Below, in pieces: positions 1 through 64,000 of a stretch of DNA of 64,000 nt (its first letter is position 1; each line of letters begins with the position of its first letter). Location of the stretch: IMG/VR virus record IMGVR_UViG_3300042892_002114, positions 1 through 64,000 of that record. One strand, 5' to 3'. Source of the stretch: a virus. Both the position numbers and the translations under genes were made by a program. Under the pieces are notes generated by a model. That model ran no database searches and was not told where the DNA came from. It saw only the letters and a list, made by a program, of their open reading frames with translations.

Positions 1-260
1 CCACTGCTGCCGTCTGTTCCGCTGGCACCACTACTTCCGTTGGCTCCGCTGGTTCCACTGCTGCCGTCTGTTCCACTGGCACCACTACTTCCGTTGGCAC
101 CACTGGTTCCACTTGTTCCGCTATAACTCAAAGCATAACTTGCTGTGATAGCATAACTTGCTGAAGCATATGCAAAGCCGATCACGGTCAAATCTCCGTT
201 AATTTCGGCATTGCCGTTTACAATCAAGCCATTAGAAGCTATAAATGCGTTTGGTATCAT
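1..260 (-). CDS. 5' part of a collagen-like (Gly-X-Y) fibre/structural protein, running off the window
   Basis: Not in the ORF track. ATG at 260 overlaps the TGA of 257..1579 (ATGA). Translates as MIPNAFIASNGLIVNGNAEINGDLTVIGFAYASASYAITASYALSYSGTSGTSGANGSSGASGTDGSSGTSGANGSSGASGTDGSS. Confidence 0.8.
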   Translation of the reverse strand, partial: MIPNAFIASNGLIVNGNAEINGDLTVIGFAYASASYAITASYALSYSGTSGTSGANGSSGASGTDGSSGTSGANGSSGASGTDGSS

Positions 261-1579
261 ACAACCATCTTTATATATTTAACTGTCCATGTTCCAGACA
301 GTGGGGTTGCTAGTAGATTTATGCTGCCGCCAACATTATTGACAGACAATGTTACTGGTACAGATCCAATTTGATTTACTTCTGTTATATAATAACTTGA
401 AGATACACTGTTCCAACTTGCCATGACTTCATTAACTTTAACATTTGTATTAGAAACATCATATATAGATACAAGCCATCTTGCAGCATTTCTATCACCA
501 ATCAATTCAGAATCAATTTGAGCAGAACTAGAAATAATTTCAGAGTTGGCAGTTAATGATCCTGTAGCTCCAGAAATACCAGTAATATTTACAGTTTCAA
601 ATGTATTGGTTGCGTTATTGTTTGTAATGTTGTAGATTATGTTTTGAGATATTGGTGGTTGATTTGAATCAGCTAAGTTTCCATCATTAACAGACACAGA
701 TGTATGTTCTCCAGATTCTCCAATTGCACCAACAATTTTTTCATGAACATCAAATACAACTTTTCTTGGTGTAAATGCTTTTTGAACAACTGATTTATAA
801 TTTTCAAATTTATCTGGTAATAAATAAGCATTTACCATTATGCTAAATGTGCTGCGTACAATACGATCTTGACCAGCATCATTTGTTGTTTCAAAATTAT
901 AATCGCTGATGCTTGTTCTAAATTTGAATCTATTTTTATCACCCCAATAATCTTCTGTAGCAAAATTTATTGCTTCTACAACAGCATTGCCTTGTTCAAT
1001 CAGTTCTGTCCATATAATAAATTCATAGTTAATAATAACATGATCTGGCATTGCTACACTATAAATTTCTTTCACAGGCATGAATCCAGACATGGCAGAA
1101 AATCTATCATATTTATTCTTTTCAGAAAAATGTTTTACTGCTGGATATTGTAAGTAACGATTGAGTGTAATTAAATTATCATTGCGTTGCATGGTGCTTC
1201 TGCGAAAAGCAATAACTGGTGTTTGTATTTTACCATTATGATCTCTAATCACACCATCTTGTTGAATAGATTTCCATTTTTCTGGTGAAGCATAATTTAT
1301 TGGCACTTTTATTTGACGACCAGCATCTATTATTGTAGGAGATATAACAGTATCAAGATGTGTTAAAATAGCAGTATCAATATCAATGAGTGTAACTGAA
1401 AAATTCTTTTGAGCATCTGTGTCTCTACGTAAATCATATGCTCTATTTGGCTTGTGATTTGGACCATAAGCAGCCTCTACTACTGGCTTTTTAGATTCAG
1501 CCATTTCATGTCCATGATTTATTGGATTATGTGGTGGGTTATTTGCCACTGGTTTAGTTGTTGGTCCACGCCATGCCAT
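257..1579 (-). CDS. gp15: T4 gp15-like tail terminator/sheath stabiliser with C-terminal extension
   Basis: VPINYASPEKW...PVIAFRR resembles the gp15 VPxxYxxxEKW...LPxxxF pattern; lies downstream of gp13/gp14-like genes. Confidence 0.7.
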   Translation of the reverse strand: MAWRGPTTKPVANNPPHNPINHGHEMAESKKPVVEAAYGPNHKPNRAYDLRRDTDAQKNFSVTLIDIDTAILTHLDTVISPTIIDAGRQIKVPINYASPEKWKSIQQDGVIRDHNGKIQTPVIAFRRSTMQRNDNLITLNRYLQYPAVKHFSEKNKYDRFSAMSGFMPVKEIYSVAMPDHVIINYEFIIWTELIEQGNAVVEAINFATEDYWGDKNRFKFRTSISDYNFETTNDAGQDRIVRSTFSIMVNAYLLPDKFENYKSVVQKAFTPRKVVFDVHEKIVGAIGESGEHTSVSVNDGNLADSNQPPISQNIIYNITNNNATNTFETVNITGISGATGSLTANSEIISSSAQIDSELIGDRNAARWLVSIYDVSNTNVKVNEVMASWNSVSSSYYITEVNQIGSVPVTLSVNNVGGSINLLATPLSGTWTVKYIKMVV

Positions 1580-1672
1580 ATTATATTGAGTTGTTTATAT
1601 AAATAGCGAGTGAGAGTAATAAAATAACAAAATGTTCATTGTTTTTAGTTTTTCATTGATATTTATTAGTAT

Positions 1673-1816
1673 ATGCCAAGAAAACGAAAATATAACACAA
1701 AAGAAGAAATCATAGACGCTCGTAGAAAATGGGCAAATGAATACTATGCAAAGAACCGCAAAAAGGTTCAAGAAAAGCGAATGGAGCGATATTATGCCGA
1801 AACGAAGCACAACTGA
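1673..1816 (+). CDS. Small basic 47-aa peptide overlapping the 5' end of an endonuclease gene
   Basis: MPRKRKYNTKEEIIDARRKWANEYYAKNRKKVQEKRMERYYAETKHN; TATTTAT 6 nt upstream; homologous to 44096..44254. Confidence 0.7.
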   Translation: MPRKRKYNTKEEIIDARRKWANEYYAKNRKKVQEKRMERYYAETKHN

Positions 1817-3122
1817 GGATTTTGTTGATAGAGCCAGAAAAATTCACGGGGATAAGTATGACTATTCCAAATCGGTTTATACGAGATCCTGTGATAAAGT
1901 AATCACAATTTGTAAAGAACATGGTGAATTTTTATGTAGAGCAAATGACCATTTATATAATAAAACTGGGTGTTCAAAGTGTGCAAAACAATACACTCCC
2001 ACGACCGAGGAGTTTATAGATAGAGCAAAAAGAGTTCATGGTGATAGATATGACTATTCCAAATCGGTTTATGCCGGTGCCGCAGTCAAGTTGACCGTGA
2101 TTTGTAAAAAGCATGGTGAATTTTATCCAACTGCTGCAAATCATTGCAATGGTAGCGGGTGTAAAAAATGCGGTTATGAAAGTAATAAAATTTCACTATC
2201 TGTTTCGCAGGAGGAATTTATCGAGCGAGCAAAGCAAATTCACAAAAACAAATATGACTATTCCAAATCAGTTTATACAAAAGGACACAAAAAAATAAAA
2301 ATAATATGCCCAACGCACGGAGAATTTATTCAACAAGCAAATTCTCATTTATACGGTACGGGGTGTATGTTGTGTAGAAACGAAAGAAACACTAATACGA
2401 CTGAAGAGTTTATAAATCTTGCTAAAAAAATACACGGCGATAAATATGACTATTCTAAAACTGTATATATAGGTTGTAAAATAAGAGTCGTAATAACTTG
2501 CTCAACTCACGGGGATTTTGAACAATTTCCGACATCGCATGTTGGTAAAGGAAGCAAAAACCAATGCGGATGTCCACAATGCTACATGGACAAGCACAGA
2601 ACATCCACCGAGAAACTTGTTAAAGAGTGTAAAAAAGTTCATAAAAATTTTTACGACTATTCCAAAACGGAGTATATTGACGCATATACAAAAATTAAAA
2701 TAATATGTCCAACACACGGAGTTTTTTCACAATCTCCATTCAGCCACAGAGCCGGTCAGGGTTGTAAAAAATGTACATCAAATGTTTCCAATAAAGAAAC
2801 AAAATTTCTAGATGAACTTAAAATTCCAGAAACAGGTCGTCAAAAAAGAATAAAAAAATATTTGGTGGATGGAGTTCACAAAAATGTTGTTTACGAATTT
2901 CTTGGTGATTATTGGCACGGAAACCCATCGGTACATAAACAAGAAGAAGTCAATAGAGTCACAAAAACAACTTTTGGCGAACTATATGCGGAGACGCTCA
3001 AGAAGTTTAAGACACTACACAAGATGGGCTATACCATAAAGTATATCTGGGAACTGGATTGGGACAACTGGACCAAAGTCAAATCTTCCCCATTAGAGAT
3101 ACACGAATATAAAAATCACTGA
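1794..3122 (+). CDS. Putative homing endonuclease: five Cys/His zinc-binding repeats plus C-terminal PD-(D/E)xK (Vsr/DUF559-like) nuclease
   Basis: Five repeats of TTEEFI..AK.IHG.KYDYSK..Y...CxxHGEF...GCxxC, then YLVDG...VYEFLGDYWHGNP. Inserted antisense between gp14 and gp15. ORF is open from 1737; ATG 1794 is the likelier start. Confidence 0.8.
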   Translation: MPKRSTTEDFVDRARKIHGDKYDYSKSVYTRSCDKVITICKEHGEFLCRANDHLYNKTGCSKCAKQYTPTTEEFIDRAKRVHGDRYDYSKSVYAGAAVKLTVICKKHGEFYPTAANHCNGSGCKKCGYESNKISLSVSQEEFIERAKQIHKNKYDYSKSVYTKGHKKIKIICPTHGEFIQQANSHLYGTGCMLCRNERNTNTTEEFINLAKKIHGDKYDYSKTVYIGCKIRVVITCSTHGDFEQFPTSHVGKGSKNQCGCPQCYMDKHRTSTEKLVKECKKVHKNFYDYSKTEYIDAYTKIKIICPTHGVFSQSPFSHRAGQGCKKCTSNVSNKETKFLDELKIPETGRQKRIKKYLVDGVHKNVVYEFLGDYWHGNPSVHKQEEVNRVTKTTFGELYAETLKKFKTLHKMGYTIKYIWELDWDNWTKVKSSPLEIHEYKNH

Positions 3123-3592
3123 TTTCTTTCTAAAATGTTTAGTGAAGTGTACTTGGTATAGTGCGCGTTGCAAATTATACTGTGGTTCTTATCACTCTGA
3201 CCCCCCAGCAGCTGCTCAGATATAACCGAATCCAATTCATAAAATTTATCGTTGAAGAATACTACATCGCCAATTTCTGGATAAAATTCTAATTGCTTTA
3301 ACATTTTTTCACGCATCTTGAAAATATGATCTTGATTTCTATTTGGTCCGAAATCGTCAAATTCTGCCGTCATTTCAGATCTTTCTATAAGTGCAGATAT
3401 TTGAACTGCTGGAAAATACCATTTACCAGTTTCTGATGAAGTTTCACCATATATATTTGTTTTGGTTTCATTTGGACAAATTTTAAATATTTGAATAAGA
3501 TTTTCAATAATTTCGCCCATCAATTCGCCGTTGAGAGAATTGATTAAGTTTAAGTCCCGTGTGCTAAAATATCTTCCTTTTAGTGATGCCAT
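3116..3592 (-). CDS. gp14: Neck/head-closure protein, gp14-like
   Basis: NIYGE, FG, PEIGDVV and YELDSV motifs of gp14-type head-closure proteins; synteny with gp13 and gp15. Confidence 0.65.
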   Translation of the reverse strand: MASLKGRYFSTRDLNLINSLNGELMGEIIENLIQIFKICPNETKTNIYGETSSETGKWYFPAVQISALIERSEMTAEFDDFGPNRNQDHIFKMREKMLKQLEFYPEIGDVVFFNDKFYELDSVISEQLLGGQSDKNHSIICNAHYTKYTSLNILERNQ

Positions 3593-3599
3593 AAATATG

Positions 3600-6356
3600 T
3601 TATGTTAGTGAATAACCGGCTGCTGCTAGACCCTGTCTTGCAGATCCAACACCTGTTGTGTCATTTGCTACAACACCTGTATTACTAACCAGATTGGTTA
3701 TTGATAAATTGCTACCATTAAATCCATATCCAAATATTGCTTTGTCGCTGCCATAACCAGACGCAGCTGGCTCTTTTCTGGCGGTACCAACACCCGTCGT
3801 GTCTGTGGCTACAACACCTGTGTTACTAACAAGATTGGTCATTGATAAATAATTAGTACCAGTAGTAGTTCCATATCCAAAAATTGCTTTATCCGTTCCA
3901 TATCCCGTCGCTGCTATATGAAATCTTGGCGTGCCAACACCGGCTGTATCACTTGCTACAACGCCTGTATTGTTTACAAGATTGGTTATTGCGCTTGTCT
4001 GCCCATATCCAAATATTGCTTTGTCACTGCCATAACCAGCCGCTGCCAGATTATGTCTAGCAGGGTTAACGTTTGATGTGTCAGTTGATACAACACCCGT
4101 ATTACTTACCAGATTGATTATTGCTACGCTATTATTTGTGTATCCATATCCAAAAATAGCCTTGTCTGACCCATAACCCGCCGCTGCTAAAGCACGTCTG
4201 GTCGTGCCAACACCCGTTGTATCAGTTGCTACAACACCTGTATTGCTTACAAGATTGGTTAGTGAATAATTTTGATCGTACCCCGCCGTCGTGCCATATC
4301 CAAATAGTGCTTTGTCGGTGCCATAACCTGCTGCTGCCAGATACCATCTGGCAGTTCCAACTCCCGTTGTATCATTTGCTACAACTCCGGTGTTACTTAC
4401 GAGATTTGTCATTGAAACAACTCCGGTTGTATATCCATATCCAAATATAGCTTTTTGTGTTCCTGATAAAGCAATAGGATCAGCAAATACTTTTCTAAAT
4501 TTCATTCCACCAATTGTTGGTGCATTTACTGAATAGCCCGCCGCTGCTAAAGCTTGTCTCGCTGTACCTACACCTGCTGTATCAGTTGCTACAACCCCAG
4601 TATTACTTACAAGATTGGTTATTGAGGTTGCGGCGGCGGCATATCCATATCCAAATATAGATTTATCACCAGCATAACCTGCAGCTGCTAGATAAAATCT
4701 TGATGTACCTACACCTGCTGTATCAGTTGCTACAACACCTGTATTACTAACAAGATTAGTTAATGATACCACTCCACCCGCCGCATTTGTGTTAGTTCCA
4801 TATCCAAATATAACTTTGTCTGTTCCGTAACTTGCTGCTGCTAAAATAGATCTTGCTGTACCAACTCCAGTTGTATCAGTTGCTACAACACCAGTATTAC
4901 TTACAAGATTTGTTATTGATGTAACAGCACCTGTATATCCATATCCAAATATAGCTTTATCTGATCCATAACCGGCTGCTGCTAAAGATTGTCTCGCTGT
5001 ACCAACACCCGTTGTATCAGTTGCTACAACCCCCGTGTTGCTGACTTTGTTGGTTATTGCTGTAACAGCTCCAGTACTTCCATATCCAAATATAGATTTG
5101 TCTGATCCATAACTCGCAGCCGCTAATAGTACTCTGGCCGATCCAACGCCCGTTGTGTCTGCTGCTACAACGCCTGTGTTACTTACAAGATTTGTTATTG
5201 AAACTTGAGTTGGTGTTTGTCCATATCCAAATATTGCTTTGTCACTTCCATAACCAGCGGCTGCTAGATTATATCTCCCAGTCCCAACCCCAGTTGTGTC
5301 TGCTGCTACAACGCCTGTGTCACTTACTAAATTAGTTGTTGATACAGCACTTGGTGTATATCCATATCCAAATATAGCTTTTTGTGTTCCTGTGACAGTA
5401 GCTGCATTAAATCTATTCTTATATTTTATTCCATTTGGTGCCGGTATTGTAGTTTTTGAAAAACCTGCGGCTGCTAGACCATATCTTGCTGTGCCAACAC
5501 CCGTGGTGTCAGTTGCCACAACGCCAGTATTACTTACGAGATTGGTTATTGATTTACCGCCGCCACTATTATATCCATATCCAAAAATTGCTTTATCACT
5601 TCCATAACCAGCCGCCGACAATCTGCTTCTTATTGTTCCAACACCGGATGTATCAGTTGATACAACACCCGTATTACTTACAAGATTGGTTATTGATACA
5701 TACGTGGTTGTAAATCCATATCCAAATATTGCTTTGTCATTGCCATAACCGGCTGCTGCTAGTTCATATCTCGCGGTTCCAACACCCGTTGTATCACCCG
5801 CCACAACACCTATGTTACTTACACGATTGGTTATTGAAAGATTAGCGCCATTGTCTCCATAACCAAATATAGCTTTGTCACTTCCATAACCAGCAGCCGC
5901 TGGACCCGTTCTCGCCGTTCCAACGCCAGTTGTGTCGGTCGCTACAACTCCGACGTTGCTGACTTTATTGGTCATTGACCGATAACCACCACCAATCCCA
6001 TACCCAAATATTGCTTTGTCAGTTCCATAACCCGCAGCTGCTAGATAGTTTCTGGCTGTTCCAACTCCGCTTGTGTCAGTTGCTACAACACCAGTATTAC
6101 TGACAAGATTGGTAATTGCTGTAGCAGTGCCCGTACTTCCATACCCAAAAATAGCTTTGTCTGACCCATAACCAGCCGCTGCTAAACCGACTCTTGCTGT
6201 ACCAACTCCCGTTGTGTCATTTGCTACAACGCCGGTGTTGCTTACAAGATTAGTAATTGAAAAATAACCAGCATTATTTCCATACCCAAATATTGCTTTT
6301 TGAGTTCCTGCTAAAACAGTTGGTATATTACTTCTATTTAAATATTTTATAGCCAT
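3600..6356 (-). CDS. Kelch-like repeat protein, 3 x 6 repeats (probably three six-bladed beta-propellers); likely virion appendage
   Basis: 18 repeats of about 47 aa, KAIFGYG-loop-SITNLVSNTGVVATDTTGVGTARxxLAAAGYGSD, in three blocks separated by linkers. Confidence 0.75.
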   Translation of the reverse strand: MAIKYLNRSNIPTVLAGTQKAIFGYGNNAGYFSITNLVSNTGVVANDTTGVGTARVGLAAAGYGSDKAIFGYGSTGTATAITNLVSNTGVVATDTSGVGTARNYLAAAGYGTDKAIFGYGIGGGYRSMTNKVSNVGVVATDTTGVGTARTGPAAAGYGSDKAIFGYGDNGANLSITNRVSNIGVVAGDTTGVGTARYELAAAGYGNDKAIFGYGFTTTYVSITNLVSNTGVVSTDTSGVGTIRSRLSAAGYGSDKAIFGYGYNSGGGKSITNLVSNTGVVATDTTGVGTARYGLAAAGFSKTTIPAPNGIKYKNRFNAATVTGTQKAIFGYGYTPSAVSTTNLVSDTGVVAADTTGVGTGRYNLAAAGYGSDKAIFGYGQTPTQVSITNLVSNTGVVAADTTGVGSARVLLAAASYGSDKSIFGYGSTGAVTAITNKVSNTGVVATDTTGVGTARQSLAAAGYGSDKAIFGYGYTGAVTSITNLVSNTGVVATDTTGVGTARSILAAASYGTDKVIFGYGTNTNAAGGVVSLTNLVSNTGVVATDTAGVGTSRFYLAAAGYAGDKSIFGYGYAAAATSITNLVSNTGVVATDTAGVGTARQALAAAGYSVNAPTIGGMKFRKVFADPIALSGTQKAIFGYGYTTGVVSMTNLVSNTGVVANDTTGVGTARWYLAAAGYGTDKALFGYGTTAGYDQNYSLTNLVSNTGVVATDTTGVGTTRRALAAAGYGSDKAIFGYGYTNNSVAIINLVSNTGVVSTDTSNVNPARHNLAAAGYGSDKAIFGYGQTSAITNLVNNTGVVASDTAGVGTPRFHIAATGYGTDKAIFGYGTTTGTNYLSMTNLVSNTGVVATDTTGVGTARKEPAASGYGSDKAIFGYGFNGSNLSITNLVSNTGVVANDTTGVGSARQGLAAAGYSLT

Positions 6357-6362
6357 ATGATT

Positions 6363-6770
6363 TTATGAGAATATCAACTTTTTCATTTGTTCTGATGTGA
6401 TTGGTTCATCTTCGCGTATGCGAATTATCTTATATCCTTTATCAGCAGCTATTTTATTTTTCAGTTCATCTACTATCATACTCTTTTTTTGAAATATATA
6501 TTTTGCATCTTTGGCAGTTTTTGGATGCCAAAATGCTCCATCAAATTCAAATAAAATATTTTCATCCGGTAAATATGCATCATAAAATCTACCTCCCATT
6601 GGATATTGATGAACATAATATACTCCAATTTCATCAAGCATATTATAATACTTGATTTCCAATGAAGTAAAATTTGTTGGCGGCTTCATAGTTTTTTTCA
6701 CACCAATATACTTTAGTCGTCGTCTTTCACTCTTTGACATTACCATATCTAATATAGAAAAAGGTTTCAT
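6363..6770 (-). CDS. DUF559/Vsr-like endonuclease
   Basis: HQY...RFYDAYL...LFEFDGAFWH...DELKNKIA..KGYKIIRIRE. Confidence 0.75.
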   Translation of the reverse strand: MKPFSILDMVMSKSERRRLKYIGVKKTMKPPTNFTSLEIKYYNMLDEIGVYYVHQYPMGGRFYDAYLPDENILFEFDGAFWHPKTAKDAKYIFQKKSMIVDELKNKIAADKGYKIIRIREDEPITSEQMKKLIFS

Positions 6771-6773
6771 TTT

Positions 6774-7991
6774 TTAACCAATATAAATTCCGAGTGGAAC
6801 TCGCTGTAGAGTGGATTGTAGTTGTTGCGATTCTGCTTCACGCATTTCCATTTGAGCCTTGCGACCTGTTGCTTCTAAATTCTCTCTCAACTGTGTAATC
6901 AAATCTGTTTTTTCGGCAGCAGCTTCTTGACGCAGTTCTCCACCATCCAATGTAACTTCTGCACCTGGTATTGGAATAGTTTGATACTTTTGACGAATGC
7001 TGCCCAATAGTTCTTTGCACAATGCTAAAAAGTATTTGCGTATCCATTGCTTGCCAACACTATTGATGCCGCTGTATGGAATATTATTGTATGGAACATT
7101 GCTATAATCTCCAATGGTATTTGAAGAAACATAAGAACCGCTTGCATTATAAAATGAACCAGAATTATAAATGCCCTGACTGTCTCTGTCTTTAACAAGC
7201 AGATACTCAAAATGCATCTTGTAGTTATAAGTCGGAATTGGAAATATTTTTACTTTGTTATTAACCAACTCAAAGCTATATCCAGATTTACGCACCAAAT
7301 CATTGAATTCAATAGCTTGCATACGCAACAAATCTTCAAATATTGGTGTCATCAAAAATTGAGTAGCAGGCGAATAACCAGCAAAACCCATTTCATTTAA
7401 TACATTGCTATAACTCATACCTGTCATACTAAATGGATCATATATACGAGCGGATGCAGGTGGCATATTATGAAAAATTCTGCGAATTTCAATTCTATCA
7501 AAACTTTCACTCACATCTCCCCACAATGCTTGTAGATCATATGATTGTTGTCCTTTTTGAACATCAACATAACCTTTTTTCCAATCCACATTTCCACCCA
7601 CACCAAACTCTGTGCCATAGCCTTGTGCCAATTTTATGAGTTGTGGTAATCCACTACCAGCCACATTTGTTTGAGTAAGATTTACATTGGCAGAAGTTCC
7701 TTGTAGCACACCAATATTATTACGAATATTAAATTGATTTACTTGTGCTCCATATTCATTCACAGCTTCTTCAAAACATGCATAAAAATTTATGTCTATC
7801 ATTTCAATATCAACAATAGGATAACCCAAACGAGTTGCTGCCCATCTGGCAGCATTTGGTGCTTCTGTTTTGAACTGCACATCGGTTTCATAAAAACCAA
7901 ATGGAGTGCTTCCGGTTGTGATTAAGGAACCAGAACCGGGCCAGCGGTTTCTATCTTGGTCAATATTGTAATTTATACTCGTGTCGGGCAT
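6774..7991 (-). CDS. gp13: Neck/head-tail adaptor protein, gp13-like
   Basis: RLGYPIVDIE near the N-terminus; WIRKYFLALCKELLG..R.KY..IP.PG..VTLDG near the C-terminus. Confidence 0.8.
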   Translation of the reverse strand: MPDTSINYNIDQDRNRWPGSGSLITTGSTPFGFYETDVQFKTEAPNAARWAATRLGYPIVDIEMIDINFYACFEEAVNEYGAQVNQFNIRNNIGVLQGTSANVNLTQTNVAGSGLPQLIKLAQGYGTEFGVGGNVDWKKGYVDVQKGQQSYDLQALWGDVSESFDRIEIRRIFHNMPPASARIYDPFSMTGMSYSNVLNEMGFAGYSPATQFLMTPIFEDLLRMQAIEFNDLVRKSGYSFELVNNKVKIFPIPTYNYKMHFEYLLVKDRDSQGIYNSGSFYNASGSYVSSNTIGDYSNVPYNNIPYSGINSVGKQWIRKYFLALCKELLGSIRQKYQTIPIPGAEVTLDGGELRQEAAAEKTDLITQLRENLEATGRKAQMEMREAESQQLQSTLQRVPLGIYIG

Positions 7992-8668
7992 TATGTTGTC
8001 TCCAATAGTTTAATACCAATGTTTTTGAAATTTTCTTTGCTGTTTTTCCATCGTAATTTGGCGGACTCTTTCATCTTACAAATTGTTTCTTCGCTATGCC
8101 TTCTTCCCGTGTGGGCGGATTTCATCAATTCACGAGTTTTTTCGGAGACTCCCACGTTTGCATAAAATGTACGCATTTTAATTTTGAATTCTTCAGTTCT
8201 TGGCCCAAATTTCCTGCCACGGTTTCCGTTTATTCGTATTTTTTCTTTGGTCGCTTCGCTGTGCCGTCTCCGCAGCCCACCAACTCGAAGTTTTTCACGT
8301 GTATCCGATGAACATGCCTGTGGACCACTGCCTCCGATAGTAAGGTTGTACCCATTTTCTCCAAAACTATCCTTTTCCTTTACCCAAAAACGTTCCCAAA
8401 AGTTCAATGATACTTTTGATGGGCAACAATCCATCAATTTGTAGCATGTGAAGTTGACCAATCCATATTTAGCCACGGCCCGAAAAAACAACAGTTGCCC
8501 CGAAAAATGGTTACTTTTATAGTGATACATGCGGCTACCAATTGACATCGAATTTCCAACGTACCATTTACCATTCGCGTTATTTCTCCAACCATACACA
8601 CCGGCGGAAGTAGGACACTTCTCCGTTCTCTGCCCATTTATAAAAATTATATCGTGAACACGTTCCAT
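7991..8668 (-). CDS. GIY-YIG homing endonuclease with NUMOD3-like repeats
   Basis: GVYGWRN..NGKWYVG.S, GYNLTIGG, and repeated HSEATKEKI/HSEETICKM. Start placed at ATG 8668, just after TATTTAT; ORF is open to 8698. Confidence 0.85.
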   Translation of the reverse strand: MERVHDIIFINGQRTEKCPTSAGVYGWRNNANGKWYVGNSMSIGSRMYHYKSNHFSGQLLFFRAVAKYGLVNFTCYKLMDCCPSKVSLNFWERFWVKEKDSFGENGYNLTIGGSGPQACSSDTREKLRVGGLRRRHSEATKEKIRINGNRGRKFGPRTEEFKIKMRTFYANVGVSEKTRELMKSAHTGRRHSEETICKMKESAKLRWKNSKENFKNIGIKLLETT

Positions 8669-8864
8669 ATACTCATAAATATAATGCAACGATGCCATTT
8701 TTATCTCAATTCTCCGTATTTATAGAAAGTATATATGATTAAGCTCAAAGACACACTTGTCAATGGTAACATGATTAAATTAAGACAAGAAGGGGTTGCA
8801 CTCTTTGCATCACGATATTTATTATACGCACAGAATAAATGTTTCATAGATATTTATAATATAT

Positions 8865-9521
8865 ATGCGCATAATCAAACTGAAAGATCTGTTATATGAA
8901 CAAAAACTCATTGAAGCAGTGTCTGACCTTCCTCCAGTAAAATTTATTTCACCACCCGCACAACATGCTTATGCACAGCCAGCGGGAGATGGTGCAGGAA
9001 AGCCATATACTCAGCATAATATTGATTTTAGCGACAGAGGAGACACAGGCAACTTAACAACTCGTGCTGTGAATATAATCAAGCAATTTGAAAACAACAT
9101 CAACAATCCAAAGGGTGGATATAATAAAGCCAAGAAATTATGGTTTCCACATAAAAGTGTTGAAGGCGGCAGTGACACAATTGCTTATGGTCACAAAATT
9201 CAACCAAATGAGGATTTTAGCAAAGGCATAACTGACGATGATGCATTGAAATTACTTGAAAAAGACGCTAATAAAAAGATTGATGTTGCCAAAAAACATA
9301 TAGAAAAATTTGATAGTTTGCCATTAACCGTGAGAATTGCAACAATCAATGCATTATATCGTGGTGACATGGGACCAAAAACAATAAAGTTGTTGAACCA
9401 AAACAAGTTTGCTGATGCTGCAAAGGAATATTTAAACCACAGAGAATATCGCAGCACAAATAATCGTGGTGTAAAAAAACGTATGGACTGGAACGCTGCT
9501 GTATTTAAAGCAGCTGGTTAA
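8865..9521 (+). CDS. Phage lysozyme (GH24/T4-lysozyme-like) with N-terminal leader
   Basis: IKQFE...EGGSDTIAYGHKI...GIT..DA..LL..D...FADAAKEYL...R muramidase pattern. Confidence 0.75.
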   Translation: MRIIKLKDLLYEQKLIEAVSDLPPVKFISPPAQHAYAQPAGDGAGKPYTQHNIDFSDRGDTGNLTTRAVNIIKQFENNINNPKGGYNKAKKLWFPHKSVEGGSDTIAYGHKIQPNEDFSKGITDDDALKLLEKDANKKIDVAKKHIEKFDSLPLTVRIATINALYRGDMGPKTIKLLNQNKFADAAKEYLNHREYRSTNNRGVKKRMDWNAAVFKAAG

Positions 9522-9522
9522 A

Positions 9523-10311
9523 TTATTTCTTTGTTAAGCTAGACCAATCTTTTTGATCTGCTTTTGACTTTTCCAATTCATTTTGCTGTTTTTCTGGCAA
9601 CTTTGGATTGAAATTTATTCCAGTCTTGACTTCTATCTCTGATATGGATACAATATATTTATGAAGGTCTTCAACTGGCAGTGGAGCATTAGGAAACATA
9701 AAAGCAATAGCTTTATTTGACTTTGCATCTACAATAACTTTCCACATATAATCTGGAATACCAACTTTGTTATTACCAATTTCTTTGTATCCTTTGTTAT
9801 AAAATGTGCCAGTTATAACATATACATCTTTGCCTTCAATTACCCAGTTTCTGACAGCAGTTTCCAATTGTTTCCAAATTCCTCTATTATGATTTGGAAC
9901 TTGAGGAACCATATTAGAAAGAAAGAAACTTTCACTCATAACATCATCATTTTGAGTATTGTCTCCGGCAGGTACAAGATGACCACGATCAAATGGATTT
10001 CCAACATAATCAGATAATAATGATTGATGTTGTTTTGCTATTTCTGGATCTGGTCTAAAATCATCTTTACGTTTTGATTTTCCATTAATCTTTTCAAGTG
10101 TTGGATGTTCTACAACATACTCAGCTGTTTTGGTATCATAACGATAATGAATAGCATAATTCTTTTTGATTATATACTGAGTATCTTTTACAATTTTACT
10201 GATTGGTGCACCGTTCACAACAAATTGAGACGCCTTATCATCAATTGGATTGGCGACCAAAGCAGTAACCAATGTTAACAAACACAATGAATAGTAATAT
10301 ATTTTCTTCAT
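9523..10311 (-). CDS. DNA/RNA non-specific endonuclease (NucA/EndoG family) with predicted signal peptide
   Basis: FDRGHLVPA, SNMVPQ and NRGIWKQLE motifs; N-terminus MKKIYYYSLCLLTLVTALVA. Confidence 0.9.
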   Translation of the reverse strand: MKKIYYYSLCLLTLVTALVANPIDDKASQFVVNGAPISKIVKDTQYIIKKNYAIHYRYDTKTAEYVVEHPTLEKINGKSKRKDDFRPDPEIAKQHQSLLSDYVGNPFDRGHLVPAGDNTQNDDVMSESFFLSNMVPQVPNHNRGIWKQLETAVRNWVIEGKDVYVITGTFYNKGYKEIGNNKVGIPDYMWKVIVDAKSNKAIAFMFPNAPLPVEDLHKYIVSISEIEVKTGINFNPKLPEKQQNELEKSKADQKDWSSLTKK

Positions 10312-10353
10312 AAGCATGGTATAATATATATTATATATACGGTATAAGTTATG

Positions 10354-11877
10354 TTATGATATATTCATTTCGTATTTTAGATGACCACAATCCCATATAC
10401 GATCATATCTTAATTTTCTCATTATTTCTGGTTCTGTCATAGATTCTGGCAATCCATATTTTTTTACCAATTTTGATTTTGTAAAGTTGTAGCGGTGCAA
10501 TCTTGTTTTATATTTTTGCATATAAAAATAATTTGGTTTTGTTTCGGATACAAACTCAAATTTATTTTTCTCATATACATTATTTATTTTTGACGACCAT
10601 CTACGATCTGCATATGTGATAATCTTTTTTGGATTGTTAGTTTTTATAAAATGTGACAATAATTTACTAAATCCGCCGCGAACATTGTGTCCATTTAAAT
10701 TGCAGAATCTAACAAGTTCCCAAGTATCATTTTCATATTTTTTTATACCCAATGCTACTCTAGGTTTTGAAAACGTCATAACTGATACAAGCATGTTGCT
10801 GTCAAACAGCCCTATCATAGTGTTGGATTTATCATTTCCTTGTAGATGATTGATATTAAGAAACTCCGATTTTTGTTTACTGGATATATTTTCAATCTTT
10901 AAATCTCTGGCATTCAATTTTTTAATATATATTCCAAAGAGATTATTCAGTCTATTTTTCACTATAGTTGGTTTATCTCGCCACTCATCTTCAAATATTT
11001 GAATGAGTTTTATTCCATTTTTTTCTGACGTATTTGTTTTAAATAAATGATAATCTTTCATTCTTCCTCCCGCCATTTCTGAATGAAAATACAATCCGTT
11101 ATATTCAATACCTATCTTTTTATCTTCACAGTATATATCAAGTTCAATATTATGTAATATTTTTTTGGTATTATATAAAAACTTTGACTGCGGTGAAATG
11201 GTTAATAGATAATCGCGGATCTCTCGCTCGGCTTTTGACGAACTGTCAAATTCTATCTCAGATAAATTTTTAGAAAATTCTTTCTTTGTATTCTCTGAAA
11301 CCAATTCGCCATATTTTTCTTTATATTCTTCGCATGTTATATCATGCTTTTTTAAGTGTGAGTTTGTAATTTCTTTCAACTTTTCATCGCAAATTTTACA
11401 AGATATATGGTTGCCATCTGAATAATTTATATGATCAAACCTTGTTACTGAATTTTGAAATGTCTTCCAGAGTCTCTTATAATCTGGATATTCTTCTATA
11501 ACATTTGAAATTGTTTTATTGTGTGAAGATATGTGTCTAGTAAACACTCCGCTCACATTATTAAAATCTTTACTGGTCCAATCGCAATATGGGCAATTTA
11601 ATAATGGTTTAGCTTCAACAATCTCTGTATCAAAATGTTGAACATAATTTTCAACAGAAATTCCTTTCTTGATTAAATAACGAGTTATTATACCAGATTT
11701 GTTATTTATATCTTTTGTTTTCCAACCATCCAATTTGGATACAAGTATTTTTGTTTCATCGTTTTTCAATAATGATACTCTTCGGCAATTGTATGTTTTG
11801 TCCGAAAACTTACAAGTATTTGAACAATAATTTTTTTGCCGTTTCAATAATGGTTTGGTACATATAATGCAATTCAT
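10354..11877 (-). CDS. Hef-like homing endonuclease with N-terminal zinc-finger motifs
   Basis: CxxC motifs; ELDIY...IGIEYNGLYFHS...IQIFEDEW; FL..NHLQG; YADRRWS; IWDCG. Sits directly downstream of the capsid gene. Confidence 0.75.
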   Translation of the reverse strand: MNCIICTKPLLKRQKNYCSNTCKFSDKTYNCRRVSLLKNDETKILVSKLDGWKTKDINNKSGIITRYLIKKGISVENYVQHFDTEIVEAKPLLNCPYCDWTSKDFNNVSGVFTRHISSHNKTISNVIEEYPDYKRLWKTFQNSVTRFDHINYSDGNHISCKICDEKLKEITNSHLKKHDITCEEYKEKYGELVSENTKKEFSKNLSEIEFDSSSKAEREIRDYLLTISPQSKFLYNTKKILHNIELDIYCEDKKIGIEYNGLYFHSEMAGGRMKDYHLFKTNTSEKNGIKLIQIFEDEWRDKPTIVKNRLNNLFGIYIKKLNARDLKIENISSKQKSEFLNINHLQGNDKSNTMIGLFDSNMLVSVMTFSKPRVALGIKKYENDTWELVRFCNLNGHNVRGGFSKLLSHFIKTNNPKKIITYADRRWSSKINNVYEKNKFEFVSETKPNYFYMQKYKTRLHRYNFTKSKLVKKYGLPESMTEPEIMRKLRYDRIWDCGHLKYEMNIS

Positions 11878-11940
11878 ATTTTACTCCTTGATGTGGAATA
11901 ATTATTCACACAAACAGAAAAAACGCAAAATAAATAAACA

Positions 11941-11972
11941 AAAAAAGACCGCCCTTTCGGGCGGTCTTTTTT
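11941..11972 (-). terminator. Rho-independent (bidirectional-looking) terminator after the major capsid gene
   Basis: AAAAAA-GACCGCCC-TTTC-GGGCGGTC-TTTTTT; 8-bp GC-rich stem with a GAAA loop on the minus strand. Confidence 0.9.
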
Positions 11973-12000
11973 ATAAAATCTCTGTTTAAGAGATGAACTA

Positions 12001-13605
12001 TTATACTTCGTCCAAGTTGCCGATGACGATTTTGCCAAAAAACTCTGGTCTCAAAATCTTCTTGGCGTAGCGTGTCATTACGCCACGACGTGGAGTAAAG
12101 TTCACTGGATCATACACCAACGGTGTTTGAATCAGTGGGATATATGGAGCGTAAACAGCGCCGGTTTCTAGGAAGTTTGTTCCACGGAAACCTACCAACA
12201 TAACATTGTCTGTCATGTATGGGTTCTTGTATACTGTCCAACGGTTGCTTAGAGCGCCAACTTTGGCAACGCCCATTGCGAACTTGGCTTGGTCGCCGTC
12301 CGTGTTGGTGCTGAAGCCTGGGATGGATTCAATGATTGTAGCTACGTCTGGGGAGCAAACTAGGAAGTTTGCACCGCCACGCAGTGTCAATTGGTGAATC
12401 TTATTCGAGACCTTTTGGATCTTGTTGCCCAGTGTTTGGAACCATGTGCTCTTGACATATGCAGTGCGGTTAGCAGCTGTGTCTTGGAATCTTCCAACGG
12501 AAGCATTGTATTCACTACCAACGCGAGCTGACCAGTATTCAGTTGTAGCATCTGGAGCAGCTGTGACCAACATGTCCAAGATTTCCAAATCAATTTCCAT
12601 CGAAACGTATTCAGATAGAAGAGCGGTTAGCTCGGCTTCTGCGTCGATAGAGTGATATGCATTCAAGTCTTGAGCCAATTCTGGTGTCCAGACGGCTTTC
12701 AACTTACGGGTCTTGGCAACAATGGCTTCCGACTTCAACTCTAGGTTGACTTCTGGAATACCGATGTCGTTTGGTGTACCGGTGGTATTTGGCAATCCGG
12801 TTCCTTTGTCTTCGAAGTCGCCACGAGATGTTGGCTCTGGTTGATTGTGGTACGAAACGCCGAAGCTGTTTGCACCAGCTGCAATCGACGCAGATGTTAC
12901 GAAGGTTACGGTAGAACCGGATGTGGTTGTGAATCCTGGGTAGAAATCAACAATGCCAGAACCGCTGATGGTGAAGGCACGAACACCGGTGGTGTCAAAG
13001 CCTGTACCAGCTAGGTCAACTGTGACTTTGATGATTTGACCGTCTGCGACAGACGCTGAAAGTTCTGGAACGAACTTTGCATCCAGCCAAGAACCTGTGG
13101 CCAAAGAACCTGTTAGGCTGACGGCGGTGTCATTGATGGTGTAACCGAAACGACCTTGGCCATATAGACCATTGACGGCGGAATCAGTTGAACCATTCTT
13201 TGTGCCCGTACCACCGAACAACGATTGACCGTTGAAGGCTGGTTTACCGGCTTGGTTGGAACCATACTTGAAGTCCAGATAGAATACCAGACCGGAAGGA
13301 AGATTCATCGGTTGAACCGAGACGAATTCCTTGGCAGCGATTTCAGCGAAAACGCGGCGAACTAGTGGGAGAGCAACGCCAGCCCATTGTTCGGAATTAG
13401 CGGAGGTACCTGTGCGGGTAGCTTCGTCAATTAGTTGCTTTGCTTGATTTTCCAAAAGGATGGACATGTGCGACTTTTCGATGTCGCTTTTCATGCCTTC
13501 TAGAAGACCTGTTTTTTCCCATTTGGTCATTAGACCGCGTGTTTGAGACATTAGTTGAACCATTGGGTTCGATGTCTCGCTTAGTAGTGATTTGATGTCT
13601 GACAT
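12001..13605 (-). CDS. gp23: Major capsid protein, T4 gp23-like
   Basis: LPLVRRVF, VQPMNLPSGLVFY, AKTRKLKAVWTPELAQDL.AYH.IDAEAEL, YAPYIPL, P.RGVMTRY. Confidence 0.97.
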   Translation of the reverse strand: MSDIKSLLSETSNPMVQLMSQTRGLMTKWEKTGLLEGMKSDIEKSHMSILLENQAKQLIDEATRTGTSANSEQWAGVALPLVRRVFAEIAAKEFVSVQPMNLPSGLVFYLDFKYGSNQAGKPAFNGQSLFGGTGTKNGSTDSAVNGLYGQGRFGYTINDTAVSLTGSLATGSWLDAKFVPELSASVADGQIIKVTVDLAGTGFDTTGVRAFTISGSGIVDFYPGFTTTSGSTVTFVTSASIAAGANSFGVSYHNQPEPTSRGDFEDKGTGLPNTTGTPNDIGIPEVNLELKSEAIVAKTRKLKAVWTPELAQDLNAYHSIDAEAELTALLSEYVSMEIDLEILDMLVTAAPDATTEYWSARVGSEYNASVGRFQDTAANRTAYVKSTWFQTLGNKIQKVSNKIHQLTLRGGANFLVCSPDVATIIESIPGFSTNTDGDQAKFAMGVAKVGALSNRWTVYKNPYMTDNVMLVGFRGTNFLETGAVYAPYIPLIQTPLVYDPVNFTPRRGVMTRYAKKILRPEFFGKIVIGNLDEV

Positions 13606-13646
13606 AATAATTTCCTATATTTAGATGTTGATTGTTTTATACTTAC

Positions 13647-15080
13647 TTACTTACTGCGAATACCGGCCAATTTCTTAAAGCGGTTTGCCATTTCGGCTCC
13701 TTCTGTAAGAACAGCGGCTTTTGTCGGTCTGGTCGATGCAACTGGCTTGGAGGCGAGTCCTTCGGTGATGGATCTAACAGTTTGAGAAACAACCTTTTTA
13801 GTGGCTGGTGCTGCAACAACTGTCTTCTTTCCACCGAAATTAAATGATTCGGCCAACGTAGCGTAAACAAGCTTGGCTTCACGAACCGATTTCGTGAGGT
13901 CAAATGACTCGATTACTTTTAGTTTTTGCTCATTGTTTAGGCTGGCTTGTTTGAACAACTTGTTCGTGTACAACAGCTTGGCATTGAGCAGGTTAACTTC
14001 ATTGATGCGGTCCCGTAGATAAACGACTGCGCTACGGTATTCTGCTAGTTCCTTCTTCAACGAAATGTTTTCTTTGACGGTTTCTTTTTTCTCGTCTTCT
14101 TCGTCCTCAGATTCTTCATCTTCGGATTTTTCCGATTTACCAGCTTTTTTGGCTTGGTAAGCGGCTAGACCGGCTGGAAGTTTTCCTTCTTCGACGTTCT
14201 TTTCGTCGTCAGCGTCTTCGTCGTCCGTTTCGGAAAGAAGTTCATCAAGATTGATTTCTTCTTCTAGTCCTGTTTCGGAGGCTTCTGGAGCGTGGGCTTC
14301 TTCAGCTCCCATGCCGCCCATTTCATCCATTCCACCAACGTCATTCAGACCGTCTTCCAATTCTTTTAGGATTTCATCCAAAGAAGTTTCATCAACTTCT
14401 TCGTTTTCCTTCAAGGCTGCGGTATCATTGTCATATCCACCCTTGGATACTTCATTTCCTTGACCTTGTGGGTCATTGGTCTTGTGACCATTTGTGGTCT
14501 TGGTATAGTCAGAAGAAGCCTTGGCTGTTTTCTTGGCGGCTGATAAAGAACCCTTGGTTCCTCCGATTGCGGTTCCGACCGACTTCACCATCTTTTTACC
14601 CGGATCTTCTGTATTGTGACCCTTGGTGGTCTTCTTGTAATCACCAGAAGCCTTGTCGCCCTCGGCTATATAGTTGGTGTCGTCAAGTTCACCTTCTAGT
14701 TCATCTAGACCAGCTTCGTCACCAACGGGTGTGGATGACATCTCAGCGGATGGTTCTTCAACTGGGGCGTCCATAGCTGCATCTTGTGCGGCATCGGCGT
14801 GACCTTCTGGTGAGCCACCTGCTGCCATAGCTGCATCTTGTGCGGCATCAGCATGAACTTCACCACCACCCATATCGTCCATTGGCAATGGAGCTTCTGG
14901 TGCTGGAGCTGCGTCTGGTGAGATTTCTTCATCACCTGCAACTTCGGCACGTAGCTTTTCAGACAACATGCTTTGTAGTTTTGGAGCAAAGTGCTCTTCG
15001 AGAGCAGCTTTTGCGTTTGATAGAGCAGTGGCGCGAACGGCTTTAGCGTCTGCGATTGCTTGTTTTAATAGATCTGACAT
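13647..15080 (-). CDS. Prohead scaffold/core protein (gp22 analogue)
   Basis: Acidic, low-complexity middle and coiled-coil C-terminus; many (L/I)xE sites; directly upstream of the capsid gene. Confidence 0.75.
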   Translation of the reverse strand: MSDLLKQAIADAKAVRATALSNAKAALEEHFAPKLQSMLSEKLRAEVAGDEEISPDAAPAPEAPLPMDDMGGGEVHADAAQDAAMAAGGSPEGHADAAQDAAMDAPVEEPSAEMSSTPVGDEAGLDELEGELDDTNYIAEGDKASGDYKKTTKGHNTEDPGKKMVKSVGTAIGGTKGSLSAAKKTAKASSDYTKTTNGHKTNDPQGQGNEVSKGGYDNDTAALKENEEVDETSLDEILKELEDGLNDVGGMDEMGGMGAEEAHAPEASETGLEEEINLDELLSETDDEDADDEKNVEEGKLPAGLAAYQAKKAGKSEKSEDEESEDEEDEKKETVKENISLKKELAEYRSAVVYLRDRINEVNLLNAKLLYTNKLFKQASLNNEQKLKVIESFDLTKSVREAKLVYATLAESFNFGGKKTVVAAPATKKVVSQTVRSITEGLASKPVASTRPTKAAVLTEGAEMANRFKKLAGIRSK

Positions 15081-15179
15081 AATAGTTTATCCTTTTTGGT
15101 TGATGAAACTATTAGAGTTTCAAATTAAATTTTGAACTGCCTCGCACCAAATAATGATGCATTTTATAATAAATAAATA
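15081..15179 (-). promoter_or_regulatory. TATTTAT promoter motif plus structured ~90-nt leader of the scaffold-capsid operon
   Basis: TATTTAT at 15169-15179; hairpins at 15144-15160 and 15104-15122; AAAGGA shortly before the ATG. Confidence 0.5.
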
Positions 15180-15219
15180 TATACGTATTTACAAAAAACG
15201 TAAAAATATATAATATTTT

Positions 15220-15669
15220 TTACTTTTTCGCAATTTTGCTGATTGCTGGACCAGTACCTTCGTTCAAATCTTTGATTTCAAAATAACGACCCAATACATG
15301 TCCACCATCTTCATACAATGCTTCCATGCGTTGTTGAACTGTGTGTGCTTCTTTAGCAAGTTTGTTGAATTCTTCACTAACACGACGCAAATCTTTCATG
15401 TTGCGCGATACAGTGTTTTTATCAAACCAATCTTCACCAGTTTCACTGAGAGTAAATTTTTCAGCAGCTTCTGTAATCTTGCTTAATGTATGAGCAATTT
15501 CCATTAAATTACCTTCTGGTGGACGACGTAAAAGATTTCCATACTCATTATAACGACCAATTGCATCCAGAGCGGATTTCTTTTCTTCATTGGTCCATTC
15601 TTTTTGTTGATCATTATTGGTAGGTTGGTCAATACCTTCAATCAGAGGTCTTAGTTTAAGTATTTTCAT
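15220..15669 (-). CDS. Hypothetical head-cluster protein
   Basis: 149-aa helical ORF; N-terminus MKILKLRPLIE. Confidence 0.7.
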   Translation of the reverse strand: MKILKLRPLIEGIDQPTNNDQQKEWTNEEKKSALDAIGRYNEYGNLLRRPPEGNLMEIAHTLSKITEAAEKFTLSETGEDWFDKNTVSRNMKDLRRVSEEFNKLAKEAHTVQQRMEALYEDGGHVLGRYFEIKDLNEGTGPAISKIAKK

Positions 15670-15677
15670 AAAAATTA

Positions 15678-16406
15678 TTAGGCTTCTGATGTTTCTTCTG
15701 GTTGTTTGGTCGCCATTGTTTTCATGGACGACAATAGTTCTGGAAAACCAGGAATCACTCTATATGATGCAGTTTCTTCACTGAATGCATTGATGTCTTC
15801 TGGTGTAGTAATTTTTAGTTTTTGTACCATTTCACCAGCAAGTGCATCAATTGTATTAGTCTTGAAGGCATGATCCAGAATCTTTGATATTAAAAATTGT
15901 GTACCAGCATTTGAACCAAGTTTAATATAAGAATGTTTTTTGATTTCTTTTTCCGCTTGATCTTTTTCGGCTTTGGCTTTTTCTAGTTCTGCTTTTGCCT
16001 CGGCGGCGTCAGATTGTGCTTCTTCAGAATCTTCTTCTGCACCGGCACCTTCTTCATCGCCAAGTCCTGCGGTTGGGTCAGTACCAGCGTCTTCTTTACC
16101 ACCATCGGGCGGTGCACCAGCACCTGCATCTTTACCATCTTGTTTTGCTTTTGGTTCATTGGTTGGTTCTTCATCTGCTCCTCCCAGTGGCGGTAATCCG
16201 CCAGCATCTTTTTCTTCACCGGTATCATCCGCTGGCTTCTTTTTTTCGTCTGCTTCTTTTTTCAAAGTTTTCTTTGAAACTTTTTTATTTTTCTTGGCTT
16301 CTTCAAGAATATTCCAATCAACGCCTGTCATACGACCTTGAGTAGCTTTTTGAGATATACCAGAGATAAGTTGTTTTAGAAATGGATTTGTGATTTTGTT
16401 GCTCAT
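15678..16406 (-). CDS. Hypothetical acidic, low-complexity head-cluster protein
   Basis: Start moved to MSNKITNPF (ATG 16406), 6 nt after TATTTAT; Gly/Asp/Glu/Pro-rich middle. Confidence 0.7.
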   Translation of the reverse strand: MSNKITNPFLKQLISGISQKATQGRMTGVDWNILEEAKKNKKVSKKTLKKEADEKKKPADDTGEEKDAGGLPPLGGADEEPTNEPKAKQDGKDAGAGAPPDGGKEDAGTDPTAGLGDEEGAGAEEDSEEAQSDAAEAKAELEKAKAEKDQAEKEIKKHSYIKLGSNAGTQFLISKILDHAFKTNTIDALAGEMVQKLKITTPEDINAFSEETASYRVIPGFPELLSSMKTMATKQPEETSEA

Positions 16407-16447
16407 ATTGTTATAAATATATATCAATTTATGTAAATTGTGTAAAA

Positions 16448-17620
16448 TTAGTTTCTTGGTTCCCAATAACGACCTTTTCCAAATATTCTTTCAGCCGCAG
16501 AAACTGCACTAGTATAGTCTCTACCAATTTTATGTTTGATTCCCCATTTGCCACTTTTGAATTGAGTCAAACCATATTGCTTTGCAATTGATTCTTTACC
16601 AGACGGAACATTGAAGAATGTAATACCAGCCATCTTTGGTTTGTTGGAGTATTGTCCTTTTTCTTCTCTGTCTTCTTTGTCATATGCAGAACTGCCAAGT
16701 TTTTCTTCTTCACCTTCTTGCATATACAATTGATCGTCTTGAATTTTTTCATGAACCAATTCATTATTTTGAGCATCCAAATCTTCAATTTCTTTATCGC
16801 TGAGTGGTGTACCATCCATATAATTTGCAGCAGAAATATAAGCATCAGAAAAATCTGGATAATCTCTACGATCAACTCCGTCAATTTCAATTGATTTTTC
16901 ATCAACTTCTTTGCCATTTAGCATAAGAGGTGTTGATTTATTTTCTTTGATTATCTTCTTGGCGATGTTGGAAAGACTGCGACCTTCATATATTGGTGCA
17001 CCAAAATTATCATATCCAATTGGTCCACCATCACCTTCATCATCTCCATCTCCATATTTCTTTTCTAAAACAGCAACGACTTTATAGAACAAATTTTCTT
17101 GTTTTTTGTTTCCCATTGAATTCCAAAATGCTTGAAGCTTTTTGTTTTTTGGATCGTTTATGACAAATTCCTCGAAATCATCATAAGATATATTTTCTGG
17201 AGAATCTACATCAGCATAGTTCATCCAATCTTCTGCTTTTTTTGCAAGAGATTTTATCAACTTGGCTTCATTACCACCAGCAGGAGCCTTGGTTGGAGTT
17301 GCCGTTTTTGATGAAAGTTTGTAATTTAATGGAGTTGGTTGGTCGTCACCATAATAATCTGGGTCTGCTTTCAGTGCTTTATTATACAAATATGTTGACA
17401 CCATATCATGTATTTCATTCTTCTGCTTGCTGCTCAACTTGTTCCAAAAATTTAGAATCTTCTTGTTATTGGAATCTTCAATTGCAGATTGTAGACCGGA
17501 AATATCAATGTCGTGTGCAGCATCAAGACCAATCACATCTTGGTACTTGGTGGCTTCTCTGGCAAGATATTGCACAATTTTCTTGATTGCTGTTTCGTTT
17601 GGTATTGTTGCTTCGTTCAT
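16448..17620 (-). CDS. Hypothetical multi-module protein, possibly an internal head protein
   Basis: 390-aa ORF; internal ~75-aa duplication; modules separated by (I/L/M)xE sites. Confidence 0.65.
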   Translation of the reverse strand: MNEATIPNETAIKKIVQYLAREATKYQDVIGLDAAHDIDISGLQSAIEDSNNKKILNFWNKLSSKQKNEIHDMVSTYLYNKALKADPDYYGDDQPTPLNYKLSSKTATPTKAPAGGNEAKLIKSLAKKAEDWMNYADVDSPENISYDDFEEFVINDPKNKKLQAFWNSMGNKKQENLFYKVVAVLEKKYGDGDDEGDGGPIGYDNFGAPIYEGRSLSNIAKKIIKENKSTPLMLNGKEVDEKSIEIDGVDRRDYPDFSDAYISAANYMDGTPLSDKEIEDLDAQNNELVHEKIQDDQLYMQEGEEEKLGSSAYDKEDREEKGQYSNKPKMAGITFFNVPSGKESIAKQYGLTQFKSGKWGIKHKIGRDYTSAVSAAERIFGKGRYWEPRN

Positions 17621-17626
17621 AATTTT

Positions 17627-18253
17627 TTAACGGGTTTCTGAAAGAATATCACGAATGATATTTTCAATTTTTAGATATTTATTGATGTCTTTGCGATCTT
17701 GATTGCCGCCAATCAATTGTTTTTCACGATTGATGCCTTCGGCAAGATTCATATAAGCACCGCGTGTGCTTGGTGAAGATACAAGGTCAAAACACAATAG
17801 TTCAAAGTCATCTTGTACTTCAACAGTATTTTCATTCACATTGCGAACACTTCCCAAACCGCGACTACTAATACCAATACGAATATTGTTTCTAATCAAA
17901 TCTCTTGCAATATTACCACTTGGTGTAGTTAAAATTTCAATTGTACCAACCACAGTATCACCTTCCCAGTGACATTCTGTGACATTGTGGCATACATTCT
18001 TTAGATTGATGATACTGGATTCCGGATGATCAAGTTCACCCAGAGCGCGACGTTCTTTGATGATTTGTTGATATTTTTCAACTTCACGCTCTAATACTTC
18101 GCGTGGATATACACGACCATTATGATTCTTTTCACCGGCTTTTTGTAATGGACCTTTTAGAACCAATGGACCACCAGTATTTGCTTTTGCTTCTGTAAGC
18201 ATCTGCGGAGTGATATCAAATGGTATAAAATCTACTAATAGTTGTTTGCTCAT
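17627..18253 (-). CDS. gp21: Prohead core protease, T4 gp21-like
   Basis: KNHNGRVYP, ALGELDHP, GISSRGLGS, FDLVSSPST. Start placed at MSKQLL. Confidence 0.93.
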   Translation of the reverse strand: MSKQLLVDFIPFDITPQMLTEAKANTGGPLVLKGPLQKAGEKNHNGRVYPREVLEREVEKYQQIIKERRALGELDHPESSIINLKNVCHNVTECHWEGDTVVGTIEILTTPSGNIARDLIRNNIRIGISSRGLGSVRNVNENTVEVQDDFELLCFDLVSSPSTRGAYMNLAEGINREKQLIGGNQDRKDINKYLKIENIIRDILSETR

Positions 18254-18254
18254 A

Positions 18255-18797
18255 TTATTTACTTTGTATAATGTTTCGTTTAGAAGCAATACCCATAGTT
18301 TGTGGATATTGAATACCACCAACTTGACCACGAGTCAAACTTGCTGGAGCTTGTGATTTTGCTTGAGGAGCATCATTTACTTGTATCTGTGAATCATCCA
18401 GATAATATTCATTTTCTGATTCATTGCCTTCTTTGCCAGTAAATACAATATAATATTTGTCTTTCATATAACGAACTTCAATGTTATTGACCGCGAGGCT
18501 ATATTCTTTTTCAATTTGGCCAACACTACCTTTGGATGCTTTTACAATTACATTCTTTTTTAGAAATGATTTCTTTAGTTCATCGGCCAGTTTTTTTACA
18601 GCAGCATCTTCTTGTTTTTCCAATTCTGTCTTGAAGTTTTTGAACATATTAGAAATATCAATCATTTTGGCATTTGGTGTAGCAGGAGGCGTGACTGCAT
18701 TTGGCGCACGGCCCGGTGACATAGCACCCGCAGCAGATGGATTGTTGCCCCATGTGTCTTCTTTCAAAATCTTTTTAGCAATGTCTGTTAGATTCAT
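18255..18797 (-). CDS. Hypothetical head-cluster protein
   Basis: Likely start MNLTDIAKKILKE (ATG 18797), just after the previous gene's stop. Confidence 0.65.
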   Translation of the reverse strand: MNLTDIAKKILKEDTWGNNPSAAGAMSPGRAPNAVTPPATPNAKMIDISNMFKNFKTELEKQEDAAVKKLADELKKSFLKKNVIVKASKGSVGQIEKEYSLAVNNIEVRYMKDKYYIVFTGKEGNESENEYYLDDSQIQVNDAPQAKSQAPASLTRGQVGGIQYPQTMGIASKRNIIQSK

Positions 18798-18802
18798 AAA
18801 TT

Positions 18803-19294
18803 TTATTTTTTTCCCATTCTGTTGATTCTTTTGGCAATTTCTTTCAATCGACCATGAATTTCTTTCATGTCTGGTTGAGTACGTGCCCACAAACTTTCTG
18901 TTTTTACATTTGTTTCGGTTTTTAGTCTCTCACAGATGTTTAGTAGATATTCAACTTCACCAAGCATCTTCTTTGCTTGATTGATGCCATATGAAATTTT
19001 GGCATGATTTTTCATCATATCACTATCTTTAAAATTACGATAGCGGCTGCGACCTTCCATAATACCAATATCACGACGTAGTGTTAGTGTTTCACCTTCA
19101 CCAACTGTTGTATCATCTGTGTCTTCTTTGCCTACAACTTTGCCACCTGGCATACTACGTTCTGCTGATTTCTTTTTGCTTTTATGGCCACGAAATGCTG
19201 CTGGTGTTTGATAACCAGCAACAGCACCCGTTGCTGTCATTTCTTCAATGACTTCTTCAACAAGCTCGCGAAGTATTTCTTTGGTGTCTTTCAT
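18803..19294 (-). CDS. Hypothetical head-cluster protein
   Basis: 163 aa; VIEEMTATGAVAGYQTPAAF; tightly packed in the operon. Confidence 0.7.
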   Translation of the reverse strand: MKDTKEILRELVEEVIEEMTATGAVAGYQTPAAFRGHKSKKKSAERSMPGGKVVGKEDTDDTTVGEGETLTLRRDIGIMEGRSRYRNFKDSDMMKNHAKISYGINQAKKMLGEVEYLLNICERLKTETNVKTESLWARTQPDMKEIHGRLKEIAKRINRMGKK

Positions 19295-19297
19295 ATT

Positions 19298-19597
19298 TTA
19301 TTTTCCAATATATCCAACAAATGCATGATCTGATGGAGCATTGTTTACAATATACCAAGCTGCTGTGTCTGAAACCTCGGTTCCCATATCTCTAACATCT
19401 TCTCCTTGCATTAATGTTGCTTTTGTCCAATTGTTTGCTACTGATATATCACAACGATTTGCAACAAGTTTATATGGATTCATACTATACAACTCTTTAG
19501 AATCAACAAAATAAATGTATTTTCCAACAACCTTTTGTGGTTGTGTGGCTTCATTTATTGTTTCTCTGATTAGTTGTTTTAGTTCTGACTTTGTCAT
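19298..19597 (-). CDS. Hypothetical protein with MTKSELKQLIRE leader
   Basis: 99-aa ORF in the operon. Confidence 0.65.
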   Translation of the reverse strand: MTKSELKQLIRETINEATQPQKVVGKYIYFVDSKELYSMNPYKLVANRCDISVANNWTKATLMQGEDVRDMGTEVSDTAAWYIVNNAPSDHAFVGYIGK

Positions 19598-19601
19598 ATG
19601 T

Positions 19602-20477
19602 TTATTTTAGGTTTTTAAGTTCTTTGATCAGTTCATAACTCAACATGAGTGCCATGATTTGATTTTCTTTGACCAAGGTACCCTTGGTAATTTTGTCCAA
19701 TTGATTCAATGTTTCATCAAGTTTGATGCGAACAACATCATTGTTTACATGCGATTTGAGTTCATTGATTTCTTTGCGAACCAAAGGAACTTCATTATTG
19801 ATATATTGGCGCAGCGAGTTTGTGTTGCTGATATTATTGATATATTCACGAATAAGTACCTTTTGCTTGTCGTCCAATCCTTTATACTTTTCATTGAACG
19901 AATCAACAAGCAACTTATAAGCAAGCAAACGAACATCTTCATTTTGTTGTTGATATATTTTGACCAAATCTTTCTTTTCATCTTCACTGACCAACCGAGT
20001 TGGTGTTTTGGCAGCAGCAATGCTTTCTACTATACATGTACGGGCCTTAAAAATTTCGCGAGGATCGCATTCAACCGAATTTACACTTTCTTCAAATACT
20101 TTATAAATACTGGCAAGAAGCTTATAGTTTGAAATACTACCTTTGAGAAAATCATCCAATGGATAGTTTTCGCGAATTTCTTTGATTAAATTATACTTCT
20201 GTAGATTTAATGCGCGTTCATCCAATTTTTTGCGAGTGCGAATAATTTGTTCAAGCAATCTATCAGCGGAAGTTTGATCCTTGGTCTTATCTTCCATGAT
20301 TATGCGATATAATCTATTTTCTCGACCGAGTTCAGTAGATTCTGAAAAATAATCACGCAATATTGCGTTGGCTTTTGAATCCCCCTGACCGTTAAGAATG
20401 TCGGCGGTCACTTGGCGTACCAACAGTTCAAATAGTATTCCAGCATTCTTATACTTAGAGTGTTTCAGCTTCTTCAT
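19602..20477 (-). CDS. Hypothetical helical protein next to the portal (head assembly)
   Basis: 291 aa; KHSKYKNAGILFELLVRQ; TATTTAT upstream. Confidence 0.7.
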   Translation of the reverse strand: MKKLKHSKYKNAGILFELLVRQVTADILNGQGDSKANAILRDYFSESTELGRENRLYRIIMEDKTKDQTSADRLLEQIIRTRKKLDERALNLQKYNLIKEIRENYPLDDFLKGSISNYKLLASIYKVFEESVNSVECDPREIFKARTCIVESIAAAKTPTRLVSEDEKKDLVKIYQQQNEDVRLLAYKLLVDSFNEKYKGLDDKQKVLIREYINNISNTNSLRQYINNEVPLVRKEINELKSHVNNDVVRIKLDETLNQLDKITKGTLVKENQIMALMLSYELIKELKNLK

Positions 20478-20526
20478 ACAGTTTTATTATTTATAAATAT
20501 GTGTGTGGGTGATAAAAACTCATATT

Positions 20527-23500
20527 TTAGAGTGGTTTATCATCATCAATTAGATTAGACTCATCCATAATGGATTTTTCTTCGGTTATTATTTTCTTAT
20601 TTTTATTATTATACTTGTCCATCAATGACTTTTTTATACTTTTAAGATCTTCGTCCATGCTACCCAATGGGGAACCTCTGTATATATGAGTCGTTCTGCG
20701 GTCTGACTTGGACTTTTCTTTATTTTGTCCGTTGCCAAGAATATCTTCTCCGCGTGTTTTTGTGAATGTATCGCTATATTCTTCTTTTTTGCCGTCTTGA
20801 CTTGGACGAATGCCGCGCTCTCTTTCTTTGCGAGTTTCTTCATCAAGAACTGGCTCATTTGCGTTCTTTTCTTCTTCCAACGGTGGCAAACCACCGGCTT
20901 CACCACCACCACCAGCGTCTTCGCCACCGCCACCAAGGTCTGGTAGACCGCCAGCATCTCCACCACCGCCACCCATGTCTCCACCACCACCACCACCGGA
21001 TTCACCACCAGCTTCACCACCACCGGTGGTCAGAGCGGGATCACTGCCTTCGTCGGTAATTTGTTGAATTCTCCAACCTTCTTTTTTGTCTTTTATGACT
21101 TCTTGTTGCAGATCTTCAACATCATCGCCGGACATATTGAATATATTATTATATAGCCACTTCTTGCTAAACATATTGCTCTCCATCATATCGGCAGCAA
21201 GATTTACTTTATTCTGCCAAATTTCCAACTTTTCTTGTTCAAAGATGGTAGAAGGATTGCTCAATTCCAACTCAAAATCAACCAACGACGCATCTTGATA
21301 TCCTTGTACATACAAATGAACAATAGCAATCTTGGTCAGTTCAGAAACAAGAATACGTTGAATACGACCAATGGTACGAGCAAAACGAACATCTTCTGCT
21401 GCCAATGTAGCCTTGCCAGAAATACTTTCATCATAACCCAAGAATGCTTTTGGAATCTTGAGTGCTGCCATCATTTTATTACGAACATATTCCAAGTCAT
21501 CAATACCAGTAAATTCCATACCAGGTAATGTATCAATCTTTGTGCCACTGTCTCCACCACGAACTGGTAGATAAAAATCTTCAACCATATTATTCAAGTT
21601 GAAACGAAGGTTATAATCACCAGTCTTTTCATCAATATATGGCACTTTTTTAACTTGAGTGATAATCTTTTGCATGGCGGCATCAACTTCACTTGGTGCA
21701 ATATTACCAACATCAATAGAGAAAATACGCTTTTCCGGAGCCTTCATGATACGATGGATCAACATGGCATCTTCCATAAGGCTCAATTGCTTCCATACAC
21801 GACGTGCTGGTTCAATCATGCTCTTGCCATATGGTAAGAAATTGCTATCACTCAACAATCTAAAATGAGCAATTTCAAAGTTTTCATATTCCATACCACC
21901 ACCCATACCATCATGCTGATATTTGACATAGTTAAGATTTTTTGGATCACTACCTTCAACACGAGTCAATTCATATGGACTGATTGGATGCACCAAGTGA
22001 ATGCCATATTCTGGTGATATTTCCAATCTCAAGAAAAAATCACCATATTTACAATTCTTTACAAATACTCCACTGTTTGGCATGATTGAACCATTGGCAT
22101 CTCTTCCACATACTGCAAAATTATGCCTATCATCTTCTCCATTTGGACCAACCACGGTCATGCAATATACGTCGGCGGTTTCATTAACAACTTCAATCCG
22201 AGCAACTTTGTGATTGGACACCACAAATGAATCCATATTTTCTTTTTGAATTCTTCGAAATTCTCTGTTATTAAGAGAAGACCACTCGGAAATAAATTTT
22301 GGATTATTTTTTAAAGATTGATATGCCGCTTGCATGGAGATTGGAGAACCCCCATTAAACTTTACTTCATTGTATATATCCAACATTTTACTTGACCATT
22401 TTACTTTCATTCGAAACTTTGCCATATCAGACCGAACTGGATCTTTCCACATTTCTGTTTTATTCTTTGCCCTGACACTATTGTGAGATTGATGAAGGTC
22501 GGAAGAATTGTATTTAATAAAATCCAGTACCGGTTTTCCTTTCATTTCTTTACTCAATCGCTCGCGTCTAGAACTTGAACGAAGATACTTGTCTATACCC
22601 ATCAAACGTTTTTTTGTCACTTCCGGTGAGTGTAGAATTTTTTTACAATGGTCCGCGTGCAATTGGCGATGTGCAAAGAATTCCATTGGTTCTAAATTTG
22701 GCGGAGTATTGTCGTATTTGTTAAAATTCTTGTGGTGCAAAATTCTATTTTCCTTGTCAGTTTCTATTCCAGACGATTTAGCCACCAACCGATGTGTGTA
22801 GTCATATTTATCGGTTTCTGGATTATATATCATCTCATACTCGTTCATTCCTCCTTTTTTTGGACTCAACTTGCGATAAAATGGCATCAAACTGTCATTT
22901 TCTAACAACTCATCTGCTCTCTTGGTAGTTCCGTTGCGAAGTATGAATGGATGTTCTGGCGCGGTTTCTATTACCGAGCCATCATCAAGTGTCACTTTTA
23001 CAATTTTGTTTGATGTATAATTTTTGTTACACCACACAACTTTACCAGGAACAATCTTTTTAGTATCATCTTGTACAGAATAAACCCAAATTTCCTCACC
23101 GGCGTTTAATCGGTTTGATAGCGACTCTATAGTAATAATCTCACCCGATAGGATTGGAATTGGGGAATCGTATTTGACTGGCATGTTTCTGGTCCAACTC
23201 CACATATTGAACTCAACATTTAAAATATCATAAAACAAATTGTTGAGAATTTTTTTGATGTTTTCATTCTTTGAGCGAATTGTAAGAACATTTCCAAATT
23301 CTGAAGGAACAAGGCACTCATCTGAGTAAATATCCAATGCAGATGCAATGATTGGGTCCATGTCCATTACATCATAATCTCTAAACAATTCTAAACGACT
23401 TGCTTGATATGCCATAGACATATCGCGATTATGCAAGTTGTATGTACTGCTTCTTAATCTATTGAAACGATCACGCAAACTATTTCTGTCTGTTGCGTAT

Positions 23501-23613
23501 TGAATTTCATCTGTGTCTATAACTTTTATCTTTTTTCCGCCAACATGACGCACGAGCACGTCCGTTGAGAACATCTTCTTTAGTCTTGTGAATATATCTT
23601 TTTGTTCTGCCAT
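20527..23613 (-). CDS. gp20: Portal protein (T4 gp20-like) interrupted by an intein
   Basis: LMEDAMLIHRIMKAPEKRIF.IDVGN, EDFYLPVRGG.SGTKIDTLPG, ALKIPK, RFARTI.RIQ. Confidence 0.95.
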   Translation of the reverse strand: MAEQKDIFTRLKKMFSTDVLVRHVGGKKIKVIDTDEIQYATDRNSLRDRFNRLRSSTYNLHNRDMSMAYQASRLELFRDYDVMDMDPIIASALDIYSDECLVPSEFGNVLTIRSKNENIKKILNNLFYDILNVEFNMWSWTRNMPVKYDSPIPILSGEIITIESLSNRLNAGEEIWVYSVQDDTKKIVPGKVVWCNKNYTSNKIVKVTLDDGSVIETAPEHPFILRNGTTKRADELLENDSLMPFYRKLSPKKGGMNEYEMIYNPETDKYDYTHRLVAKSSGIETDKENRILHHKNFNKYDNTPPNLEPMEFFAHRQLHADHCKKILHSPEVTKKRLMGIDKYLRSSSRRERLSKEMKGKPVLDFIKYNSSDLHQSHNSVRAKNKTEMWKDPVRSDMAKFRMKVKWSSKMLDIYNEVKFNGGSPISMQAAYQSLKNNPKFISEWSSLNNREFRRIQKENMDSFVVSNHKVARIEVVNETADVYCMTVVGPNGEDDRHNFAVCGRDANGSIMPNSGVFVKNCKYGDFFLRLEISPEYGIHLVHPISPYELTRVEGSDPKNLNYVKYQHDGMGGGMEYENFEIAHFRLLSDSNFLPYGKSMIEPARRVWKQLSLMEDAMLIHRIMKAPEKRIFSIDVGNIAPSEVDAAMQKIITQVKKVPYIDEKTGDYNLRFNLNNMVEDFYLPVRGGDSGTKIDTLPGMEFTGIDDLEYVRNKMMAALKIPKAFLGYDESISGKATLAAEDVRFARTIGRIQRILVSELTKIAIVHLYVQGYQDASLVDFELELSNPSTIFEQEKLEIWQNKVNLAADMMESNMFSKKWLYNNIFNMSGDDVEDLQQEVIKDKKEGWRIQQITDEGSDPALTTGGGEAGGESGGGGGGDMGGGGGDAGGLPDLGGGGEDAGGGGEAGGLPPLEEEKNANEPVLDEETRKERERGIRPSQDGKKEEYSDTFTKTRGEDILGNGQNKEKSKSDRRTTHIYRGSPLGSMDEDLKSIKKSLMDKYNNKNKKIITEEKSIMDESNLIDDDKPL
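22054..23181 (-). mobile_element. Intein (376 aa) with HNH endonuclease, inserted in the portal
   Basis: Removing it restores WSWTRNM|CKYGDFF. Block B TAPEHPF, block F VYCMTV...HNFAV, terminal Asn before Cys+1; HNH motif HRLVA...HHKNFNKYDN.P.NL. Confidence 0.9.
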
Positions 23614-23680
23614 AAGTATGTATATATATGAGCGTCTATTCTATAAATATATACTCATGATATTTTTATAAGATATATCA

Positions 23681-25336
23681 TCACAGCAGCCATGTTAGGT
23701 CTTCTGTTTTGCTTTGACCAGCCACACCACTTGGACCACCAATGCTCATTTTCCAAGGATTGCTGTAAACTCCATAAGGATTATTACCAGATTTATGCAA
23801 TGCCACCATATTATTTTTTATCTGCTCACTTGAAGTGGAACCTATCTTTGATATTATAAGACGAGTAGATTCATCTGCTTCTTTTCTCAATCGCAATGCT
23901 ACATCTCTTATCCACAATCCAATAGCCATTGACAATACGAGGTCATCATTATAACCAGTCATGGCTTCTGCTTTTGCAGATGATCCACCGGTGTTTTTCC
24001 ATATGAATACATTCAGTTCTTCCAACAATCGCTTGCTGTGTATGATTACTTCTTTATTGCGAATATAACTTTCAAGCTTAGATATTAGAAGCGGTCTGGA
24101 CTTATTGGATGTGGTAAAGCCCGGTGTCATTTTGCGTTCTTCGGCATTTATCTTGTTTGTGGATTGAGATTCTACATCCACATATTGTAGGTCCGATGAA
24201 CTATAAAATAGATTTGGATAGTTGCTGTCTAATACAACTTGTATAACTGCCCATCCTACGTTGGCATTTTCTATAACAAGCAATGCTTGATTATATTCAG
24301 TTGCAATCGTCATAAGCAATCGAGCATAATCACTTGTGGGTATTTTTCCTTTATATTCTGCCACTTGTTCCATTGTTTCTATTTCCAAAACTTGACATGC
24401 ACTAAAGTCGGCGGCGTCTCCTCGACCAACGTCGGCACTTATCATATAACTCTTACCAGCTTCTGGATATTTGTATATCCACAATCCTTTGTCATGTCCT
24501 CGCTTTTCTGTTGGATCAATCGCGTGATTTTTTTCATACCATTCTAGTAGTGGAATATCAATAACGGTATTACCTGATGTGCTAAATTCACAATCACATT
24601 CTTGTGCCGCACCTTTTTCGCCGGACAACTTTGTTTGATCATCGCGCCATTTTTGATCGCGTTCTGGATGATGATTCCACGGTAAGCTAATGCGATTCAT
24701 GTTGTTTAGACCAGATTCACTTTCTGTCCACATTTTGTGAAACCAATTACCCACACCATTCGGTGTAGACAACACAACCGCTTTACCACCAGTAGCCAAT
24801 GTGTATTGTGAAGACAACCAGATTTCGTCGATATTGTCGATGAACGCAGCTTCGTCAATGATCAGCAAAGATGCGGCACCTGAACGACCGGCTGTACCCG
24901 CTGATGAAATAGCAACAATCTTGGAGCCGTTGGATAGTTTCAATGACAGTCGATTGTCTTCTGATTCTCGCAGTTTCAACCAACTTGGTAGATTGTCATT
25001 GGCAAAACGAACTTTGGTTACAATTGCTTTGGATGTTTCTTGAGTGATACTCAAACAAATAATTTCTTTGTTTTCATGAAACACCATGAGCCACAATGAA
25101 TATCCAGCAACTAGTGTAGTAATACCCATCTGACGACTCTTGAGAATAATATTTTGGTCATACTTTATCAAGTCGGCCAAAGTTTTGTCTTGAAATGGAT
25201 AAGTAAGAAATGGCAGTGTGCCGCGAATAGGATGTTGAATCTTCACATACTTCTTCATGAAGTATATTGGGTCTTTGGCACACTTTATATACTCTTCCCG
25301 AATTACATCTCTAATATTTTTTGTCGTATTAGACAT
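23681..25336 (-). CDS. gp17: Terminase large subunit (gp17-like)
   Basis: KSRQMGITT (Walker A), LLIIDEAAF (Walker B), STPNG, ISADVGRG and DDLVLS nuclease motifs. Confidence 0.95.
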   Translation of the reverse strand: MSNTTKNIRDVIREEYIKCAKDPIYFMKKYVKIQHPIRGTLPFLTYPFQDKTLADLIKYDQNIILKSRQMGITTLVAGYSLWLMVFHENKEIICLSITQETSKAIVTKVRFANDNLPSWLKLRESEDNRLSLKLSNGSKIVAISSAGTAGRSGAASLLIIDEAAFIDNIDEIWLSSQYTLATGGKAVVLSTPNGVGNWFHKMWTESESGLNNMNRISLPWNHHPERDQKWRDDQTKLSGEKGAAQECDCEFSTSGNTVIDIPLLEWYEKNHAIDPTEKRGHDKGLWIYKYPEAGKSYMISADVGRGDAADFSACQVLEIETMEQVAEYKGKIPTSDYARLLMTIATEYNQALLVIENANVGWAVIQVVLDSNYPNLFYSSSDLQYVDVESQSTNKINAEERKMTPGFTTSNKSRPLLISKLESYIRNKEVIIHSKRLLEELNVFIWKNTGGSSAKAEAMTGYNDDLVLSMAIGLWIRDVALRLRKEADESTRLIISKIGSTSSEQIKNNMVALHKSGNNPYGVYSNPWKMSIGGPSGVAGQSKTEDLTWLL

Positions 25337-25712
25337 AATTGTGAGGTTCGTATTTGGTATATAACGGATGTGTATAATTTGCCATTACAATGTCTGGTAT
25401 TTCATCATACACATATTTTCTAAATTGTGAAGCCGATGCATCAATAATCACACCCTCCACTTCCACCCAATCATGGTCTATGGTATATTCATCATTTACT
25501 TCATCTAATGGACTAATAAATTGATATGCCGCTGGTTCGTCCAACGTGAAATTACCTTCAATATGTTTGGCATTTATTCCACGACTTTTTAGTTCTTTGA
25601 CCAAATCTTTCGCGATAAACTCGCACATACCTTTTTCTGGGTATTTGTTCTTTACTCTGATTGCCAATCCTTCGATTATATCAGACTGGTGCAAGAACTG
25701 AGTCAATTTCAT
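25329..25712 (-). CDS. Hypothetical protein with transglutaminase/papain-like C...HxW...D pattern
   Basis: GMCEFIA...HDWVEVEGVIIDAS. Confidence 0.55.
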   Translation of the reverse strand: MKLTQFLHQSDIIEGLAIRVKNKYPEKGMCEFIAKDLVKELKSRGINAKHIEGNFTLDEPAAYQFISPLDEVNDEYTIDHDWVEVEGVIIDASASQFRKYVYDEIPDIVMANYTHPLYTKYEPHNYV

Positions 25713-26301
25713 TATTGATTTTCTTTAACTCCTTTTCGCCATCTTTTATTTTCTTCAAACAAGTTTTCCAATCTTTTTCAACAAGTGTAGTCAATTCAGC
25801 ACGCACATTATTATCCCATTCTTCAACAAATCCATTGGAATTGACATATGTTAGTTTCTTTGAGCTGTCTGATGCCAAATATTCTCTACTTTCTTTCAGT
25901 TTACGCTTTATATCTTTCAAGTAAGATAATTCATTTTCCAATAGTTTCTTGGTTTCGTATAACTTGAATTTTCCTTTGACACGCAGTTGAGTTTCTTCTT
26001 CAACCAAACAATCAAAGCATTTTTCAGTTTTGAAATACATTTTGCGATCAAGTTTTGAACCCCAACGAACCTCGGTTCCACAGCATTTACATTTATCGTT
26101 GGTTTCTATTCTAATGATGTCTGAAACTCTGGTTACTGCTGACGGACCATATTCTCTTTGTTCCCATTCTTTTCCACTGCTGTCTGTCCATCGTTCACCC
26201 GTTTTGCGAATGATAAACTTATCCTTATCGCCAGTATATCCTACTTTTATGTAGGGTCTTTCTCCCGCCAAATATGACTTAATTATATCCGTGTTTTTCA
26301 T
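25681..26301 (-). CDS. Hypothetical protein with two CxxC motifs
   Basis: CKCC and CFDC; 206-aa ORF upstream of the terminase. Confidence 0.65.
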   Translation of the reverse strand: MKNTDIIKSYLAGERPYIKVGYTGDKDKFIIRKTGERWTDSSGKEWEQREYGPSAVTRVSDIIRIETNDKCKCCGTEVRWGSKLDRKMYFKTEKCFDCLVEEETQLRVKGKFKLYETKKLLENELSYLKDIKRKLKESREYLASDSSKKLTYVNSNGFVEEWDNNVRAELTTLVEKDWKTCLKKIKDGEKELKKINNEIDSVLAPV

Positions 26302-26325
26302 AATGTTATAACCTTTTGTATATAT

Positions 26326-26363
26326 ATAAATGTTCGCTTCATTTATTCTTTGCGAACATTTAT
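26326..26363. repeat. Perfect 12-bp inverted repeat at the end of the nucleotidyltransferase gene
   Basis: ATAAATGTTCGC-N14-GCGAACATTTAT. Confidence 0.7.
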
Positions 26364-29300
26364 TATATGGATATTCCTAAAATCGTTTTGGCTGCTTTTT
26401 GTATTGGAGCATATTCTGCTGATTCCAACCCCGCTTGAGTCAAACCTTCCTTGGCTCTTTCCAGTGCTTTGACTTGAACATCTTTTGGTAGAGTCTTCAT
26501 GAGTGTCAGCAATCCAACATAACTTCTGAAGTTTTCAACATCTTGACCACTTGGCTTGCGTTTAAAAATAAGCTCAAATACTTTATTTACGCTGTTGATA
26601 CGATCTTCTGGTTTGCTTTCGCTGGCAGCAATGTCGGTATAAACATCCACCTTTTTACCTTGATAGTCCATATTCTTAGCCACAAGGCGATATGCCTTGC
26701 GCACACCGGCATGACCAGAACCGCTTGTATTGAGAGTATATTCTGCTGGTAGAGCATGTGTAGCATTGACTGATACAACACTCTTGCCTTTGGCATCAAC
26801 CAAACTCTTCAACTGACCAGATTGTATCTTGAGTGCAGTTGAGTTGGTGACATACACCGCATTTGGCAGTGCGGTTGCTGCTCGTGTCAGACCGCGTAAT
26901 AAAATAGCTCCTGCTAATCCTTTGATGCCAGTCGTCAAATCTTGCCATGGAGAATCTTTAATAAACTTGTTCCACTCAGATGGCTTTTCATAGCCTTGAG
27001 GGTCCAATGTCATTTCATCTCCTTCAAAGTCGATTTGAACAACCTGTTTTACCGGAGAATAATACCACAATGTGACTGTTTGACCTGCCAAAGCACGTTG
27101 ATTTTTTGTACGACCAACATAATGAAAATTTTTACTAACTTTATTTTTTGGTGTTGCTTTCCATTCAACTTGCTTGTCATCAATACTGTCCAAATATGCT
27201 TCCATTGTGTCCAATTTTTCTTTTGGCACAATCACATCAATATCTCCAAAAGCAGATTTGTATTTAGCCAAATCTTTATATTTTGCATCGCCGCTCATTA
27301 GATATTGAGAACTGCCGTTGAACACAAACCCATTTTCAATATATGGATTGTTCTTTTTCCAAAAACCTACCTTACTATTCAGTGCATATATAAGTTCCTT
27401 CACATCACCAGATACAGCAGAACGAATGTCTTTGCCTTGTGGATCAACAATCCTGAGTTTTGTGGTGGCTTGGGCTGGTTGACCATTTACGGTCTTTGAC
27501 GTTTTGTCATCTACAGCAGCAACAGATTGACCAGACTCGGTCAATGATGCAATTGCTTCTCTGATTAGTTGCTTGGCTAGTTCTATACCAAGATTTGCGT
27601 CGTGTTTTATTTTTTCAATATTTTTCATAGCTTCTGGTGTTTCTGCTTTTTCTAATTTTTTTGCAGTGCTGGCCGATTTCATATTTTTTATGAATGTATC
27701 CAGCACATATTTTACAAATTCTTCTCTGGATTTAAATGTTGTTCCATTCTTTGATACAACAACTCCTTTATCAAATGCTCTGTTATTATCAAGTGCTTTA
27801 CTCAAAGCAACCACGGTTTCGCATTTTTTCTTTAATGATGGATCGTTTGCATCCAATCCATAATAACCTTGTAATACTGATGAATTTACTTTTGAAACAC
27901 CAGCAAGATTGCCATAGAACTTCAATATATCCAAAAATACTTGATTTGGATTAAAGAACACAGGCTTTGAGTTTGTTTTGATCAGAGATGACGCAACCTT
28001 GCCATCTATCGTATTTATATATGGATTGGTGTTTGATCCCAACACAACATTAAGAGCATCGGATAATGCACTCAATAGATTTCCAGTAACAAATCCTTTT
28101 AGTCCTTTTTCCGGAGTTGTTCTAATTTTTGTCCATTCCGATGATACTTTATATGACAAAACCAAATCAACTTGAATTTTTTCACCACCAACGTTGAATA
28201 TTAAATATCCTGTACCAAAGTCTTTATCTTGAAAGTTTGGATATATATAACTTGGTTTTTTTTCTTGAATAAACTGGATAATCTTTTCTGAATACTTTTT
28301 ATTAGATGCTAGTTGTGATGTTCTATCATTAGTTTCTTCTGGTAATATAATTTGAATATCTATATCACCATATTCTACACCATCTTTTTCTAAATCTTGT
28401 TTATAATACATTGCTGAACCTACCGGTCCATTGGATTCTATTGGAGGAAGATTTGAATATGCATTGAATTCTGAAACAAATTTATCCATTGCACTCAAAA
28501 TATTTAACACTTTCTTTGGAGTTATAATAGTTGATTGTGTAGAAGTAGATCTCCAACCGCCTTCACCAAACATTTCTTTTTCTATTTCATTTACAACTTC
28601 CTCAGCAAAGTTTATATATGGATTAACTTCTGATACCGGCTCTGGCTTGTTTGCTATGAGAGTATTCCAAATTTCTTCTTTGTCTTTGTTGCCGACCGGT
28701 GGAAGATTTTTCAAGAATGATTCTTTATCATTGTTCATCAAAAATTCACGCATTTTTGTGCCACTTACATTCACTGTAGCAGTTCTTTCTACACCAATTT
28801 TTTTAATTTTATTAGCAGCCAACAACTCTGGATACTTTTTTAAATCTTCATCTTTGAAGTTTATTTCAACATCATCTTTGTCAGAATACAAATTTATGGT
28901 TGGCATATCTGCGGCATCTTGAGTCAATCTTTGTTCCAACCACGCAAGTTCATGCATAATGGCCCGAACTGGAGAATCAACAAACTTTACTTTTACATTC
29001 TTTGGCAAAGATGGAATAAACACATCACTCCATAGTTTTACAAAGTCATCTCCCTTTATAGGAAACTCACCCTTCTTTATTCTATCGGAAGATGATGTAT
29101 AAACAATGACTCGATCATTTTCATTGGCTGCTTTTTCAATAAGCTTCCAGTGACCAATGTGCAGTGGCTTGCCAGCAATTGGAATAAGACCAAGAGTTTT
29201 GTTGGTTGATCCCAACAACCCTTGTTTGGATGTCATCAAACGAATCGTATCATGAATATCATCTTTGATTTGAACAATGTTCTTTTTGTTGCCAGCAATC

Positions 29301-30283
29301 TGTTGTAGAGCATCAAAGAACTTCTTTAACTTTGGTTGATTCTTAGCAACATAAAAATTTGAATCTGAAATAACATCTTCTTCGGATTTTCCTTCAGTAC
29401 CAATTGCGGCAAAAATATTTTGTATCAATGCTCTGATTTGTTGAAAGTATGCTGAAGCGGCTTCTGGTTCAAGTTTATATGCGTCCTTCTTTGCACCACG
29501 AACTCCAGCATCATATTGATCGGCTTGCACCAACTTGAAGAACTCTCCATTATCAAGCTTCATTACCACACCTTCTGTTGTGCCACCCAATGTAGATGGA
29601 ACAGCCAAAATAGCCTCCGAAAATTTTGTTACAACATCAGTCGGATTGGTCCAATCAACATTTGTTAGTTTTGATCCAAACAACGGATTCTTCAGCAGAT
29701 TTTCCTTGCTGAGTTTTCCCTGAAAGAAGATAGGAAATGATGATATTTCCAACAAGTCTGCCATCTTGTTCACAGATTTGTAGTCTGTTATTTCTTGTTT
29801 CGGAATGGTATGCAAATCTCCGCCAACCACACGATACTGCACTTCACCATAACTTCTTAAAAACAAGCCACCCTTGTTGACATATGTACGAGTCAAAGTG
29901 TCTTTGTTTTGAGCAAACTCAACGCTAAACTCAGTACTCTTTGGAATGCTGTTAATCTTATTGTTTATCTTAGACAAATGATCAAATATCATGGAATATT
30001 GACCAATGCCAACAGAAGATTGGGATATATCACCCTTTTCTTTATCATTCAAATGAGCAAACTCTTTGGCATACAACACAGTTCCTTTGTATGCCACAAC
30101 CCAATTCTTGGTATAATCTGCTTTATCAACTTGCTGTGTACGCACCAATGTCAGTTTTGTTCCATCCACCTTTTCGGTGATGACCATGTTCTGACTTAGT
30201 ATTTCATTGGCTCTTTTTAGACGCAGTGACTCTGTTTTTGGTTCAAAAATATACTTTTTTAGGTTTTTTATAGAAATGTCCAT
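26363..30283 (-). CDS. Four-domain nucleotidyltransferase: RNA-ligase-like + HIGH (cytidylyltransferase-like) + two Pol-beta-type domains
   Basis: ITEKVDGT...EF...EGVVMK...FKL; GKPLHIGH...SGTKMR; VGS...GDIDI...QVDL; NGS...GDIDV...QIDF. Confidence 0.8.
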   Translation of the reverse strand: MDISIKNLKKYIFEPKTESLRLKRANEILSQNMVITEKVDGTKLTLVRTQQVDKADYTKNWVVAYKGTVLYAKEFAHLNDKEKGDISQSSVGIGQYSMIFDHLSKINNKINSIPKSTEFSVEFAQNKDTLTRTYVNKGGLFLRSYGEVQYRVVGGDLHTIPKQEITDYKSVNKMADLLEISSFPIFFQGKLSKENLLKNPLFGSKLTNVDWTNPTDVVTKFSEAILAVPSTLGGTTEGVVMKLDNGEFFKLVQADQYDAGVRGAKKDAYKLEPEAASAYFQQIRALIQNIFAAIGTEGKSEEDVISDSNFYVAKNQPKLKKFFDALQQIAGNKKNIVQIKDDIHDTIRLMTSKQGLLGSTNKTLGLIPIAGKPLHIGHWKLIEKAANENDRVIVYTSSSDRIKKGEFPIKGDDFVKLWSDVFIPSLPKNVKVKFVDSPVRAIMHELAWLEQRLTQDAADMPTINLYSDKDDVEINFKDEDLKKYPELLAANKIKKIGVERTATVNVSGTKMREFLMNNDKESFLKNLPPVGNKDKEEIWNTLIANKPEPVSEVNPYINFAEEVVNEIEKEMFGEGGWRSTSTQSTIITPKKVLNILSAMDKFVSEFNAYSNLPPIESNGPVGSAMYYKQDLEKDGVEYGDIDIQIILPEETNDRTSQLASNKKYSEKIIQFIQEKKPSYIYPNFQDKDFGTGYLIFNVGGEKIQVDLVLSYKVSSEWTKIRTTPEKGLKGFVTGNLLSALSDALNVVLGSNTNPYINTIDGKVASSLIKTNSKPVFFNPNQVFLDILKFYGNLAGVSKVNSSVLQGYYGLDANDPSLKKKCETVVALSKALDNNRAFDKGVVVSKNGTTFKSREEFVKYVLDTFIKNMKSASTAKKLEKAETPEAMKNIEKIKHDANLGIELAKQLIREAIASLTESGQSVAAVDDKTSKTVNGQPAQATTKLRIVDPQGKDIRSAVSGDVKELIYALNSKVGFWKKNNPYIENGFVFNGSSQYLMSGDAKYKDLAKYKSAFGDIDVIVPKEKLDTMEAYLDSIDDKQVEWKATPKNKVSKNFHYVGRTKNQRALAGQTVTLWYYSPVKQVVQIDFEGDEMTLDPQGYEKPSEWNKFIKDSPWQDLTTGIKGLAGAILLRGLTRAATALPNAVYVTNSTALKIQSGQLKSLVDAKGKSVVSVNATHALPAEYTLNTSGSGHAGVRKAYRLVAKNMDYQGKKVDVYTDIAASESKPEDRINSVNKVFELIFKRKPSGQDVENFRSYVGLLTLMKTLPKDVQVKALERAKEGLTQAGLESAEYAPIQKAAKTILGISI

Positions 30284-30309
30284 GCTTATAAGTATATATC
30301 ACCGGTTTA

Positions 30310-32445
30310 TTATATCAATTTTTTGACTTGTTTCAATACCATATCTGCTGATATTTCCTTGGAACATTCAAAGTTTTTGTTCCTTGGGCACCAAAACCAA
30401 TCATTGCGACTAAACTTGCAGGACATATCGTTCCAACAACCATTACAGACACTTTCATTGATTACTCTATATTCAGTATGAAACTCGCACAGACTCTTGG
30501 TAAATCCACTGATCAACACCACGGGCTTGCCCACGGCCCATGCCAACCAACTCAAACCAGAGCTTAGTCCAATAAAGAACTGTGCGCCTGCTATTTGAGC
30601 CATGCGTTCGTCCAGTGTAAAGTCGCCAGTTTTATCCACACAACCTTCTGGCATATAATTCATACTTTTGTCTACGCCAAAACTATTGTGTCGGTCAATG
30701 CACCATACTTCATATCCATTGCTCTTTAGATAATCCACCACGGTCTTCCATCCAGTTTTATTGTTCCAATACTTTGCTTGACAAGTACTTTGAGTAGCAA
30801 TACACACATATTTCTTCTTTACATTTTTATACTTATTGGCATCAAAAGTAATCTTTGGTTTGTATTCTATATTGGTCAAACCTAGTATGGTTGTGGCAAT
30901 TGAACATAGATTGAGCAACCTTGGGTCGGTTGGAATATGATTCTTGGTATTTTCTCCATCAAAACATCCAATCTTGTATTTAGCATAATATGGATCTGTA
31001 TACACATCCACTGCCAAAAATTTTATATTTGGATAATTCTTCTCAAACATTGGACGAAGTACTTTATTAAACACTGCACATTCCATTATACATTGATGTT
31101 TCTTCTGAAACTCATCAACAGCACCAATCCACGCCAACAAATCTCCTAAACTTTCACTGTCCAATACAACTTTAACTTTTTTATTTTTTGGATCAAATGT
31201 GTGTTTTTCTACCAATACATCATAACCATCTGATATGTCATATACCTCAACCACCCACTTGTTGAAATACTTTGTGGAAGTTGATGCCCACATATTATTT
31301 TTAAGTTTCGTTTCATATACAACATGACCTGTATGAAAATCAATAAACTTGATCTTATAACTCTTGTCAACTGGACCGGGTATATCTACCTTAGCACCAT
31401 CATCAAAAGTTATTTTAATTTTGTTTTCTGGTTTCTTTGGCTCTTTGTATACCACGTCTGTATTTTTATAACTATCAATCAACTGATTACCAAAAATACA
31501 TTCACAATATTCGCTGTATAGTTTGGCTAAGTCATGTACTCTGTTGCTGTACGAATTTTCTTTGGCATTTTCCAATGCGGCATTTCTATATGCTTTATAA
31601 TTTAATCTCACATCTTCAATACCATGAATTGCTTCAGATATGTCACGTGAAGTAACAACCATACCTTTGTATTTTTTTTCTTCAAACGTACCAACCACTG
31701 GCAACCCACATGCCATTGCTTCTAATAATGTGAGGTTTGGATGACCAGCCTCTAGTTCAGAGAAGTGTAAAAATATATCATGACTGTTATATAACTCAAT
31801 GAGCGACTTTTCATCCAAGTCATATAACTTGGTCAACTGTTCATAGTTGTTGAGTTCGGGATCGAGTGTTTTGAAGAAGTTATCGTTGTTACGCGGACCA
31901 GCAATTGTCAGCGGTAGTCCCAACTGTTTGGCTGCTTGAATTGCAATAGCAAACCCTTTACGGTCTTTGCTTTGGTCATTAGCATATCCATTGTTGGCTA
32001 CGCACAACAACTTTGGACTGCTGCTCATCTCTCTTGTTTTGTATGTAAAGACATCTGTATTGACGGCGTGAGAAAAGTAACGCAACTTTTTGCTGCCAAA
32101 ATATGGTATCAAAAACTTACATGGTGACAAAGAAAACACACTATTTTCAATTGCTTTAAAATTTTCTTTATACACATGCGATTCTTTGCCATACAAAAAT
32201 GCGTGATGATCATGAATGCTAAAGATGTATGGAACACCGCGTTCATGAAGCATATTGGCGAGATTGGCCACGTGTACATGCACAACCATACTTTCATCAT
32301 ATTTAACATCATTGAGATATTTTATCTCATTACGGATGTTCAGCTTGTTCAATTCAAGATGATAATCCCAGATAATTTTTTCGATTGCACCCCACCCATT
32401 TGGTGGAATTGATATAAGTCCCGGCGTAATATTGATTATTTTCAT
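30310..32445 (-). CDS. GT4-type glycosyltransferase fused to a TibC/Aah-type autotransporter heptosyltransferase
   Basis: N-terminal half: PPNGWGAIE, KG...AIQA, EAGHPNLTLLEAMACGLPVV. C-terminal half: LGDLLAW, CIATQSTCQAKYWNN, FIGLSSGLSWLAWA, CNGCW...WCPR...FEC. Confidence 0.85.
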   Translation of the reverse strand: MKIINITPGLISIPPNGWGAIEKIIWDYHLELNKLNIRNEIKYLNDVKYDESMVVHVHVANLANMLHERGVPYIFSIHDHHAFLYGKESHVYKENFKAIENSVFSLSPCKFLIPYFGSKKLRYFSHAVNTDVFTYKTREMSSSPKLLCVANNGYANDQSKDRKGFAIAIQAAKQLGLPLTIAGPRNNDNFFKTLDPELNNYEQLTKLYDLDEKSLIELYNSHDIFLHFSELEAGHPNLTLLEAMACGLPVVGTFEEKKYKGMVVTSRDISEAIHGIEDVRLNYKAYRNAALENAKENSYSNRVHDLAKLYSEYCECIFGNQLIDSYKNTDVVYKEPKKPENKIKITFDDGAKVDIPGPVDKSYKIKFIDFHTGHVVYETKLKNNMWASTSTKYFNKWVVEVYDISDGYDVLVEKHTFDPKNKKVKVVLDSESLGDLLAWIGAVDEFQKKHQCIMECAVFNKVLRPMFEKNYPNIKFLAVDVYTDPYYAKYKIGCFDGENTKNHIPTDPRLLNLCSIATTILGLTNIEYKPKITFDANKYKNVKKKYVCIATQSTCQAKYWNNKTGWKTVVDYLKSNGYEVWCIDRHNSFGVDKSMNYMPEGCVDKTGDFTLDERMAQIAGAQFFIGLSSGLSWLAWAVGKPVVLISGFTKSLCEFHTEYRVINESVCNGCWNDMSCKFSRNDWFWCPRNKNFECSKEISADMVLKQVKKLI

Positions 32446-32495
32446 TTTAAATTCTTTCTATCCAATTTGGTGTAGTCACCGTATTTGTATCAGTG

Positions 32496-32524
32496 TATAT
32501 ATTTAAAGTTTTGTTTGATGTCAA
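32496..32524 (-). promoter_or_regulatory. Sigma70-like promoter upstream of the GT4-heptosyltransferase gene
   Basis: TTGACA-N17-TATATA on the minus strand. Confidence 0.45.
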
Positions 32525-32529
32525 GTATT

Positions 32530-33510
32530 TTATTTCAATCTTACAAAACTTCTATTTTTTGGATCAAGTATGCTATTTTTATTAAATTTAATTAAGCGAG
32601 CATCACTGATTCGTACAACAAATTCTTGGTTTTTTGGATTTATTTTAAAAACCATGCCCGTGAGCGAATTGGGTATAGTTTCGCATAAAACGTCATCAAC
32701 ATATACCTCCAACTTATCAGCTCTTGGACTTTTATTTAAATACACAAATGCAATGTCTGTCGTATTTTCTATCTTGAGCACGGTTGAAATACCAACCATG
32801 TCAGTCACAATTCCATCCTCCGCGAACGCACTCATACCATGCTTACTGGTTGCAAAATATTTTTCAATTCCAATATTTTCAAGCATATGAACGTCTCCAA
32901 ATAATTTTTTTCTCTCAACGCTCTTATACAAGAAACTTTCCAGCGTTCCATATGCACCAACTTCTTTGCAGTTAATTATATATTCGTCGGAGGAATTTGA
33001 AAACTTAAATGTATTCTTAAAAAATTCAATTGATGAATAAAATATCGTTGAAACGAACACATAATCAAATTTTAAAAACATTGCTTTTTTATTGTTAGTT
33101 TCAGATATATTTTTTAAATTTTTTAACTTTATAACATCTTGTTCCGAAAATAGACAGTCACCTTCCACATAAACAAATGAATCATATGAATCTTTCGCAA
33201 AATTGACTGCGTTCATTATAGAGCGAAACACTGCATAACTATGATTTTTATGATTTGCAAGTTGGTATATTCTAAAGAAAAACTTGGGATAATCCGCGTA
33301 AAAATTAACATTTGGATTTGATGGTATAAAATCGTTGCGACAATCGTATATAAAATATTTAACCATATTTTGTATTTCTTTACTAACCGGACAGTGCGTA
33401 ACCAACAAAACATCAAAATCGTTATTAACTCTTTCCAAAACGGATTGTAAAACTTGTTCCGTTTTTTGCTCGGATGGGTATGAGCCAACTATCAATAGTT
33501 GTTTTTTCAT
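32530..33510 (-). CDS. Putative glycosyltransferase-like protein (GT-A?)
   Basis: LLVTH.P and YVEGDCLF (DxD-like); lies within the glycosylation island. Confidence 0.5.
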   Translation of the reverse strand: MKKQLLIVGSYPSEQKTEQVLQSVLERVNNDFDVLLVTHCPVSKEIQNMVKYFIYDCRNDFIPSNPNVNFYADYPKFFFRIYQLANHKNHSYAVFRSIMNAVNFAKDSYDSFVYVEGDCLFSEQDVIKLKNLKNISETNNKKAMFLKFDYVFVSTIFYSSIEFFKNTFKFSNSSDEYIINCKEVGAYGTLESFLYKSVERKKLFGDVHMLENIGIEKYFATSKHGMSAFAEDGIVTDMVGISTVLKIENTTDIAFVYLNKSPRADKLEVYVDDVLCETIPNSLTGMVFKINPKNQEFVVRISDARLIKFNKNSILDPKNRSFVRLK

Positions 33511-34421
33511 TTTGTCGCGTATATGAATCCAACTGTATCATTTTCTGTACAATGTCTATATTGTACGTTATATCCATTATCTATGAGTTTTTTGGCTATT
33601 GGCTTTGGATCAAAGTGAAACTCAATGAAGAATTGATTTATTCTATCAAAATGTTTTTGGTTTAAATTTTCAATTACTTTAAATTCAGTTCCTTCGATGT
33701 CAAGCTTTAGCAAATTTATATTGTCTTCCATACTTAATATAGAATCTACGCATGTTGTTGGTACATGTATTTTTACAGAATTTTCTACATTCAAAAACTC
33801 ACTTGTACCAACCGATGCTCCAAGTGATATGTTTATATCCATACCAACATCCGACACATTCATACCTTTGTTGAGCAGCGTTATGCTTGCATCTTGACCA
33901 AAGTTTTTTTCCAAGTAAAAGAACGCCAATGGATCTGGGTCTATACTGTATATCTTTCTTGCACCAAAGTGTTTAGAATATAAAGTAAAAAACCCAACGT
34001 TGGCACCAGCATCAACAACTGTACCAGAAACGTCTATATCTTTACACAAATCCCCATAGAAGAAGTCTGCGTATGATGGACCGGTGGGATCAAATGGATC
34101 TGAATGAAATGTGCTGGCAAACCGTTTTGCGTTCTTGTTTACAACAATATTTTGATATTGGATCAGTCGAAAATCTTTGTTATATATTTTTACAACAAAT
34201 CCGGGAAAATTTGGATTATTTATAACAAATGAATTTATTTTTTGGGACAATGGTTGCATCCATAAATTTAAACCGGCCTCCACATCTTGTGTACAAGCAT
34301 AATAAACAGCACCCGTATACAAGTCACCAACAGTGAATATATACTTTGACGTATATTGCAATTTATAGTTAAAATAAACTGCAAAATTTTCTCGGTCTAA
34401 ATATAAGTCGAAAAAAATCAC
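33507..34421 (-). CDS. FkbM-family methyltransferase with N-terminal beta-rich domain
   Basis: VVDAGANVGFF, LLKLDIEGTE, IEFH. Confidence 0.85.
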   Translation of the reverse strand: MIFFDLYLDRENFAVYFNYKLQYTSKYIFTVGDLYTGAVYYACTQDVEAGLNLWMQPLSQKINSFVINNPNFPGFVVKIYNKDFRLIQYQNIVVNKNAKRFASTFHSDPFDPTGPSYADFFYGDLCKDIDVSGTVVDAGANVGFFTLYSKHFGARKIYSIDPDPLAFFYLEKNFGQDASITLLNKGMNVSDVGMDINISLGASVGTSEFLNVENSVKIHVPTTCVDSILSMEDNINLLKLDIEGTEFKVIENLNQKHFDRINQFFIEFHFDPKPIAKKLIDNGYNVQYRHCTENDTVGFIYATK

Positions 34422-35236
34422 GATAATAGATATTCCAACGTTCTGTTTGTTTCTCCAGCTTCCTTGAAGCCGTGATATAACAAAACTCTATCTGGATCTT
34501 CAACCGCCTCCCAACTTGAACCAAATGCATCTACGCTGTTCATGAATATTGTATTTTTGGCTTTGCGTTCTTCAACGACCCTCACAGTTTCTAATAGATG
34601 TGTATTTACAAATGCTTGTTTTAGATTTTTATTTGCACCGCGCTTCCATAAGCACACATTGAATGCAGTTTCATCGGCGTATGGAAAATAATCTTTACGA
34701 CGATCCAACAAATATTTGTTCTGGCAGATTGAAGTATATTCTTCAAAGAACTCTTTGCAGTTTGGGTTGAATGCATAAAAACAAGACCAGCAATATCTCA
34801 TGCTTCTGTTTTCCAGTCCATGATATTTCATCAATTTTTGTTCGTTGAAAATAATTTTTACTCCATTAACTTCTTGCCAAATGAATGGATATTCATGTGG
34901 ACCATAACTTGCCATAGGATATGACTCGTTATATTTGTGGTCATTAAAGTTGAAGTTTCGCGAGAACAATACGTCTGTATCCGTGAACAAATAATATTCA
35001 TTTGGAAACATCTGCATTGTAAGCAAAGAAAGCTCGGCTTTATAGAAGTGGAAGGTTGGATATTGTGGCCGATAATCAACCTTTACTTTTTGCAAGTTCT
35101 TGAATTCAAAACTGCTGTCAAATCCGATTGTATAATAAACAATCTTTATATCGTCTGTGATTTTGTTTGTCAAAGACTTGATACAAGAGATTGCTTGATA
35201 TTCGCAGTTCTTATCGCTGTATAGAAATATAACCAT
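34418..35236 (-). CDS. GT-A fold glycosyltransferase (GT8-like)
   Basis: LFTDTDVL (DxD), DETAFN, LYHGFK. Confidence 0.6.
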   Translation of the reverse strand: MVIFLYSDKNCEYQAISCIKSLTNKITDDIKIVYYTIGFDSSFEFKNLQKVKVDYRPQYPTFHFYKAELSLLTMQMFPNEYYLFTDTDVLFSRNFNFNDHKYNESYPMASYGPHEYPFIWQEVNGVKIIFNEQKLMKYHGLENRSMRYCWSCFYAFNPNCKEFFEEYTSICQNKYLLDRRKDYFPYADETAFNVCLWKRGANKNLKQAFVNTHLLETVRVVEERKAKNTIFMNSVDAFGSSWEAVEDPDRVLLYHGFKEAGETNRTLEYLLS

Positions 35237-35248
35237 AGTTGTGTTTTA

Positions 35249-37801
35249 TTAGAAGGGTTTGAATGTGTACCATTGTCTCCAATATGGCTCGCTAGTGGTT
35301 GAATAGACCTTTAAGTCATTCTTGGCCATAAACTCATTGACGGCTTTTCTGACGCCAAATTTTCCAGCATACACAGGTTCTTTTCCGGAACCTGTCAGCC
35401 AAATATCACCGTCGTCCGGAATATAATCATCGCCACAGAACAACCCACCTTTCTTTACCTTTGGCCACCAAGCTTTCATATCACGCACAACTCCTTCATA
35501 AGAATGATCGGCGTCAATATAAACAAAGTCAAAATGTTCATCTGGAAACATATGAGCACTGGCCGCACTGTCCATGCGAATGATATGAGCACGATTTTGC
35601 CATGGTTTGATGTTCTCACAGGTCTTCACCAAGCAATCGTAATGATACTTATCATCTTGACCGTTCATATCAACATAGCTGCTAAGATGACGCCAAGCAT
35701 CCACTAGATATAGTTGACCTTCGTGCCAACGTTCCAATATTATCTTTGAATACTCTCCTCTGAGTACTCCAATTTCAATTCCTTTTCCGTGTGGAAACAT
35801 ATCATTGACCAATACCGCCAAATCTCGCTTGTCCGGACATCCACGAGCGTCAAGCATTTTTTGCAAATCCGTGTTTCTATCATCAATCTTCACTTCCGAT
35901 TTGGTTGCAAAAATGAACCCACCCTGTGCGTGTAAGCTTTGGACGGTGCAATTGAACCCAGCCGTTTTCAACTGGTTCAATACCAAAGTTGCATCTTTTT
36001 CATAAGTTCTTCCGCCAATGATATGATATTCCATTAGAATATTATCAATCATAGCCAAATCCGAATCATCCATTGAAGCGAACAAATCATATTCAGCGGT
36101 TTCTATGTCCACCTTCATCAAATCAATCTTTTGGATGTTATATTTCGTCACAAACGATTTGAACGATGTTGCATCTACTTTATACGATGTGTCCGAACCA
36201 TTCACATTTGCCACCGATGATACGATGGAATTTTTGCTGTCAACAAAGAATTCAAGTTGACCATCTTTATTGGACATAGCTTTCTCTACAACCACAACTT
36301 CATCTCCAAAAGAATTCTTCAATATTTTCAATGCATCCCTATTTGGTTCAACCGAGTAAACTTTTTGGCATTTTGCCGTGTGTTTTATATATTCTGTCCA
36401 CAGCCCGATATTTGCACCCACGTCAACAACAGTGTTAAATGTCTTTCCGTGTAAATATTTGTCATATATCTTATCAACAAAGAATTCCGTGTAATTCATA
36501 TATGTCGGCTGTGTGTCGTTTTTAAGAATAGATTGATATTTGTTGAATGCGGCGGGCTTTATGCGAAAAGTCTTGGAATCTAGCAATACACCGTTTTGAT
36601 AAAATTCCACCAACAATCCACCAAAGTATGGCTCGGTTTCATAATCAATCACGTGCTTCGGGGTAGGAATAATCCACCATTCCAAATTGGCAGGAAGCTG
36701 TGGATATTCAACAGCCCACACCACAGTGCGAGAATCCAGTTCTTTCACGGAGATGAGTAAATTATCTACGGTTTTATTGGCCGAGAATAGTACCTTGTTG
36801 TCTGTATTGTCGTATTTTACGTTGAAGCGAGTCATAGATTTTTCTGTATATAGGTTTAGGGCTTTTAGTATTTTGTTTAAATTTTCATCCTTGCTATCAT
36901 AATCAAGATATTTGATATTTTCATATTTGTCATACATTCCCATATACACAGGAGAATTATAAATCAACGTTGGTATATTGTATGATATTGCTTCGCGTAT
37001 AACCAATGGACTTGTTTCTTTGTCTCCATTTTCATCCTTGGACACAAACAGAAACAAATCGGCTGCTTGATAAAAATTATCCACATCTTTTCTTTCATTC
37101 CACCATTTGCAGTTGGATGGAAAATCTTTCATCAACGGTTCCCAATAGCTTCTAAAATTGTCTGCTTGATTTCCAATAAAATGAAACTGGATAGGTTGGT
37201 CTTTGAGTATTCTGGCATACTCAATAATTTCTTTTTGGTTTTTTCTTGATGTGAACAAACCAACGTGCACCACATGCTTTTTCTTTGGATCAAGACCCAA
37301 CACTCTCAGTGCTTCTTCTCTTGGCTTTCTGGGGTTGATGAGAATAGGATATTCACAAACTTCGGACGGTACATCAATATCTTTGAGATTTTCTTTTTGA
37401 TATTTGCTCACATATATCAATCGGTCTGGAAAGAATACTTTACCTTTTGGATCAAAGCTGCTGTCATGCGATGTTTCAATGATTTTATATCGTCTATCTT
37501 TGATGTATATCTTTTTGGCAATATCATGGTCCATGAAATATTCTGGCATTTCTTCCAGATGCACAACGTCGGGGTCCAAATCTTTGATTATGTCAACTAT
37601 TTTTGAGCGATCATAGTTCACAGAAATCAACCTGTCTTTGAGAATTTCTTTTATTTTGTTCTTTTGTACTGTGAAACAGCCGTGGTCTGCATACTCAATA
37701 CAATATATCTCGTGGTCTTTGTGCAAGACCTGTATCTTCTTCAACAAAAATTGCGGACAGCCACCCGTCGATAAATGCGGAGTAATATATAAAATTTTCA
37801 T
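35249..37801 (-). CDS. Fusion: GT4 glycosyltransferase + FkbM methyltransferase + class I SAM methyltransferase
   Basis: HLSTGGCP, VGLFTSRKNQ, ETSPLVIREA; VVDVGANIG, KVDIE; IEIGVLRG, VYIDADHSYEGV..D...W..KVKKGG...GDDY. Confidence 0.85.
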   Translation of the reverse strand: MKILYITPHLSTGGCPQFLLKKIQVLHKDHEIYCIEYADHGCFTVQKNKIKEILKDRLISVNYDRSKIVDIIKDLDPDVVHLEEMPEYFMDHDIAKKIYIKDRRYKIIETSHDSSFDPKGKVFFPDRLIYVSKYQKENLKDIDVPSEVCEYPILINPRKPREEALRVLGLDPKKKHVVHVGLFTSRKNQKEIIEYARILKDQPIQFHFIGNQADNFRSYWEPLMKDFPSNCKWWNERKDVDNFYQAADLFLFVSKDENGDKETSPLVIREAISYNIPTLIYNSPVYMGMYDKYENIKYLDYDSKDENLNKILKALNLYTEKSMTRFNVKYDNTDNKVLFSANKTVDNLLISVKELDSRTVVWAVEYPQLPANLEWWIIPTPKHVIDYETEPYFGGLLVEFYQNGVLLDSKTFRIKPAAFNKYQSILKNDTQPTYMNYTEFFVDKIYDKYLHGKTFNTVVDVGANIGLWTEYIKHTAKCQKVYSVEPNRDALKILKNSFGDEVVVVEKAMSNKDGQLEFFVDSKNSIVSSVANVNGSDTSYKVDATSFKSFVTKYNIQKIDLMKVDIETAEYDLFASMDDSDLAMIDNILMEYHIIGGRTYEKDATLVLNQLKTAGFNCTVQSLHAQGGFIFATKSEVKIDDRNTDLQKMLDARGCPDKRDLAVLVNDMFPHGKGIEIGVLRGEYSKIILERWHEGQLYLVDAWRHLSSYVDMNGQDDKYHYDCLVKTCENIKPWQNRAHIIRMDSAASAHMFPDEHFDFVYIDADHSYEGVVRDMKAWWPKVKKGGLFCGDDYIPDDGDIWLTGSGKEPVYAGKFGVRKAVNEFMAKNDLKVYSTTSEPYWRQWYTFKPF

Positions 37802-37808
37802 CTTTAGT

Positions 37809-37836
37809 AGAGTATAACCATTGTTTTATTTGTCAA
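37809..37836 (-). promoter_or_regulatory. Sigma70-like promoter heading the glycosylation island
   Basis: TTGACA followed by TACTCT (N16) or TATACT (N14) on the minus strand. Confidence 0.4.
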
Positions 37837-37993
37837 GCGAAATTTACAAGAATCGCTCGTTCATATATATTGAATACCAAAACAAATTTCAAGTTTTGTA
37901 TTTATATAATTACTTCTTTAGTAATAAAAAATTAATAGTTTATACAGTTCAAAAAGAAAAAGCACCGCTCAGGCACCATTATAGAAACCACCG

Positions 37994-40099
37994 CTACCCA
38001 CCACCGCCAACCAACGTGGTTCCGCTTGGATCAACGAATATTTGTTTTTTTAATGGCAAGAACGTTTGATTATATATAAAAGTATAAGAATCTTCACCAT
38101 ATGCAAGTTGATGGGCACCATCATATAGTTCAGCTTCAATTTCAAACAATTCGTTTCTTAAAGTGGCTTTTATTGGAATCTTTATTTTAAAATTATCCAC
38201 CGAATAATCCAACGCCTGATATGAACACAGGTTGAGTTTTGATATACTCCAAGTACCGGACACAGGAACCAACATTATTGTGCCATATCTTTCTATATCA
38301 GAAAAGAAAGTTGATTTGTATCTTCGACCAGCGCCAAATTTAAATGTACTATCAATTGTGGCAATCTTTATTTTGTCGTCGCCGCTTACAAAATAAACAT
38401 ACAACACCGAAGTGCTGCTGTTTTCAACCGACGGTTTTACGTTTATAGAAAACTCGTACAATGAATTTTGTTTCAATGTGATTGGATTGCTGTCATATAC
38501 AGCACCTTGTATCAAATTTTCTTGAGAATTTGTATATGAAGTCAATTCTGGTGCATTATCAAGTCCCAGATATGATGCAGTTGGATATGATGCAAAATTT
38601 ATAAAAGCATCCGATTTACCATACCAATAAGAATTTGGTAGTAAGGTATAACTTATATACGCCGCAGTTCTACCGACACTTGTATCATCTTTATATATCA
38701 CATAATCAATTTGATTTTCATTTCCTGTGTGAGATACAGTGACACCGTCAATAAACACTTGGTTGGTTTGTGAAAACCCACAACTGCCTTGAACCAGCCA
38801 ATATTTGGAAACATGTGCCGCGTTGTAAAATTCACCGGGATTATTGTACAGTCCATTATCAAATTTGGTTGTTGAAATTAAATTTGTAGGTTTTATTTTT
38901 CCTTCACAAATCAATGTTTTTGTTTCTGGACTATTTAGGCTGCGACCGTAAACTTTATAGCTATTCAGATCTCCACATAATACTCGCAAATTGTTGAAAT
39001 AAATATCCAATATGGATTTTTTGTAGAAAGTGGAACCAGATACAATTGCTCGTGGCAATTCAGTTACAATATTTTTGTGAATAATTTCAAACTCACCATT
39101 ATCAATACTCAATATGTAAAAATTCTTTTTGTGATTAACGGTCTGCTTTGATGGATCATTGCTTGTACCATATCCCTTTATATTTGCCAAGTTATTTTTA
39201 GCATATGAAGAATCTTGATTGGAACGATCTATCAAATCAGACACAGTTGAAAAAGGAATATCTAATAACACCGTTGTGTCATTTACTACGCTGTCAATTT
39301 TTGCTATAAAATCGGTAGAAATCAATCCTTCGTATTGTATTTGGTTGTTTGTATAATTGGTATATGTAAATTTCTTTACGGTTGGACTCTTGATACGAAC
39401 TTGTTCACCTTCCATGGATGAACTGAATTTTGATCCACCTTTCCAATATAATTGATAAATTGGCTTGTCGTATTGATAATCATAATCACCATCCGAGTTA
39501 TTTTTTGGAAATACGGCAATTGATGAAAATGAACCGGACGATATACAATAGGAAGATGTTGGATATATTGGACAATCATATATTTCTGATGAAACTTCAA
39601 TATATGGAGAATCAAAGAATCTTACTTCAGTGTCTGTCTTTTTAGTTGGATCAATCAATATATTGCTAGACCATAATATATTTACTTTTGTCAGCGGGGT
39701 GGGCGACGGAGCTTGAATCAGTGGAAGGCGCTGATTTTTATCTATTTTATATCCATTGTTCTTAAAGTAAGCAATTATTCCGGTATAATCTCCAGTATCA
39801 AGTCCAATCGAACGTATTTCCAACCTACCAATGCCAGTTGGTGTGGTTGATGGAATATTAACATAATACAACCTACCAGAATCAGTAACTTCACTGTATT
39901 TTGCGTCAGTTGGACGTATAATACCAGAAGATAATATATTACCATCCACATCATATGCAGATAATGTAATATCCGAATCTGGAACAACCAAGTTAGTCGG
40001 ATTTACAATGAATGAATTTTTTCCAGATTTGAGCGTATCCTTAAAGTCGGATAAAATAAAATATGTATTCTGCGAGTTGCTATCCGGTACTGTGTCCAT
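37994..40099 (-). CDS. Hypothetical beta-rich protein, probably structural
   Basis: 701 aa, Ser/Thr/Tyr-rich; TATTTAT at 40121-40127. Confidence 0.6.
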   Translation of the reverse strand: MDTVPDSNSQNTYFILSDFKDTLKSGKNSFIVNPTNLVVPDSDITLSAYDVDGNILSSGIIRPTDAKYSEVTDSGRLYYVNIPSTTPTGIGRLEIRSIGLDTGDYTGIIAYFKNNGYKIDKNQRLPLIQAPSPTPLTKVNILWSSNILIDPTKKTDTEVRFFDSPYIEVSSEIYDCPIYPTSSYCISSGSFSSIAVFPKNNSDGDYDYQYDKPIYQLYWKGGSKFSSSMEGEQVRIKSPTVKKFTYTNYTNNQIQYEGLISTDFIAKIDSVVNDTTVLLDIPFSTVSDLIDRSNQDSSYAKNNLANIKGYGTSNDPSKQTVNHKKNFYILSIDNGEFEIIHKNIVTELPRAIVSGSTFYKKSILDIYFNNLRVLCGDLNSYKVYGRSLNSPETKTLICEGKIKPTNLISTTKFDNGLYNNPGEFYNAAHVSKYWLVQGSCGFSQTNQVFIDGVTVSHTGNENQIDYVIYKDDTSVGRTAAYISYTLLPNSYWYGKSDAFINFASYPTASYLGLDNAPELTSYTNSQENLIQGAVYDSNPITLKQNSLYEFSINVKPSVENSSTSVLYVYFVSGDDKIKIATIDSTFKFGAGRRYKSTFFSDIERYGTIMLVPVSGTWSISKLNLCSYQALDYSVDNFKIKIPIKATLRNELFEIEAELYDGAHQLAYGEDSYTFIYNQTFLPLKKQIFVDPSGTTLVGGGG

Positions 40100-40144
40100 A
40101 GGTTGTATATACGCCTATGGATAAATATGACTCAGACGTTGTTA

Positions 40145-43100
40145 TCAAACGTGATTTATATGTGAAAATCCATCAATCTTCCTGATTTCCAGTTGTTTGT
40201 CTACCATGTCTCGCATTGCGTCAATATGACTTATTATTATAATAAAATCAAAATGGGGCTTCAGATAATTAAATAACGAATGTAACATCGGAAAATTGGA
40301 TGCATCCAACGCAGATACCCCTTCGTCAACTACCAAAAAGTTGGAACGCGGTAGATTGCTGATGTTGATCAAGGATACTCTCAAAGCCAAAGCACTAACA
40401 AACTTTTCCATACCAGAGCATAGTTCCAATGGCCATTTTTTGTCATCATATTTGATATATACATTGACATTCTTGCCATCTGTTTCAATACTCATACTAA
40501 ACTCAACCATTTGAGATAATATATTATTTACTTCTTGTTCAATTCTTGGAATGGCATCTGAAATAATTTTATATGGTACGCCATCTTTACCAATTGAAGT
40601 TAGATAATATTGATAAGCAGCAAGCTCGTTTTCATACTCTTCTACTTTTTTGATTTGTTCTTCGATATTTTTTATTTGGTCTGTCAATGACACTTTGCGG
40701 CTATACGCATCCACATATTCTCGCTCAATATTCTTTAGTTTTGATGTTATAGTAGCAACATCATTTTTCAAATCGTAAACAGATGATTCAACCAGTTTGT
40801 TGCTTTCTACAATTTCTTTGGACTTTTCATACAACTCAACCAGATTGTCAATATCAACTATTCTATTAGAGTTTTTAGAAATTAAATTATTGAGATTGGA
40901 TTTTTCCAGTTCTTTCTTGGAAATGAATGCTGTGAGTGTATTGATAGTTTCTTTGAGCAGCACACTTTGTTCATATTGAGCCACAAATGGTTCAACTTCT
41001 ATAATCTGTGTTTTGATGGTTGATATGGCATCAAACAGTTCTCTTGCATCAGTTTTGTCGGATTCCAAACTATCTTTAGCAGATATAGCATCTTTTACAA
41101 ACGCATTATCACAGCAATATTCACAATTTGGATCATATTTGTGGTTGGATAGATGTTCTATTTTCTTGAGTTTTTCTTTGACCACGAGCTTAAATTTTTC
41201 CAATTCTTGCTCAAGACGAGTTTTTTGACGAACAAAACTTGCATGCTTGTCCGATTTTTCTTTTAGATCATCTGGAAATGCAGATAGTTTATTGGAAGCA
41301 TCCACATATTCTTTTTTCTTTGACTCTGTGTTTGTGTCAATAACCGAAATAGCATCAACAGATTGACTATTTTTTGTTTCTAAAGTTTCGCGCTCTTTTT
41401 TTAGAGCAAATACATTTGTTGGCACATTTTCAAGTTTTATAATCTTGGCTTGTTGTTCAACGATTTTATTATCAAGTTCATTCTTCTTTGATGAATATTG
41501 ATCGCGTTGACCAGTCAAATCAATAAGTTTGGACTCTGCCAATCCCAAATCATTTTTATTGGACTCAATCTTGACTTGATTGTTTTCTTTGTTGAATGAC
41601 TTGATGGCACCTGTTAGTTCTTTTAGTTTGTCATTGCCCTTGGCCACAAGTTTATCAAACACATTTAGACCAATGAACTGACACAACAAATCCTTGCGTT
41701 CAGTTTGACCCATTTCAACAAACGACCCTTGATTGCCTTGTAATGCAAGTGAAGTTAGTACAAAGTCATCATAATCGCCGATATAATCACGAATGATTTC
41801 ATTTGTGCTTCTGCGAGCTTCACTGTTGAGGCTAATCTTTTCGTCTTTCTCCATCTTATAGAAGTTTACATCAACTTTTACATTGCCTTTTTTATCTCTG
41901 ATGCCTTTGCGCTCAATGATATATTGAATATCATTTATCTCAAATGTGAACTTGCCATGAAAAGACATTTTTTGTGAGTTCATCACATGAGTTGCTTTGA
42001 ATGCTCTGGCACTTTTATCAAATGCTGTAAAGCATAATGCGTCCATCAATGATGATTTTCCGCTCGCATTATTTGCGAACAAACCATACACATCTTCCAG
42101 TTTAGTAAAGTCAATCACATTGTTTTCACCATAACTAAACATATTACTGAACTCAAACTTGATTGGCTTCCAACGAATGTTGCGTGAAGTGTCATCTTTG
42201 CTCAAATCAGCATTGAGGTCTTTGTTGATTTTATGAACAGACTCAAGTGTGCCATCGTCCATAATATCTGGATATTTAGCTTTGAGTGCTTCACTAATAA
42301 GTTTATTTTGATAATCAACATTGCCAATCTGACTCAAGTTGGCAGCAGCTTGAACACTTACAACTTTAGAAGCATCGTCGCCATCAACTCGCATATAAAT
42401 AATGTCGCTGATTTCATGCGTCTTTTTGATTTCATTTACTACCTTTTTTAGTTCAGTAGCAATAGTTTCTTTGCAACGCACACGAAGTTTTGGCTTCTTG
42501 GGCATTGTGCTTATATCAGTCATCAACTTGCCGTCATCAATATCAATAGTGAAATAACCATAATCATTTGGTATTTCTACATGCTTGTATGCTCTGTTCT
42601 TTATATCCCACAAACAAATGCCGTGACCAAGCAATGCTTCGCCATGATTTTGTTGAATAACCGAACCAGCATAACGAATGATTGGTTTTTCTGATACTGG
42701 ATCGCACATTTGCAGATTTTGTGCCAAATGAATATCACCCAACAATGCCATATCATGACCATCAAACATATCATTCATGATACTCTTGTTGGTTACGGTA
42801 TAACCCACATCAGTCTTGGCGTCAAATACACCACCATGAAATAAAGCAATCTTTGTATCAAACTCCGTCTTGATTTTCTTGGTCACATCTTTCATTTTTA
42901 TAAATGAAGTATGGTCGGTGAAAATAGACATGTTATTTATAAGAATATTAGCAAATGAATACAACTTGCTTTCTTTTAGATAATAAAGATTGTCATGAGC
43001 CAAATTTTCTACAATAGGAGTCAAACTATCCAATCTCGTTGTGTTTGTGAGAAGACAATCATGATTGCCCGCAATAACAATCGTAGGACGCAAATCAGAT

Positions 43101-43348
43101 AAACTCTTTAGAAGGTCGCTCATGAGTTGAACACATTCGGGCGAAAGGTCAACTTTGCTGTGTGTGAGGTCTCCCGCTATAACAACCAATGTGTTTACTG
43201 GTGTCTTTTTAACCTCTTCATACACCTTCCCAAACACTTCACGATATTCTTCATGGCGTTTGGTCAAACGAATATGAATGTCCGCCATATGAACAATATA
43301 ATCCACTCTGGTTAGATTGGTGTTTAGTTTCTCAAATGTATCTATCAT
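40145..43348 (-). CDS. Fused Mre11/SbcD nuclease and Rad50/SbcC ATPase (gp47-gp46 fusion)
   Basis: ADIH, AGDL, GNHD and GDIH phosphoesterase motifs; NASGKSS Walker A, CEYC hook, CSGME signature, VVDEG, IISH. Confidence 0.92.
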   Translation of the reverse strand: MIDTFEKLNTNLTRVDYIVHMADIHIRLTKRHEEYREVFGKVYEEVKKTPVNTLVVIAGDLTHSKVDLSPECVQLMSDLLKSLSDLRPTIVIAGNHDCLLTNTTRLDSLTPIVENLAHDNLYYLKESKLYSFANILINNMSIFTDHTSFIKMKDVTKKIKTEFDTKIALFHGGVFDAKTDVGYTVTNKSIMNDMFDGHDMALLGDIHLAQNLQMCDPVSEKPIIRYAGSVIQQNHGEALLGHGICLWDIKNRAYKHVEIPNDYGYFTIDIDDGKLMTDISTMPKKPKLRVRCKETIATELKKVVNEIKKTHEISDIIYMRVDGDDASKVVSVQAAANLSQIGNVDYQNKLISEALKAKYPDIMDDGTLESVHKINKDLNADLSKDDTSRNIRWKPIKFEFSNMFSYGENNVIDFTKLEDVYGLFANNASGKSSLMDALCFTAFDKSARAFKATHVMNSQKMSFHGKFTFEINDIQYIIERKGIRDKKGNVKVDVNFYKMEKDEKISLNSEARRSTNEIIRDYIGDYDDFVLTSLALQGNQGSFVEMGQTERKDLLCQFIGLNVFDKLVAKGNDKLKELTGAIKSFNKENNQVKIESNKNDLGLAESKLIDLTGQRDQYSSKKNELDNKIVEQQAKIIKLENVPTNVFALKKERETLETKNSQSVDAISVIDTNTESKKKEYVDASNKLSAFPDDLKEKSDKHASFVRQKTRLEQELEKFKLVVKEKLKKIEHLSNHKYDPNCEYCCDNAFVKDAISAKDSLESDKTDARELFDAISTIKTQIIEVEPFVAQYEQSVLLKETINTLTAFISKKELEKSNLNNLISKNSNRIVDIDNLVELYEKSKEIVESNKLVESSVYDLKNDVATITSKLKNIEREYVDAYSRKVSLTDQIKNIEEQIKKVEEYENELAAYQYYLTSIGKDGVPYKIISDAIPRIEQEVNNILSQMVEFSMSIETDGKNVNVYIKYDDKKWPLELCSGMEKFVSALALRVSLINISNLPRSNFLVVDEGVSALDASNFPMLHSLFNYLKPHFDFIIIISHIDAMRDMVDKQLEIRKIDGFSHINHV

Positions 43349-44280
43349 AAAGTTTTTAGTTCGGCTATAAGCTTTGGCTCGTCAAATGTGGTTTCTTTCA
43401 CCCGAAAGAACTTACATTTTAGGCACTCTTCTATTTGTTGTTGTCTTATTGTATCTTTTTCTTTTAGCGTTCCATCCACATTATAATGATGCGGTTCGTC
43501 CCACTCAATCACTATATTGCGGGTTGGTTCGTAATAGTCAATCCAATATCCAAGTTTTGCGAGGAAATGTTCTCCGCCATTCATTGCGTGCTTTCCATCC
43601 CACCCAAGTGCGGAGTTTATATTATCAAATACTTTACACGCGGATTTATTATATGATGGGACTATTTGATGGCCATTGTATTTGTCTTCCGCTATTTCTT
43701 TTATTCTTTTCAACCGAAGCTTTGTTTTGCCTTCTTCCGATATTATTGGACCGGGAATATTTTTTAGTTTTCTTGTTTCGCTTATTTTCTTTCGAGTTTC
43801 TAATGTATGATTTTTTCCATACATTCCGTTATTCTCTCCCGCGTTGATTTCTTTTAGCCGTTCTATGGTTGCCAATGAGTGTTTTTTTCCCAGCATTGGA
43901 TGTGTATATTTTTTATGTCTTTTTACAAGACCGGCGCTGACATTTTTTCTCTGCGCTTCGGTCATTTTTACTCCACCTCTGTATGGAGGTTTATATCCAG
44001 CATCCATTCTTTTTTTGGCATGACAAGAACCGCATAAAGATTTTCTCTTTTTTCCGATTTGGTATCCACGCTTTGACTCGTATATCAACATCTTATTACA
44101 CTTTGGGCAGTGTCTTATTCTTTTCTTTTGATCCCCAATAACGACCCATTCGGTTTTCACAGATAAGTGCTCTATGACGACTATAGTATAGTTTTGCTCG
44201 CTTCCGATTGTCTTCTCGGATTGACTCTGCGGTTCTTGTTTTTTTTCTTCCCATGATGATGTTGTGTTTGTATTGTTCAT
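43345..44280 (-). CDS. Putative homing endonuclease (zinc ribbon, NUMOD3-like repeats, PD-(D/E)xK domain)
   Basis: CPKC/CGSC; GKKHSLAT, GKNHTLETRKKIS; YWIDYYEP..NIVIEWDE.HH. Confidence 0.75.
   Translation of the reverse strand: MNNTNTTSSWEEKKQEPQSQSEKTIGSEQNYTIVVIEHLSVKTEWVVIGDQKKRIRHCPKCNKMLIYESKRGYQIGKKRKSLCGSCHAKKRMDAGYKPPYRGGVKMTEAQRKNVSAGLVKRHKKYTHPMLGKKHSLATIERLKEINAGENNGMYGKNHTLETRKKISETRKLKNIPGPIISEEGKTKLRLKRIKEIAEDKYNGHQIVPSYNKSACKVFDNINSALGWDGKHAMNGGEHFLAKLGYWIDYYEPTRNIVIEWDEPHHYNVDGTLKEKDTIRQQQIEECLKCKFFRVKETTFDEPKLIAELKTL
44096..44254 (-). CDS. Small basic 52-aa peptide nested in the 5' end of the endonuclease ORF
   Basis: MGRKKTRTAESIREDNRKRAKLYYSRHRALICENRMGRYWGSKEKNKTLPKV; homologous to 1673..1816. 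Confidence 0.6.
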   Translation of the reverse strand: MGRKKTRTAESIREDNRKRAKLYYSRHRALICENRMGRYWGSKEKNKTLPKV

Positions 44281-44343
44281 ATAAACATAAATATATGTTG
44301 TTAGAACAAAAAGTGTTAGAACATACTTATTATATTATTATTA

Positions 44344-45315
44344 TTATTCCAATCTTAGCATTGTTAGTGCTCTAAAGTCAAGCACATCTGTTTTTCTAAT
44401 CTGTTCCATTGTTTCAACAAATCCCAATGTGTTTGGGTCTTTGCCTTGCAGTCGAACCAACTTGGCTATTTTACCAATAGAGTTTATATATTCTGCGATG
44501 CGAATTGCATTATTCAATGCATCATCATCCAACACAATATTCACTTCTGGACATTTGCTTTGTATAATAGATGTCTTGAGTTTTTGACTCATACTTTTTC
44601 CAAAAAGTGGAATTGCATTTCTTTTTAGCGAGATTGCATCCAAAGCACCCTCACATAAATAAATTGGAAAATCAAAATCAACAAGGTTCTCAAATCCTAC
44701 AATATTTTTACTAAACTCGCTGTTCTTGTATTTGTAGCCATCATCATAATAACTGCGGCAACTATAAAAGTTTAAGTTATTGTTTTTATCATATGACGGA
44801 AATACAAGACGATTGGCAAATGGACCTGTTGCACAATATCCAATATTGTATTTTATAATATCACAGAATGATAGTTTGCGTTTTTTTGCATAGTTTAATG
44901 CAATACGATATTCTATACTATCATCATTTTCAGCTAAACTTTTAAACTCATCTGGTAAACATAATATTTCACCACAATCTTCATATACTTTATTTGAAGT
45001 TAGTGAAGCAATCTTTTTATCAAACTCTGATAAACTATTTTTAGAAACATGTGCTCCTACAAGAGATTCCAACTTGTTGAACTGTTCTTGCGTGGCTTGT
45101 GCAAGTTTCAACAACCAATATAATCCTCTGCCTTTTATATTACATGTCCAACAATGCCAAGCATTTGGAGCATCAAGACACACTTCCAATTTTCGCTTGC
45201 GATGATGACATTTTGGACAATGATATTGTAAATTATTTCCTTTACGCAGTCGTCCTGTGTCTTTTAGAACATTATTTACTAAAATTGTGAGTTCTGATGT
45301 TTTTAGCGACGACAT
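44344..45315 (-). CDS. DNA primase (gp61/DnaG-like)
   Basis: CPKC...CWTC zinc finger; LCEGALD and LDDDA TOPRIM motifs; KDP. Confidence 0.88.
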   Translation of the reverse strand: MSSLKTSELTILVNNVLKDTGRLRKGNNLQYHCPKCHHRKRKLEVCLDAPNAWHCWTCNIKGRGLYWLLKLAQATQEQFNKLESLVGAHVSKNSLSEFDKKIASLTSNKVYEDCGEILCLPDEFKSLAENDDSIEYRIALNYAKKRKLSFCDIIKYNIGYCATGPFANRLVFPSYDKNNNLNFYSCRSYYDDGYKYKNSEFSKNIVGFENLVDFDFPIYLCEGALDAISLKRNAIPLFGKSMSQKLKTSIIQSKCPEVNIVLDDDALNNAIRIAEYINSIGKIAKLVRLQGKDPNTLGFVETMEQIRKTDVLDFRALTMLRLE

Positions 45316-45325
45316 TTACACCGTC

Positions 45326-45353
45326 ACTATACACAAAAGTGTTATATGGTCAA
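45326..45353 (-). promoter_or_regulatory. Sigma70-like promoter upstream of the primase
   Basis: TTGACC-N16-TATAGT on the minus strand. Confidence 0.5.
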
Positions 45354-45365
45354 ACTATAAAATCA

Positions 45366-45656
45366 TTAGTATTGCTTATCGCCCTTTTCACTCTCATCTA
45401 CAATCATAACAATATCATTCATATAATCGCGCAAATCACGAAGCGCCTCTGTTGGGTCTTCTCTATTTTCATATGCAGAGATCATTGTGCGTTTTGCAAT
45501 TTTTCTACATAATATGCTATTTTGTTTAAGACGATGTATTTCGTGTATCAATGCCTGTATAAGTTCTTTTTCATCTTTAACAAGTCTTGACTTTATTGGA
45601 AAGTCTGGTCCATTATTAAATGCTTGCCTTGCTATTGATGCTGGAGAATGGTTCAT
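45366..45656 (-). CDS. Hypothetical protein
   Basis: 96-aa ORF; TATTTAT 5 nt upstream. Confidence 0.6.
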   Translation of the reverse strand: MNHSPASIARQAFNNGPDFPIKSRLVKDEKELIQALIHEIHRLKQNSILCRKIAKRTMISAYENREDPTEALRDLRDYMNDIVMIVDESEKGDKQY

Positions 45657-45685
45657 ATGTTATAAATATAACACCAAGACAGAAA

Positions 45686-46177
45686 TCAACCCGCTAAACT
45701 TAATACTATAGCATCTCTAACATCTTCCATTCTTTTTTCTTCATTGCCCTTTTTATTAAGAATAGTCCAAGGCTTCATGTCATATAACTTCTCAACTTGC
45801 TCTTTTACAAACACTTTTGACTTTATTCCTTTGGCACGCGCCATGCCAAATGCTTTCTTTCGTGCTGTTTGAGCATGTATGCTATCTACTTTCAATTTAT
45901 AATGGTTTTCTAGTATATAACCAACAACTGCCTTGTTTTTAACAAGTTTGATTATAACTTGCTGCGAAGTGCCTCCACCAGCAAATCCAAACAAGCTTTC
46001 TTCAATCATTATTTTCTCAAAAGTTTGATCTTTTAAAGCAGTTATAATAAGTTCTGCTTTAGCAGCATACTCAATCGCATCTGAAATATCAACAAACCCA
46101 GCACCAAGAATAATCTTATCTTCTGCTACAGCCCAACCACAAGTTGTGGTGGATAAATCTAATCCCAATACTTTCAT
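45686..46177 (-). CDS. RuvC-like Holliday junction resolvase
   Basis: VLGLDLST..CGWA, MIEE, EDVRDAI. Confidence 0.8.
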   Translation of the reverse strand: MKVLGLDLSTTTCGWAVAEDKIILGAGFVDISDAIEYAAKAELIITALKDQTFEKIMIEESLFGFAGGGTSQQVIIKLVKNKAVVGYILENHYKLKVDSIHAQTARKKAFGMARAKGIKSKVFVKEQVEKLYDMKPWTILNKKGNEEKRMEDVRDAIVLSLAG

Positions 46178-46200
46178 ATAACCTTTTTATAAAAATTATA

Positions 46201-46530
46201 TTACAAACGACCAGATGGTGCGTACTTTGTGGTATTAATACCTTTGGTATCAATGTAATTCAATCCCGCGTCTGTAAATTGGGTGATTTGAATTGGTTGC
46301 TTGATCTTAAAGTTTGCTTGTGCAAAATCGTTTCCGGCTGCGCCAATTGGAGTTCCGTTGATTGCATTGGTTGCGGTGTTATCCAAGCCCACATCTTTGG
46401 CACTGCCGCCACCAACGTTGGCAAGATCTTGATATCTTTTATAAATACCTTCAAGACCGCCATCGGTCAATGAATGTCTGTCAATTGGTGCTTTTGGATC
46501 TGGTCTTGGACTTGTTGAACCTGGGTGCAT
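46201..46530 (-). CDS. Hypothetical protein
   Basis: 109-aa ORF with TATTTAT and AGGAG upstream. Confidence 0.65.
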   Translation of the reverse strand: MHPGSTSPRPDPKAPIDRHSLTDGGLEGIYKRYQDLANVGGGSAKDVGLDNTATNAINGTPIGAAGNDFAQANFKIKQPIQITQFTDAGLNYIDTKGINTTKYAPSGRL

Positions 46531-46566
46531 ATATAGTTTCTCCTGTTGTTTATTATAAATATAATG

Positions 46567-49500
46567 TTATGTATCAAAACGGACAATAATATTGACTGGC
46601 CAATCAATTAAATTTTTTATAGGACGGCCAAGTTTGCCAACTGCCACAAGTTGATTGTCTTGATATAATCCAATCGTAGTAACACATGGTGACAAGAATG
46701 AACCAGTTGCGTCATATGATGAACTATATTGATAACCAATAAATTCTGGATTTACTCTGAATGGATTGTTGCCGCAATATGGATTTAGATAATCTTCTAT
46801 ATCTTTGACATATCTACGAGTTGAATCTGATGTGAGATATTGTGCCAAAGTACTTGGATTTAATCTCTTCAACACATATAGTGCCAATATATAACCATCA
46901 TTCATGTTGATTTTTCCATCACCATCAATATCCAATAAACCAGTATCATATAAATTATTTGTTATAAACATATATGCAGTGTTGTTGAATGCTGACAAAT
47001 ATGAATATTTGATGCTGGATGCCGTATCATCTTCTTGTTGTAACACATCTTCGGATTCTGTTTGAAGAATATCATTTGCCCACCAACTAAAATCGGTGTT
47101 TGTGTCTTGTTCCAAAACAATGCCATTATCATCCAACACATAATCTGCATAAAACTTCTTGAGTTTCAAGTATCTCATGATAAGATCTACATCTTTATAA
47201 TCAAACACACCATCTTGATTTACATCAAATGTAAGAGGGTTTGGCTGCAATGAAGTTGGGTTGGTACTATAATTAAATTCACCCGGTCTTATTGACACAA
47301 GATATTCATGTTCATATATTGTATGAGCACCTTGATAATCCAAAGTAAATCCGCGAGAACCAGTTCCTGTCATCACATCATGATACATTGAAGATGTATT
47401 GGTGATGGCCAAATGTCCATTCTTATAAAACACATTGCCAATCTTTGGATCAACTTCATATTTGTTCATGTCATACACAAACACAGAACCAGAATATGAT
47501 GATGAAAATGAACCAGATTGATTTATTGGGTCCAACGCATCATTGCAAACGGAACCAACCACCAAATTCTGCCAGTCTCCACCCGCCATTATGCTTCCGG
47601 ACCATGCACAGAATGAATATGTAAAAGGCGATACACTCTGTGTGACAAAGTGGTTGGTGTTGCCATTACTTCCGCTGTACCAGATATCCATGTAATAATC
47701 TCCGTAGTAAAGAACGGAATCTACGGTGTATGAATAAGAACGAATGGAAGGAGCTAAATTTACGATTGGTGCTCCGACGCACATAAAATCGGATGCGATA
47801 GAAACAGAATATCCGTAGATATTGTATGGATGATTTTCTTCTTTGTTTCTTCTCAATTCACCGGCTCTATACCAGTTGTCATTTGTAAAATCAAAATTAT
47901 ACAATGTCACTCTACCCAACACAGAATCTAAAGAAGCAGAAGATTCATATGCATAATTTTCCAATATATAAGAACCGCTAGAATATACCACAGTTCTACC
48001 CAAAGTATCTGGTAATGAAGTAACTGCGGCTGTTGTACCGTCAATAGATACGGCATGTCCAAAATTATTATTGGTCAGATATTCTCTGTTTCCAAATGTT
48101 TTTGTCAGAAGGTCATATTGCCACGCCAAACATGCTTCATCATATCTATATGTGTATAAATATGCCGCGCCCAAAATCATAGCATTTCCTGTATATCCAT
48201 AGTATGGCTTAAAACCTTTATCGGCTTTGCACCCGATAATCAAGTTTTTTCCGCTTATATCCACGCTGTAACCAAACATGTCGGACACAATTGTATCGGA
48301 CGCATCGACGGAATATTCCGGAGCATCAATATTCAAATCACCATAACCCGAAGTTGCGGTGAATAGTTGATTTTGGCTCCAAGATGCAGTTGGGCATGCG
48401 GATAGAGATGCTGAGTGATAAGAACATGTGAACACAGCCGCGTAGCCTTTACCGGGTTTGTTTGTTCCTACAACCAATCGGTTTGAATCTAAAGATACAC
48501 ACCATCCAAAGTTGTCACCGACAGACTGATTGCTTGGAGTGATTGTAGTTTCATACACCCACGAATAGTTTCCGGAAACAAATGTTGGTGTATAACTTTG
48601 TGACGCAATATATGAACCGGTTTGCAGTTCTTTGCAAAAATCTTCTTGTGTAACAACCTGCATCCACACGGAACCGGTGTTGATACTTTGACATGGATAT
48701 TCAGCATCCATGTATCTTTTCTTTCTGTACAAATATACTGCACCCTTACTGCCGCTAACACCTGTAGCACCAACCGCTAATATATCATTGTCTATTGCAA
48801 CCGACGCGCCAAATCTGTCTCCGTTGCTTTTTCCTTTTAGAATATTAATTATTCCCCAATTATCTTCGCCACCCTTGTATCTGTCATAAACACACACAAA
48901 ACCTGGATACATACTTGAAGAACATACTGAACCCGTTGGAGAACCAACCGCCAAAAAATTATCTCGCACACACACAGATGTTCCAAAAGAATCTTTAAAA
49001 TATGACGATGTGTCTGTCAAACTTTGAGTAAATGGAAAATGAATCTTTGCAATTGGACGATGATGACCCCGAGTTTCATCATACTTGAATAACGCGGCAT
49101 GACCAATGCGAGCATCGGATAAACTATAAGCATCCATAGATGAACCAACCGCAACATATTTGGACCAACAACTCACAGATTCACCAAAGTGTTCATTTTC
49201 GGGAAAAAATAAATCCTGATGACTTCCTGTGTTTAATACCCACTCAGATCCACTTGATACTGGTGGAACATATGTTACTTGAAGCCCCATCGCCATATAT
49301 TGTTTGGCATTAATATAATTAACATATTGCGTGGAACCATTACTAAATGTTACATAAAATAAACCACTACCCGTGTCCCATTGTGAAATTGATACGTGAG
49401 TGTCTCTTATTGCTTGTATCTCTGCCGTTGATGGAAAGTGCGAACCGGTTGCATACAAGTTGGTGTAACCATCGTCATGAATTTTTAGAGTCTGGTGAAT

Positions 49501-49947
49501 ATCAGAATCATCCACAAGTTTAACCGTATTTGGTATAACTTTTTCACCATATACATTATGTTTCAATGTGGCAGTGATGATGCGATCATGAATTTCACGA
49601 ACTTCTTCTTTTCCAGTTTTTGGATCTTGTGTATATTCTTCAACACCAAACAACTTGATTGGTTCGCCGACATTCTTATAAAACATAGCATCGGTCATAC
49701 TATGTATATTTCTGGCATATTTACCAGAAGAATTTATTGGCTCATTGGTTGATACATAGTATATGCTACCAGACGGATAAAATGGAGTTGAAAGTTTAAG
49801 ACCTTCATTCACTTCCATTCTTCCATTATAATAAGTGCTATCACCATATGTGTTTACGCTCGCAGAATCAATGCTTTGTAATGTCCAATGCTTGAACGTG
49901 CTAAATGGTCTTACTGTGATGTCTCCCGCAGTGAACTGCTTAATCAT
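46567..49947 (-). CDS. Baseplate/tail-associated protein with FG-GAP propeller and dockerin-like insertions
   Basis: Repeated FG.SV.....L.VG...G.V.LY; DVNQDG/DIDGDG loops; C-terminal TTIGLY...LVAVGKL..PI shared with 49989..51137. Confidence 0.7.
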   Translation of the reverse strand: MIKQFTAGDITVRPFSTFKHWTLQSIDSASVNTYGDSTYYNGRMEVNEGLKLSTPFYPSGSIYYVSTNEPINSSGKYARNIHSMTDAMFYKNVGEPIKLFGVEEYTQDPKTGKEEVREIHDRIITATLKHNVYGEKVIPNTVKLVDDSDIHQTLKIHDDGYTNLYATGSHFPSTAEIQAIRDTHVSISQWDTGSGLFYVTFSNGSTQYVNYINAKQYMAMGLQVTYVPPVSSGSEWVLNTGSHQDLFFPENEHFGESVSCWSKYVAVGSSMDAYSLSDARIGHAALFKYDETRGHHRPIAKIHFPFTQSLTDTSSYFKDSFGTSVCVRDNFLAVGSPTGSVCSSSMYPGFVCVYDRYKGGEDNWGIINILKGKSNGDRFGASVAIDNDILAVGATGVSGSKGAVYLYRKKRYMDAEYPCQSINTGSVWMQVVTQEDFCKELQTGSYIASQSYTPTFVSGNYSWVYETTITPSNQSVGDNFGWCVSLDSNRLVVGTNKPGKGYAAVFTCSYHSASLSACPTASWSQNQLFTATSGYGDLNIDAPEYSVDASDTIVSDMFGYSVDISGKNLIIGCKADKGFKPYYGYTGNAMILGAAYLYTYRYDEACLAWQYDLLTKTFGNREYLTNNNFGHAVSIDGTTAAVTSLPDTLGRTVVYSSGSYILENYAYESSASLDSVLGRVTLYNFDFTNDNWYRAGELRRNKEENHPYNIYGYSVSIASDFMCVGAPIVNLAPSIRSYSYTVDSVLYYGDYYMDIWYSGSNGNTNHFVTQSVSPFTYSFCAWSGSIMAGGDWQNLVVGSVCNDALDPINQSGSFSSSYSGSVFVYDMNKYEVDPKIGNVFYKNGHLAITNTSSMYHDVMTGTGSRGFTLDYQGAHTIYEHEYLVSIRPGEFNYSTNPTSLQPNPLTFDVNQDGVFDYKDVDLIMRYLKLKKFYADYVLDDNGIVLEQDTNTDFSWWANDILQTESEDVLQQEDDTASSIKYSYLSAFNNTAYMFITNNLYDTGLLDIDGDGKINMNDGYILALYVLKRLNPSTLAQYLTSDSTRRYVKDIEDYLNPYCGNNPFRVNPEFIGYQYSSSYDATGSFLSPCVTTIGLYQDNQLVAVGKLGRPIKNLIDWPVNIIVRFDT

Positions 49948-49988
49948 ATAGACATAAATATTTGTCTACACTGGGATTTACCCGTTAC

Positions 49989-51137
49989 TCAAACATCAAT
50001 TTTTATTTTTATCAAGCACTCGTTGGTAAAGTCTTTTAACAACGGCTGACTCAACTTGGCAACTGCAACAAGGTCGTTGTTGTCATTATATAAACCAACT
50101 GTGGTGATATATACCTTTGGATTGGTATAAAAATCGCTAAATCTTAGCTTACCAATGTCTTGAGAATTGCTCGGATTATCGTTATCGGATATTACAAATG
50201 TTGGATTGTTGCTGTAGTTGTATTCTTGGTTCTTTACTCGAACAAAGAAGTGACGAGCAGGAACATATTCAGTTACTCTGGCTTTCATACCACTAAATAC
50301 CGCACCGTTCTTTATAGAACTAAACAACAAATTGCTCATGCGAGCAAATTGTGATCCCCATTCGTTTGCAGTATTCCAGTACAAAGAGTATCCATCAACT
50401 TTACCAATCAATTCATGTACCTTCTTGGCATTTAGAATAATAATACCCAAGTCTGGATACATCAAACCAATTGCTTGATAATTTCTTGTAGAAAGAGAAC
50501 CGGAAGCCAATGTTCCTTGTAGCAGGTTGTATCTCTTACCACCAGTTTGAACGCCGGTGTCTGGATTAATTCTAGAGTCATCAATTATTGTGATTATGGT
50601 TCCGAAACCACCCACACCGGAACCACTCAGTGTCATTTCAAATTGACCGGGATCTAATTTGTCTTTATACTTAGCATTTCTAAAAGAAATTGCGTAGATA
50701 TCATCCGCGTTTTCGTATGCATCAGAACCTGAAATAGAAGAAGATATAAACGTGAACTTGTCGTCACCGGGTGACAGCAACAAGTTTCTGTACTGATTAT
50801 ATATTGCCTTGGTTGGAAACAACAAACTTCCTTGCGAAGAATTTGTGTCGAAAGTAGAAGAACCGGACCCCGCATAATGACCATATGCAATGGAGAAATA
50901 AATATCGGAATTTGATGATCCGGTTGGAGCATCATACACATTGGTATAGTAAAGACCATTCAATGGTTCAAACAATGAAGAAGATTGTTGGGTTTGACGG
51001 CTACTGGTGTAAAATGATGAACCCACAGATACGGAACCACTTCCCCATATCGCTTCACCATCACTCCACAATCCGGTGGAAACTGGCTGAGTTCTTCCCG
51101 CCACTATGTCTGTCGAATCAAATTGTTTAAAAATCAT
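49989..51137 (-). CDS. Baseplate/tail structural protein (paralogue of 46567..49947)
   Basis: Shared MIxKQF...DI start, EYNYS.NPT and YITTVGLY...LVAVAKLSQP. Confidence 0.65.
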   Translation of the reverse strand: MIFKQFDSTDIVAGRTQPVSTGLWSDGEAIWGSGSVSVGSSFYTSSRQTQQSSSLFEPLNGLYYTNVYDAPTGSSNSDIYFSIAYGHYAGSGSSTFDTNSSQGSLLFPTKAIYNQYRNLLLSPGDDKFTFISSSISGSDAYENADDIYAISFRNAKYKDKLDPGQFEMTLSGSGVGGFGTIITIIDDSRINPDTGVQTGGKRYNLLQGTLASGSLSTRNYQAIGLMYPDLGIIILNAKKVHELIGKVDGYSLYWNTANEWGSQFARMSNLLFSSIKNGAVFSGMKARVTEYVPARHFFVRVKNQEYNYSNNPTFVISDNDNPSNSQDIGKLRFSDFYTNPKVYITTVGLYNDNNDLVAVAKLSQPLLKDFTNECLIKIKIDV

Positions 51138-51147
51138 TGTGGTAAAA

Positions 51148-51789
51148 TTACGAGGTTGTGGTTCCCTTTACATTCACAGTAACTGGTATTGTTACCGATC
51201 CGCCACTTTCATTTCCAACCACCGTGAGAGTTGCACTCAAGGTTTGTGTCAATGCTGAGTTTGGAACAAAACGGAAACGAAGACCAAGGCTAACTTGAGC
51301 AGTCGTCGAAGAAACATCTCCAATAAAAGTTGGGATAGTTGCGTTTGTAACATTCTGAAGTTGTTCGCCGATTATTGTGCCAGCCGACTTGTTGGACAAA
51401 ATTGCTGTATAACCAAGAGTTGTGTTATACACTGGATTGGTAGAAGGAACAATAACCACTTCTCCCTTATAGTCCTTGTCTACATAAATTGCACTTTGTC
51501 CAAGAGAAATGACTGGGATAGACGTGACTCCGGAAGGCAGAGTAACAAGCTTGTATTTTAGCAACTGAGTTTCGTCAGTGAATGCTTCAAATACCGGTGT
51601 GTTGCGAATAGCCAAATCATAGTAGGCTGAACCCTGTGGGTGATTTGGTTGATACAGACGATAATCAATTTCGTCGTCGGCCAAGGCATATGACTTGATA
51701 TTCAATCCGCCATTTGCCGCAAGTAGCTCTCTACCCTTCTTTGTCAAGACCGCATCCACTGTTATTATTTCATTATTGATATACGCCAT
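51148..51789 (-). CDS. Baseplate/tail structural protein
   Basis: DAVLTKKGRELLA...ALADDEIDY; lies in the baseplate cluster. Confidence 0.6.
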   Translation of the reverse strand: MAYINNEIITVDAVLTKKGRELLAANGGLNIKSYALADDEIDYRLYQPNHPQGSAYYDLAIRNTPVFEAFTDETQLLKYKLVTLPSGVTSIPVISLGQSAIYVDKDYKGEVVIVPSTNPVYNTTLGYTAILSNKSAGTIIGEQLQNVTNATIPTFIGDVSSTTAQVSLGLRFRFVPNSALTQTLSATLTVVGNESGGSVTIPVTVNVKGTTTS

Positions 51790-51840
51790 ATAGTGTTACT
51801 TTCTCAATAAATATATATCTGATTACTTTTTTTACTATTT

Positions 51841-54800
51841 TTACACCGTTTTTGTTTCAATTGGCTCAGAGTTATTCAACAAACCGGTGGTAACATCAAC
51901 AGTAGTTTTTTTATTTTGACTGTGCTTTTTCCACTTAAAACGGACTTTTGAATTGTCGTATGAGTTTATTTCCTTTAAAGAAAACTGTCGTTTACCGTAT
52001 TTATGGTGATTGTTGAAATACCCATTCAGCAATTCGGCGTTCTGGGGGTAATATTCCATAGATAGTGTTTTTTTATAATCAATGCCAGAAGACAAAGAAC
52101 CGAAGAATGTACCCGATGTTCTATATTTGAAGTCGTCGGTGACAGGACCAGTTCCAGATGACAAAAATGTGGTATTATATTTTGCAAGATTCAATGTAGC
52201 CGGAACTCCGCCGAATATACTTCCAACAAAATGATATGTTCCACCAGAATATGTAAAAGTTCCGGTGTAAATCATAGGATATGCCGAAACATAATCAGCA
52301 GTTATAGAAATGCCGGGTGATGATATTACACCATTTCCCGTCGATCCCCACACAGAACCGGATAATATTGTGCCATTCAATGAATGTGCTGATGATACAG
52401 TGAAAGATGTTGGCAACCCAATTGACGATGGAACAAAGCTGACGCTTCCGCTGTAGTATATATCTTCATAGGAAATTGTCGTGATATATGAAGTTAATTC
52501 TGGCAATTTTGCCATATTAATTTTGTAATAAGAAGACGACATTGTTTGAACTGTTCCATTCAAATTGACATTTATCTCACGGTCATTGAACGAAGACGAT
52601 GGTAAATTGTATTTGTTGTATACTTGATACTGCTTCTTGACTTTGATTACATCGGCTCTGTAATATTCTCCATTATAGTATGTTACTCCATTGTCTGAAT
52701 ATACTCCAAATCCGTACTGGTCTTCGTCGGTTGGAAAAAATATTTGATTTACATCACTTAAAATTGATGTTCCTTCATTTTTCGTAACCAAAGTATCTTC
52801 AAATTTTGGAACCTGTGTTCCGGCGATTCCGCGATTAACTTCTATGTGCGATTCTTTTTGTTGAATGGTTTCTTGAACCATTGGCTTCAACTGAATCTTC
52901 GGACGCTCCAAAATGGACGGTTCAATCAAAATACCATCAACGAGGTTGGCTCTGGCTGGAACAACCGACTTGATATATTTGAACATCGCCTTATCAAAAT
53001 AGAATCGTACCACGTTCATAAACAACTGATAGTCTATTGCACCAAATCCTTGGTCATAGAATATTTGCCTAAACTTTTCAAATCGAGTGTATGAGCTTGC
53101 ATACACATATGAAGGGTCTCCAATTAATTCAGATAACGGATAATTTCCAAAGAACTTGATTATTTCTGTGTTTTGAATTTCTGAAGGAGAGAAGAATATA
53201 CCAAGTCTATTAGATCCCATGCCAACAAGTTCACTTGATTGTAGGGACGAGCGTTCGGTTGAAGACAAGCTTGATATCAACTCTTGTTCAACATAATTTA
53301 TTTTATTGCTTCCGAACTTACCAGCACCATAATCAGGTAATTTTACTGTCTGTCTTGAATCCTTGCGAGTAAACTGCCAAGGAAATCCGGGTCCATTTGT
53401 AGGATCACATTCGGTCACTTGCTTCAGCGGAATATTATTTTCTGGGAAGTTTACTGCATCAAACGTCGGAAAATCACTACGGAAAGACAAATTGTTTAAG
53501 GTGGTGGAATTTGAAGGTGCATGCAATTCCAATGGACGTTCAAACGATATTCTGAGAAGATTATCAGAAATCATATTCACCGGAGAATTCATATCATATG
53601 CATTCTGATGCAATGTGTGATTTTCAAAAACAGAATCGCTGATGGGAGATTCCCAAATTTTTATTTCATCAATGTTTCCAAAGAATGCTTCTGGATCAAT
53701 ATTTAATGAAGCGGTATTCTGGTTATAGTTACCAATATAAACATGTGAACCAGAACGGAATTGTGTATTACAACTTCCACTCAAATATTGGCTTGCCGTT
53801 GCAAAGAATGTTATTCTTGAATCCTCGGCTCGTTGCAGTTGCACATCATACTTAATTGGGTATTGATCTATTTGAGACGGAGTGAAATTGTAAACGGAAA
53901 ATTCTTGGGATGCATCATGGCGGCGAAGCATGGCGTGATAGGTATTGCCATCAAACACCGGTGCCTTGTTGGTCATGATAGTCTTTACGCTACCGGAACC
54001 ATCGTCCAAGCTAAAGAACAGTTTTCCCCAATCCAATCCTTTGTCTCTATATACACCCAATAACCAACTACCTGGACATTCAGCTAATCTGAATACATGT
54101 CCTTCCTCACTTGTGTTGGTTTTGTCAAACGCAAAGTTGAATTCTAATGTTTGAGCACTTCCAGTCCAGTTGACCTTGAAATATTCCGAATTTCCACCAA
54201 AATATGGTTCGTATTTTACTTCGTCGATCACATACTCAGAAGTATCTTGTAGATTATGTATATTATGAATTCCACCATACTCTTTTATTTTTATGATATT
54301 CTTTGGTATTCCAAAGCAGCTCAACAATGATGACAATGAAGCTTCTGTACCTTTGGTCTTGTAGATATAAGGCAGGGTGTTGAGAATACGCTTCCAGATG
54401 ATTTGATTCCGCTGTTCTTCGGACAATTGTCTAGTTTGGTTATACAACTCTGTGCCAATATCAAAATCGTTTTGATTAAATGAAGACAATAATAACGGTA
54501 GATTCTCTTTAGAAATCTCCGCTTCCCATCCAAGCGATGCCAACATGTCTTCAACAATGTCCACAGAAATACCATAATTTGAACTGTTGGAATAATTGTT
54601 TTTCTCAGTGATTTGCTTGATGCTCAAAGAAAGATTGTCAAAGAAATGACCAACCATGCCAACAAACTTTATATAATCAATATTGGCATCCGATTCTTCC
54701 ACCATGAATTGTGGAAGATTGTTAATTAAAGAATTTCCATTGCTGCGATCATACAAAGACGACGAACCAATATGCTCCGTATACCATACAGGATTGTTGT

Positions 54801-56520
54801 ACAAGAATTTCTCATACCCATCCATTGAAGTTTCAATGTTGTCTATTTCCGTGTTAGCGTCTGTACGTTCTTTTATATAAAACTGATCGTCTGGATTGCT
54901 ATCAAGTTTGGTTGTAAAATATTCTATGTCGCCTTGCAATTTTTCAATTTGAGACTTTTTTGTATCAAATGCGGAAACTCTTAAAGTTGCTGATGAGAAA
55001 TTTACAAAGTTTTCAAATTTTCTGTAATTTGTATTATCAACAATGGTATCAAACGGAACACTTATCTTGGAAACCATTTCGCTGTACGCACTGCCGGTTT
55101 GGTTTATCAATTGTTCCATTGATAAAGCTTCTGTAGCATTACCCTGACTCTCAATCCTAACCAAAAAATTTGGACCCTTTAACCGAATCGTTTGTATATT
55201 TGGTTTGGTAAAATAGTATAAATTCTGAACTATAGGAAGAAATCCAAAGTTGTTCGAGATCCACAGATCATCTCCAACTGATATTGACGATGGTAAAGGA
55301 TCGCTCAGTTTTAATACCAACTTATCGTAAAATCTTGGATCGGCGGTGGAAACCACCTTTTTATTGAGAATGGAATATTTTTTATCTCCGTCAAAATTTA
55401 CATAATTCTTAAAATATCCGGACAAATATATGTTGTGCTTTGCCTCTATAACATAAATTTCCGGATAAAAAATGAGATTATAATAGATATACCCAAGAAA
55501 TTCTAGTATAGAGTTATAATCGTCCGGCTTCCTGTTGGTTATTCTGTTGAGTTCTTGATCAACTACAAATCTGAATATGCTATAATAGTAGTCGCGTACA
55601 TCTTGAAAATTGGTACCGGACTCATAATTCTGATATAACCAGTTTTTGAATTGGTCATATATTCCAAGAATATCATTTGTAGAAATTTCTCCACTGTTGC
55701 GAATGTTACCCTTCTTCACGCCATAGAACATGTCGGTCAGAAGATTTATAGCATCAATATCATTACCAGATTCCGATTCTCTGCTGTTCAATCCGTAATT
55801 ATACTTAAAGCTTGCGGCGGCATTTAAATATTGATTTTTCGCCGCGTAATATAAATTGTATATTGGTGGAGAAGAAATAGAATCTGTAAGAGACTCTGCG
55901 ATTTCCTTAATTTGAAATTGATAATTTAAGAATACATTAAATTCATCAACGGTGTTTGATCGTATTCCTTTTAGAGTCTTGGGAATTATTGCTATTTCAG
56001 TTCTTGATGTAGAGATTGTATCTATTATCAGCTTTTCGTCCGAACCGGATTCTGTTCCAACCAAATTTCTCAATAATTCTATGGAAACCTTGTAATTTCC
56101 ATCGGTTATTCCCACATTGTTCAACTCTTTGGATACATCCAATAAAATAGAACTTGTTAAAACGGAACCGGATGTATTTGTTGAATCGGTTGTTTCGGAA
56201 TAATCTGGCGTCGAATCTATAATAGGAAGAGTACTATTAAACTTCTCGTATGAATAAGTAACATATTTGTTGGTTACATCATAATATGACTGAGTATTTT
56301 TTGTATACGATCCGGACGACATGATCACGGATGCAGTTACTTGAGACTCATCAAAATTGAATACTGAGATCTTTATTATGTCCTTATCCGACTCCCCAAA
56401 CGGAAAATTAACATAAGTTTGATTCTCGGTATAAAACTTCAAATCTTTTTCAGAAAAAGTAGAACCAACATTCAAAGAAGATGTGGATTGTGTTCTATAT
56501 TTTATATCTGTAAGTTTCAT
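51841..56520 (-). CDS. Large baseplate wedge protein (gp7/P2 gpI-like core)
   Basis: YIYKTKGTEASL..LL.CFG and IKSVVPA motifs; lies near gp6. Confidence 0.6.
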   Translation of the reverse strand: MKLTDIKYRTQSTSSLNVGSTFSEKDLKFYTENQTYVNFPFGESDKDIIKISVFNFDESQVTASVIMSSGSYTKNTQSYYDVTNKYVTYSYEKFNSTLPIIDSTPDYSETTDSTNTSGSVLTSSILLDVSKELNNVGITDGNYKVSIELLRNLVGTESGSDEKLIIDTISTSRTEIAIIPKTLKGIRSNTVDEFNVFLNYQFQIKEIAESLTDSISSPPIYNLYYAAKNQYLNAAASFKYNYGLNSRESESGNDIDAINLLTDMFYGVKKGNIRNSGEISTNDILGIYDQFKNWLYQNYESGTNFQDVRDYYYSIFRFVVDQELNRITNRKPDDYNSILEFLGYIYYNLIFYPEIYVIEAKHNIYLSGYFKNYVNFDGDKKYSILNKKVVSTADPRFYDKLVLKLSDPLPSSISVGDDLWISNNFGFLPIVQNLYYFTKPNIQTIRLKGPNFLVRIESQGNATEALSMEQLINQTGSAYSEMVSKISVPFDTIVDNTNYRKFENFVNFSSATLRVSAFDTKKSQIEKLQGDIEYFTTKLDSNPDDQFYIKERTDANTEIDNIETSMDGYEKFLYNNPVWYTEHIGSSSLYDRSNGNSLINNLPQFMVEESDANIDYIKFVGMVGHFFDNLSLSIKQITEKNNYSNSSNYGISVDIVEDMLASLGWEAEISKENLPLLLSSFNQNDFDIGTELYNQTRQLSEEQRNQIIWKRILNTLPYIYKTKGTEASLSSLLSCFGIPKNIIKIKEYGGIHNIHNLQDTSEYVIDEVKYEPYFGGNSEYFKVNWTGSAQTLEFNFAFDKTNTSEEGHVFRLAECPGSWLLGVYRDKGLDWGKLFFSLDDGSGSVKTIMTNKAPVFDGNTYHAMLRRHDASQEFSVYNFTPSQIDQYPIKYDVQLQRAEDSRITFFATASQYLSGSCNTQFRSGSHVYIGNYNQNTASLNIDPEAFFGNIDEIKIWESPISDSVFENHTLHQNAYDMNSPVNMISDNLLRISFERPLELHAPSNSTTLNNLSFRSDFPTFDAVNFPENNIPLKQVTECDPTNGPGFPWQFTRKDSRQTVKLPDYGAGKFGSNKINYVEQELISSLSSTERSSLQSSELVGMGSNRLGIFFSPSEIQNTEIIKFFGNYPLSELIGDPSYVYASSYTRFEKFRQIFYDQGFGAIDYQLFMNVVRFYFDKAMFKYIKSVVPARANLVDGILIEPSILERPKIQLKPMVQETIQQKESHIEVNRGIAGTQVPKFEDTLVTKNEGTSILSDVNQIFFPTDEDQYGFGVYSDNGVTYYNGEYYRADVIKVKKQYQVYNKYNLPSSSFNDREINVNLNGTVQTMSSSYYKINMAKLPELTSYITTISYEDIYYSGSVSFVPSSIGLPTSFTVSSAHSLNGTILSGSVWGSTGNGVISSPGISITADYVSAYPMIYTGTFTYSGGTYHFVGSIFGGVPATLNLAKYNTTFLSSGTGPVTDDFKYRTSGTFFGSLSSGIDYKKTLSMEYYPQNAELLNGYFNNHHKYGKRQFSLKEINSYDNSKVRFKWKKHSQNKKTTVDVTTGLLNNSEPIETKTV

Positions 56521-56738
56521 AGTTCTTTGAATGTAACATCATATTTTGTTTCTACTTTGATTGGATCATACACAACATTCTGTAAAGGAATGGTTATCGA
56601 GGATGAATACAACTGGCCACTAACATTTTGTATAATCAAATTACCGTATGAATCTATGTTTGGGATTATTGACCCGCTGGAATATAGAGTCTGTATATCA
56701 TTTTGATTATAACCTGTCAGATATGGATTTGGTTTCAT
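56517..56738 (-). CDS. Small hypothetical protein
   Basis: 73 aa; ATGA overlaps with both neighbours. Confidence 0.65.
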   Translation of the reverse strand: MKPNPYLTGYNQNDIQTLYSSGSIIPNIDSYGNLIIQNVSGQLYSSSITIPLQNVVYDPIKVETKYDVTFKEL

Positions 56739-58069
56739 CTAGAGATCTTGAATGCGGTTGGAACAGTGAATGTCATTATAGAGCCACTTTGCTCTGAACG
56801 AATTTCTACCTTGTAATATCTTTCTTGAGGAAGACCGGTTGTATCCAACATAAAATAATTTCCATATGAATCAAAACTTAATCTGGTATATTCGTCATAT
56901 GGCAATACAGAATCTTCGGTTTCAGCGTCTTTAATAGAATAGAAACTTGAACTTGGTAAATAATACGGAGTCAAATAGTCTGAAAGTTTGTTTGTAAATG
57001 TTTTTTGTGGATAACGCTTTCTTGAAGTTACATCCATTCTTAAAATAGAACCGTGCTTATATTCTTTAGCAAGGTTCTTCATATTAACAACGGCGTCTCT
57101 CAATTGAATTGGGTCAGCACTACCGGTTTCTATTAACGCATCATTCCAAGCAACATCAATGTATGGAGAATATATTGTATTGGTTTCTTTGGAGAAGAAT
57201 CTTAATTTCCCATAATCAATAGAACTTGATTCATCGCTATGTAATACAATCAATCCGTTATTTTCAATTCCACCTGTTAGCCATGCTTCTACGATTGGGG
57301 TTACATCCATACGAACATCGCTGGTTTGATAATCAAACGATTGAGTGCAAGCATATCCTCCGGTAACTGGTGCTATATAAGATGAAGTTGCTGGTGGAAC
57401 ATAAGTGTCGTCGCAATTTGGAAACGGATTATATGGATTGTTGTATGGAAGTTGAGCATATCCAGAACCAGAACCTAGCAAGCTTGCAGAAATCCACCAA
57501 ACACCACCGCCGCTACAATCGGTTAAAGAACCAGTTGTCCATTTTTCAGAGAATCCATCAACAAACTTCCAATTTGCTCCATCCGACGCAGATTGACCAT
57601 CGTACTTATATCCAGAACCCATTCCCCAAGATTGAGAAATTGGATATGCAGCAAGTGTGTATTTTACAGGAACTTCTTTAGATTCGCATGTTTTTAGAAC
57701 AAGATAAAAGCGAGGATTTACTATCTTGTTACATACTATAGAAGATGATATATCACTCAAATCAAATTGTAATAATGCTCTTGATAATACAGAACCTTGA
57801 GTAACTTGACTGGTTTGGATATATGAACTTGATATAACCTTCGGGTCGGTTGAACCTGAATCAAAGGAAGCGGACATCGAACCGCTTAAAAGTTCAATGC
57901 TTGAACTGGTGAATGAAATTGGTGTGGAATATGTTCCCTTACTTGAGCAACTAGCATAAGATACCCGTTTTTCCACTTCAATAATTTCGTCCAACCCCAT
58001 GTTCTTGAACATATATGACGGATCGTTGCTGATGGTGGTGTCTTTGGTTGGATATAAAAAGTAATGCAT
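56735..58069 (-). CDS. Structural protein with DNRLRE-like domain
   Basis: KDTTIS, SRALLQFDLS, DVT.IV.AW, NNGLIV, FFSKET...PYI. Confidence 0.55.
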   Translation of the reverse strand: MHYFLYPTKDTTISNDPSYMFKNMGLDEIIEVEKRVSYASCSSKGTYSTPISFTSSSIELLSGSMSASFDSGSTDPKVISSSYIQTSQVTQGSVLSRALLQFDLSDISSSIVCNKIVNPRFYLVLKTCESKEVPVKYTLAAYPISQSWGMGSGYKYDGQSASDGANWKFVDGFSEKWTTGSLTDCSGGGVWWISASLLGSGSGYAQLPYNNPYNPFPNCDDTYVPPATSSYIAPVTGGYACTQSFDYQTSDVRMDVTPIVEAWLTGGIENNGLIVLHSDESSSIDYGKLRFFSKETNTIYSPYIDVAWNDALIETGSADPIQLRDAVVNMKNLAKEYKHGSILRMDVTSRKRYPQKTFTNKLSDYLTPYYLPSSSFYSIKDAETEDSVLPYDEYTRLSFDSYGNYFMLDTTGLPQERYYKVEIRSEQSGSIMTFTVPTAFKISR

Positions 58070-58125
58070 ATACTATGTTCTTTACATTATAAATATACTC
58101 CCCAACCAATAAATTGAGCCTATAT

Positions 58126-60081
58126 TTATGCCACTCTGCCTACAATGTCTTTTGTGGGAAATCTTACTTCAAATATCGAAGGATCAATTGATGGATATAC
58201 CACCTTGTCTAATGTAGCTTTGACTATATCATATTCATATGGAGAATAATCACCATCTCGCAATGTTAAATTTTTGATTTTCAATGAAGAAACGGATTGC
58301 ACTCCATCAATCTTGGCAATCTCCAGCTCAAGGCGACTCAAATTAATTGGTTGGCAAAACTGAATATTGTTGATGTCAAAGAATTGTTGAACCAAAGTCA
58401 AACAATTTGCCAACACTTCTCGCTTATTATAATTTTTATAAGCAATGATAGTGAAGTCCACTCCGATATTTATTATATATCCATCCAATAGATTTACACT
58501 GTCTGTCAACATACGATATTGATTGAGATAGTTCTTGAGATTTTGACGAATGGCTTCGTTTGTATTTATCAAACGTTGGTTCGTATCATAACCAAGCAAA
58601 TATAGATTGATGGCCGACTGGTTGTTCTGGTTGATATTCTTACGATTTGTATTTTCAGGACCAAGTGAGCTTGTAGAAAGTTGATTTGGAAATGCCTGTA
58701 TATTTGGTAAATCCAAGTTAGTATCTGCAACAGCATACGCCTTGGCAACAGAACCAAACTTTGACGGCATTGAATATGTTCTTACAACATAATCTTTTTG
58801 AGTAACTGCTCTACCTTGTGCAGAAAAACTTGATAATGCATTGTTGCGAATTTCATCATTGGTTTCCGAACCGCGACCGCCAGAAGCTGGAACCGGGTTA
58901 TTTACTTTTACAGAACGTCTGACCAAATTTGTAAGTCCCTGATCAAACACAGGTAATTCTGTGATATCTCCGAAGAATTCAACGTTGGTAATGTTCTTTA
59001 TAGTATTGGCATTAACATTGCTTTCCAATCCACCACCTGTGATATAACGAATGGTCAATGTTGTGTTGCTCGGAGCTTGTCCAAATGCCCTAGACGACAG
59101 AAAATTTGCTGGGTCGTAGTTTATGCTCTCATTTCTGAATGTGTTTGGTTTTCCAACCGTATATACGTTTGGAACAATGATTTCGTCGTCGGAGATATTT
59201 GTACCAGACCCAAACTCCAAGAATGTTGTATTGTCGGCTTGTACACCGGTAACAAACCGTTTAGATGTTCTTAAATACTTTAGTAAGAACGGAACGGTGT
59301 CTCTGTGTGAAGAAAGTGACATATCGTTTTTGTATATATTCTCACTTTCAATTGGCACCAAATCTTGTGCAAGATAATCTGTTTCATGCCACCGATTTCC
59401 GTCAGAATCATATACATCAAAAACTTCAATGATATTTGTTTCAGATAGATATATTTTATAAAATGGAGATGGTGCTGATATGCTCACAGTTTTGCTTATC
59501 AATTGACCAGAAAATGCTTCAGCGGACTTTTTTAATACATAAAATTCTGGCTGACTAGCAGCGTTGCGTTGATATACAGAAACTTCAAGCGGATCGTTCT
59601 GGGTATCTACAGTAAAGTCTACTGGTACACTAGTCAAAAATGAAACTCCGGAATCGCTAGTAGCGGACATACCGGGTTTTATGATTTGAGCATAACTCAT
59701 ATCCGGAACAATGCTACCGTCTTCTGAAATTTTTGATGGCACCAATTGATATACATCAAAATTTGTTACGCTTGGAGCGGTTGGTTTTGACTTGTAACTC
59801 AAAGAACGAGCAGAATCAATAATATTCTGACGCTCTTCTGAATTTACCAACATAGATTCTTTGAATTGATAGTCTATATAATATGATAATACGTCACCAA
59901 CATAAGCCGCCATTTCAATATACATCATGCCAGGTGAAGCATCGCTAAAATCCTTGTATGTGTTTGGATAATATGTTTTAGAAAAATCAATCAAAGACTG
60001 CTTCAATTGCGAGAAGTCCTTGCTTAGATACTTAACATCTCTTTTTCCAGGTTGAAAGGATTTTGGTGTGTCTAAAATCAT
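58126..60081 (-). CDS. gp6: Baseplate wedge protein, T4 gp6-like
   Basis: KDF..LK..LI, AAYVGDVLSYY.D, GG...ET..EIR.NA, QGRAVT.KDY. Confidence 0.85.
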   Translation of the reverse strand: MILDTPKSFQPGKRDVKYLSKDFSQLKQSLIDFSKTYYPNTYKDFSDASPGMMYIEMAAYVGDVLSYYIDYQFKESMLVNSEERQNIIDSARSLSYKSKPTAPSVTNFDVYQLVPSKISEDGSIVPDMSYAQIIKPGMSATSDSGVSFLTSVPVDFTVDTQNDPLEVSVYQRNAASQPEFYVLKKSAEAFSGQLISKTVSISAPSPFYKIYLSETNIIEVFDVYDSDGNRWHETDYLAQDLVPIESENIYKNDMSLSSHRDTVPFLLKYLRTSKRFVTGVQADNTTFLEFGSGTNISDDEIIVPNVYTVGKPNTFRNESINYDPANFLSSRAFGQAPSNTTLTIRYITGGGLESNVNANTIKNITNVEFFGDITELPVFDQGLTNLVRRSVKVNNPVPASGGRGSETNDEIRNNALSSFSAQGRAVTQKDYVVRTYSMPSKFGSVAKAYAVADTNLDLPNIQAFPNQLSTSSLGPENTNRKNINQNNQSAINLYLLGYDTNQRLINTNEAIRQNLKNYLNQYRMLTDSVNLLDGYIINIGVDFTIIAYKNYNKREVLANCLTLVQQFFDINNIQFCQPINLSRLELEIAKIDGVQSVSSLKIKNLTLRDGDYSPYEYDIVKATLDKVVYPSIDPSIFEVRFPTKDIVGRVA

Positions 60082-60482
60082 ATATTATTTGTGTTCATTC
60101 CCACTTGCAATGTTTGTTGGTCAAAAACTCCAATAGATGGAACGGTGAATACAACAGACACATCCAAGCGATTATAATTGTTATCTTTGTTATTCGCCAC
60201 TGACACAGACTGCACATTCACATAACTCATCCATTTGGCAATGTCTCTCCGAATAGTACTATCAATAATTGGAGTCATATCATCTGACATATTCTCAAAT
60301 AATACATTCCACAACCCAGATCCAAAATCTGGGTTCATTCTGCGTTCTCCCTTTTTTGTTTTTAGCAACAAATTTAAGTTGGATTTTACTTGTTCAATTA
60401 CACTGTAACTTTGGTTGAAATATCCATGTTGCCCATGAGTGATGGGAAGAACTATACCATAAGTTTGTGTTGCAGTTGCCAT
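60078..60482 (-). CDS. gp25: Baseplate gp25-like sheath initiator
   Basis: NL.LLL.T.KGER.M.PDFG.GL...LFE. Confidence 0.88.
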   Translation of the reverse strand: MATATQTYGIVLPITHGQHGYFNQSYSVIEQVKSNLNLLLKTKKGERRMNPDFGSGLWNVLFENMSDDMTPIIDSTIRRDIAKWMSYVNVQSVSVANNKDNNYNRLDVSVVFTVPSIGVFDQQTLQVGMNTNNI

Positions 60483-60484
60483 CT

Positions 60485-60934
60485 TTAAGCCGGTCTACCA
60501 GATTTTGCTTTGGCGTCAATCGCCTTCATCAATTTGGAATAGTCTCTGGTCATTGCATTTGCTACGGCGGCAACGTCCTTGTTTTCGGCCAACACTTCTT
60601 TTGGTAGATTTTTGATAGTGTCTATTGCAGATGGAATAGACACAGAACTTTCGTCCGGTATTCCTCCAACCGTCTCGTTCAATATTTGGTTAAATATTGG
60701 GTTTGAAGAAAATGTTCTTGGTGCTTGTACCGGTGCTTTCTTAATCGGCGTCTCGAAAGAAACCGATGGCTTTTTTCTTGGTGCAGCAGGTATAGTTGGT
60801 TCTTTTTCTTCGGTAATAACCGGTTGGGCGGTGATTCGCTCGGCCAATACTTCCATTAGATATTGAGGAAGAGCATTATTGATCTCTTCTCGCACAACCG
60901 TTCTTATAATTTCTACCAGTTCTTTCTTGTTCAT
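60485..60934 (-). CDS. Hypothetical protein
   Basis: 149 aa; MNKKELVEIIRTVVREE leader; TATTTAT upstream. Confidence 0.7.
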   Translation of the reverse strand: MNKKELVEIIRTVVREEINNALPQYLMEVLAERITAQPVITEEKEPTIPAAPRKKPSVSFETPIKKAPVQAPRTFSSNPIFNQILNETVGGIPDESSVSIPSAIDTIKNLPKEVLAENKDVAAVANAMTRDYSKLMKAIDAKAKSGRPA

Positions 60935-60974
60935 ATATATGATTCCTTATATAAATATAATGTGTTTTTGATAA

Positions 60975-61871
60975 TTATCCCGATGGTGGGAAACTGAATG
61001 CACTTATTTTATCATTCGTGAATGATGTAGCGCCTGAAAGTGTATTGTTTATTGGGGTAGATACCGCCGATAGATTAAGATTTGCGGTTCCACCCGAAGT
61101 ATTTTCCGACACAATACCCGAAACGCCGTCTTGAACATCGATGGTCGCACCAGATGTTGCATTTTGGATATTTCCTTGTATTCCTTGCATTTGATCCTGT
61201 AGTTTAGATATACCAGTCTGGTCCATTGCACCGTTTACCGCATCACCAACCTGGTTTTTCAAATCTCCAACCGCCTGATCTACCATATCCTCAACCAATG
61301 ACTTTAATATTGCACCGGGATTTCCGGAAGATAGTGCGGAAATTATCGCAATCGCCCCACCTACCATTGCCATGTTTATTTTAAGACCCGGTGCAAATGG
61401 CGGAACTATAGTTGTGTATTTTGTAATTTTGTCGGCAATAAACTTTGGTCCGGCACCAAGAAGAATACCGGCTTTATCCAAACCTGGAAAGCTTGGCATG
61501 TTTGGCAAATTCAAACTTGGAAGCGGTGGCAATGATGCTGCAAAATTTGGAAGAGATGTTGATAATCCCATGGTACCTGCGACACCCGACAGAGAAGTTG
61601 GACCCCCGAACGCCGCCGATATACCACCAATCGTCGTGGGAGCCCCAAAACTTGAAACAGCCCCCGACAATGTTTTTGGAACCCCGCCAATTGTTGAGGA
61701 AATTCCCGAAACAGATGCAATGGAAGATAAAGAAGAACCCGCTCCAATAGATATTGTGGGAGATTTTAACATCGACAAACCGGTGGATGTCACGCCGTTT
61801 GTCATAGCCGATAGAGACGTTGGTGGACTGGAAGACACAGTCGGTGCAGAAAATAATGGAATGTCTGGCAT
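60975..61871 (-). CDS. Gly/Ser/Pro-rich low-complexity protein after the spike gene
   Basis: 298 aa; GxPTxxxG repeats and a hydrophobic stretch. Confidence 0.6.
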   Translation of the reverse strand: MPDIPLFSAPTVSSSPPTSLSAMTNGVTSTGLSMLKSPTISIGAGSSLSSIASVSGISSTIGGVPKTLSGAVSSFGAPTTIGGISAAFGGPTSLSGVAGTMGLSTSLPNFAASLPPLPSLNLPNMPSFPGLDKAGILLGAGPKFIADKITKYTTIVPPFAPGLKINMAMVGGAIAIISALSSGNPGAILKSLVEDMVDQAVGDLKNQVGDAVNGAMDQTGISKLQDQMQGIQGNIQNATSGATIDVQDGVSGIVSENTSGGTANLNLSAVSTPINNTLSGATSFTNDKISAFSFPPSG

Positions 61872-61874
61872 ATG

Positions 61875-63302
61875 TTAATCTACCCCCCCAGCAACGAACA
61901 CTCTACCACTCATGAGTGAACTCAATTGAGAGCGAAGAGCCAGCAAACTGATCTGGGATGCTTGTAGAGACAGCAATTGCTCCGCCCACAATACTGACGC
62001 GGGTGGTAATATAGGAAGTAGGGTTGGGCCAGTTTTGGTCAAATGTAAGTGAGTCTGTAGGGCCATTAGGACTTGAATTTGTGTATTGACATTCAATAAC
62101 ATCCAATCGCACATTGAATACATCCAAGCCACCGTACTTCTTCCTAACAAAGCGGGTTCATATGTTTTTCCATGATCTCCCAAATATATCTTAGGAGAAT
62201 TTATTGTCGCCGTCTTTAATGCGGTGAGTGTCATTCTATTAACACATGATATAGAAATTGCGTCGTCACTTGTCATTCCAATGTTTTTCTTAGAGAAGAA
62301 AAACATTTCATTGGATTTGGAAGAAAGCACCAACCTATCGCTGTTTATTACGATCTGATCACCGTCCAGTTTTGGTAAACCCACCGGTTTGTTTCCACGT
62401 ATTATTGCGTTCGTTGTCGTGGGTTGAAATTTTGAAACAGTTTTGCCAGAAGTAATGTGTACGGAAGATCCATCTTTATTTATATCTTCTTCTGTATATC
62501 CCTTTGCGGTAAATCCTTCTGGATTTTTAATTGGTGCTTGACGGTTACGCAGCAGAATCATCGGATTACCACCTCCGTCAGCGTAATCATCTTTTCCATT
62601 GTCATTTCCCCTAACACCGTCATATGCTCCAAATCTTATAGAAGATCCAAATCTTGATTCTAGTATAGTATCTCCTTCATATCTTTTAATAGAGCGAATC
62701 TTTGGATTAAATTTAAAATAGTTTCCCAATACTCCTGTATAATTTTCCCCACCAAAAAAATTCATAGTAGATTTTGGACCTGTGTATGGTTCTCCGTTGT
62801 TGTATTCATCTGTATTTTGATCTACCCAACCAGACACACGCTCAGTTATAAAACTTGCATTGCTATTCACAACCGATTTGAAGTTTAATTTACGAGAATA
62901 GAAATAGCTTTCCATATATCTTCCAACAATCACCATTTCATTCATCAACGGCCACTCGGTTATACCAGTATTTTCAATTGGATATGCCCAACCAAGTTGT
63001 TCTTTATCTTTACCTCTTTCACTGTTCAAGAATCTAAATTTTATTGCACCAATTTGACCATAATCATTTGTACCGGAAACAGGTTCACTGCCATCTATGT
63101 TCGGTGGAAAATCGTTTGTATCCAATTCGTCTGTAAATGCAGGGTGTTTATCGTCCAATATAATATCCAGTACTACCGCTTCTTCCAATTCATAGAAATA
63201 ACTTGTATCAGGTTTGCGTTCAATAACAAACCTTTTTGAAGCAAGCATGTCATCTTGCTTTATGTTGAGGTCACTTCTGCGTTCTGTTTCTGTGTATGAC
63301 AT
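61875..63302 (-). CDS. Baseplate central spike/hub protein (gp5/gpV-like, no lysozyme domain)
   Basis: OB-fold-like start (AYP...P..NE.V), GDTILESRFGSSIRFG, beta-strand repeats, and HLH..TGPT apex-like motif; upstream of gp25. Confidence 0.6.
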   Translation of the reverse strand: MSYTETERRSDLNIKQDDMLASKRFVIERKPDTSYFYELEEAVVLDIILDDKHPAFTDELDTNDFPPNIDGSEPVSGTNDYGQIGAIKFRFLNSERGKDKEQLGWAYPIENTGITEWPLMNEMVIVGRYMESYFYSRKLNFKSVVNSNASFITERVSGWVDQNTDEYNNGEPYTGPKSTMNFFGGENYTGVLGNYFKFNPKIRSIKRYEGDTILESRFGSSIRFGAYDGVRGNDNGKDDYADGGGNPMILLRNRQAPIKNPEGFTAKGYTEEDINKDGSSVHITSGKTVSKFQPTTTNAIIRGNKPVGLPKLDGDQIVINSDRLVLSSKSNEMFFFSKKNIGMTSDDAISISCVNRMTLTALKTATINSPKIYLGDHGKTYEPALLGRSTVAWMYSMCDWMLLNVNTQIQVLMALQTHLHLTKTGPTLLPILPPASVLWAEQLLSLQASQISLLALRSQLSSLMSGRVFVAGGVD

Positions 63303-63682
63303 TATTTAGGTTCTGCTTTTGATTTTTCTGGAGACTTCATTGTTTTGGCGGTTTCTTCTATAGCCGACATGAGTTGCTTTTTTTCTTCTTCTGTCAATAT
63401 TGTACCACCACCTTCGCCGTCCGGTCCAACCTTACCAGACATCAATCGTTGAATAATTGCGGCAAGTTTGATTAGTTGCTCATCATTGCGCACAGACACA
63501 TCAAAATATTCTTTGAGCAACGGAACGATTGTAACAGCGTCATTTACAGTCTTGATCATGTCCTTCAAGTCGGTAATCAATATGTCCAACTGATCTTTCT
63601 TTTGTTCCGAGTTATTTATAATATCTTTACACAAAGAAGCAAAACTTTTTCCCTTGTAAATCTCAAATTCATACGTTTCCAT
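63302..63682 (-). CDS. Hypothetical protein
   Basis: 126-aa helical ORF; TATTTAT upstream. Confidence 0.7.
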   Translation of the reverse strand: METYEFEIYKGKSFASLCKDIINNSEQKKDQLDILITDLKDMIKTVNDAVTIVPLLKEYFDVSVRNDEQLIKLAAIIQRLMSGKVGPDGEGGGTILTEEEKKQLMSAIEETAKTMKSPEKSKAEPK

Positions 63683-63723
63683 GCCTATAAATAGTTATTG
63701 AGTGAGTATTTTAACGTTGGTTG

Positions 63724-64000
63724 TCAAGCATCAATACCAGTTATTTTTCCGGTGTTATAATATTCCTCTCGTATTTTACGCTGTGGCTCCATGAGCTTAT
63801 TTATAACTTTTGTAATGTGTTGAGTTTGGCAGTCTGCGATTTCTCGTATATATAGATACAATGCTTTTTTATTGAATATATCAATACGATCAGCATTTCT
63901 GAATATTTCAACAACTGCATTTGCAATCTTCAAGTCACGATCTTTGGTAAAATACTTGCCCACATTTTGGTCCCAATATTCGACCATGAGTTTGATAAAT
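63724..64000 (-). CDS. 3' end of a gene starting outside the window; possibly a sigma-like/HTH protein
   Basis: Frame is open to the window edge; NKKALYLYIRE...TQHITKVINKL looks HTH-like. The sigma-like call is a guess. Confidence 0.4.
   Translation of the reverse strand, partial: FIKLMVEYWDQNVGKYFTKDRDLKIANAVVEIFRNADRIDIFNKKALYLYIREIADCQTQHITKVINKLMEPQRKIREEYYNTGKITGIDA

What the first reader, a model, noticed from the sequence alone, without database searches (positions are those of the whole stretch)
26363..30283. One polypeptide, four nucleotidyltransferases from three superfamilies, apparently built for packaging and cleavage
Seen: (1) an ATP-dependent RNA-ligase-like domain (TEKVDG near 30170, EGVVMK, FKL); (2) a HIGH-motif domain (HIGH at 29150-29161, SGTKMR); (3, 4) two paralogous Pol-beta-type domains (GS...GDID near 28360 and 27240), each followed by Q[VI]D...SEW.K...G[LI]KG. 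Domains 3 and 4 each begin right after a leader-like helix ending in Glu (EIEKEMFGE|GG at 28562; LAKQLIREAIASLTE|SG at 27536). The gene has a late-type motif and lies beside the terminase/head cluster. Established: these folds catalyse RNA ligation, NMN/phospho-metabolite nucleotidylation, and template-free nucleotide addition (CCA/poly(A), protein NMPylation, cyclic oligonucleotide synthesis). Inference: a virion-delivered counter-defence kit, for example tRNA end repair plus NAD+ regeneration, or synthesis and ligation of unusual nucleotide products. Related single domains occur in other large phages; I do not recognise this four-way fusion as a characterised system.
Basis: partly seen in the sequence, partly recalled or inferred. 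Interest (0 to 1): 0.9.

Follow-up and report, generated by a model that had tools for sequence, protein, structure and literature searches.

The report
Capsid-loaded four-enzyme phage polyprotein
A T4-like jumbo phage encodes a 1306-residue protein joining an RNA ligase, an NMNAT-like adenylyltransferase and two polymerase-X-like enzymes through joints that match its head protease's cutting sites, so it is probably loaded into the capsid, cut into three enzymes and injected with the DNA.

Summary
ORF 26363-30283 (-) encodes 1306 aa, and every motif sits at the stated coordinates. AlphaFold models (pLDDT 88-89) give four domains:
- D4: a paralogue of D3 (hhalign E 5e-6).

The packaging and cleavage idea gains strong indirect support.
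- The window encodes a T4 gp21-type prohead protease (Peptidase_S77).
- E574|GG and E916|SG are invariant, lie in flexible linkers and follow L/I/F-x-E.
- Among 97 distant module relatives that have residues upstream of the module, 94% have Glu at P1 and L/I/V at P3.
- Stand-alone relatives carry 8-20 aa leaders like the T4 IPII/IPIII capsid-targeting sequence, or start directly at Met-Gly-Gly.
- Homologues of D4, and weakly of D1, were detected by MS in Campylobacter phage IBB_35 virions.

The biochemical role is unresolved. Nucleic-acid end repair or tailing is favoured over NAD+ regeneration, because a complete close relative has no NAMPT. No cleavage, packaging or activity has been shown for this protein itself. 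The scan reached the same reading earlier on relatives in three other genomes.

The parts
26363..30283 (-). Whole polyprotein gene, 1306 codons plus stop (P0001)
   Evidence: Full-length homologues at 51-97% identity.
29213..30283 (-). D1, aa 1-357: RNA-ligase adenylyltransferase domain (aa 1-262; K38 in the TEKVDG motif, EGVVMK, K250) plus a helical C-terminal region
28640..29212 (-). D2, aa 358-548: HIGH-signature adenylyltransferase-like domain (HIGH 375-378, SGTKMR 507-512)
28562..28639 (-). Linker 1, aa 549-574: variable helix ending in (L/F/I)-x-E574; predicted cut between E574 and G575
   Evidence: E574-G-G-W-R is invariant while the linker varies. pLDDT drops to 56-60 here.
27536..28561 (-). 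D3, aa 575-916: Pol-beta-fold NTase resembling family-X palm plus thumb, with a C-terminal helical part. G622-S623, D640, D642, D706. Candidate cut sites at E909 and E916.
26366..27535 (-). D4, aa 917-1306: paralogous Pol-beta-fold NTase. G990-S991, D1014, D1016, D1085. Starts at SGQSV.
30292..30299 (-). ATATATAC motif 8 nt upstream of the start codon, shared with the portal, the 206-aa gene and other neighbouring genes
   Evidence: 19 copies against 3.4 expected. Its function is inferred only.
17627..18331 (-). Trans-acting partner: T4 gp21-type prohead serine protease
   Evidence: Pfam Peptidase_S77 E 3e-25, above the cut-off. phrog_207 E 1.5e-53.

Best explanation
The gene encodes an enzyme cargo polyprotein of a T4-like jumbo phage. 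It is made with the head and packaging genes and enters the prohead core. The phage's gp21-type protease then cuts it after E574 and after E916 (possibly also E909). This would release three units: D1-D2 (a nick-sealing-type RNA ligase rigidly joined to an NMNAT/PPAT-like adenylyltransferase), D3, and D4 (two minimal polymerase-X-like nucleotidyltransferases). The units travel in the capsid and enter the cell with the DNA. Their most likely shared substrates are nucleic-acid 3' ends and nicks, that is, extension or tailing by D3/D4 and sealing by D1. This could protect or repair the incoming genome or host RNA under nuclease attack. What is shown here: the folds, intact catalytic motifs, conserved junction motifs, a cognate protease gene, and virion presence of homologues in another phage. 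What is inferred: loading, cutting, ejection and all substrates.
For: 1. A Peptidase_S77 protease gene lies in the window. The phage's own major capsid protein carries I-D-E|A where T4 gp23 is cut, and small head-cluster ORFs carry 11-14 aa leaders ending in (L/I)-x-E|G.
2. Only 8 hydrophobic-x-E motifs are conserved in 23 full-length homologues. The three that lie outside folded cores are E574, E909 and E916, and they sit in low-pLDDT linkers.
3. In 126 representatives of clusters at 50% identity or less, 29 modules start Met-Gly-Gly. Of the 97 with residues upstream of the module, 91 have Glu at P1 and 91 have L/I/V at P3, with P2 variable. This holds whether the upstream piece is a short leader or another domain.
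4. The leaders resemble the T4 IPII/IPIII leader MKTYQEFIAE, read here from the T4 record. The first 10 residues suffice for capsid targeting, with processing determined at residues 8 and 10 (PMC9026906).
5. Natural split forms break at the same places. The 910-aa D1-D2-D3 proteins end at the residue aligned with E909. Stand-alone D4 proteins have a 17-20 aa leader followed by E|SG.
6. Virion MS of Campylobacter phage IBB_35 detected gene 1-56 (the D4 homologue, phrog_19290, 17% coverage, leader ending ILE|GGN) and gene 2-25 (the D1 homologue, 2.9% coverage) (PMC3322345 supplement).
7. Synteny just upstream of TerL and portal is kept in relatives at 42-46% identity.
8. Modules recur together. 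NMNAT-type HIGH domains, and a DUF6267 domain that on inspection shows ligase-like motifs (a lead), are fused to D3/D4-like modules through the same E|GG joint.
Confidence: 0.6

Rival explanations
1. A cytoplasmic multi-enzyme, neither packaged nor cut. On this reading the hydrophobic-x-Glu-Gly-Gly stretches are structural domain starts and the fusion only co-localises enzymes of one pathway.
For: GG(W/N) is conserved even in leaderless forms. The window protein has no N-terminal leader. No direct cleavage data exist.
Against: Glu at P1 is absent exactly when the module starts at Met, so it is not needed for the fold. The leaders look like the T4 targeting sequence. Homologues are found in purified virions. 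The junctions are disordered in the models.
Confidence: 0.15
2. One reading: a delivered counter-defence kit in which D2 regenerates NAD+ against NADase defences and D1 with D3/D4 repairs cleaved tRNA (ligation plus CCA-type end repair).
For: D2 is closest in fold to NaMNAT/NMNAT/NadM and hits phrog_3462. Relatives fused to D3/D4-like modules carry the classical GRFQPFHxGH NMNAT-type motif. RNA ligases do repair tRNA in T4 (established knowledge).
Confidence: 0.15
3. D3 and D4 do not act on nucleic acids. They either nucleotidylate host proteins, as proposed for Pol-beta NTases of polyvalent proteins, or make signalling or decoy oligonucleotides in the manner of CD-NTase/OAS enzymes.
For: Foldseek lists OAS2, cGLR and CdnE among the hits. 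Polyvalent-protein NTases were predicted to NMPylate proteins (PMC5512222). Other fusion partners are amidoligase and GGACT domains.
Confidence: 0.1

Closest known systems
Phage T4 internal proteins IPI/IPII/IPIII and Alt (capsid targeting sequence, gp21 processing, ejection with the DNA)
   Same: T4-type head module with an S77 protease. Cut sites after (L/I)-x-Glu. Stand-alone relatives carry 8-20 aa N-terminal leaders very like the T4 IPII/IPIII leader. Homologues are present in virions.
   Different: T4 IPs are small single proteins with one N-terminal leader. Here three enzyme units sit in one chain with internal junction sites and no N-terminal leader. The cargo is ligase and nucleotidyltransferase enzymes, not restriction inhibitors or an ADP-ribosyltransferase.
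Polyvalent proteins of phages and conjugative elements (Iyer et al. 2017, PMC5512222)
   Same: Several unrelated catalytic domains in one polypeptide, predicted to be delivered with the DNA and processed into units. A BFVD relative of the D3 module sits in a 1096-aa ParB/Srx protein.
   Different: No MuF, MPTase or other typical anchoring or processing domain was found. Processing would be by the prohead protease. That survey found Pol-beta NTases only in conjugative-element proteins and never saw RNA ligases associated.
Nick-sealing RNA ligases (T4 Rnl2, Naegleria NgrRnl, kinetoplastid REL1)
   Different: 12-16% identity. Below the Pfam cut-off. Only one Lys in motif V. The C-terminal region differs and is fused to a HIGH-motif domain.
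Minimal family-X polymerases (ASFV Pol X, giant-virus PolX) acting with a ligase in repair
   Same: D3 superposes on palm plus thumb only, as in the 174-aa ASFV Pol X (165 aa, rmsd 3.4, 18% identity). It is encoded with a ligase.
   Different: No sequence-level relationship (no PDB hit by profile). Extra helical C-terminal part. A longer GS-to-DxD spacer. No polymerase activity is known.
NMN/NaMN adenylyltransferases and PPAT (HIGH-signature nucleotidylyltransferases), including the phage NAD+ salvage enzyme NMNAT
   Different: The first motif is atypical (GKPLHIGH, lacking the usual Phe/Pro spacing). Below the Pfam and NCBIfam cut-offs. No NAMPT partner in a complete relative.

Membership tests
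ATP-dependent RNA ligase (covalent nucleotidyltransferase superfamily) | Motif I KxDG with the adenylylated lysine | tested here: met
   TEKVDG at aa 36-41. E37, K38, D40 and G41 are invariant in 44 sequences.
ATP-dependent RNA ligase (covalent nucleotidyltransferase superfamily) | Adenylyltransferase fold, closer to RNA ligases than to DNA ligases | tested here: met
ATP-dependent RNA ligase (covalent nucleotidyltransferase superfamily) | Motifs IV (EGxV) and V (KxK) | tested here: inconclusive
   EGVVMK is present and invariant. Motif V has only K250 (FFKLV), with no second Lys.
ATP-dependent RNA ligase (covalent nucleotidyltransferase superfamily) | Reaches the Pfam RNA_ligase (PF09414) gathering score | tested here: not met
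   21.2 bits against a cut-off of 27. Some homologues carry a precomputed PF09414 hit.
HIGH-signature nucleotidylyltransferase (NMNAT/PPAT-like) | HxGH motif and C-terminal SxTxxR motif | tested here: met
   HIGH at 375-378 and SGTKMR at 507-512, both invariant.
HIGH-signature nucleotidylyltransferase (NMNAT/PPAT-like) | Rossmann-like nucleotidylyltransferase fold | tested here: met
HIGH-signature nucleotidylyltransferase (NMNAT/PPAT-like) | Curated family score (PF01467, TIGR00125, TIGR01526) | tested here: not met
   13.9 against 21 bits; 22 against 27.7; 16.7 against 341.
HIGH-signature nucleotidylyltransferase (NMNAT/PPAT-like) | NMN or NaMN as substrate | not testable with these tools
   PPAT, NaMNAT and NMNAT score within 1 Z unit of each other.
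Pol-beta superfamily nucleotidyltransferase | hG[GS], DxD and a third carboxylate on the next strand | tested here: met
   D3: G622-S623, D640, D642, D706. D4: G990-S991, D1014, D1016, D1085. All are invariant in the families.
Pol-beta superfamily nucleotidyltransferase | Pol-beta palm fold | tested here: met
Family X DNA polymerase | Palm plus thumb architecture | tested here: met
   D3 aligns over Pol beta 142-335 and over the whole of ASFV PolX.
Family X DNA polymerase | Sequence-level relationship, and the fingers and 8-kDa domains of cellular members | tested here: not met
   The profile search finds no PDB sequence. No Pfam hit. No extra N-terminal domains. This is filed as 'resembles', not as a member.
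T4-type capsid-targeted, gp21-processed internal proteins | The phage encodes a gp21-type (S77) prohead protease | tested here: met
   17627-18331 (-), PF03420 E 3e-25.
T4-type capsid-targeted, gp21-processed internal proteins | Cut site (L/I)-x-Glu followed by a small residue, conserved and accessible | tested here: met
   E916 (L-T-E|S) and E909 (I-R-E|A) fit. E574 has Phe at P3 here but L/F/I/V in relatives. The linkers are disordered.
T4-type capsid-targeted, gp21-processed internal proteins | N-terminal 10-20 aa targeting leader | tested here: not met
   The window protein starts MDISIK with an in-frame stop upstream. Leaders are present in distant full-length relatives and in stand-alone modules.
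T4-type capsid-targeted, gp21-processed internal proteins | Presence in virions and a processed N-terminus | not testable with these tools
   Evidence exists only for homologues: IBB_35 genes 1-56 and 2-25 by MS. No N-termini were mapped.
Polyvalent proteins (Iyer et al. 2017) | Two or more unrelated effector domains in one delivered polypeptide | tested here: met
   Four catalytic domains are shown. Delivery is inferred.
Polyvalent proteins (Iyer et al. 2017) | Typical anchoring or processing domains (MuF, zincin MPTase and similar) | tested here: not met
   No such Pfam or PHROG hit in P0001.

The most novel reading that the evidence does not exclude
A large, virus-only family of minimal polymerase-X-like enzymes (at least 480 clusters at 50% identity) is delivered as capsid cargo of T4-like phages. 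Cutting by the head protease creates the conserved Gly-Gly N-terminus and may switch the enzymes on. Together with the nick-sealing RNA ligase and the adenylyltransferase, they would form an injected break-repair or end-tailing kit: fill-in or ribo-tailing followed by sealing. The kit would act on the incoming genome or on host RNA in the first seconds of infection, before any phage gene is expressed.
Probability: 0.2. Interest if true: 0.9.

Novelty: new variant of a known kind. Interest (0 to 1): 0.72.

Why it matters
Apart from Alt, the known capsid cargo of T4-like phages is mostly small non-enzymatic proteins. An injected RNA ligase with two polymerase-like enzymes would be a new class of first-strike phage weaponry. 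It would also give a function to a very large uncharacterised viral protein family that has no Pfam model. The D3 type has no PHROG family and was not found in cultured phages with two tblastn queries. Finally, it would show that the T4 targeting and cleavage signal can be used modularly, inside a chain, to load several enzymes from one gene. The junction rule (L/I/V-x-E followed by GG or SG) gives directly testable predictions for virion mass spectrometry.

Tried and rejected
- Megablast of the gene against cultured phages gave no match.
- tblastn with D3 and with a stand-alone D3-like protein against cultured phages gave no match.
- Profile searches of the D3 and D4 families against PDB sequences gave only chance hits, E above 0.5.
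- The 'virion structural protein' next to the CPt10 D1-D2 homologue is not the D4 homologue (BLASTP E 10).
- The search for related loci with the D3 family alignment failed because no stretch was conserved enough.
The loci fetched instead all hold fused D1-D2-D4 genes.
- The T4 late promoter TATAAATA is enriched in the window but is not upstream of this gene.
- DUF6267 as a ligase domain is only a lead. Motifs can be read by eye, but hhalign gives P 0.003 over 41 columns, with no PDB hit and no second Pfam hit.
- NAMPT and PNK3P are absent from the own record and from a complete relative.
- Complex prediction, sequencing-run and read-laying tools were not used.
Full report
**What is there**

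The window is the first 64 kb of a 91-kb IMG/VR contig, about 33% complete. It comes from a T4-like phage. It carries a T4-type major capsid protein (12001-13605), a portal (20527-23613), TerL (23681-25336) and a gp21-type prohead protease (17627-18331; Peptidase_S77 E 3e-25). A 97%-identical copy of the gene lies on a 297-kb contig rated 100% complete, so this is a jumbo phage.

ORF 26363-30283 (-) encodes 1306 aa.

**Folds**

The protein was modelled in two halves, using alignments of 44-51 homologues.
- Residues 1-575: pLDDT 88.9, pTM 0.83.
- Residues 576-1306: pLDDT 88.3, pTM 0.53.

Sequence libraries barely see any of this. All Pfam and NCBIfam hits are below their cut-offs. The D3 and D4 profiles find nothing in the PDB. 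Catalytic residues are invariant in all four domains. The one exception is ligase motif V, which has a single Lys.

**Modularity**

Homologues come in several forms:
- D1-D2-D3-D4, about 1300 aa, 51-97% identity
- D1-D2-D4, about 950-985 aa
- D1-D2-D3, about 910 aa
- stand-alone D4, about 405 aa

The breakpoints fall at the two junctions. The 910-aa forms end at the residue aligned with E909, and the stand-alone D4 proteins begin 17-20 residues before E|SG.

An exhaustive search with D3-D4 found 480 clusters at E 1e-3 or better. These include hundreds of stand-alone D3-like (about 340 aa) and D4-like (about 400 aa) proteins. They also include fusions to NMNAT-type HIGH domains, DUF6267, DUF6934, amidoligase and GGACT domains. 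A BFVD relative is embedded in a 1096-aa ParB/Srx protein. The nearest ESM-Atlas clusters are all viral.

**Evidence for loading and cutting**

1. In 23 full-length homologues, E574-G-G-W-R and E916-S-G are invariant while the surrounding linkers vary. Only eight hydrophobic-x-E motifs are conserved in the whole protein. The three outside domain cores are E574, E909 and E916. They lie in low-confidence segments that follow helices.
2. Across 126 distant representatives, 29 modules start Met-Gly-Gly. Of the other 97, 91 have Glu immediately before Gly-Gly and 91 have L/I/V two residues earlier. The residue between them is variable. The commonest leader is 9 aa. The same mature N-terminus would therefore be produced either by Met removal or by cutting after Glu. 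Leaderless and leadered starts were checked on DNA.
3. The leaders read like the T4 IPII/IPIII targeting sequence MKTYQEFIAE, taken here from the T4 record. In T4 the first 10 residues suffice for capsid loading, and residues 8 and 10 govern processing (PMC9026906). T4-type and giant-phage head proteases all cut after Glu (PMC5694885).
4. The phage's own capsid protein has I-D-E|A at the position of the T4 gp23 cut. Several small head-cluster ORFs carry 11-14 aa leaders ending in (L/I)-x-E|G.
5. Published experimental data support virion presence of homologues. In purified virions of the T4-like Campylobacter phage IBB_35, MS identified two relevant genes (PMC3322345 supplement).
   - Gene 1-56 (44.4 kDa, 17% coverage) is the D4 homologue. 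It is a full-length phrog_19290 match, the PHROG family that the window's D4 hits at E 6e-24, and it starts with an 11-aa leader ending I-L-E|GGN.
   - Gene 2-25 (39.7 kDa, 2.9% coverage) is the D1 homologue.
6. The position just upstream of the small ORF, TerL and portal is conserved in relatives at 42-46% identity.

**Weak points**

Nothing has been measured on this protein. It has no N-terminal leader. More distant full-length relatives do have 20-35 aa leaders ending I-F-E, L-F-E or L-S-E. Loading here would therefore need the internal leader-like helices. The first junction has Phe at P3. GG/SG is also conserved where no cut is needed. The motif upstream of the gene is ATATATAC, not the T4 late box.

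**Function**

The D1-D2 unit is conserved as a fusion in Campylobacter phages (CPt10 gp026) and Vibrio phages (Va1_166). In the Vibrio phages a leaderless D4-like gene lies 1.3 kb away.

The recurrent combination is PolX-like modules with NMNAT-type HIGH domains, in different architectures and always through the E|GG joint. A possible further partner is the DUF6267 domain, whose ligase-like motifs rest on inspection only. This argues for one pathway rather than a random effector collection. I favour action on nucleic-acid ends and nicks. That reading rests on fold and association only.

The NAD+-regeneration and tRNA-repair reading is weakened by the complete relative. It lacks NAMPT and a PNK3P domain, and it already has an Rnl1-type ligase.

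**Comparison and novelty**

The closest known system is the T4 internal-protein/Alt route of capsid loading and gp21 processing. The closest concept is the polyvalent protein (PMC5512222). That survey found Pol-beta NTases only in conjugative-element proteins, of a different minimal type, and no associated RNA ligases.

I therefore class this as a new variant of a known kind: an internally jointed, protease-processed enzyme cargo. It contains a large uncharacterised PolX-like family.

Earlier agents of this scan reached the same reading on relatives in three other genomes. That agreement is not independent evidence.

Noticed in passing
window 20527-23613 (-): The portal ORF is 1028 aa. It carries HNH-endonuclease-like matches at aa 177-333 ahead of the portal domain (aa 582-852). 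This may be an intein or an inserted homing-endonuclease domain.
   Followed up: no
window 15220-15669 (-), 25329-25712 (-), 18255-18890 (-): Small ORFs carry N-terminal leaders ending in (L/I)-x-E followed by G or D: an 11-aa leader ending LIE|G, a 14-aa leader ending IIE|G, and a 13-aa leader ending LKE|D counted from an internal Met. They are candidates for further capsid-targeted cargo proteins.
   Followed up: partly
window 10354-11877 (-): A 507-aa homing/HNH endonuclease (phrog_3339 E 9e-98) sits directly downstream of the major capsid gene.
   Followed up: no
window 40145-43348 (-): A 1067-aa ORF combines a calcineurin-like phosphoesterase (Mre11/SbcD type) with an SMC_N head. It looks like a fused gp47-gp46 (SbcD-SbcC) nuclease.
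   Followed up: no
window 30310-32445 (-): The upstream neighbour is a 711-aa double glycosyltransferase: GT1 at the N-terminus, then a TibC-type N-domain plus GT9 heptosyltransferase.
   Followed up: partly
whole window: Two over-represented octamers. ATATATAC occurs 19 times against 3.4 expected, often 8-20 nt before the starts of minus-strand genes (portal, the 206-aa ORF, this gene). TATAAATA occurs 24 times against 6.4 expected. They are likely two promoter classes. Few genes show a Shine-Dalgarno sequence.
   Followed up: partly
window 12001-14000: GC is 0.47 over the capsid-gene region, against about 0.36 elsewhere.
   Followed up: no
P0107 and P0147 (metagenomic proteins), aa 1-390: Pfam DUF6267 shows ligase/capping-type motifs by eye (KWDG, EGYV, a Lys-containing motif V). 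It is fused to a D3-like module through an I-D-E|GGW joint. hhalign support is weak: P 0.003 over 41 columns.
   Followed up: partly
L043 (record of L021, 110806-111378): The complete 297-kb close relative encodes a separate T4 Rnl1-type RNA ligase (PF09511 E 1e-16), but no NAMPT and no PNK3P domain.
   Followed up: partly

Follow-up and report, generated by a model that had tools for sequence, protein, structure and literature searches.

An ordered Ser/Thr-Gly-Ser motif in a clade of aquatic T4-like phages: excess in outward-facing virion proteins and possible role as a glycosylation acceptor loop

Gene content of the window

The DNA analyzed here (the window) comprises 64,000 nucleotides, positions 1 to 64,000 of IMG/VR virus record IMGVR_UViG_3300042892_002114, and belongs to the 91-kb contig of an uncultured, giant T4-like phage. 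It encodes a gp13-like neck protein, a gp23-like major capsid protein (12001-13605), a glycan island and, at 46567-58069, a block with one adhesin-like and three baseplate-module proteins next to a gp6-like gene (Table 1). The Foldseek matches of the 444-aa protein of this block are carbohydrate-binding modules (8WAB, 7VBO).

Table 1. Features of the window, with observed vs expected motif counts
Feature	Position	Strand	[ST]GS	[ST][GAS]S	Remarks
gp13-like neck protein	6774..7991	-	4 vs 0.3	4 vs 0.8 (p 0.006)	immuto orthologue annotated as head completion protein
gp23-like major capsid protein segment, residues 165-240	12886..13113	-		6 vs 1.9 (p 0.012), whole protein	capsid protein identified by tblastn
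711-aa fusion: GT4-type glycosyltransferase (~1-330) and TibC/Aah-type protein Ser O-heptosyltransferase (339-711)	30310..32445	-			Pfam, 4RAP, TIGR04414
FkbM-family methyltransferase in island	33507..34421	-			Pfam Methyltransf_21, E 1e-12
850-aa protein: GT4, FkbM methyltransferase and Methyltransf_24	35249..37801	-			
1126-aa adhesin-like protein with FG-GAP repeats	46567..49947	-	16 vs 1.7	26 vs 5.0 (z 9.6)	Pfam FG-GAP_2, E 2e-33
382-aa baseplate-module protein	49989..51137	-	6 vs 0.8	9 vs 2.4	
213-aa protein between enriched genes	51148..51789	-			
1559-aa baseplate-module protein	51841..56520	-	10 vs 1.9	18 vs 6.2	
444-aa baseplate-module protein, CBM96-like beta-sandwich	56735..58069	-	6 vs 0.95	16 vs 3.7	directly downstream of gp6-like gene
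gp6-like inner baseplate wedge protein	58126..60081	-			PHROG baseplate wedge matches; internal negative control

The 711-aa protein scores 384.8 bits against the NCBIfam model TIGR04414 for the bacterial autotransporter heptosyltransferase (BAHT) family (equivalog cut-off 200, residues 340-710) and aligns by phmmer with the TibC structure 4RAP (E 2e-76, TibC residues 21-380). The catalytic base of TibC, Asp-110, and its sugar-binding residues Thr-226, Lys-230, Arg-286 and Trp-305 (PMC4358343) are all identical in the phage protein (LGDLL, ATQSTCQAKYW, ER, GLSWLAW), and the four iron-finger cysteines, 339, 342, 358 and 370 in TibC (PMC4358343), are conserved in the pattern C-x-G-C ... W-C-P ... 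F-E-C. TibC Pro-300 is replaced by Ser, as in Aah. The Ser-directed heptosyltransferase of a preliminary description of this DNA is therefore, judged by sequence, a true member of the TibC/Aah-type Ser O-heptosyltransferase family with that predicted activity, and the GT/methyltransferase island described around it is present as well, with GT4, FkbM and methyltransferase genes adjoining the fusion. An autotransporter substrate gene was not found near the BAHT gene within the window, its neighbors there being a 1306-aa enzyme fusion and genes for GTs and methyltransferases; this is a trait of the genomic context and not of the enzyme. The heptose-synthesis genes GmhA (SIS_2) and HldE (PfkB) were not found in the complete BAHT-positive genomes of two relatives, G001 and Microcystis phage Mel-JY01, which suggests that the donor comes from the host or that another sugar is used.

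Motif statistics

The preliminary description had [ST]-[GAS]-S tripeptides recurring throughout the outer virion proteins. Per-protein counts against 1000 composition shuffles of each sequence bear this out in all four proteins of the 46567-58069 block, including the 444-aa protein, for which about 14 motifs had been claimed and 16 were counted, and the named enrichment of gp13 and of the gp23 insertion was likewise recovered, all six capsid sites falling within residues 165-240. The claimed scarcity in the terminase (2 vs 1.7 expected), primase (0) and Mre11-Rad50 (0 vs 1.6) also held. The fibre at 1..260 has to be struck from the list, with 2 motifs vs 3.1 expected in fragment 3-260.

As to the motif itself, an unbiased scan of the four block proteins placed SGS first among 8000 tripeptides (25 vs 3.3 expected, p 3e-14) and TGS second (13 vs 2.1). 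The excess is weaker for SAS (6 vs 2.0) and TAS (5 vs 1.3) and reaches only about twofold for SSS and TSS, so that the broader motif stands in full for [ST]-G-S alone; SGT, NGS, DGS, AGS, GGS and SGG are not enriched. Ser is strongly preferred over Thr at position 3 (SGS 25 vs SGT 3), and residue order matters, the anagrams GSS and SSG occurring 5 and 6 times and those of TGS 2-4 times. Shuffling inside 6-residue blocks leaves [ST]GS in excess (38 vs 8.5, z 10.7). By composition shuffles, tripeptide ranking and block shuffles, the ordered motif thus exceeds both global and local composition expectation, as a sequon should. The 46 sites are spread over 35 different 9-mers and are therefore not a DNA motif, and the codons at the sites vary, which argues for selection at the protein level. 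The ordered [ST]-G-S excess is genuine and stronger than first described.

The excess is limited to a few outward-facing virion proteins, their exposure being judged from protein identity and secondary structure, and the motif is confined in this way to the class of substrates expected of a virion sequon. It is shared by unrelated folds: a CBM-like sandwich, an FG-GAP propeller, a neck protein and a capsid insertion. The gp6-like protein has no [ST]GS sites in all lineages checked, as is the case for the 213-aa protein, and sites are likewise missing from the portal, terminase and Rad50 throughout these lineages. Ser/Gly-rich virion proteins are not enriched as such (918-aa propeller, 0 vs 5.8; 60975-61871, 1 vs 3.9). 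Outside the enriched virion proteins, the motif O/E of the proteome is about 1.0, and motif avoidance was not seen in non-structural proteins.

Distribution in related phages

The motif is restricted to one clade of aquatic far-T4 phages, which includes the window phage, Mel-JY01 and Flavobacterium phage immuto. In the window phage and its clade, Ser/Thr-Gly-Ser occurs at about seven times chance in proteins of the outer baseplate, the neck and the capsid surface; the control myoviruses T4, S-PM2, P-SSM2, HTVC008M, KVP40 and phiKZ have an O/E of 0.85-1.5 and no anagram bias. In the complete 297-kb genome of G001, 13 ORFs carry 200 sites (67 expected), and the other 255 ORFs have an O/E of 1.01. 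The 73 homologues of the 444-aa protein carry 439 sites vs 58 expected, and the orthologues of the 1559-aa protein are enriched in all lineages of the clade. The gp13-like orthologues have 4 sites in G001, 4 in G038, 3 in G020 and 0 in LR756508, a phage nested in the clade with 0.15 sites per 100 aa. Neither Mel-JY01 nor immuto conserves the capsid-segment sites.

A pair of adjacent GT4-like genes, lying outside the window phage's contig and scored in complete genomes, is carried by immuto, Mel-JY01 and G001, each of which has a strong excess, and is absent from eight other complete genomes, in which the excess is weak or none. LR756508 retains one gene of the pair. The match between pair and excess is perfect over the 11 complete genomes, although the three carriers belong to one clade and the association therefore rests on very few independent contrasts. 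On this genomic evidence, the pair appears to track the motif better than the BAHT island does. Similarity to proven protein O-glycosyltransferases was not detected for the pair, which gave generic GT4 matches only, and no GtfA/GtfB chains were among its solved-structure matches at E up to 1.

Context and conservation of the sites

The sites share the consensus hydrophobic-hydrophobic-[ST]-G-S-hydrophobic-hydrophobic, of which [ST]-A-S is a weaker variant; the flanks are hydrophobic at -2, -1, +3 and +4, and D/N are depleted at -1. The preliminary description asked for the sites to be placed on surface loops, and all that could be mapped on AF2 models lie in loops or at strand ends. In the 444-aa model (pLDDT 82), six of six [ST]GS sites are in loops or hairpin turns, site 428 on a two-residue hairpin, and in the poor model of the 382-aa protein (pLDDT 61) they are at strand ends or in loops. 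About three sites of the 1126-aa protein occupy the loop preceding the last strand of an FG-GAP repeat. Sporadic alignment columns gain SGS (28), TGS (21) and SAS (22) more often than their anagrams (4-17). In the hot columns, both hydroxyl positions are retained as often as Gly or more often, and in some columns [ST]-x-S persists as G varies.

Possible function of the motif

Here it is tentatively proposed, with a confidence somewhat short of even, that [ST]GS loops serve as acceptors in a phage-encoded O-glycosylation of the virion, of which the heptosyltransferase island makes accessory use. The motif would mark short exposed inter-strand loops on outward-facing virion proteins, retained and repeatedly regenerated as O-glycosylation acceptors. 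Soluble glycosyltransferases encoded by the phage would modify these proteins within the host cytoplasm, and the clade-specific pair of GT4-like genes together with a GT2 (immuto, Mel-JY01, G001) would most likely be the primary writer. The window island (GT4-BAHT fusion, GT4-FkbM-methyltransferase and FkbM) may be an exchangeable module that probably acts on the same type of loop, where heptose or a sugar related to it would be attached and then extended and methylated. The motif statistics, the restriction to certain proteins and one clade, and the identity of the enzymes are established here; that any site is modified, by which enzyme and with which sugar, we infer. A picture in which all these parts hold at once, namely a clade-wide, phage-made and partly methylated O-glycan coat on outward-facing proteins, with [ST]-G-S as hairpin sequon, the GT4-like pair as writer and exchangeable islands that include a phage version of TibC, is rather unlikely as a whole.

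A serious rival, possible but somewhat doubtful, is a purely structural loop idiom, in which [ST]-G-S would be the clade's preferred tight turn or loop cap, unmodified and regenerated for folding or stability, and the glycan islands would serve other targets (collagen-like or Pro-Thr-rich fibres, host surface molecules or DNA). The Gly and the loop position of every mappable site are also what a plain turn motif would show, and count against the acceptor-loop reading. Column 530 of the 444-aa family exchanges SGS for DGS or NGA, as in an ordinary beta-turn, and NG is mildly depleted (0.7-0.9), perhaps because turns prone to deamidation are avoided. Enrichment falls on the same proteins in all lineages irrespective of GT content, even in G019 and G020, in which no glycan gene was found in 80-103 kb. 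However, DG is not depleted, and G-S is favored but not G-T, G-N or G-D; the hydroxyl positions are conserved no less than the Gly. Unrelated folds share the motif, whereas the inner baseplate and Ser/Gly-rich virion proteins do not, and myoviruses whose proteins are similarly beta-rich, T4-like ones included, are unbiased. Finally, the O/E is about twice as high in island-bearing lineages: the lineage means for the block are 6.3, 6.7, 6.3 and 5.8 where a glycan island separates Rad50 from terminase and 3.3, 3.7 and 2.7 where that site has none (Mann-Whitney p 0.03, n=4 vs 3, with island classes assigned after seeing the data).

In its strict form, the preliminary description had the TibC-like enzyme and the GT/methyltransferase island of the window as the writer and [ST]-[GAS]-S as their evolved sequon, which now seems improbable. 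The BAHT is genuine, the BAHT-positive lineages have the highest O/E (6.3, 6.7 and 6.3 vs 2.7-5.8 elsewhere), and BAHT identity falls from 99% to 40% with phage divergence, as vertical descent and later losses would give. Known BAHT acceptors, such as N-S-G-G-A-V and T-S-A-A-V, have their Ser where the loop that joins two strands opens (PMC3835316, PMC4358343), a geometry that the phage sites resemble in their flanks and hairpin model. The proposed co-occurrence of motif and island holds only as the quantitative trend given above, since the motif persists without the island: it remains at 3-4 times expectation in G019 and G020, where the island is cleanly absent from the syntenic site, and at 4.6 times in immuto, which has no BAHT, the range being 3-6 times when G038, with a swapped island, is included. 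Conversely, the unrelated giant phage LR756501 has the same two-gene module, with an orthologue of the 850-aa protein (46% identity) adjoining its BAHT gene, and has no general excess (O/E 1.16). The islands vary by lineage, with BAHT in the window phage, GT7-lectin fusions in G038 and another set in immuto; one common sequon for all of these enzymes is not parsimonious, a point that weighs against the acceptor-loop proposal. The autotransporter adjoining an E. coli BAHT gene is rich in SGG (14 vs 1.9) and has no SGS, and about one third of the phage sites start with Thr, which TibC did not modify (PMC4358343). The single island-and-motif system is thus not upheld, and from these comparisons the motif is evidently not a creation of the window's adhesin-type heptosyltransferase.

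Another surface role, by a different modification such as phosphorylation or through direct contact with host polysaccharide or mucus-like matrices, would suit the limitation to outward-facing adhesin-like proteins (CBM96-like, FG-GAP) and the unproven tie of the motif to any transferase, but is very unlikely, with no kinase or other writer co-conserved in the genomes examined and with short loops dispersed over many folds making an improbable binding surface.

If the full picture of a clade-wide glycan coat is true, phages with Gram-negative and cyanobacterial hosts would have their first sequon-directed, virion-wide O-glycosylation system. Should [ST]GS serve as an attachment point for sugars, virion glycosylation would be widespread among environmental T4-like phages and not a mycobacteriophage curiosity, with bearing on phage stability, adsorption and evasion of host surface defenses and grazing. 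The clade would also hold new soluble O-glycosyltransferases that modify proteins at a simple loop, and the sequence tag would allow substrates to be predicted from genomes. A purely structural motif would still be an unusual rule, specific to this clade, for the design of exposed loops. Mel-JY01 and immuto are cultured, and the idea is directly testable in them.

Comparison with known glycosylation systems

The closest likeness is to the BAHTs (TibC-TibA and Aah-AIDA-I of E. coli), of which the window enzyme is an equivalog-level member. These modify, in the cytoplasm, numerous Ser residues that open strand-loop-strand loops in a surface protein rich in beta-structure, the geometry also found at the phage sites. 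Unlike them, the window enzyme is phage-encoded, fused to an N-terminal GT4 and without an autotransporter nearby; the candidates for its substrate are virion proteins with several different folds, the motif also occurs in relatives without the enzyme, and S-G-S/T-G-S is enriched in place of the S-G-G of the 19-residue autotransporter repeats.

The glycosyltransferases of mycobacteriophages decorate the phages' own structural proteins, in the C-terminal parts of capsid and tail-tube subunits, according to the account of Freeman et al. (2023, Cell Host Microbe) given in PMC12619734. By comparison, the candidate sites here are loop motifs dispersed over baseplate, neck and capsid-insertion proteins of T4-like phages with Gram-negative or cyanobacterial hosts.

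In Gram-positive bacteria, GtfA/GtfB prime serine-rich-repeat adhesins in the cytoplasm at Ser-x-Ser-type acceptors. The phage GT4-like pair resembles this system in its two adjacent GT-B-type genes and the Ser-x-Ser-type acceptor sequence, but has no detectable sequence similarity to it, and the phage sites are isolated loops and not long Ser-rich repeats. Similarly, chlorovirus PBCV-1 carries out virus-encoded, host-independent cytoplasmic glycosylation of its capsid with methylated sugars, in that case as N-linked glycans at atypical sites of one capsid protein of a eukaryotic virus. The likeness of the window phage clade to PBCV-1 is marginal: among solved structures, the gp181-like GT matches the PBCV-1 glycosyltransferase B736L best, at a weak E of 0.0016.

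Phage Affiliation and Gene Content

The 64-kb window lies in a 91,314-base IMG/VR viral contig, estimated to be ~33% complete, from a T4-like ("far-T4") myovirus whose gp23-like capsid protein has 56% identity to Microcystis phage Mel-JY01, Flavobacterium phage immuto and the metagenomic phage LR756508; IMG/VR also holds a complete 297-kb relative, G001. Pfam and PHROG annotation includes an intein-bearing portal, terminase, prohead protease, primase and an Mre11-Rad50 fusion, and the four motif-bearing proteins are located downstream of the gp6-like gene. Intein-free portals in relatives have 578-664 aa. Two homing-endonuclease-like genes, both on the minus strand, interrupt the run of structural and replication genes.

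Coordinates of features in the window, its contig and other phages, with [ST][GAS]S counts against composition shuffles
Feature	Coordinates	Observed	Expected	Remarks
918-aa T/G/A-rich propeller protein	3600-6356	0	5.8	Between neck genes; minus strand
gp13-like protein	6774-7991	4	0.8	Weaker
Homing-endonuclease-like, GIY-YIG with NUMOD3	7991-8698			
gp23-like capsid protein	12001-13605	6	1.9	Weaker; every site in residues 165-240
T4-type portal with intein, 1028 aa	20527-23613			Minus strand; Pfam Intein_splicing at residues 160-489 within Portal_T4
711-aa GT4-heptosyltransferase fusion	30310-32445			
FkbM methyltransferase	33507-34421			Near 711-aa gene
850-aa GT4-FkbM-Methyltransf_24 protein				Near 711-aa gene
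Homing-endonuclease-like, NUMOD3 protein	43345-44280			
1126-aa protein	46567-49947	26	5.0	z 9.6
382-aa protein	49989-51137	9	2.4	
1559-aa protein	51841-56520	18	6.2	
444-aa protein	56735-58069	16	3.7	
gp6-like baseplate protein	58126-60081			Pfam/PHROG
gp25-like baseplate protein	60078-60482			Pfam/PHROG
Second glycan island, outside window	68126-72673 (L217:4126-8673)			GT60 GlcNAc-transferase PF11397, Pfam E 2e-72
Partial heptosyltransferase ORFs in relatives	G001:179995-180576, G014:5686-6501, G036:38788-39597, G023:1790-2386			
LR756501 giant proteins, 2719-3487 aa	399879-410342, 102894-111344, 411185-419344			

Motif Enrichment in Virion Proteins

The preliminary description held that [ST][GAS]S tripeptides saturate the proteins encoded at 46567-58069, and against 1000 composition shuffles all four are indeed strongly enriched. 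The gp13-like and gp23-like proteins also carry the motif, more weakly, and terminase, primase and Mre11-Rad50, described as poor in it, show no enrichment; the fibre fragment at 3-260, listed as motif-bearing, does not have an excess (2 observed vs. 3.1 expected). The S/G-rich virion protein at 60975-61871 is depleted (1 vs. 3.9 expected). The 918-aa propeller protein, also a virion protein rich in S/G, is depleted too (0 vs. 5.8), a trend opposite to that of its neighbours.

Among all 8000 tripeptides scanned in the four proteins, SGS ranks first (25 vs. 3.3 expected, p 3e-14), followed by TGS (13 vs. 2.1) and then GSV, with SGT, NGS, DGS, AGS, GGS and SGG at expectation, so the core motif is [ST]-G-S, [ST]-A-S being weaker and SSS/TSS marginal; no strong enrichment of any other tripeptide was found in the window proteins. 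Residue order counts, since the 25 SGS compare with 5 GSS and 6 SSG, and the 13 TGS with 2-4 for each of five anagrams. Shuffling in blocks of six residues gave 8.5 expected sites vs. 38 observed (z 10.7), and the anagram counts together with block shuffles of 6-30 residues rule out composition or local S/G richness. Because the 46 sites are encoded by 35 different 9-mers, with both Ser codon families in use, the signal is in the protein and a DNA-level motif is ruled out. Internal repeats were rejected as the source, the repeat consensus accounting for ~3 of 16 sites in the FG-GAP protein.

Distribution among Phages

The baseplate and fibre proteins of T4 have 7 sites vs. 8.8 expected. In S-PM2, P-SSM2, HTVC008M, KVP40 and phiKZ the observed/expected ratio (O/E) is 0.85-1.5, no more than one ORF per phage reaches significance, and SGS is roughly as frequent as its anagrams; with no excess in T4 and these five control myoviruses, the motif is not generic to phage tails, fibres or baseplates. 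The bias is present in Mel-JY01, immuto, G001 and three further IMG/VR relatives (G038, G019 and G020). In G001 the excess is concentrated in 13 ORFs, with 200 sites vs. 67 expected; O/E across the remaining 255 ORFs is 1.01. Each lineage has its enrichment in one and the same set of orthologues, and gp6, a 213-aa protein, portal, terminase and Rad50 are empty in each. The motif is a clade-wide, order-specific trait of outward-facing virion proteins.

In RM378 (NC_004735.1) the bias is more diffuse, with 51 [ST]GS vs. 18.3 expected (2.8x) in the whole proteome and 20 SGS vs. 7 GSS and 9 SSG; this excess is proteome-wide, unlike the restriction to few proteins in the rest of the clade.

Structural Context and Evolution of the Sites

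A structural loop idiom, and nothing else, is a possible explanation of the motif, to which we give about a one-in-three weight. When 123 sites of the window phage, Mel-JY01 and immuto are pooled, positions -2, -1, +3 and +4 show a 1.4x enrichment of hydrophobic residues and Asp/Asn stand at 0.29x at -1, a strand-loop-strand context. AlphaFold modelling of the 444-aa protein (pLDDT 82) puts each of its six [ST]GS sites in a loop, site 428 being on a two-residue hairpin; in the poor model of the 382-aa protein (pLDDT 61) the sites are at strand ends or in loops. The 444-aa protein includes a CBM96-like sandwich, for which Foldseek gave matches to 8WAB and 7VBO. The sites are probably exposed, as judged from protein identity and secondary structure. 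The 444-aa protein and the 1126-aa protein, which has FG-GAP repeats, look like adhesins. Deamidation avoidance, with S-G in place of N-G or D-G, is a weak explanation because NG has an O/E of 0.7-0.9 and DG is not depleted.

A set of 73 homologues of the 444-aa protein, 43-95% identical, has 439 [ST]GS sites vs. 58 expected, the motif being present in >70% of sequences at three columns, in 30-45% at five more and sporadically at ~40. Sporadic columns number 28 for SGS, 21 for TGS, 22 for SAS and 14 for TAS, 2-3 times more than for their anagrams (4-17). Sequences without the complete motif at a hot column still have S/T at position 1 in 59% of cases, the Gly in 40% and the third-position Ser in 38%; certain columns hold [ST]-x-S, where x is G, S, Q, A or E, and one behaves as an ordinary turn (SGS, DGS, NGA). 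When the window phage is compared with Mel-JY01 and immuto, the positions of most sites are not conserved, yet density is kept up. The motif is continually regenerated, a pattern that suggests selection by an extrinsic agent more than the demands of one fold.

Glycosyltransferase Genes and the Motif

Phage-encoded cytoplasmic O-glycosylation is the best-supported candidate for the selective agent on the motif. The main writer would most probably be a conserved pair of adjacent GT4-like genes (immuto gp181 and gp180), and exchangeable islands, including the heptosyltransferase fusion of the window, would be accessory users whose presence goes with about twice the motif excess of lineages without them; we favour this reading tentatively, at somewhat short of even confidence. 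Virion glycosylation has been documented in mycobacteriophages, in work cited in PMC12619734; a literature search found no paper on a phage TibC/Aah-type protein Ser O-heptosyltransferase (BAHT) or on the [ST]GS motif.

The order of gp181, gp180 and the GT2 gene gp178 is conserved in Mel-JY01 (83441-86972) and in G001 (118068-121708; 46%, 44% and 34% identity), while LR756508 and RM378 have the gp181-like gene alone, and both members of the pair are missing from LR756501 and the five control phages. The pair was scored in complete genomes only, since in G001 it lies ~115 kb from the baseplate genes and partial contigs, including that of the window, are not scorable. On this basis, strong motif excess is present in three of three genomes with the pair and in none of eight without it. 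LR756508, nested within the clade, has lost most motif density (0.15 sites per 100 aa). Of the deposited phages, only Mel-JY01 and the immuto phages carry a gp180-like gene. The pair has generic GT4 similarity only, with PBCV-1 B736L as the best solved-structure match (E 0.0016) and no GtfA or GtfB match among solved structures.

The strict version in the preliminary description, in which the motif was shaped by the BAHT as its writer, has a low probability. The 711-aa protein, with a GT4-type domain in its N-terminal third, matches the TibC structure 4RAP over residues 339-704 (E 2e-76) and NCBIfam equivalog TIGR04414 (384.8 bits, cut-off 200), and retains TibC Asp-110 (catalytic), Thr-226, Lys-230, Arg-286, Trp-305 and four of four iron-finger Cys (roles per PMC4358343). 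TibC modifies Ser and not Thr in its acceptors N-S-G-G-A-V and T-S-A-A-V (PMC4358343). In an E. coli plasmid autotransporter adjoining a BAHT gene, SGG is the top tripeptide (14 vs. 1.9) and SGS is absent (0), whereas the phage proteins are enriched in [ST]GS with SGG at expectation; thus, the phage motif resembles the known BAHT acceptor without being identical. G001 and Mel-JY01, the complete genomes with BAHT, lack genes for both GmhA and HldE, which makes the sugar donor uncertain, and domain annotation gives no support to a 1306-aa neighbour as heptose-activating enzyme.

Of the 44 related IMG/VR records, 20 encode BAHT; immuto, LR756508 and RM378 lack it. BAHT is also missing from the syntenic site of G019 and G020, where Rad50, a 701-aa orthologue and terminase-side genes are adjacent with no space for an island, and no GT1, GT2, GT9, GT60, FkbM or epimerase genes were found in the 80-103 kb of these contigs; their block O/E is still 3.3-3.7. 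The unrelated 735-kb phage LR756501 has the same two-gene module and an O/E of 1.16. Because the excess persists without the island and the module occurs without the excess, the BAHT island did not create the motif. The proposal that island and motif form one system is not supported: higher O/E with islands is a quantitative trend, and the motif persists without them. Lineages with and without an island between Rad50 and terminase are fully separated in O/E, in a post hoc comparison of few lineages (Mann-Whitney p 0.03).

Block O/E (lineage means; lineages placed by gp6 tree) and islands between Rad50 and terminase
Lineage or phage	Island	Block O/E
A (window phage)	BAHT-type	6.3
B3	BAHT-type	6.7
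Mel-JY01	BAHT-type	6.3
G038	Other type	5.8
B1	None	3.3
B2 (G019, G020)	None	3.7
LR756508	None	2.7
immuto	Elsewhere in genome	4.6

Other Glycan Genes

The Rad50-terminase site acts like a hot spot at which one glycan module is exchanged for another. At this site G038 (IMGVR_UViG_3300030085_004590) has a different 27-kb island (33451-62251, loci L234-L236) with a methyltransferase, a GT2-type gene, a radical-SAM enzyme, TPP-dependent enzymes, RmlC, four epimerases/dehydratases, two GT7-type (beta-4-galactosyltransferase-like) enzymes fused to lectin-like Laminin_G_3 and a free Laminin_G_3 protein; a family screen for GT1, GT2, GT9, FkbM and GT60 misses this island of GT7-lectin fusions and deoxysugar genes.

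Several relatives have second BAHT copies, ORFs of ~300 aa matching the C-terminal half only (residues ~90-373 or 180-373), which are either truncated paralogues or remnants. The giant proteins of LR756501, in which Gly, Ser and Thr each make up ~25% of residues and S-G-[STG] triplets number in the hundreds, resemble collagen-like Gly-Thr-Ser repeats; in this phage they may serve as BAHT substrates. Such repeats are present in LR756501 and G001; a tie to BAHT was rejected, as they also occur in BAHT-less G020 and BAHT-positive Mel-JY01 is nearly without them.

The second island on the contig of the window also has HtrL_YibB, DUF3431 and a weak Nucleotid_trans match. Its GT60 was rejected as a universal writer, since Mel-JY01, immuto and LR756508 lack it; it was found in G001, G012 and G022. 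Pro-Thr-rich proteins are encoded beside this island (72961-75390 and 78373-79950).
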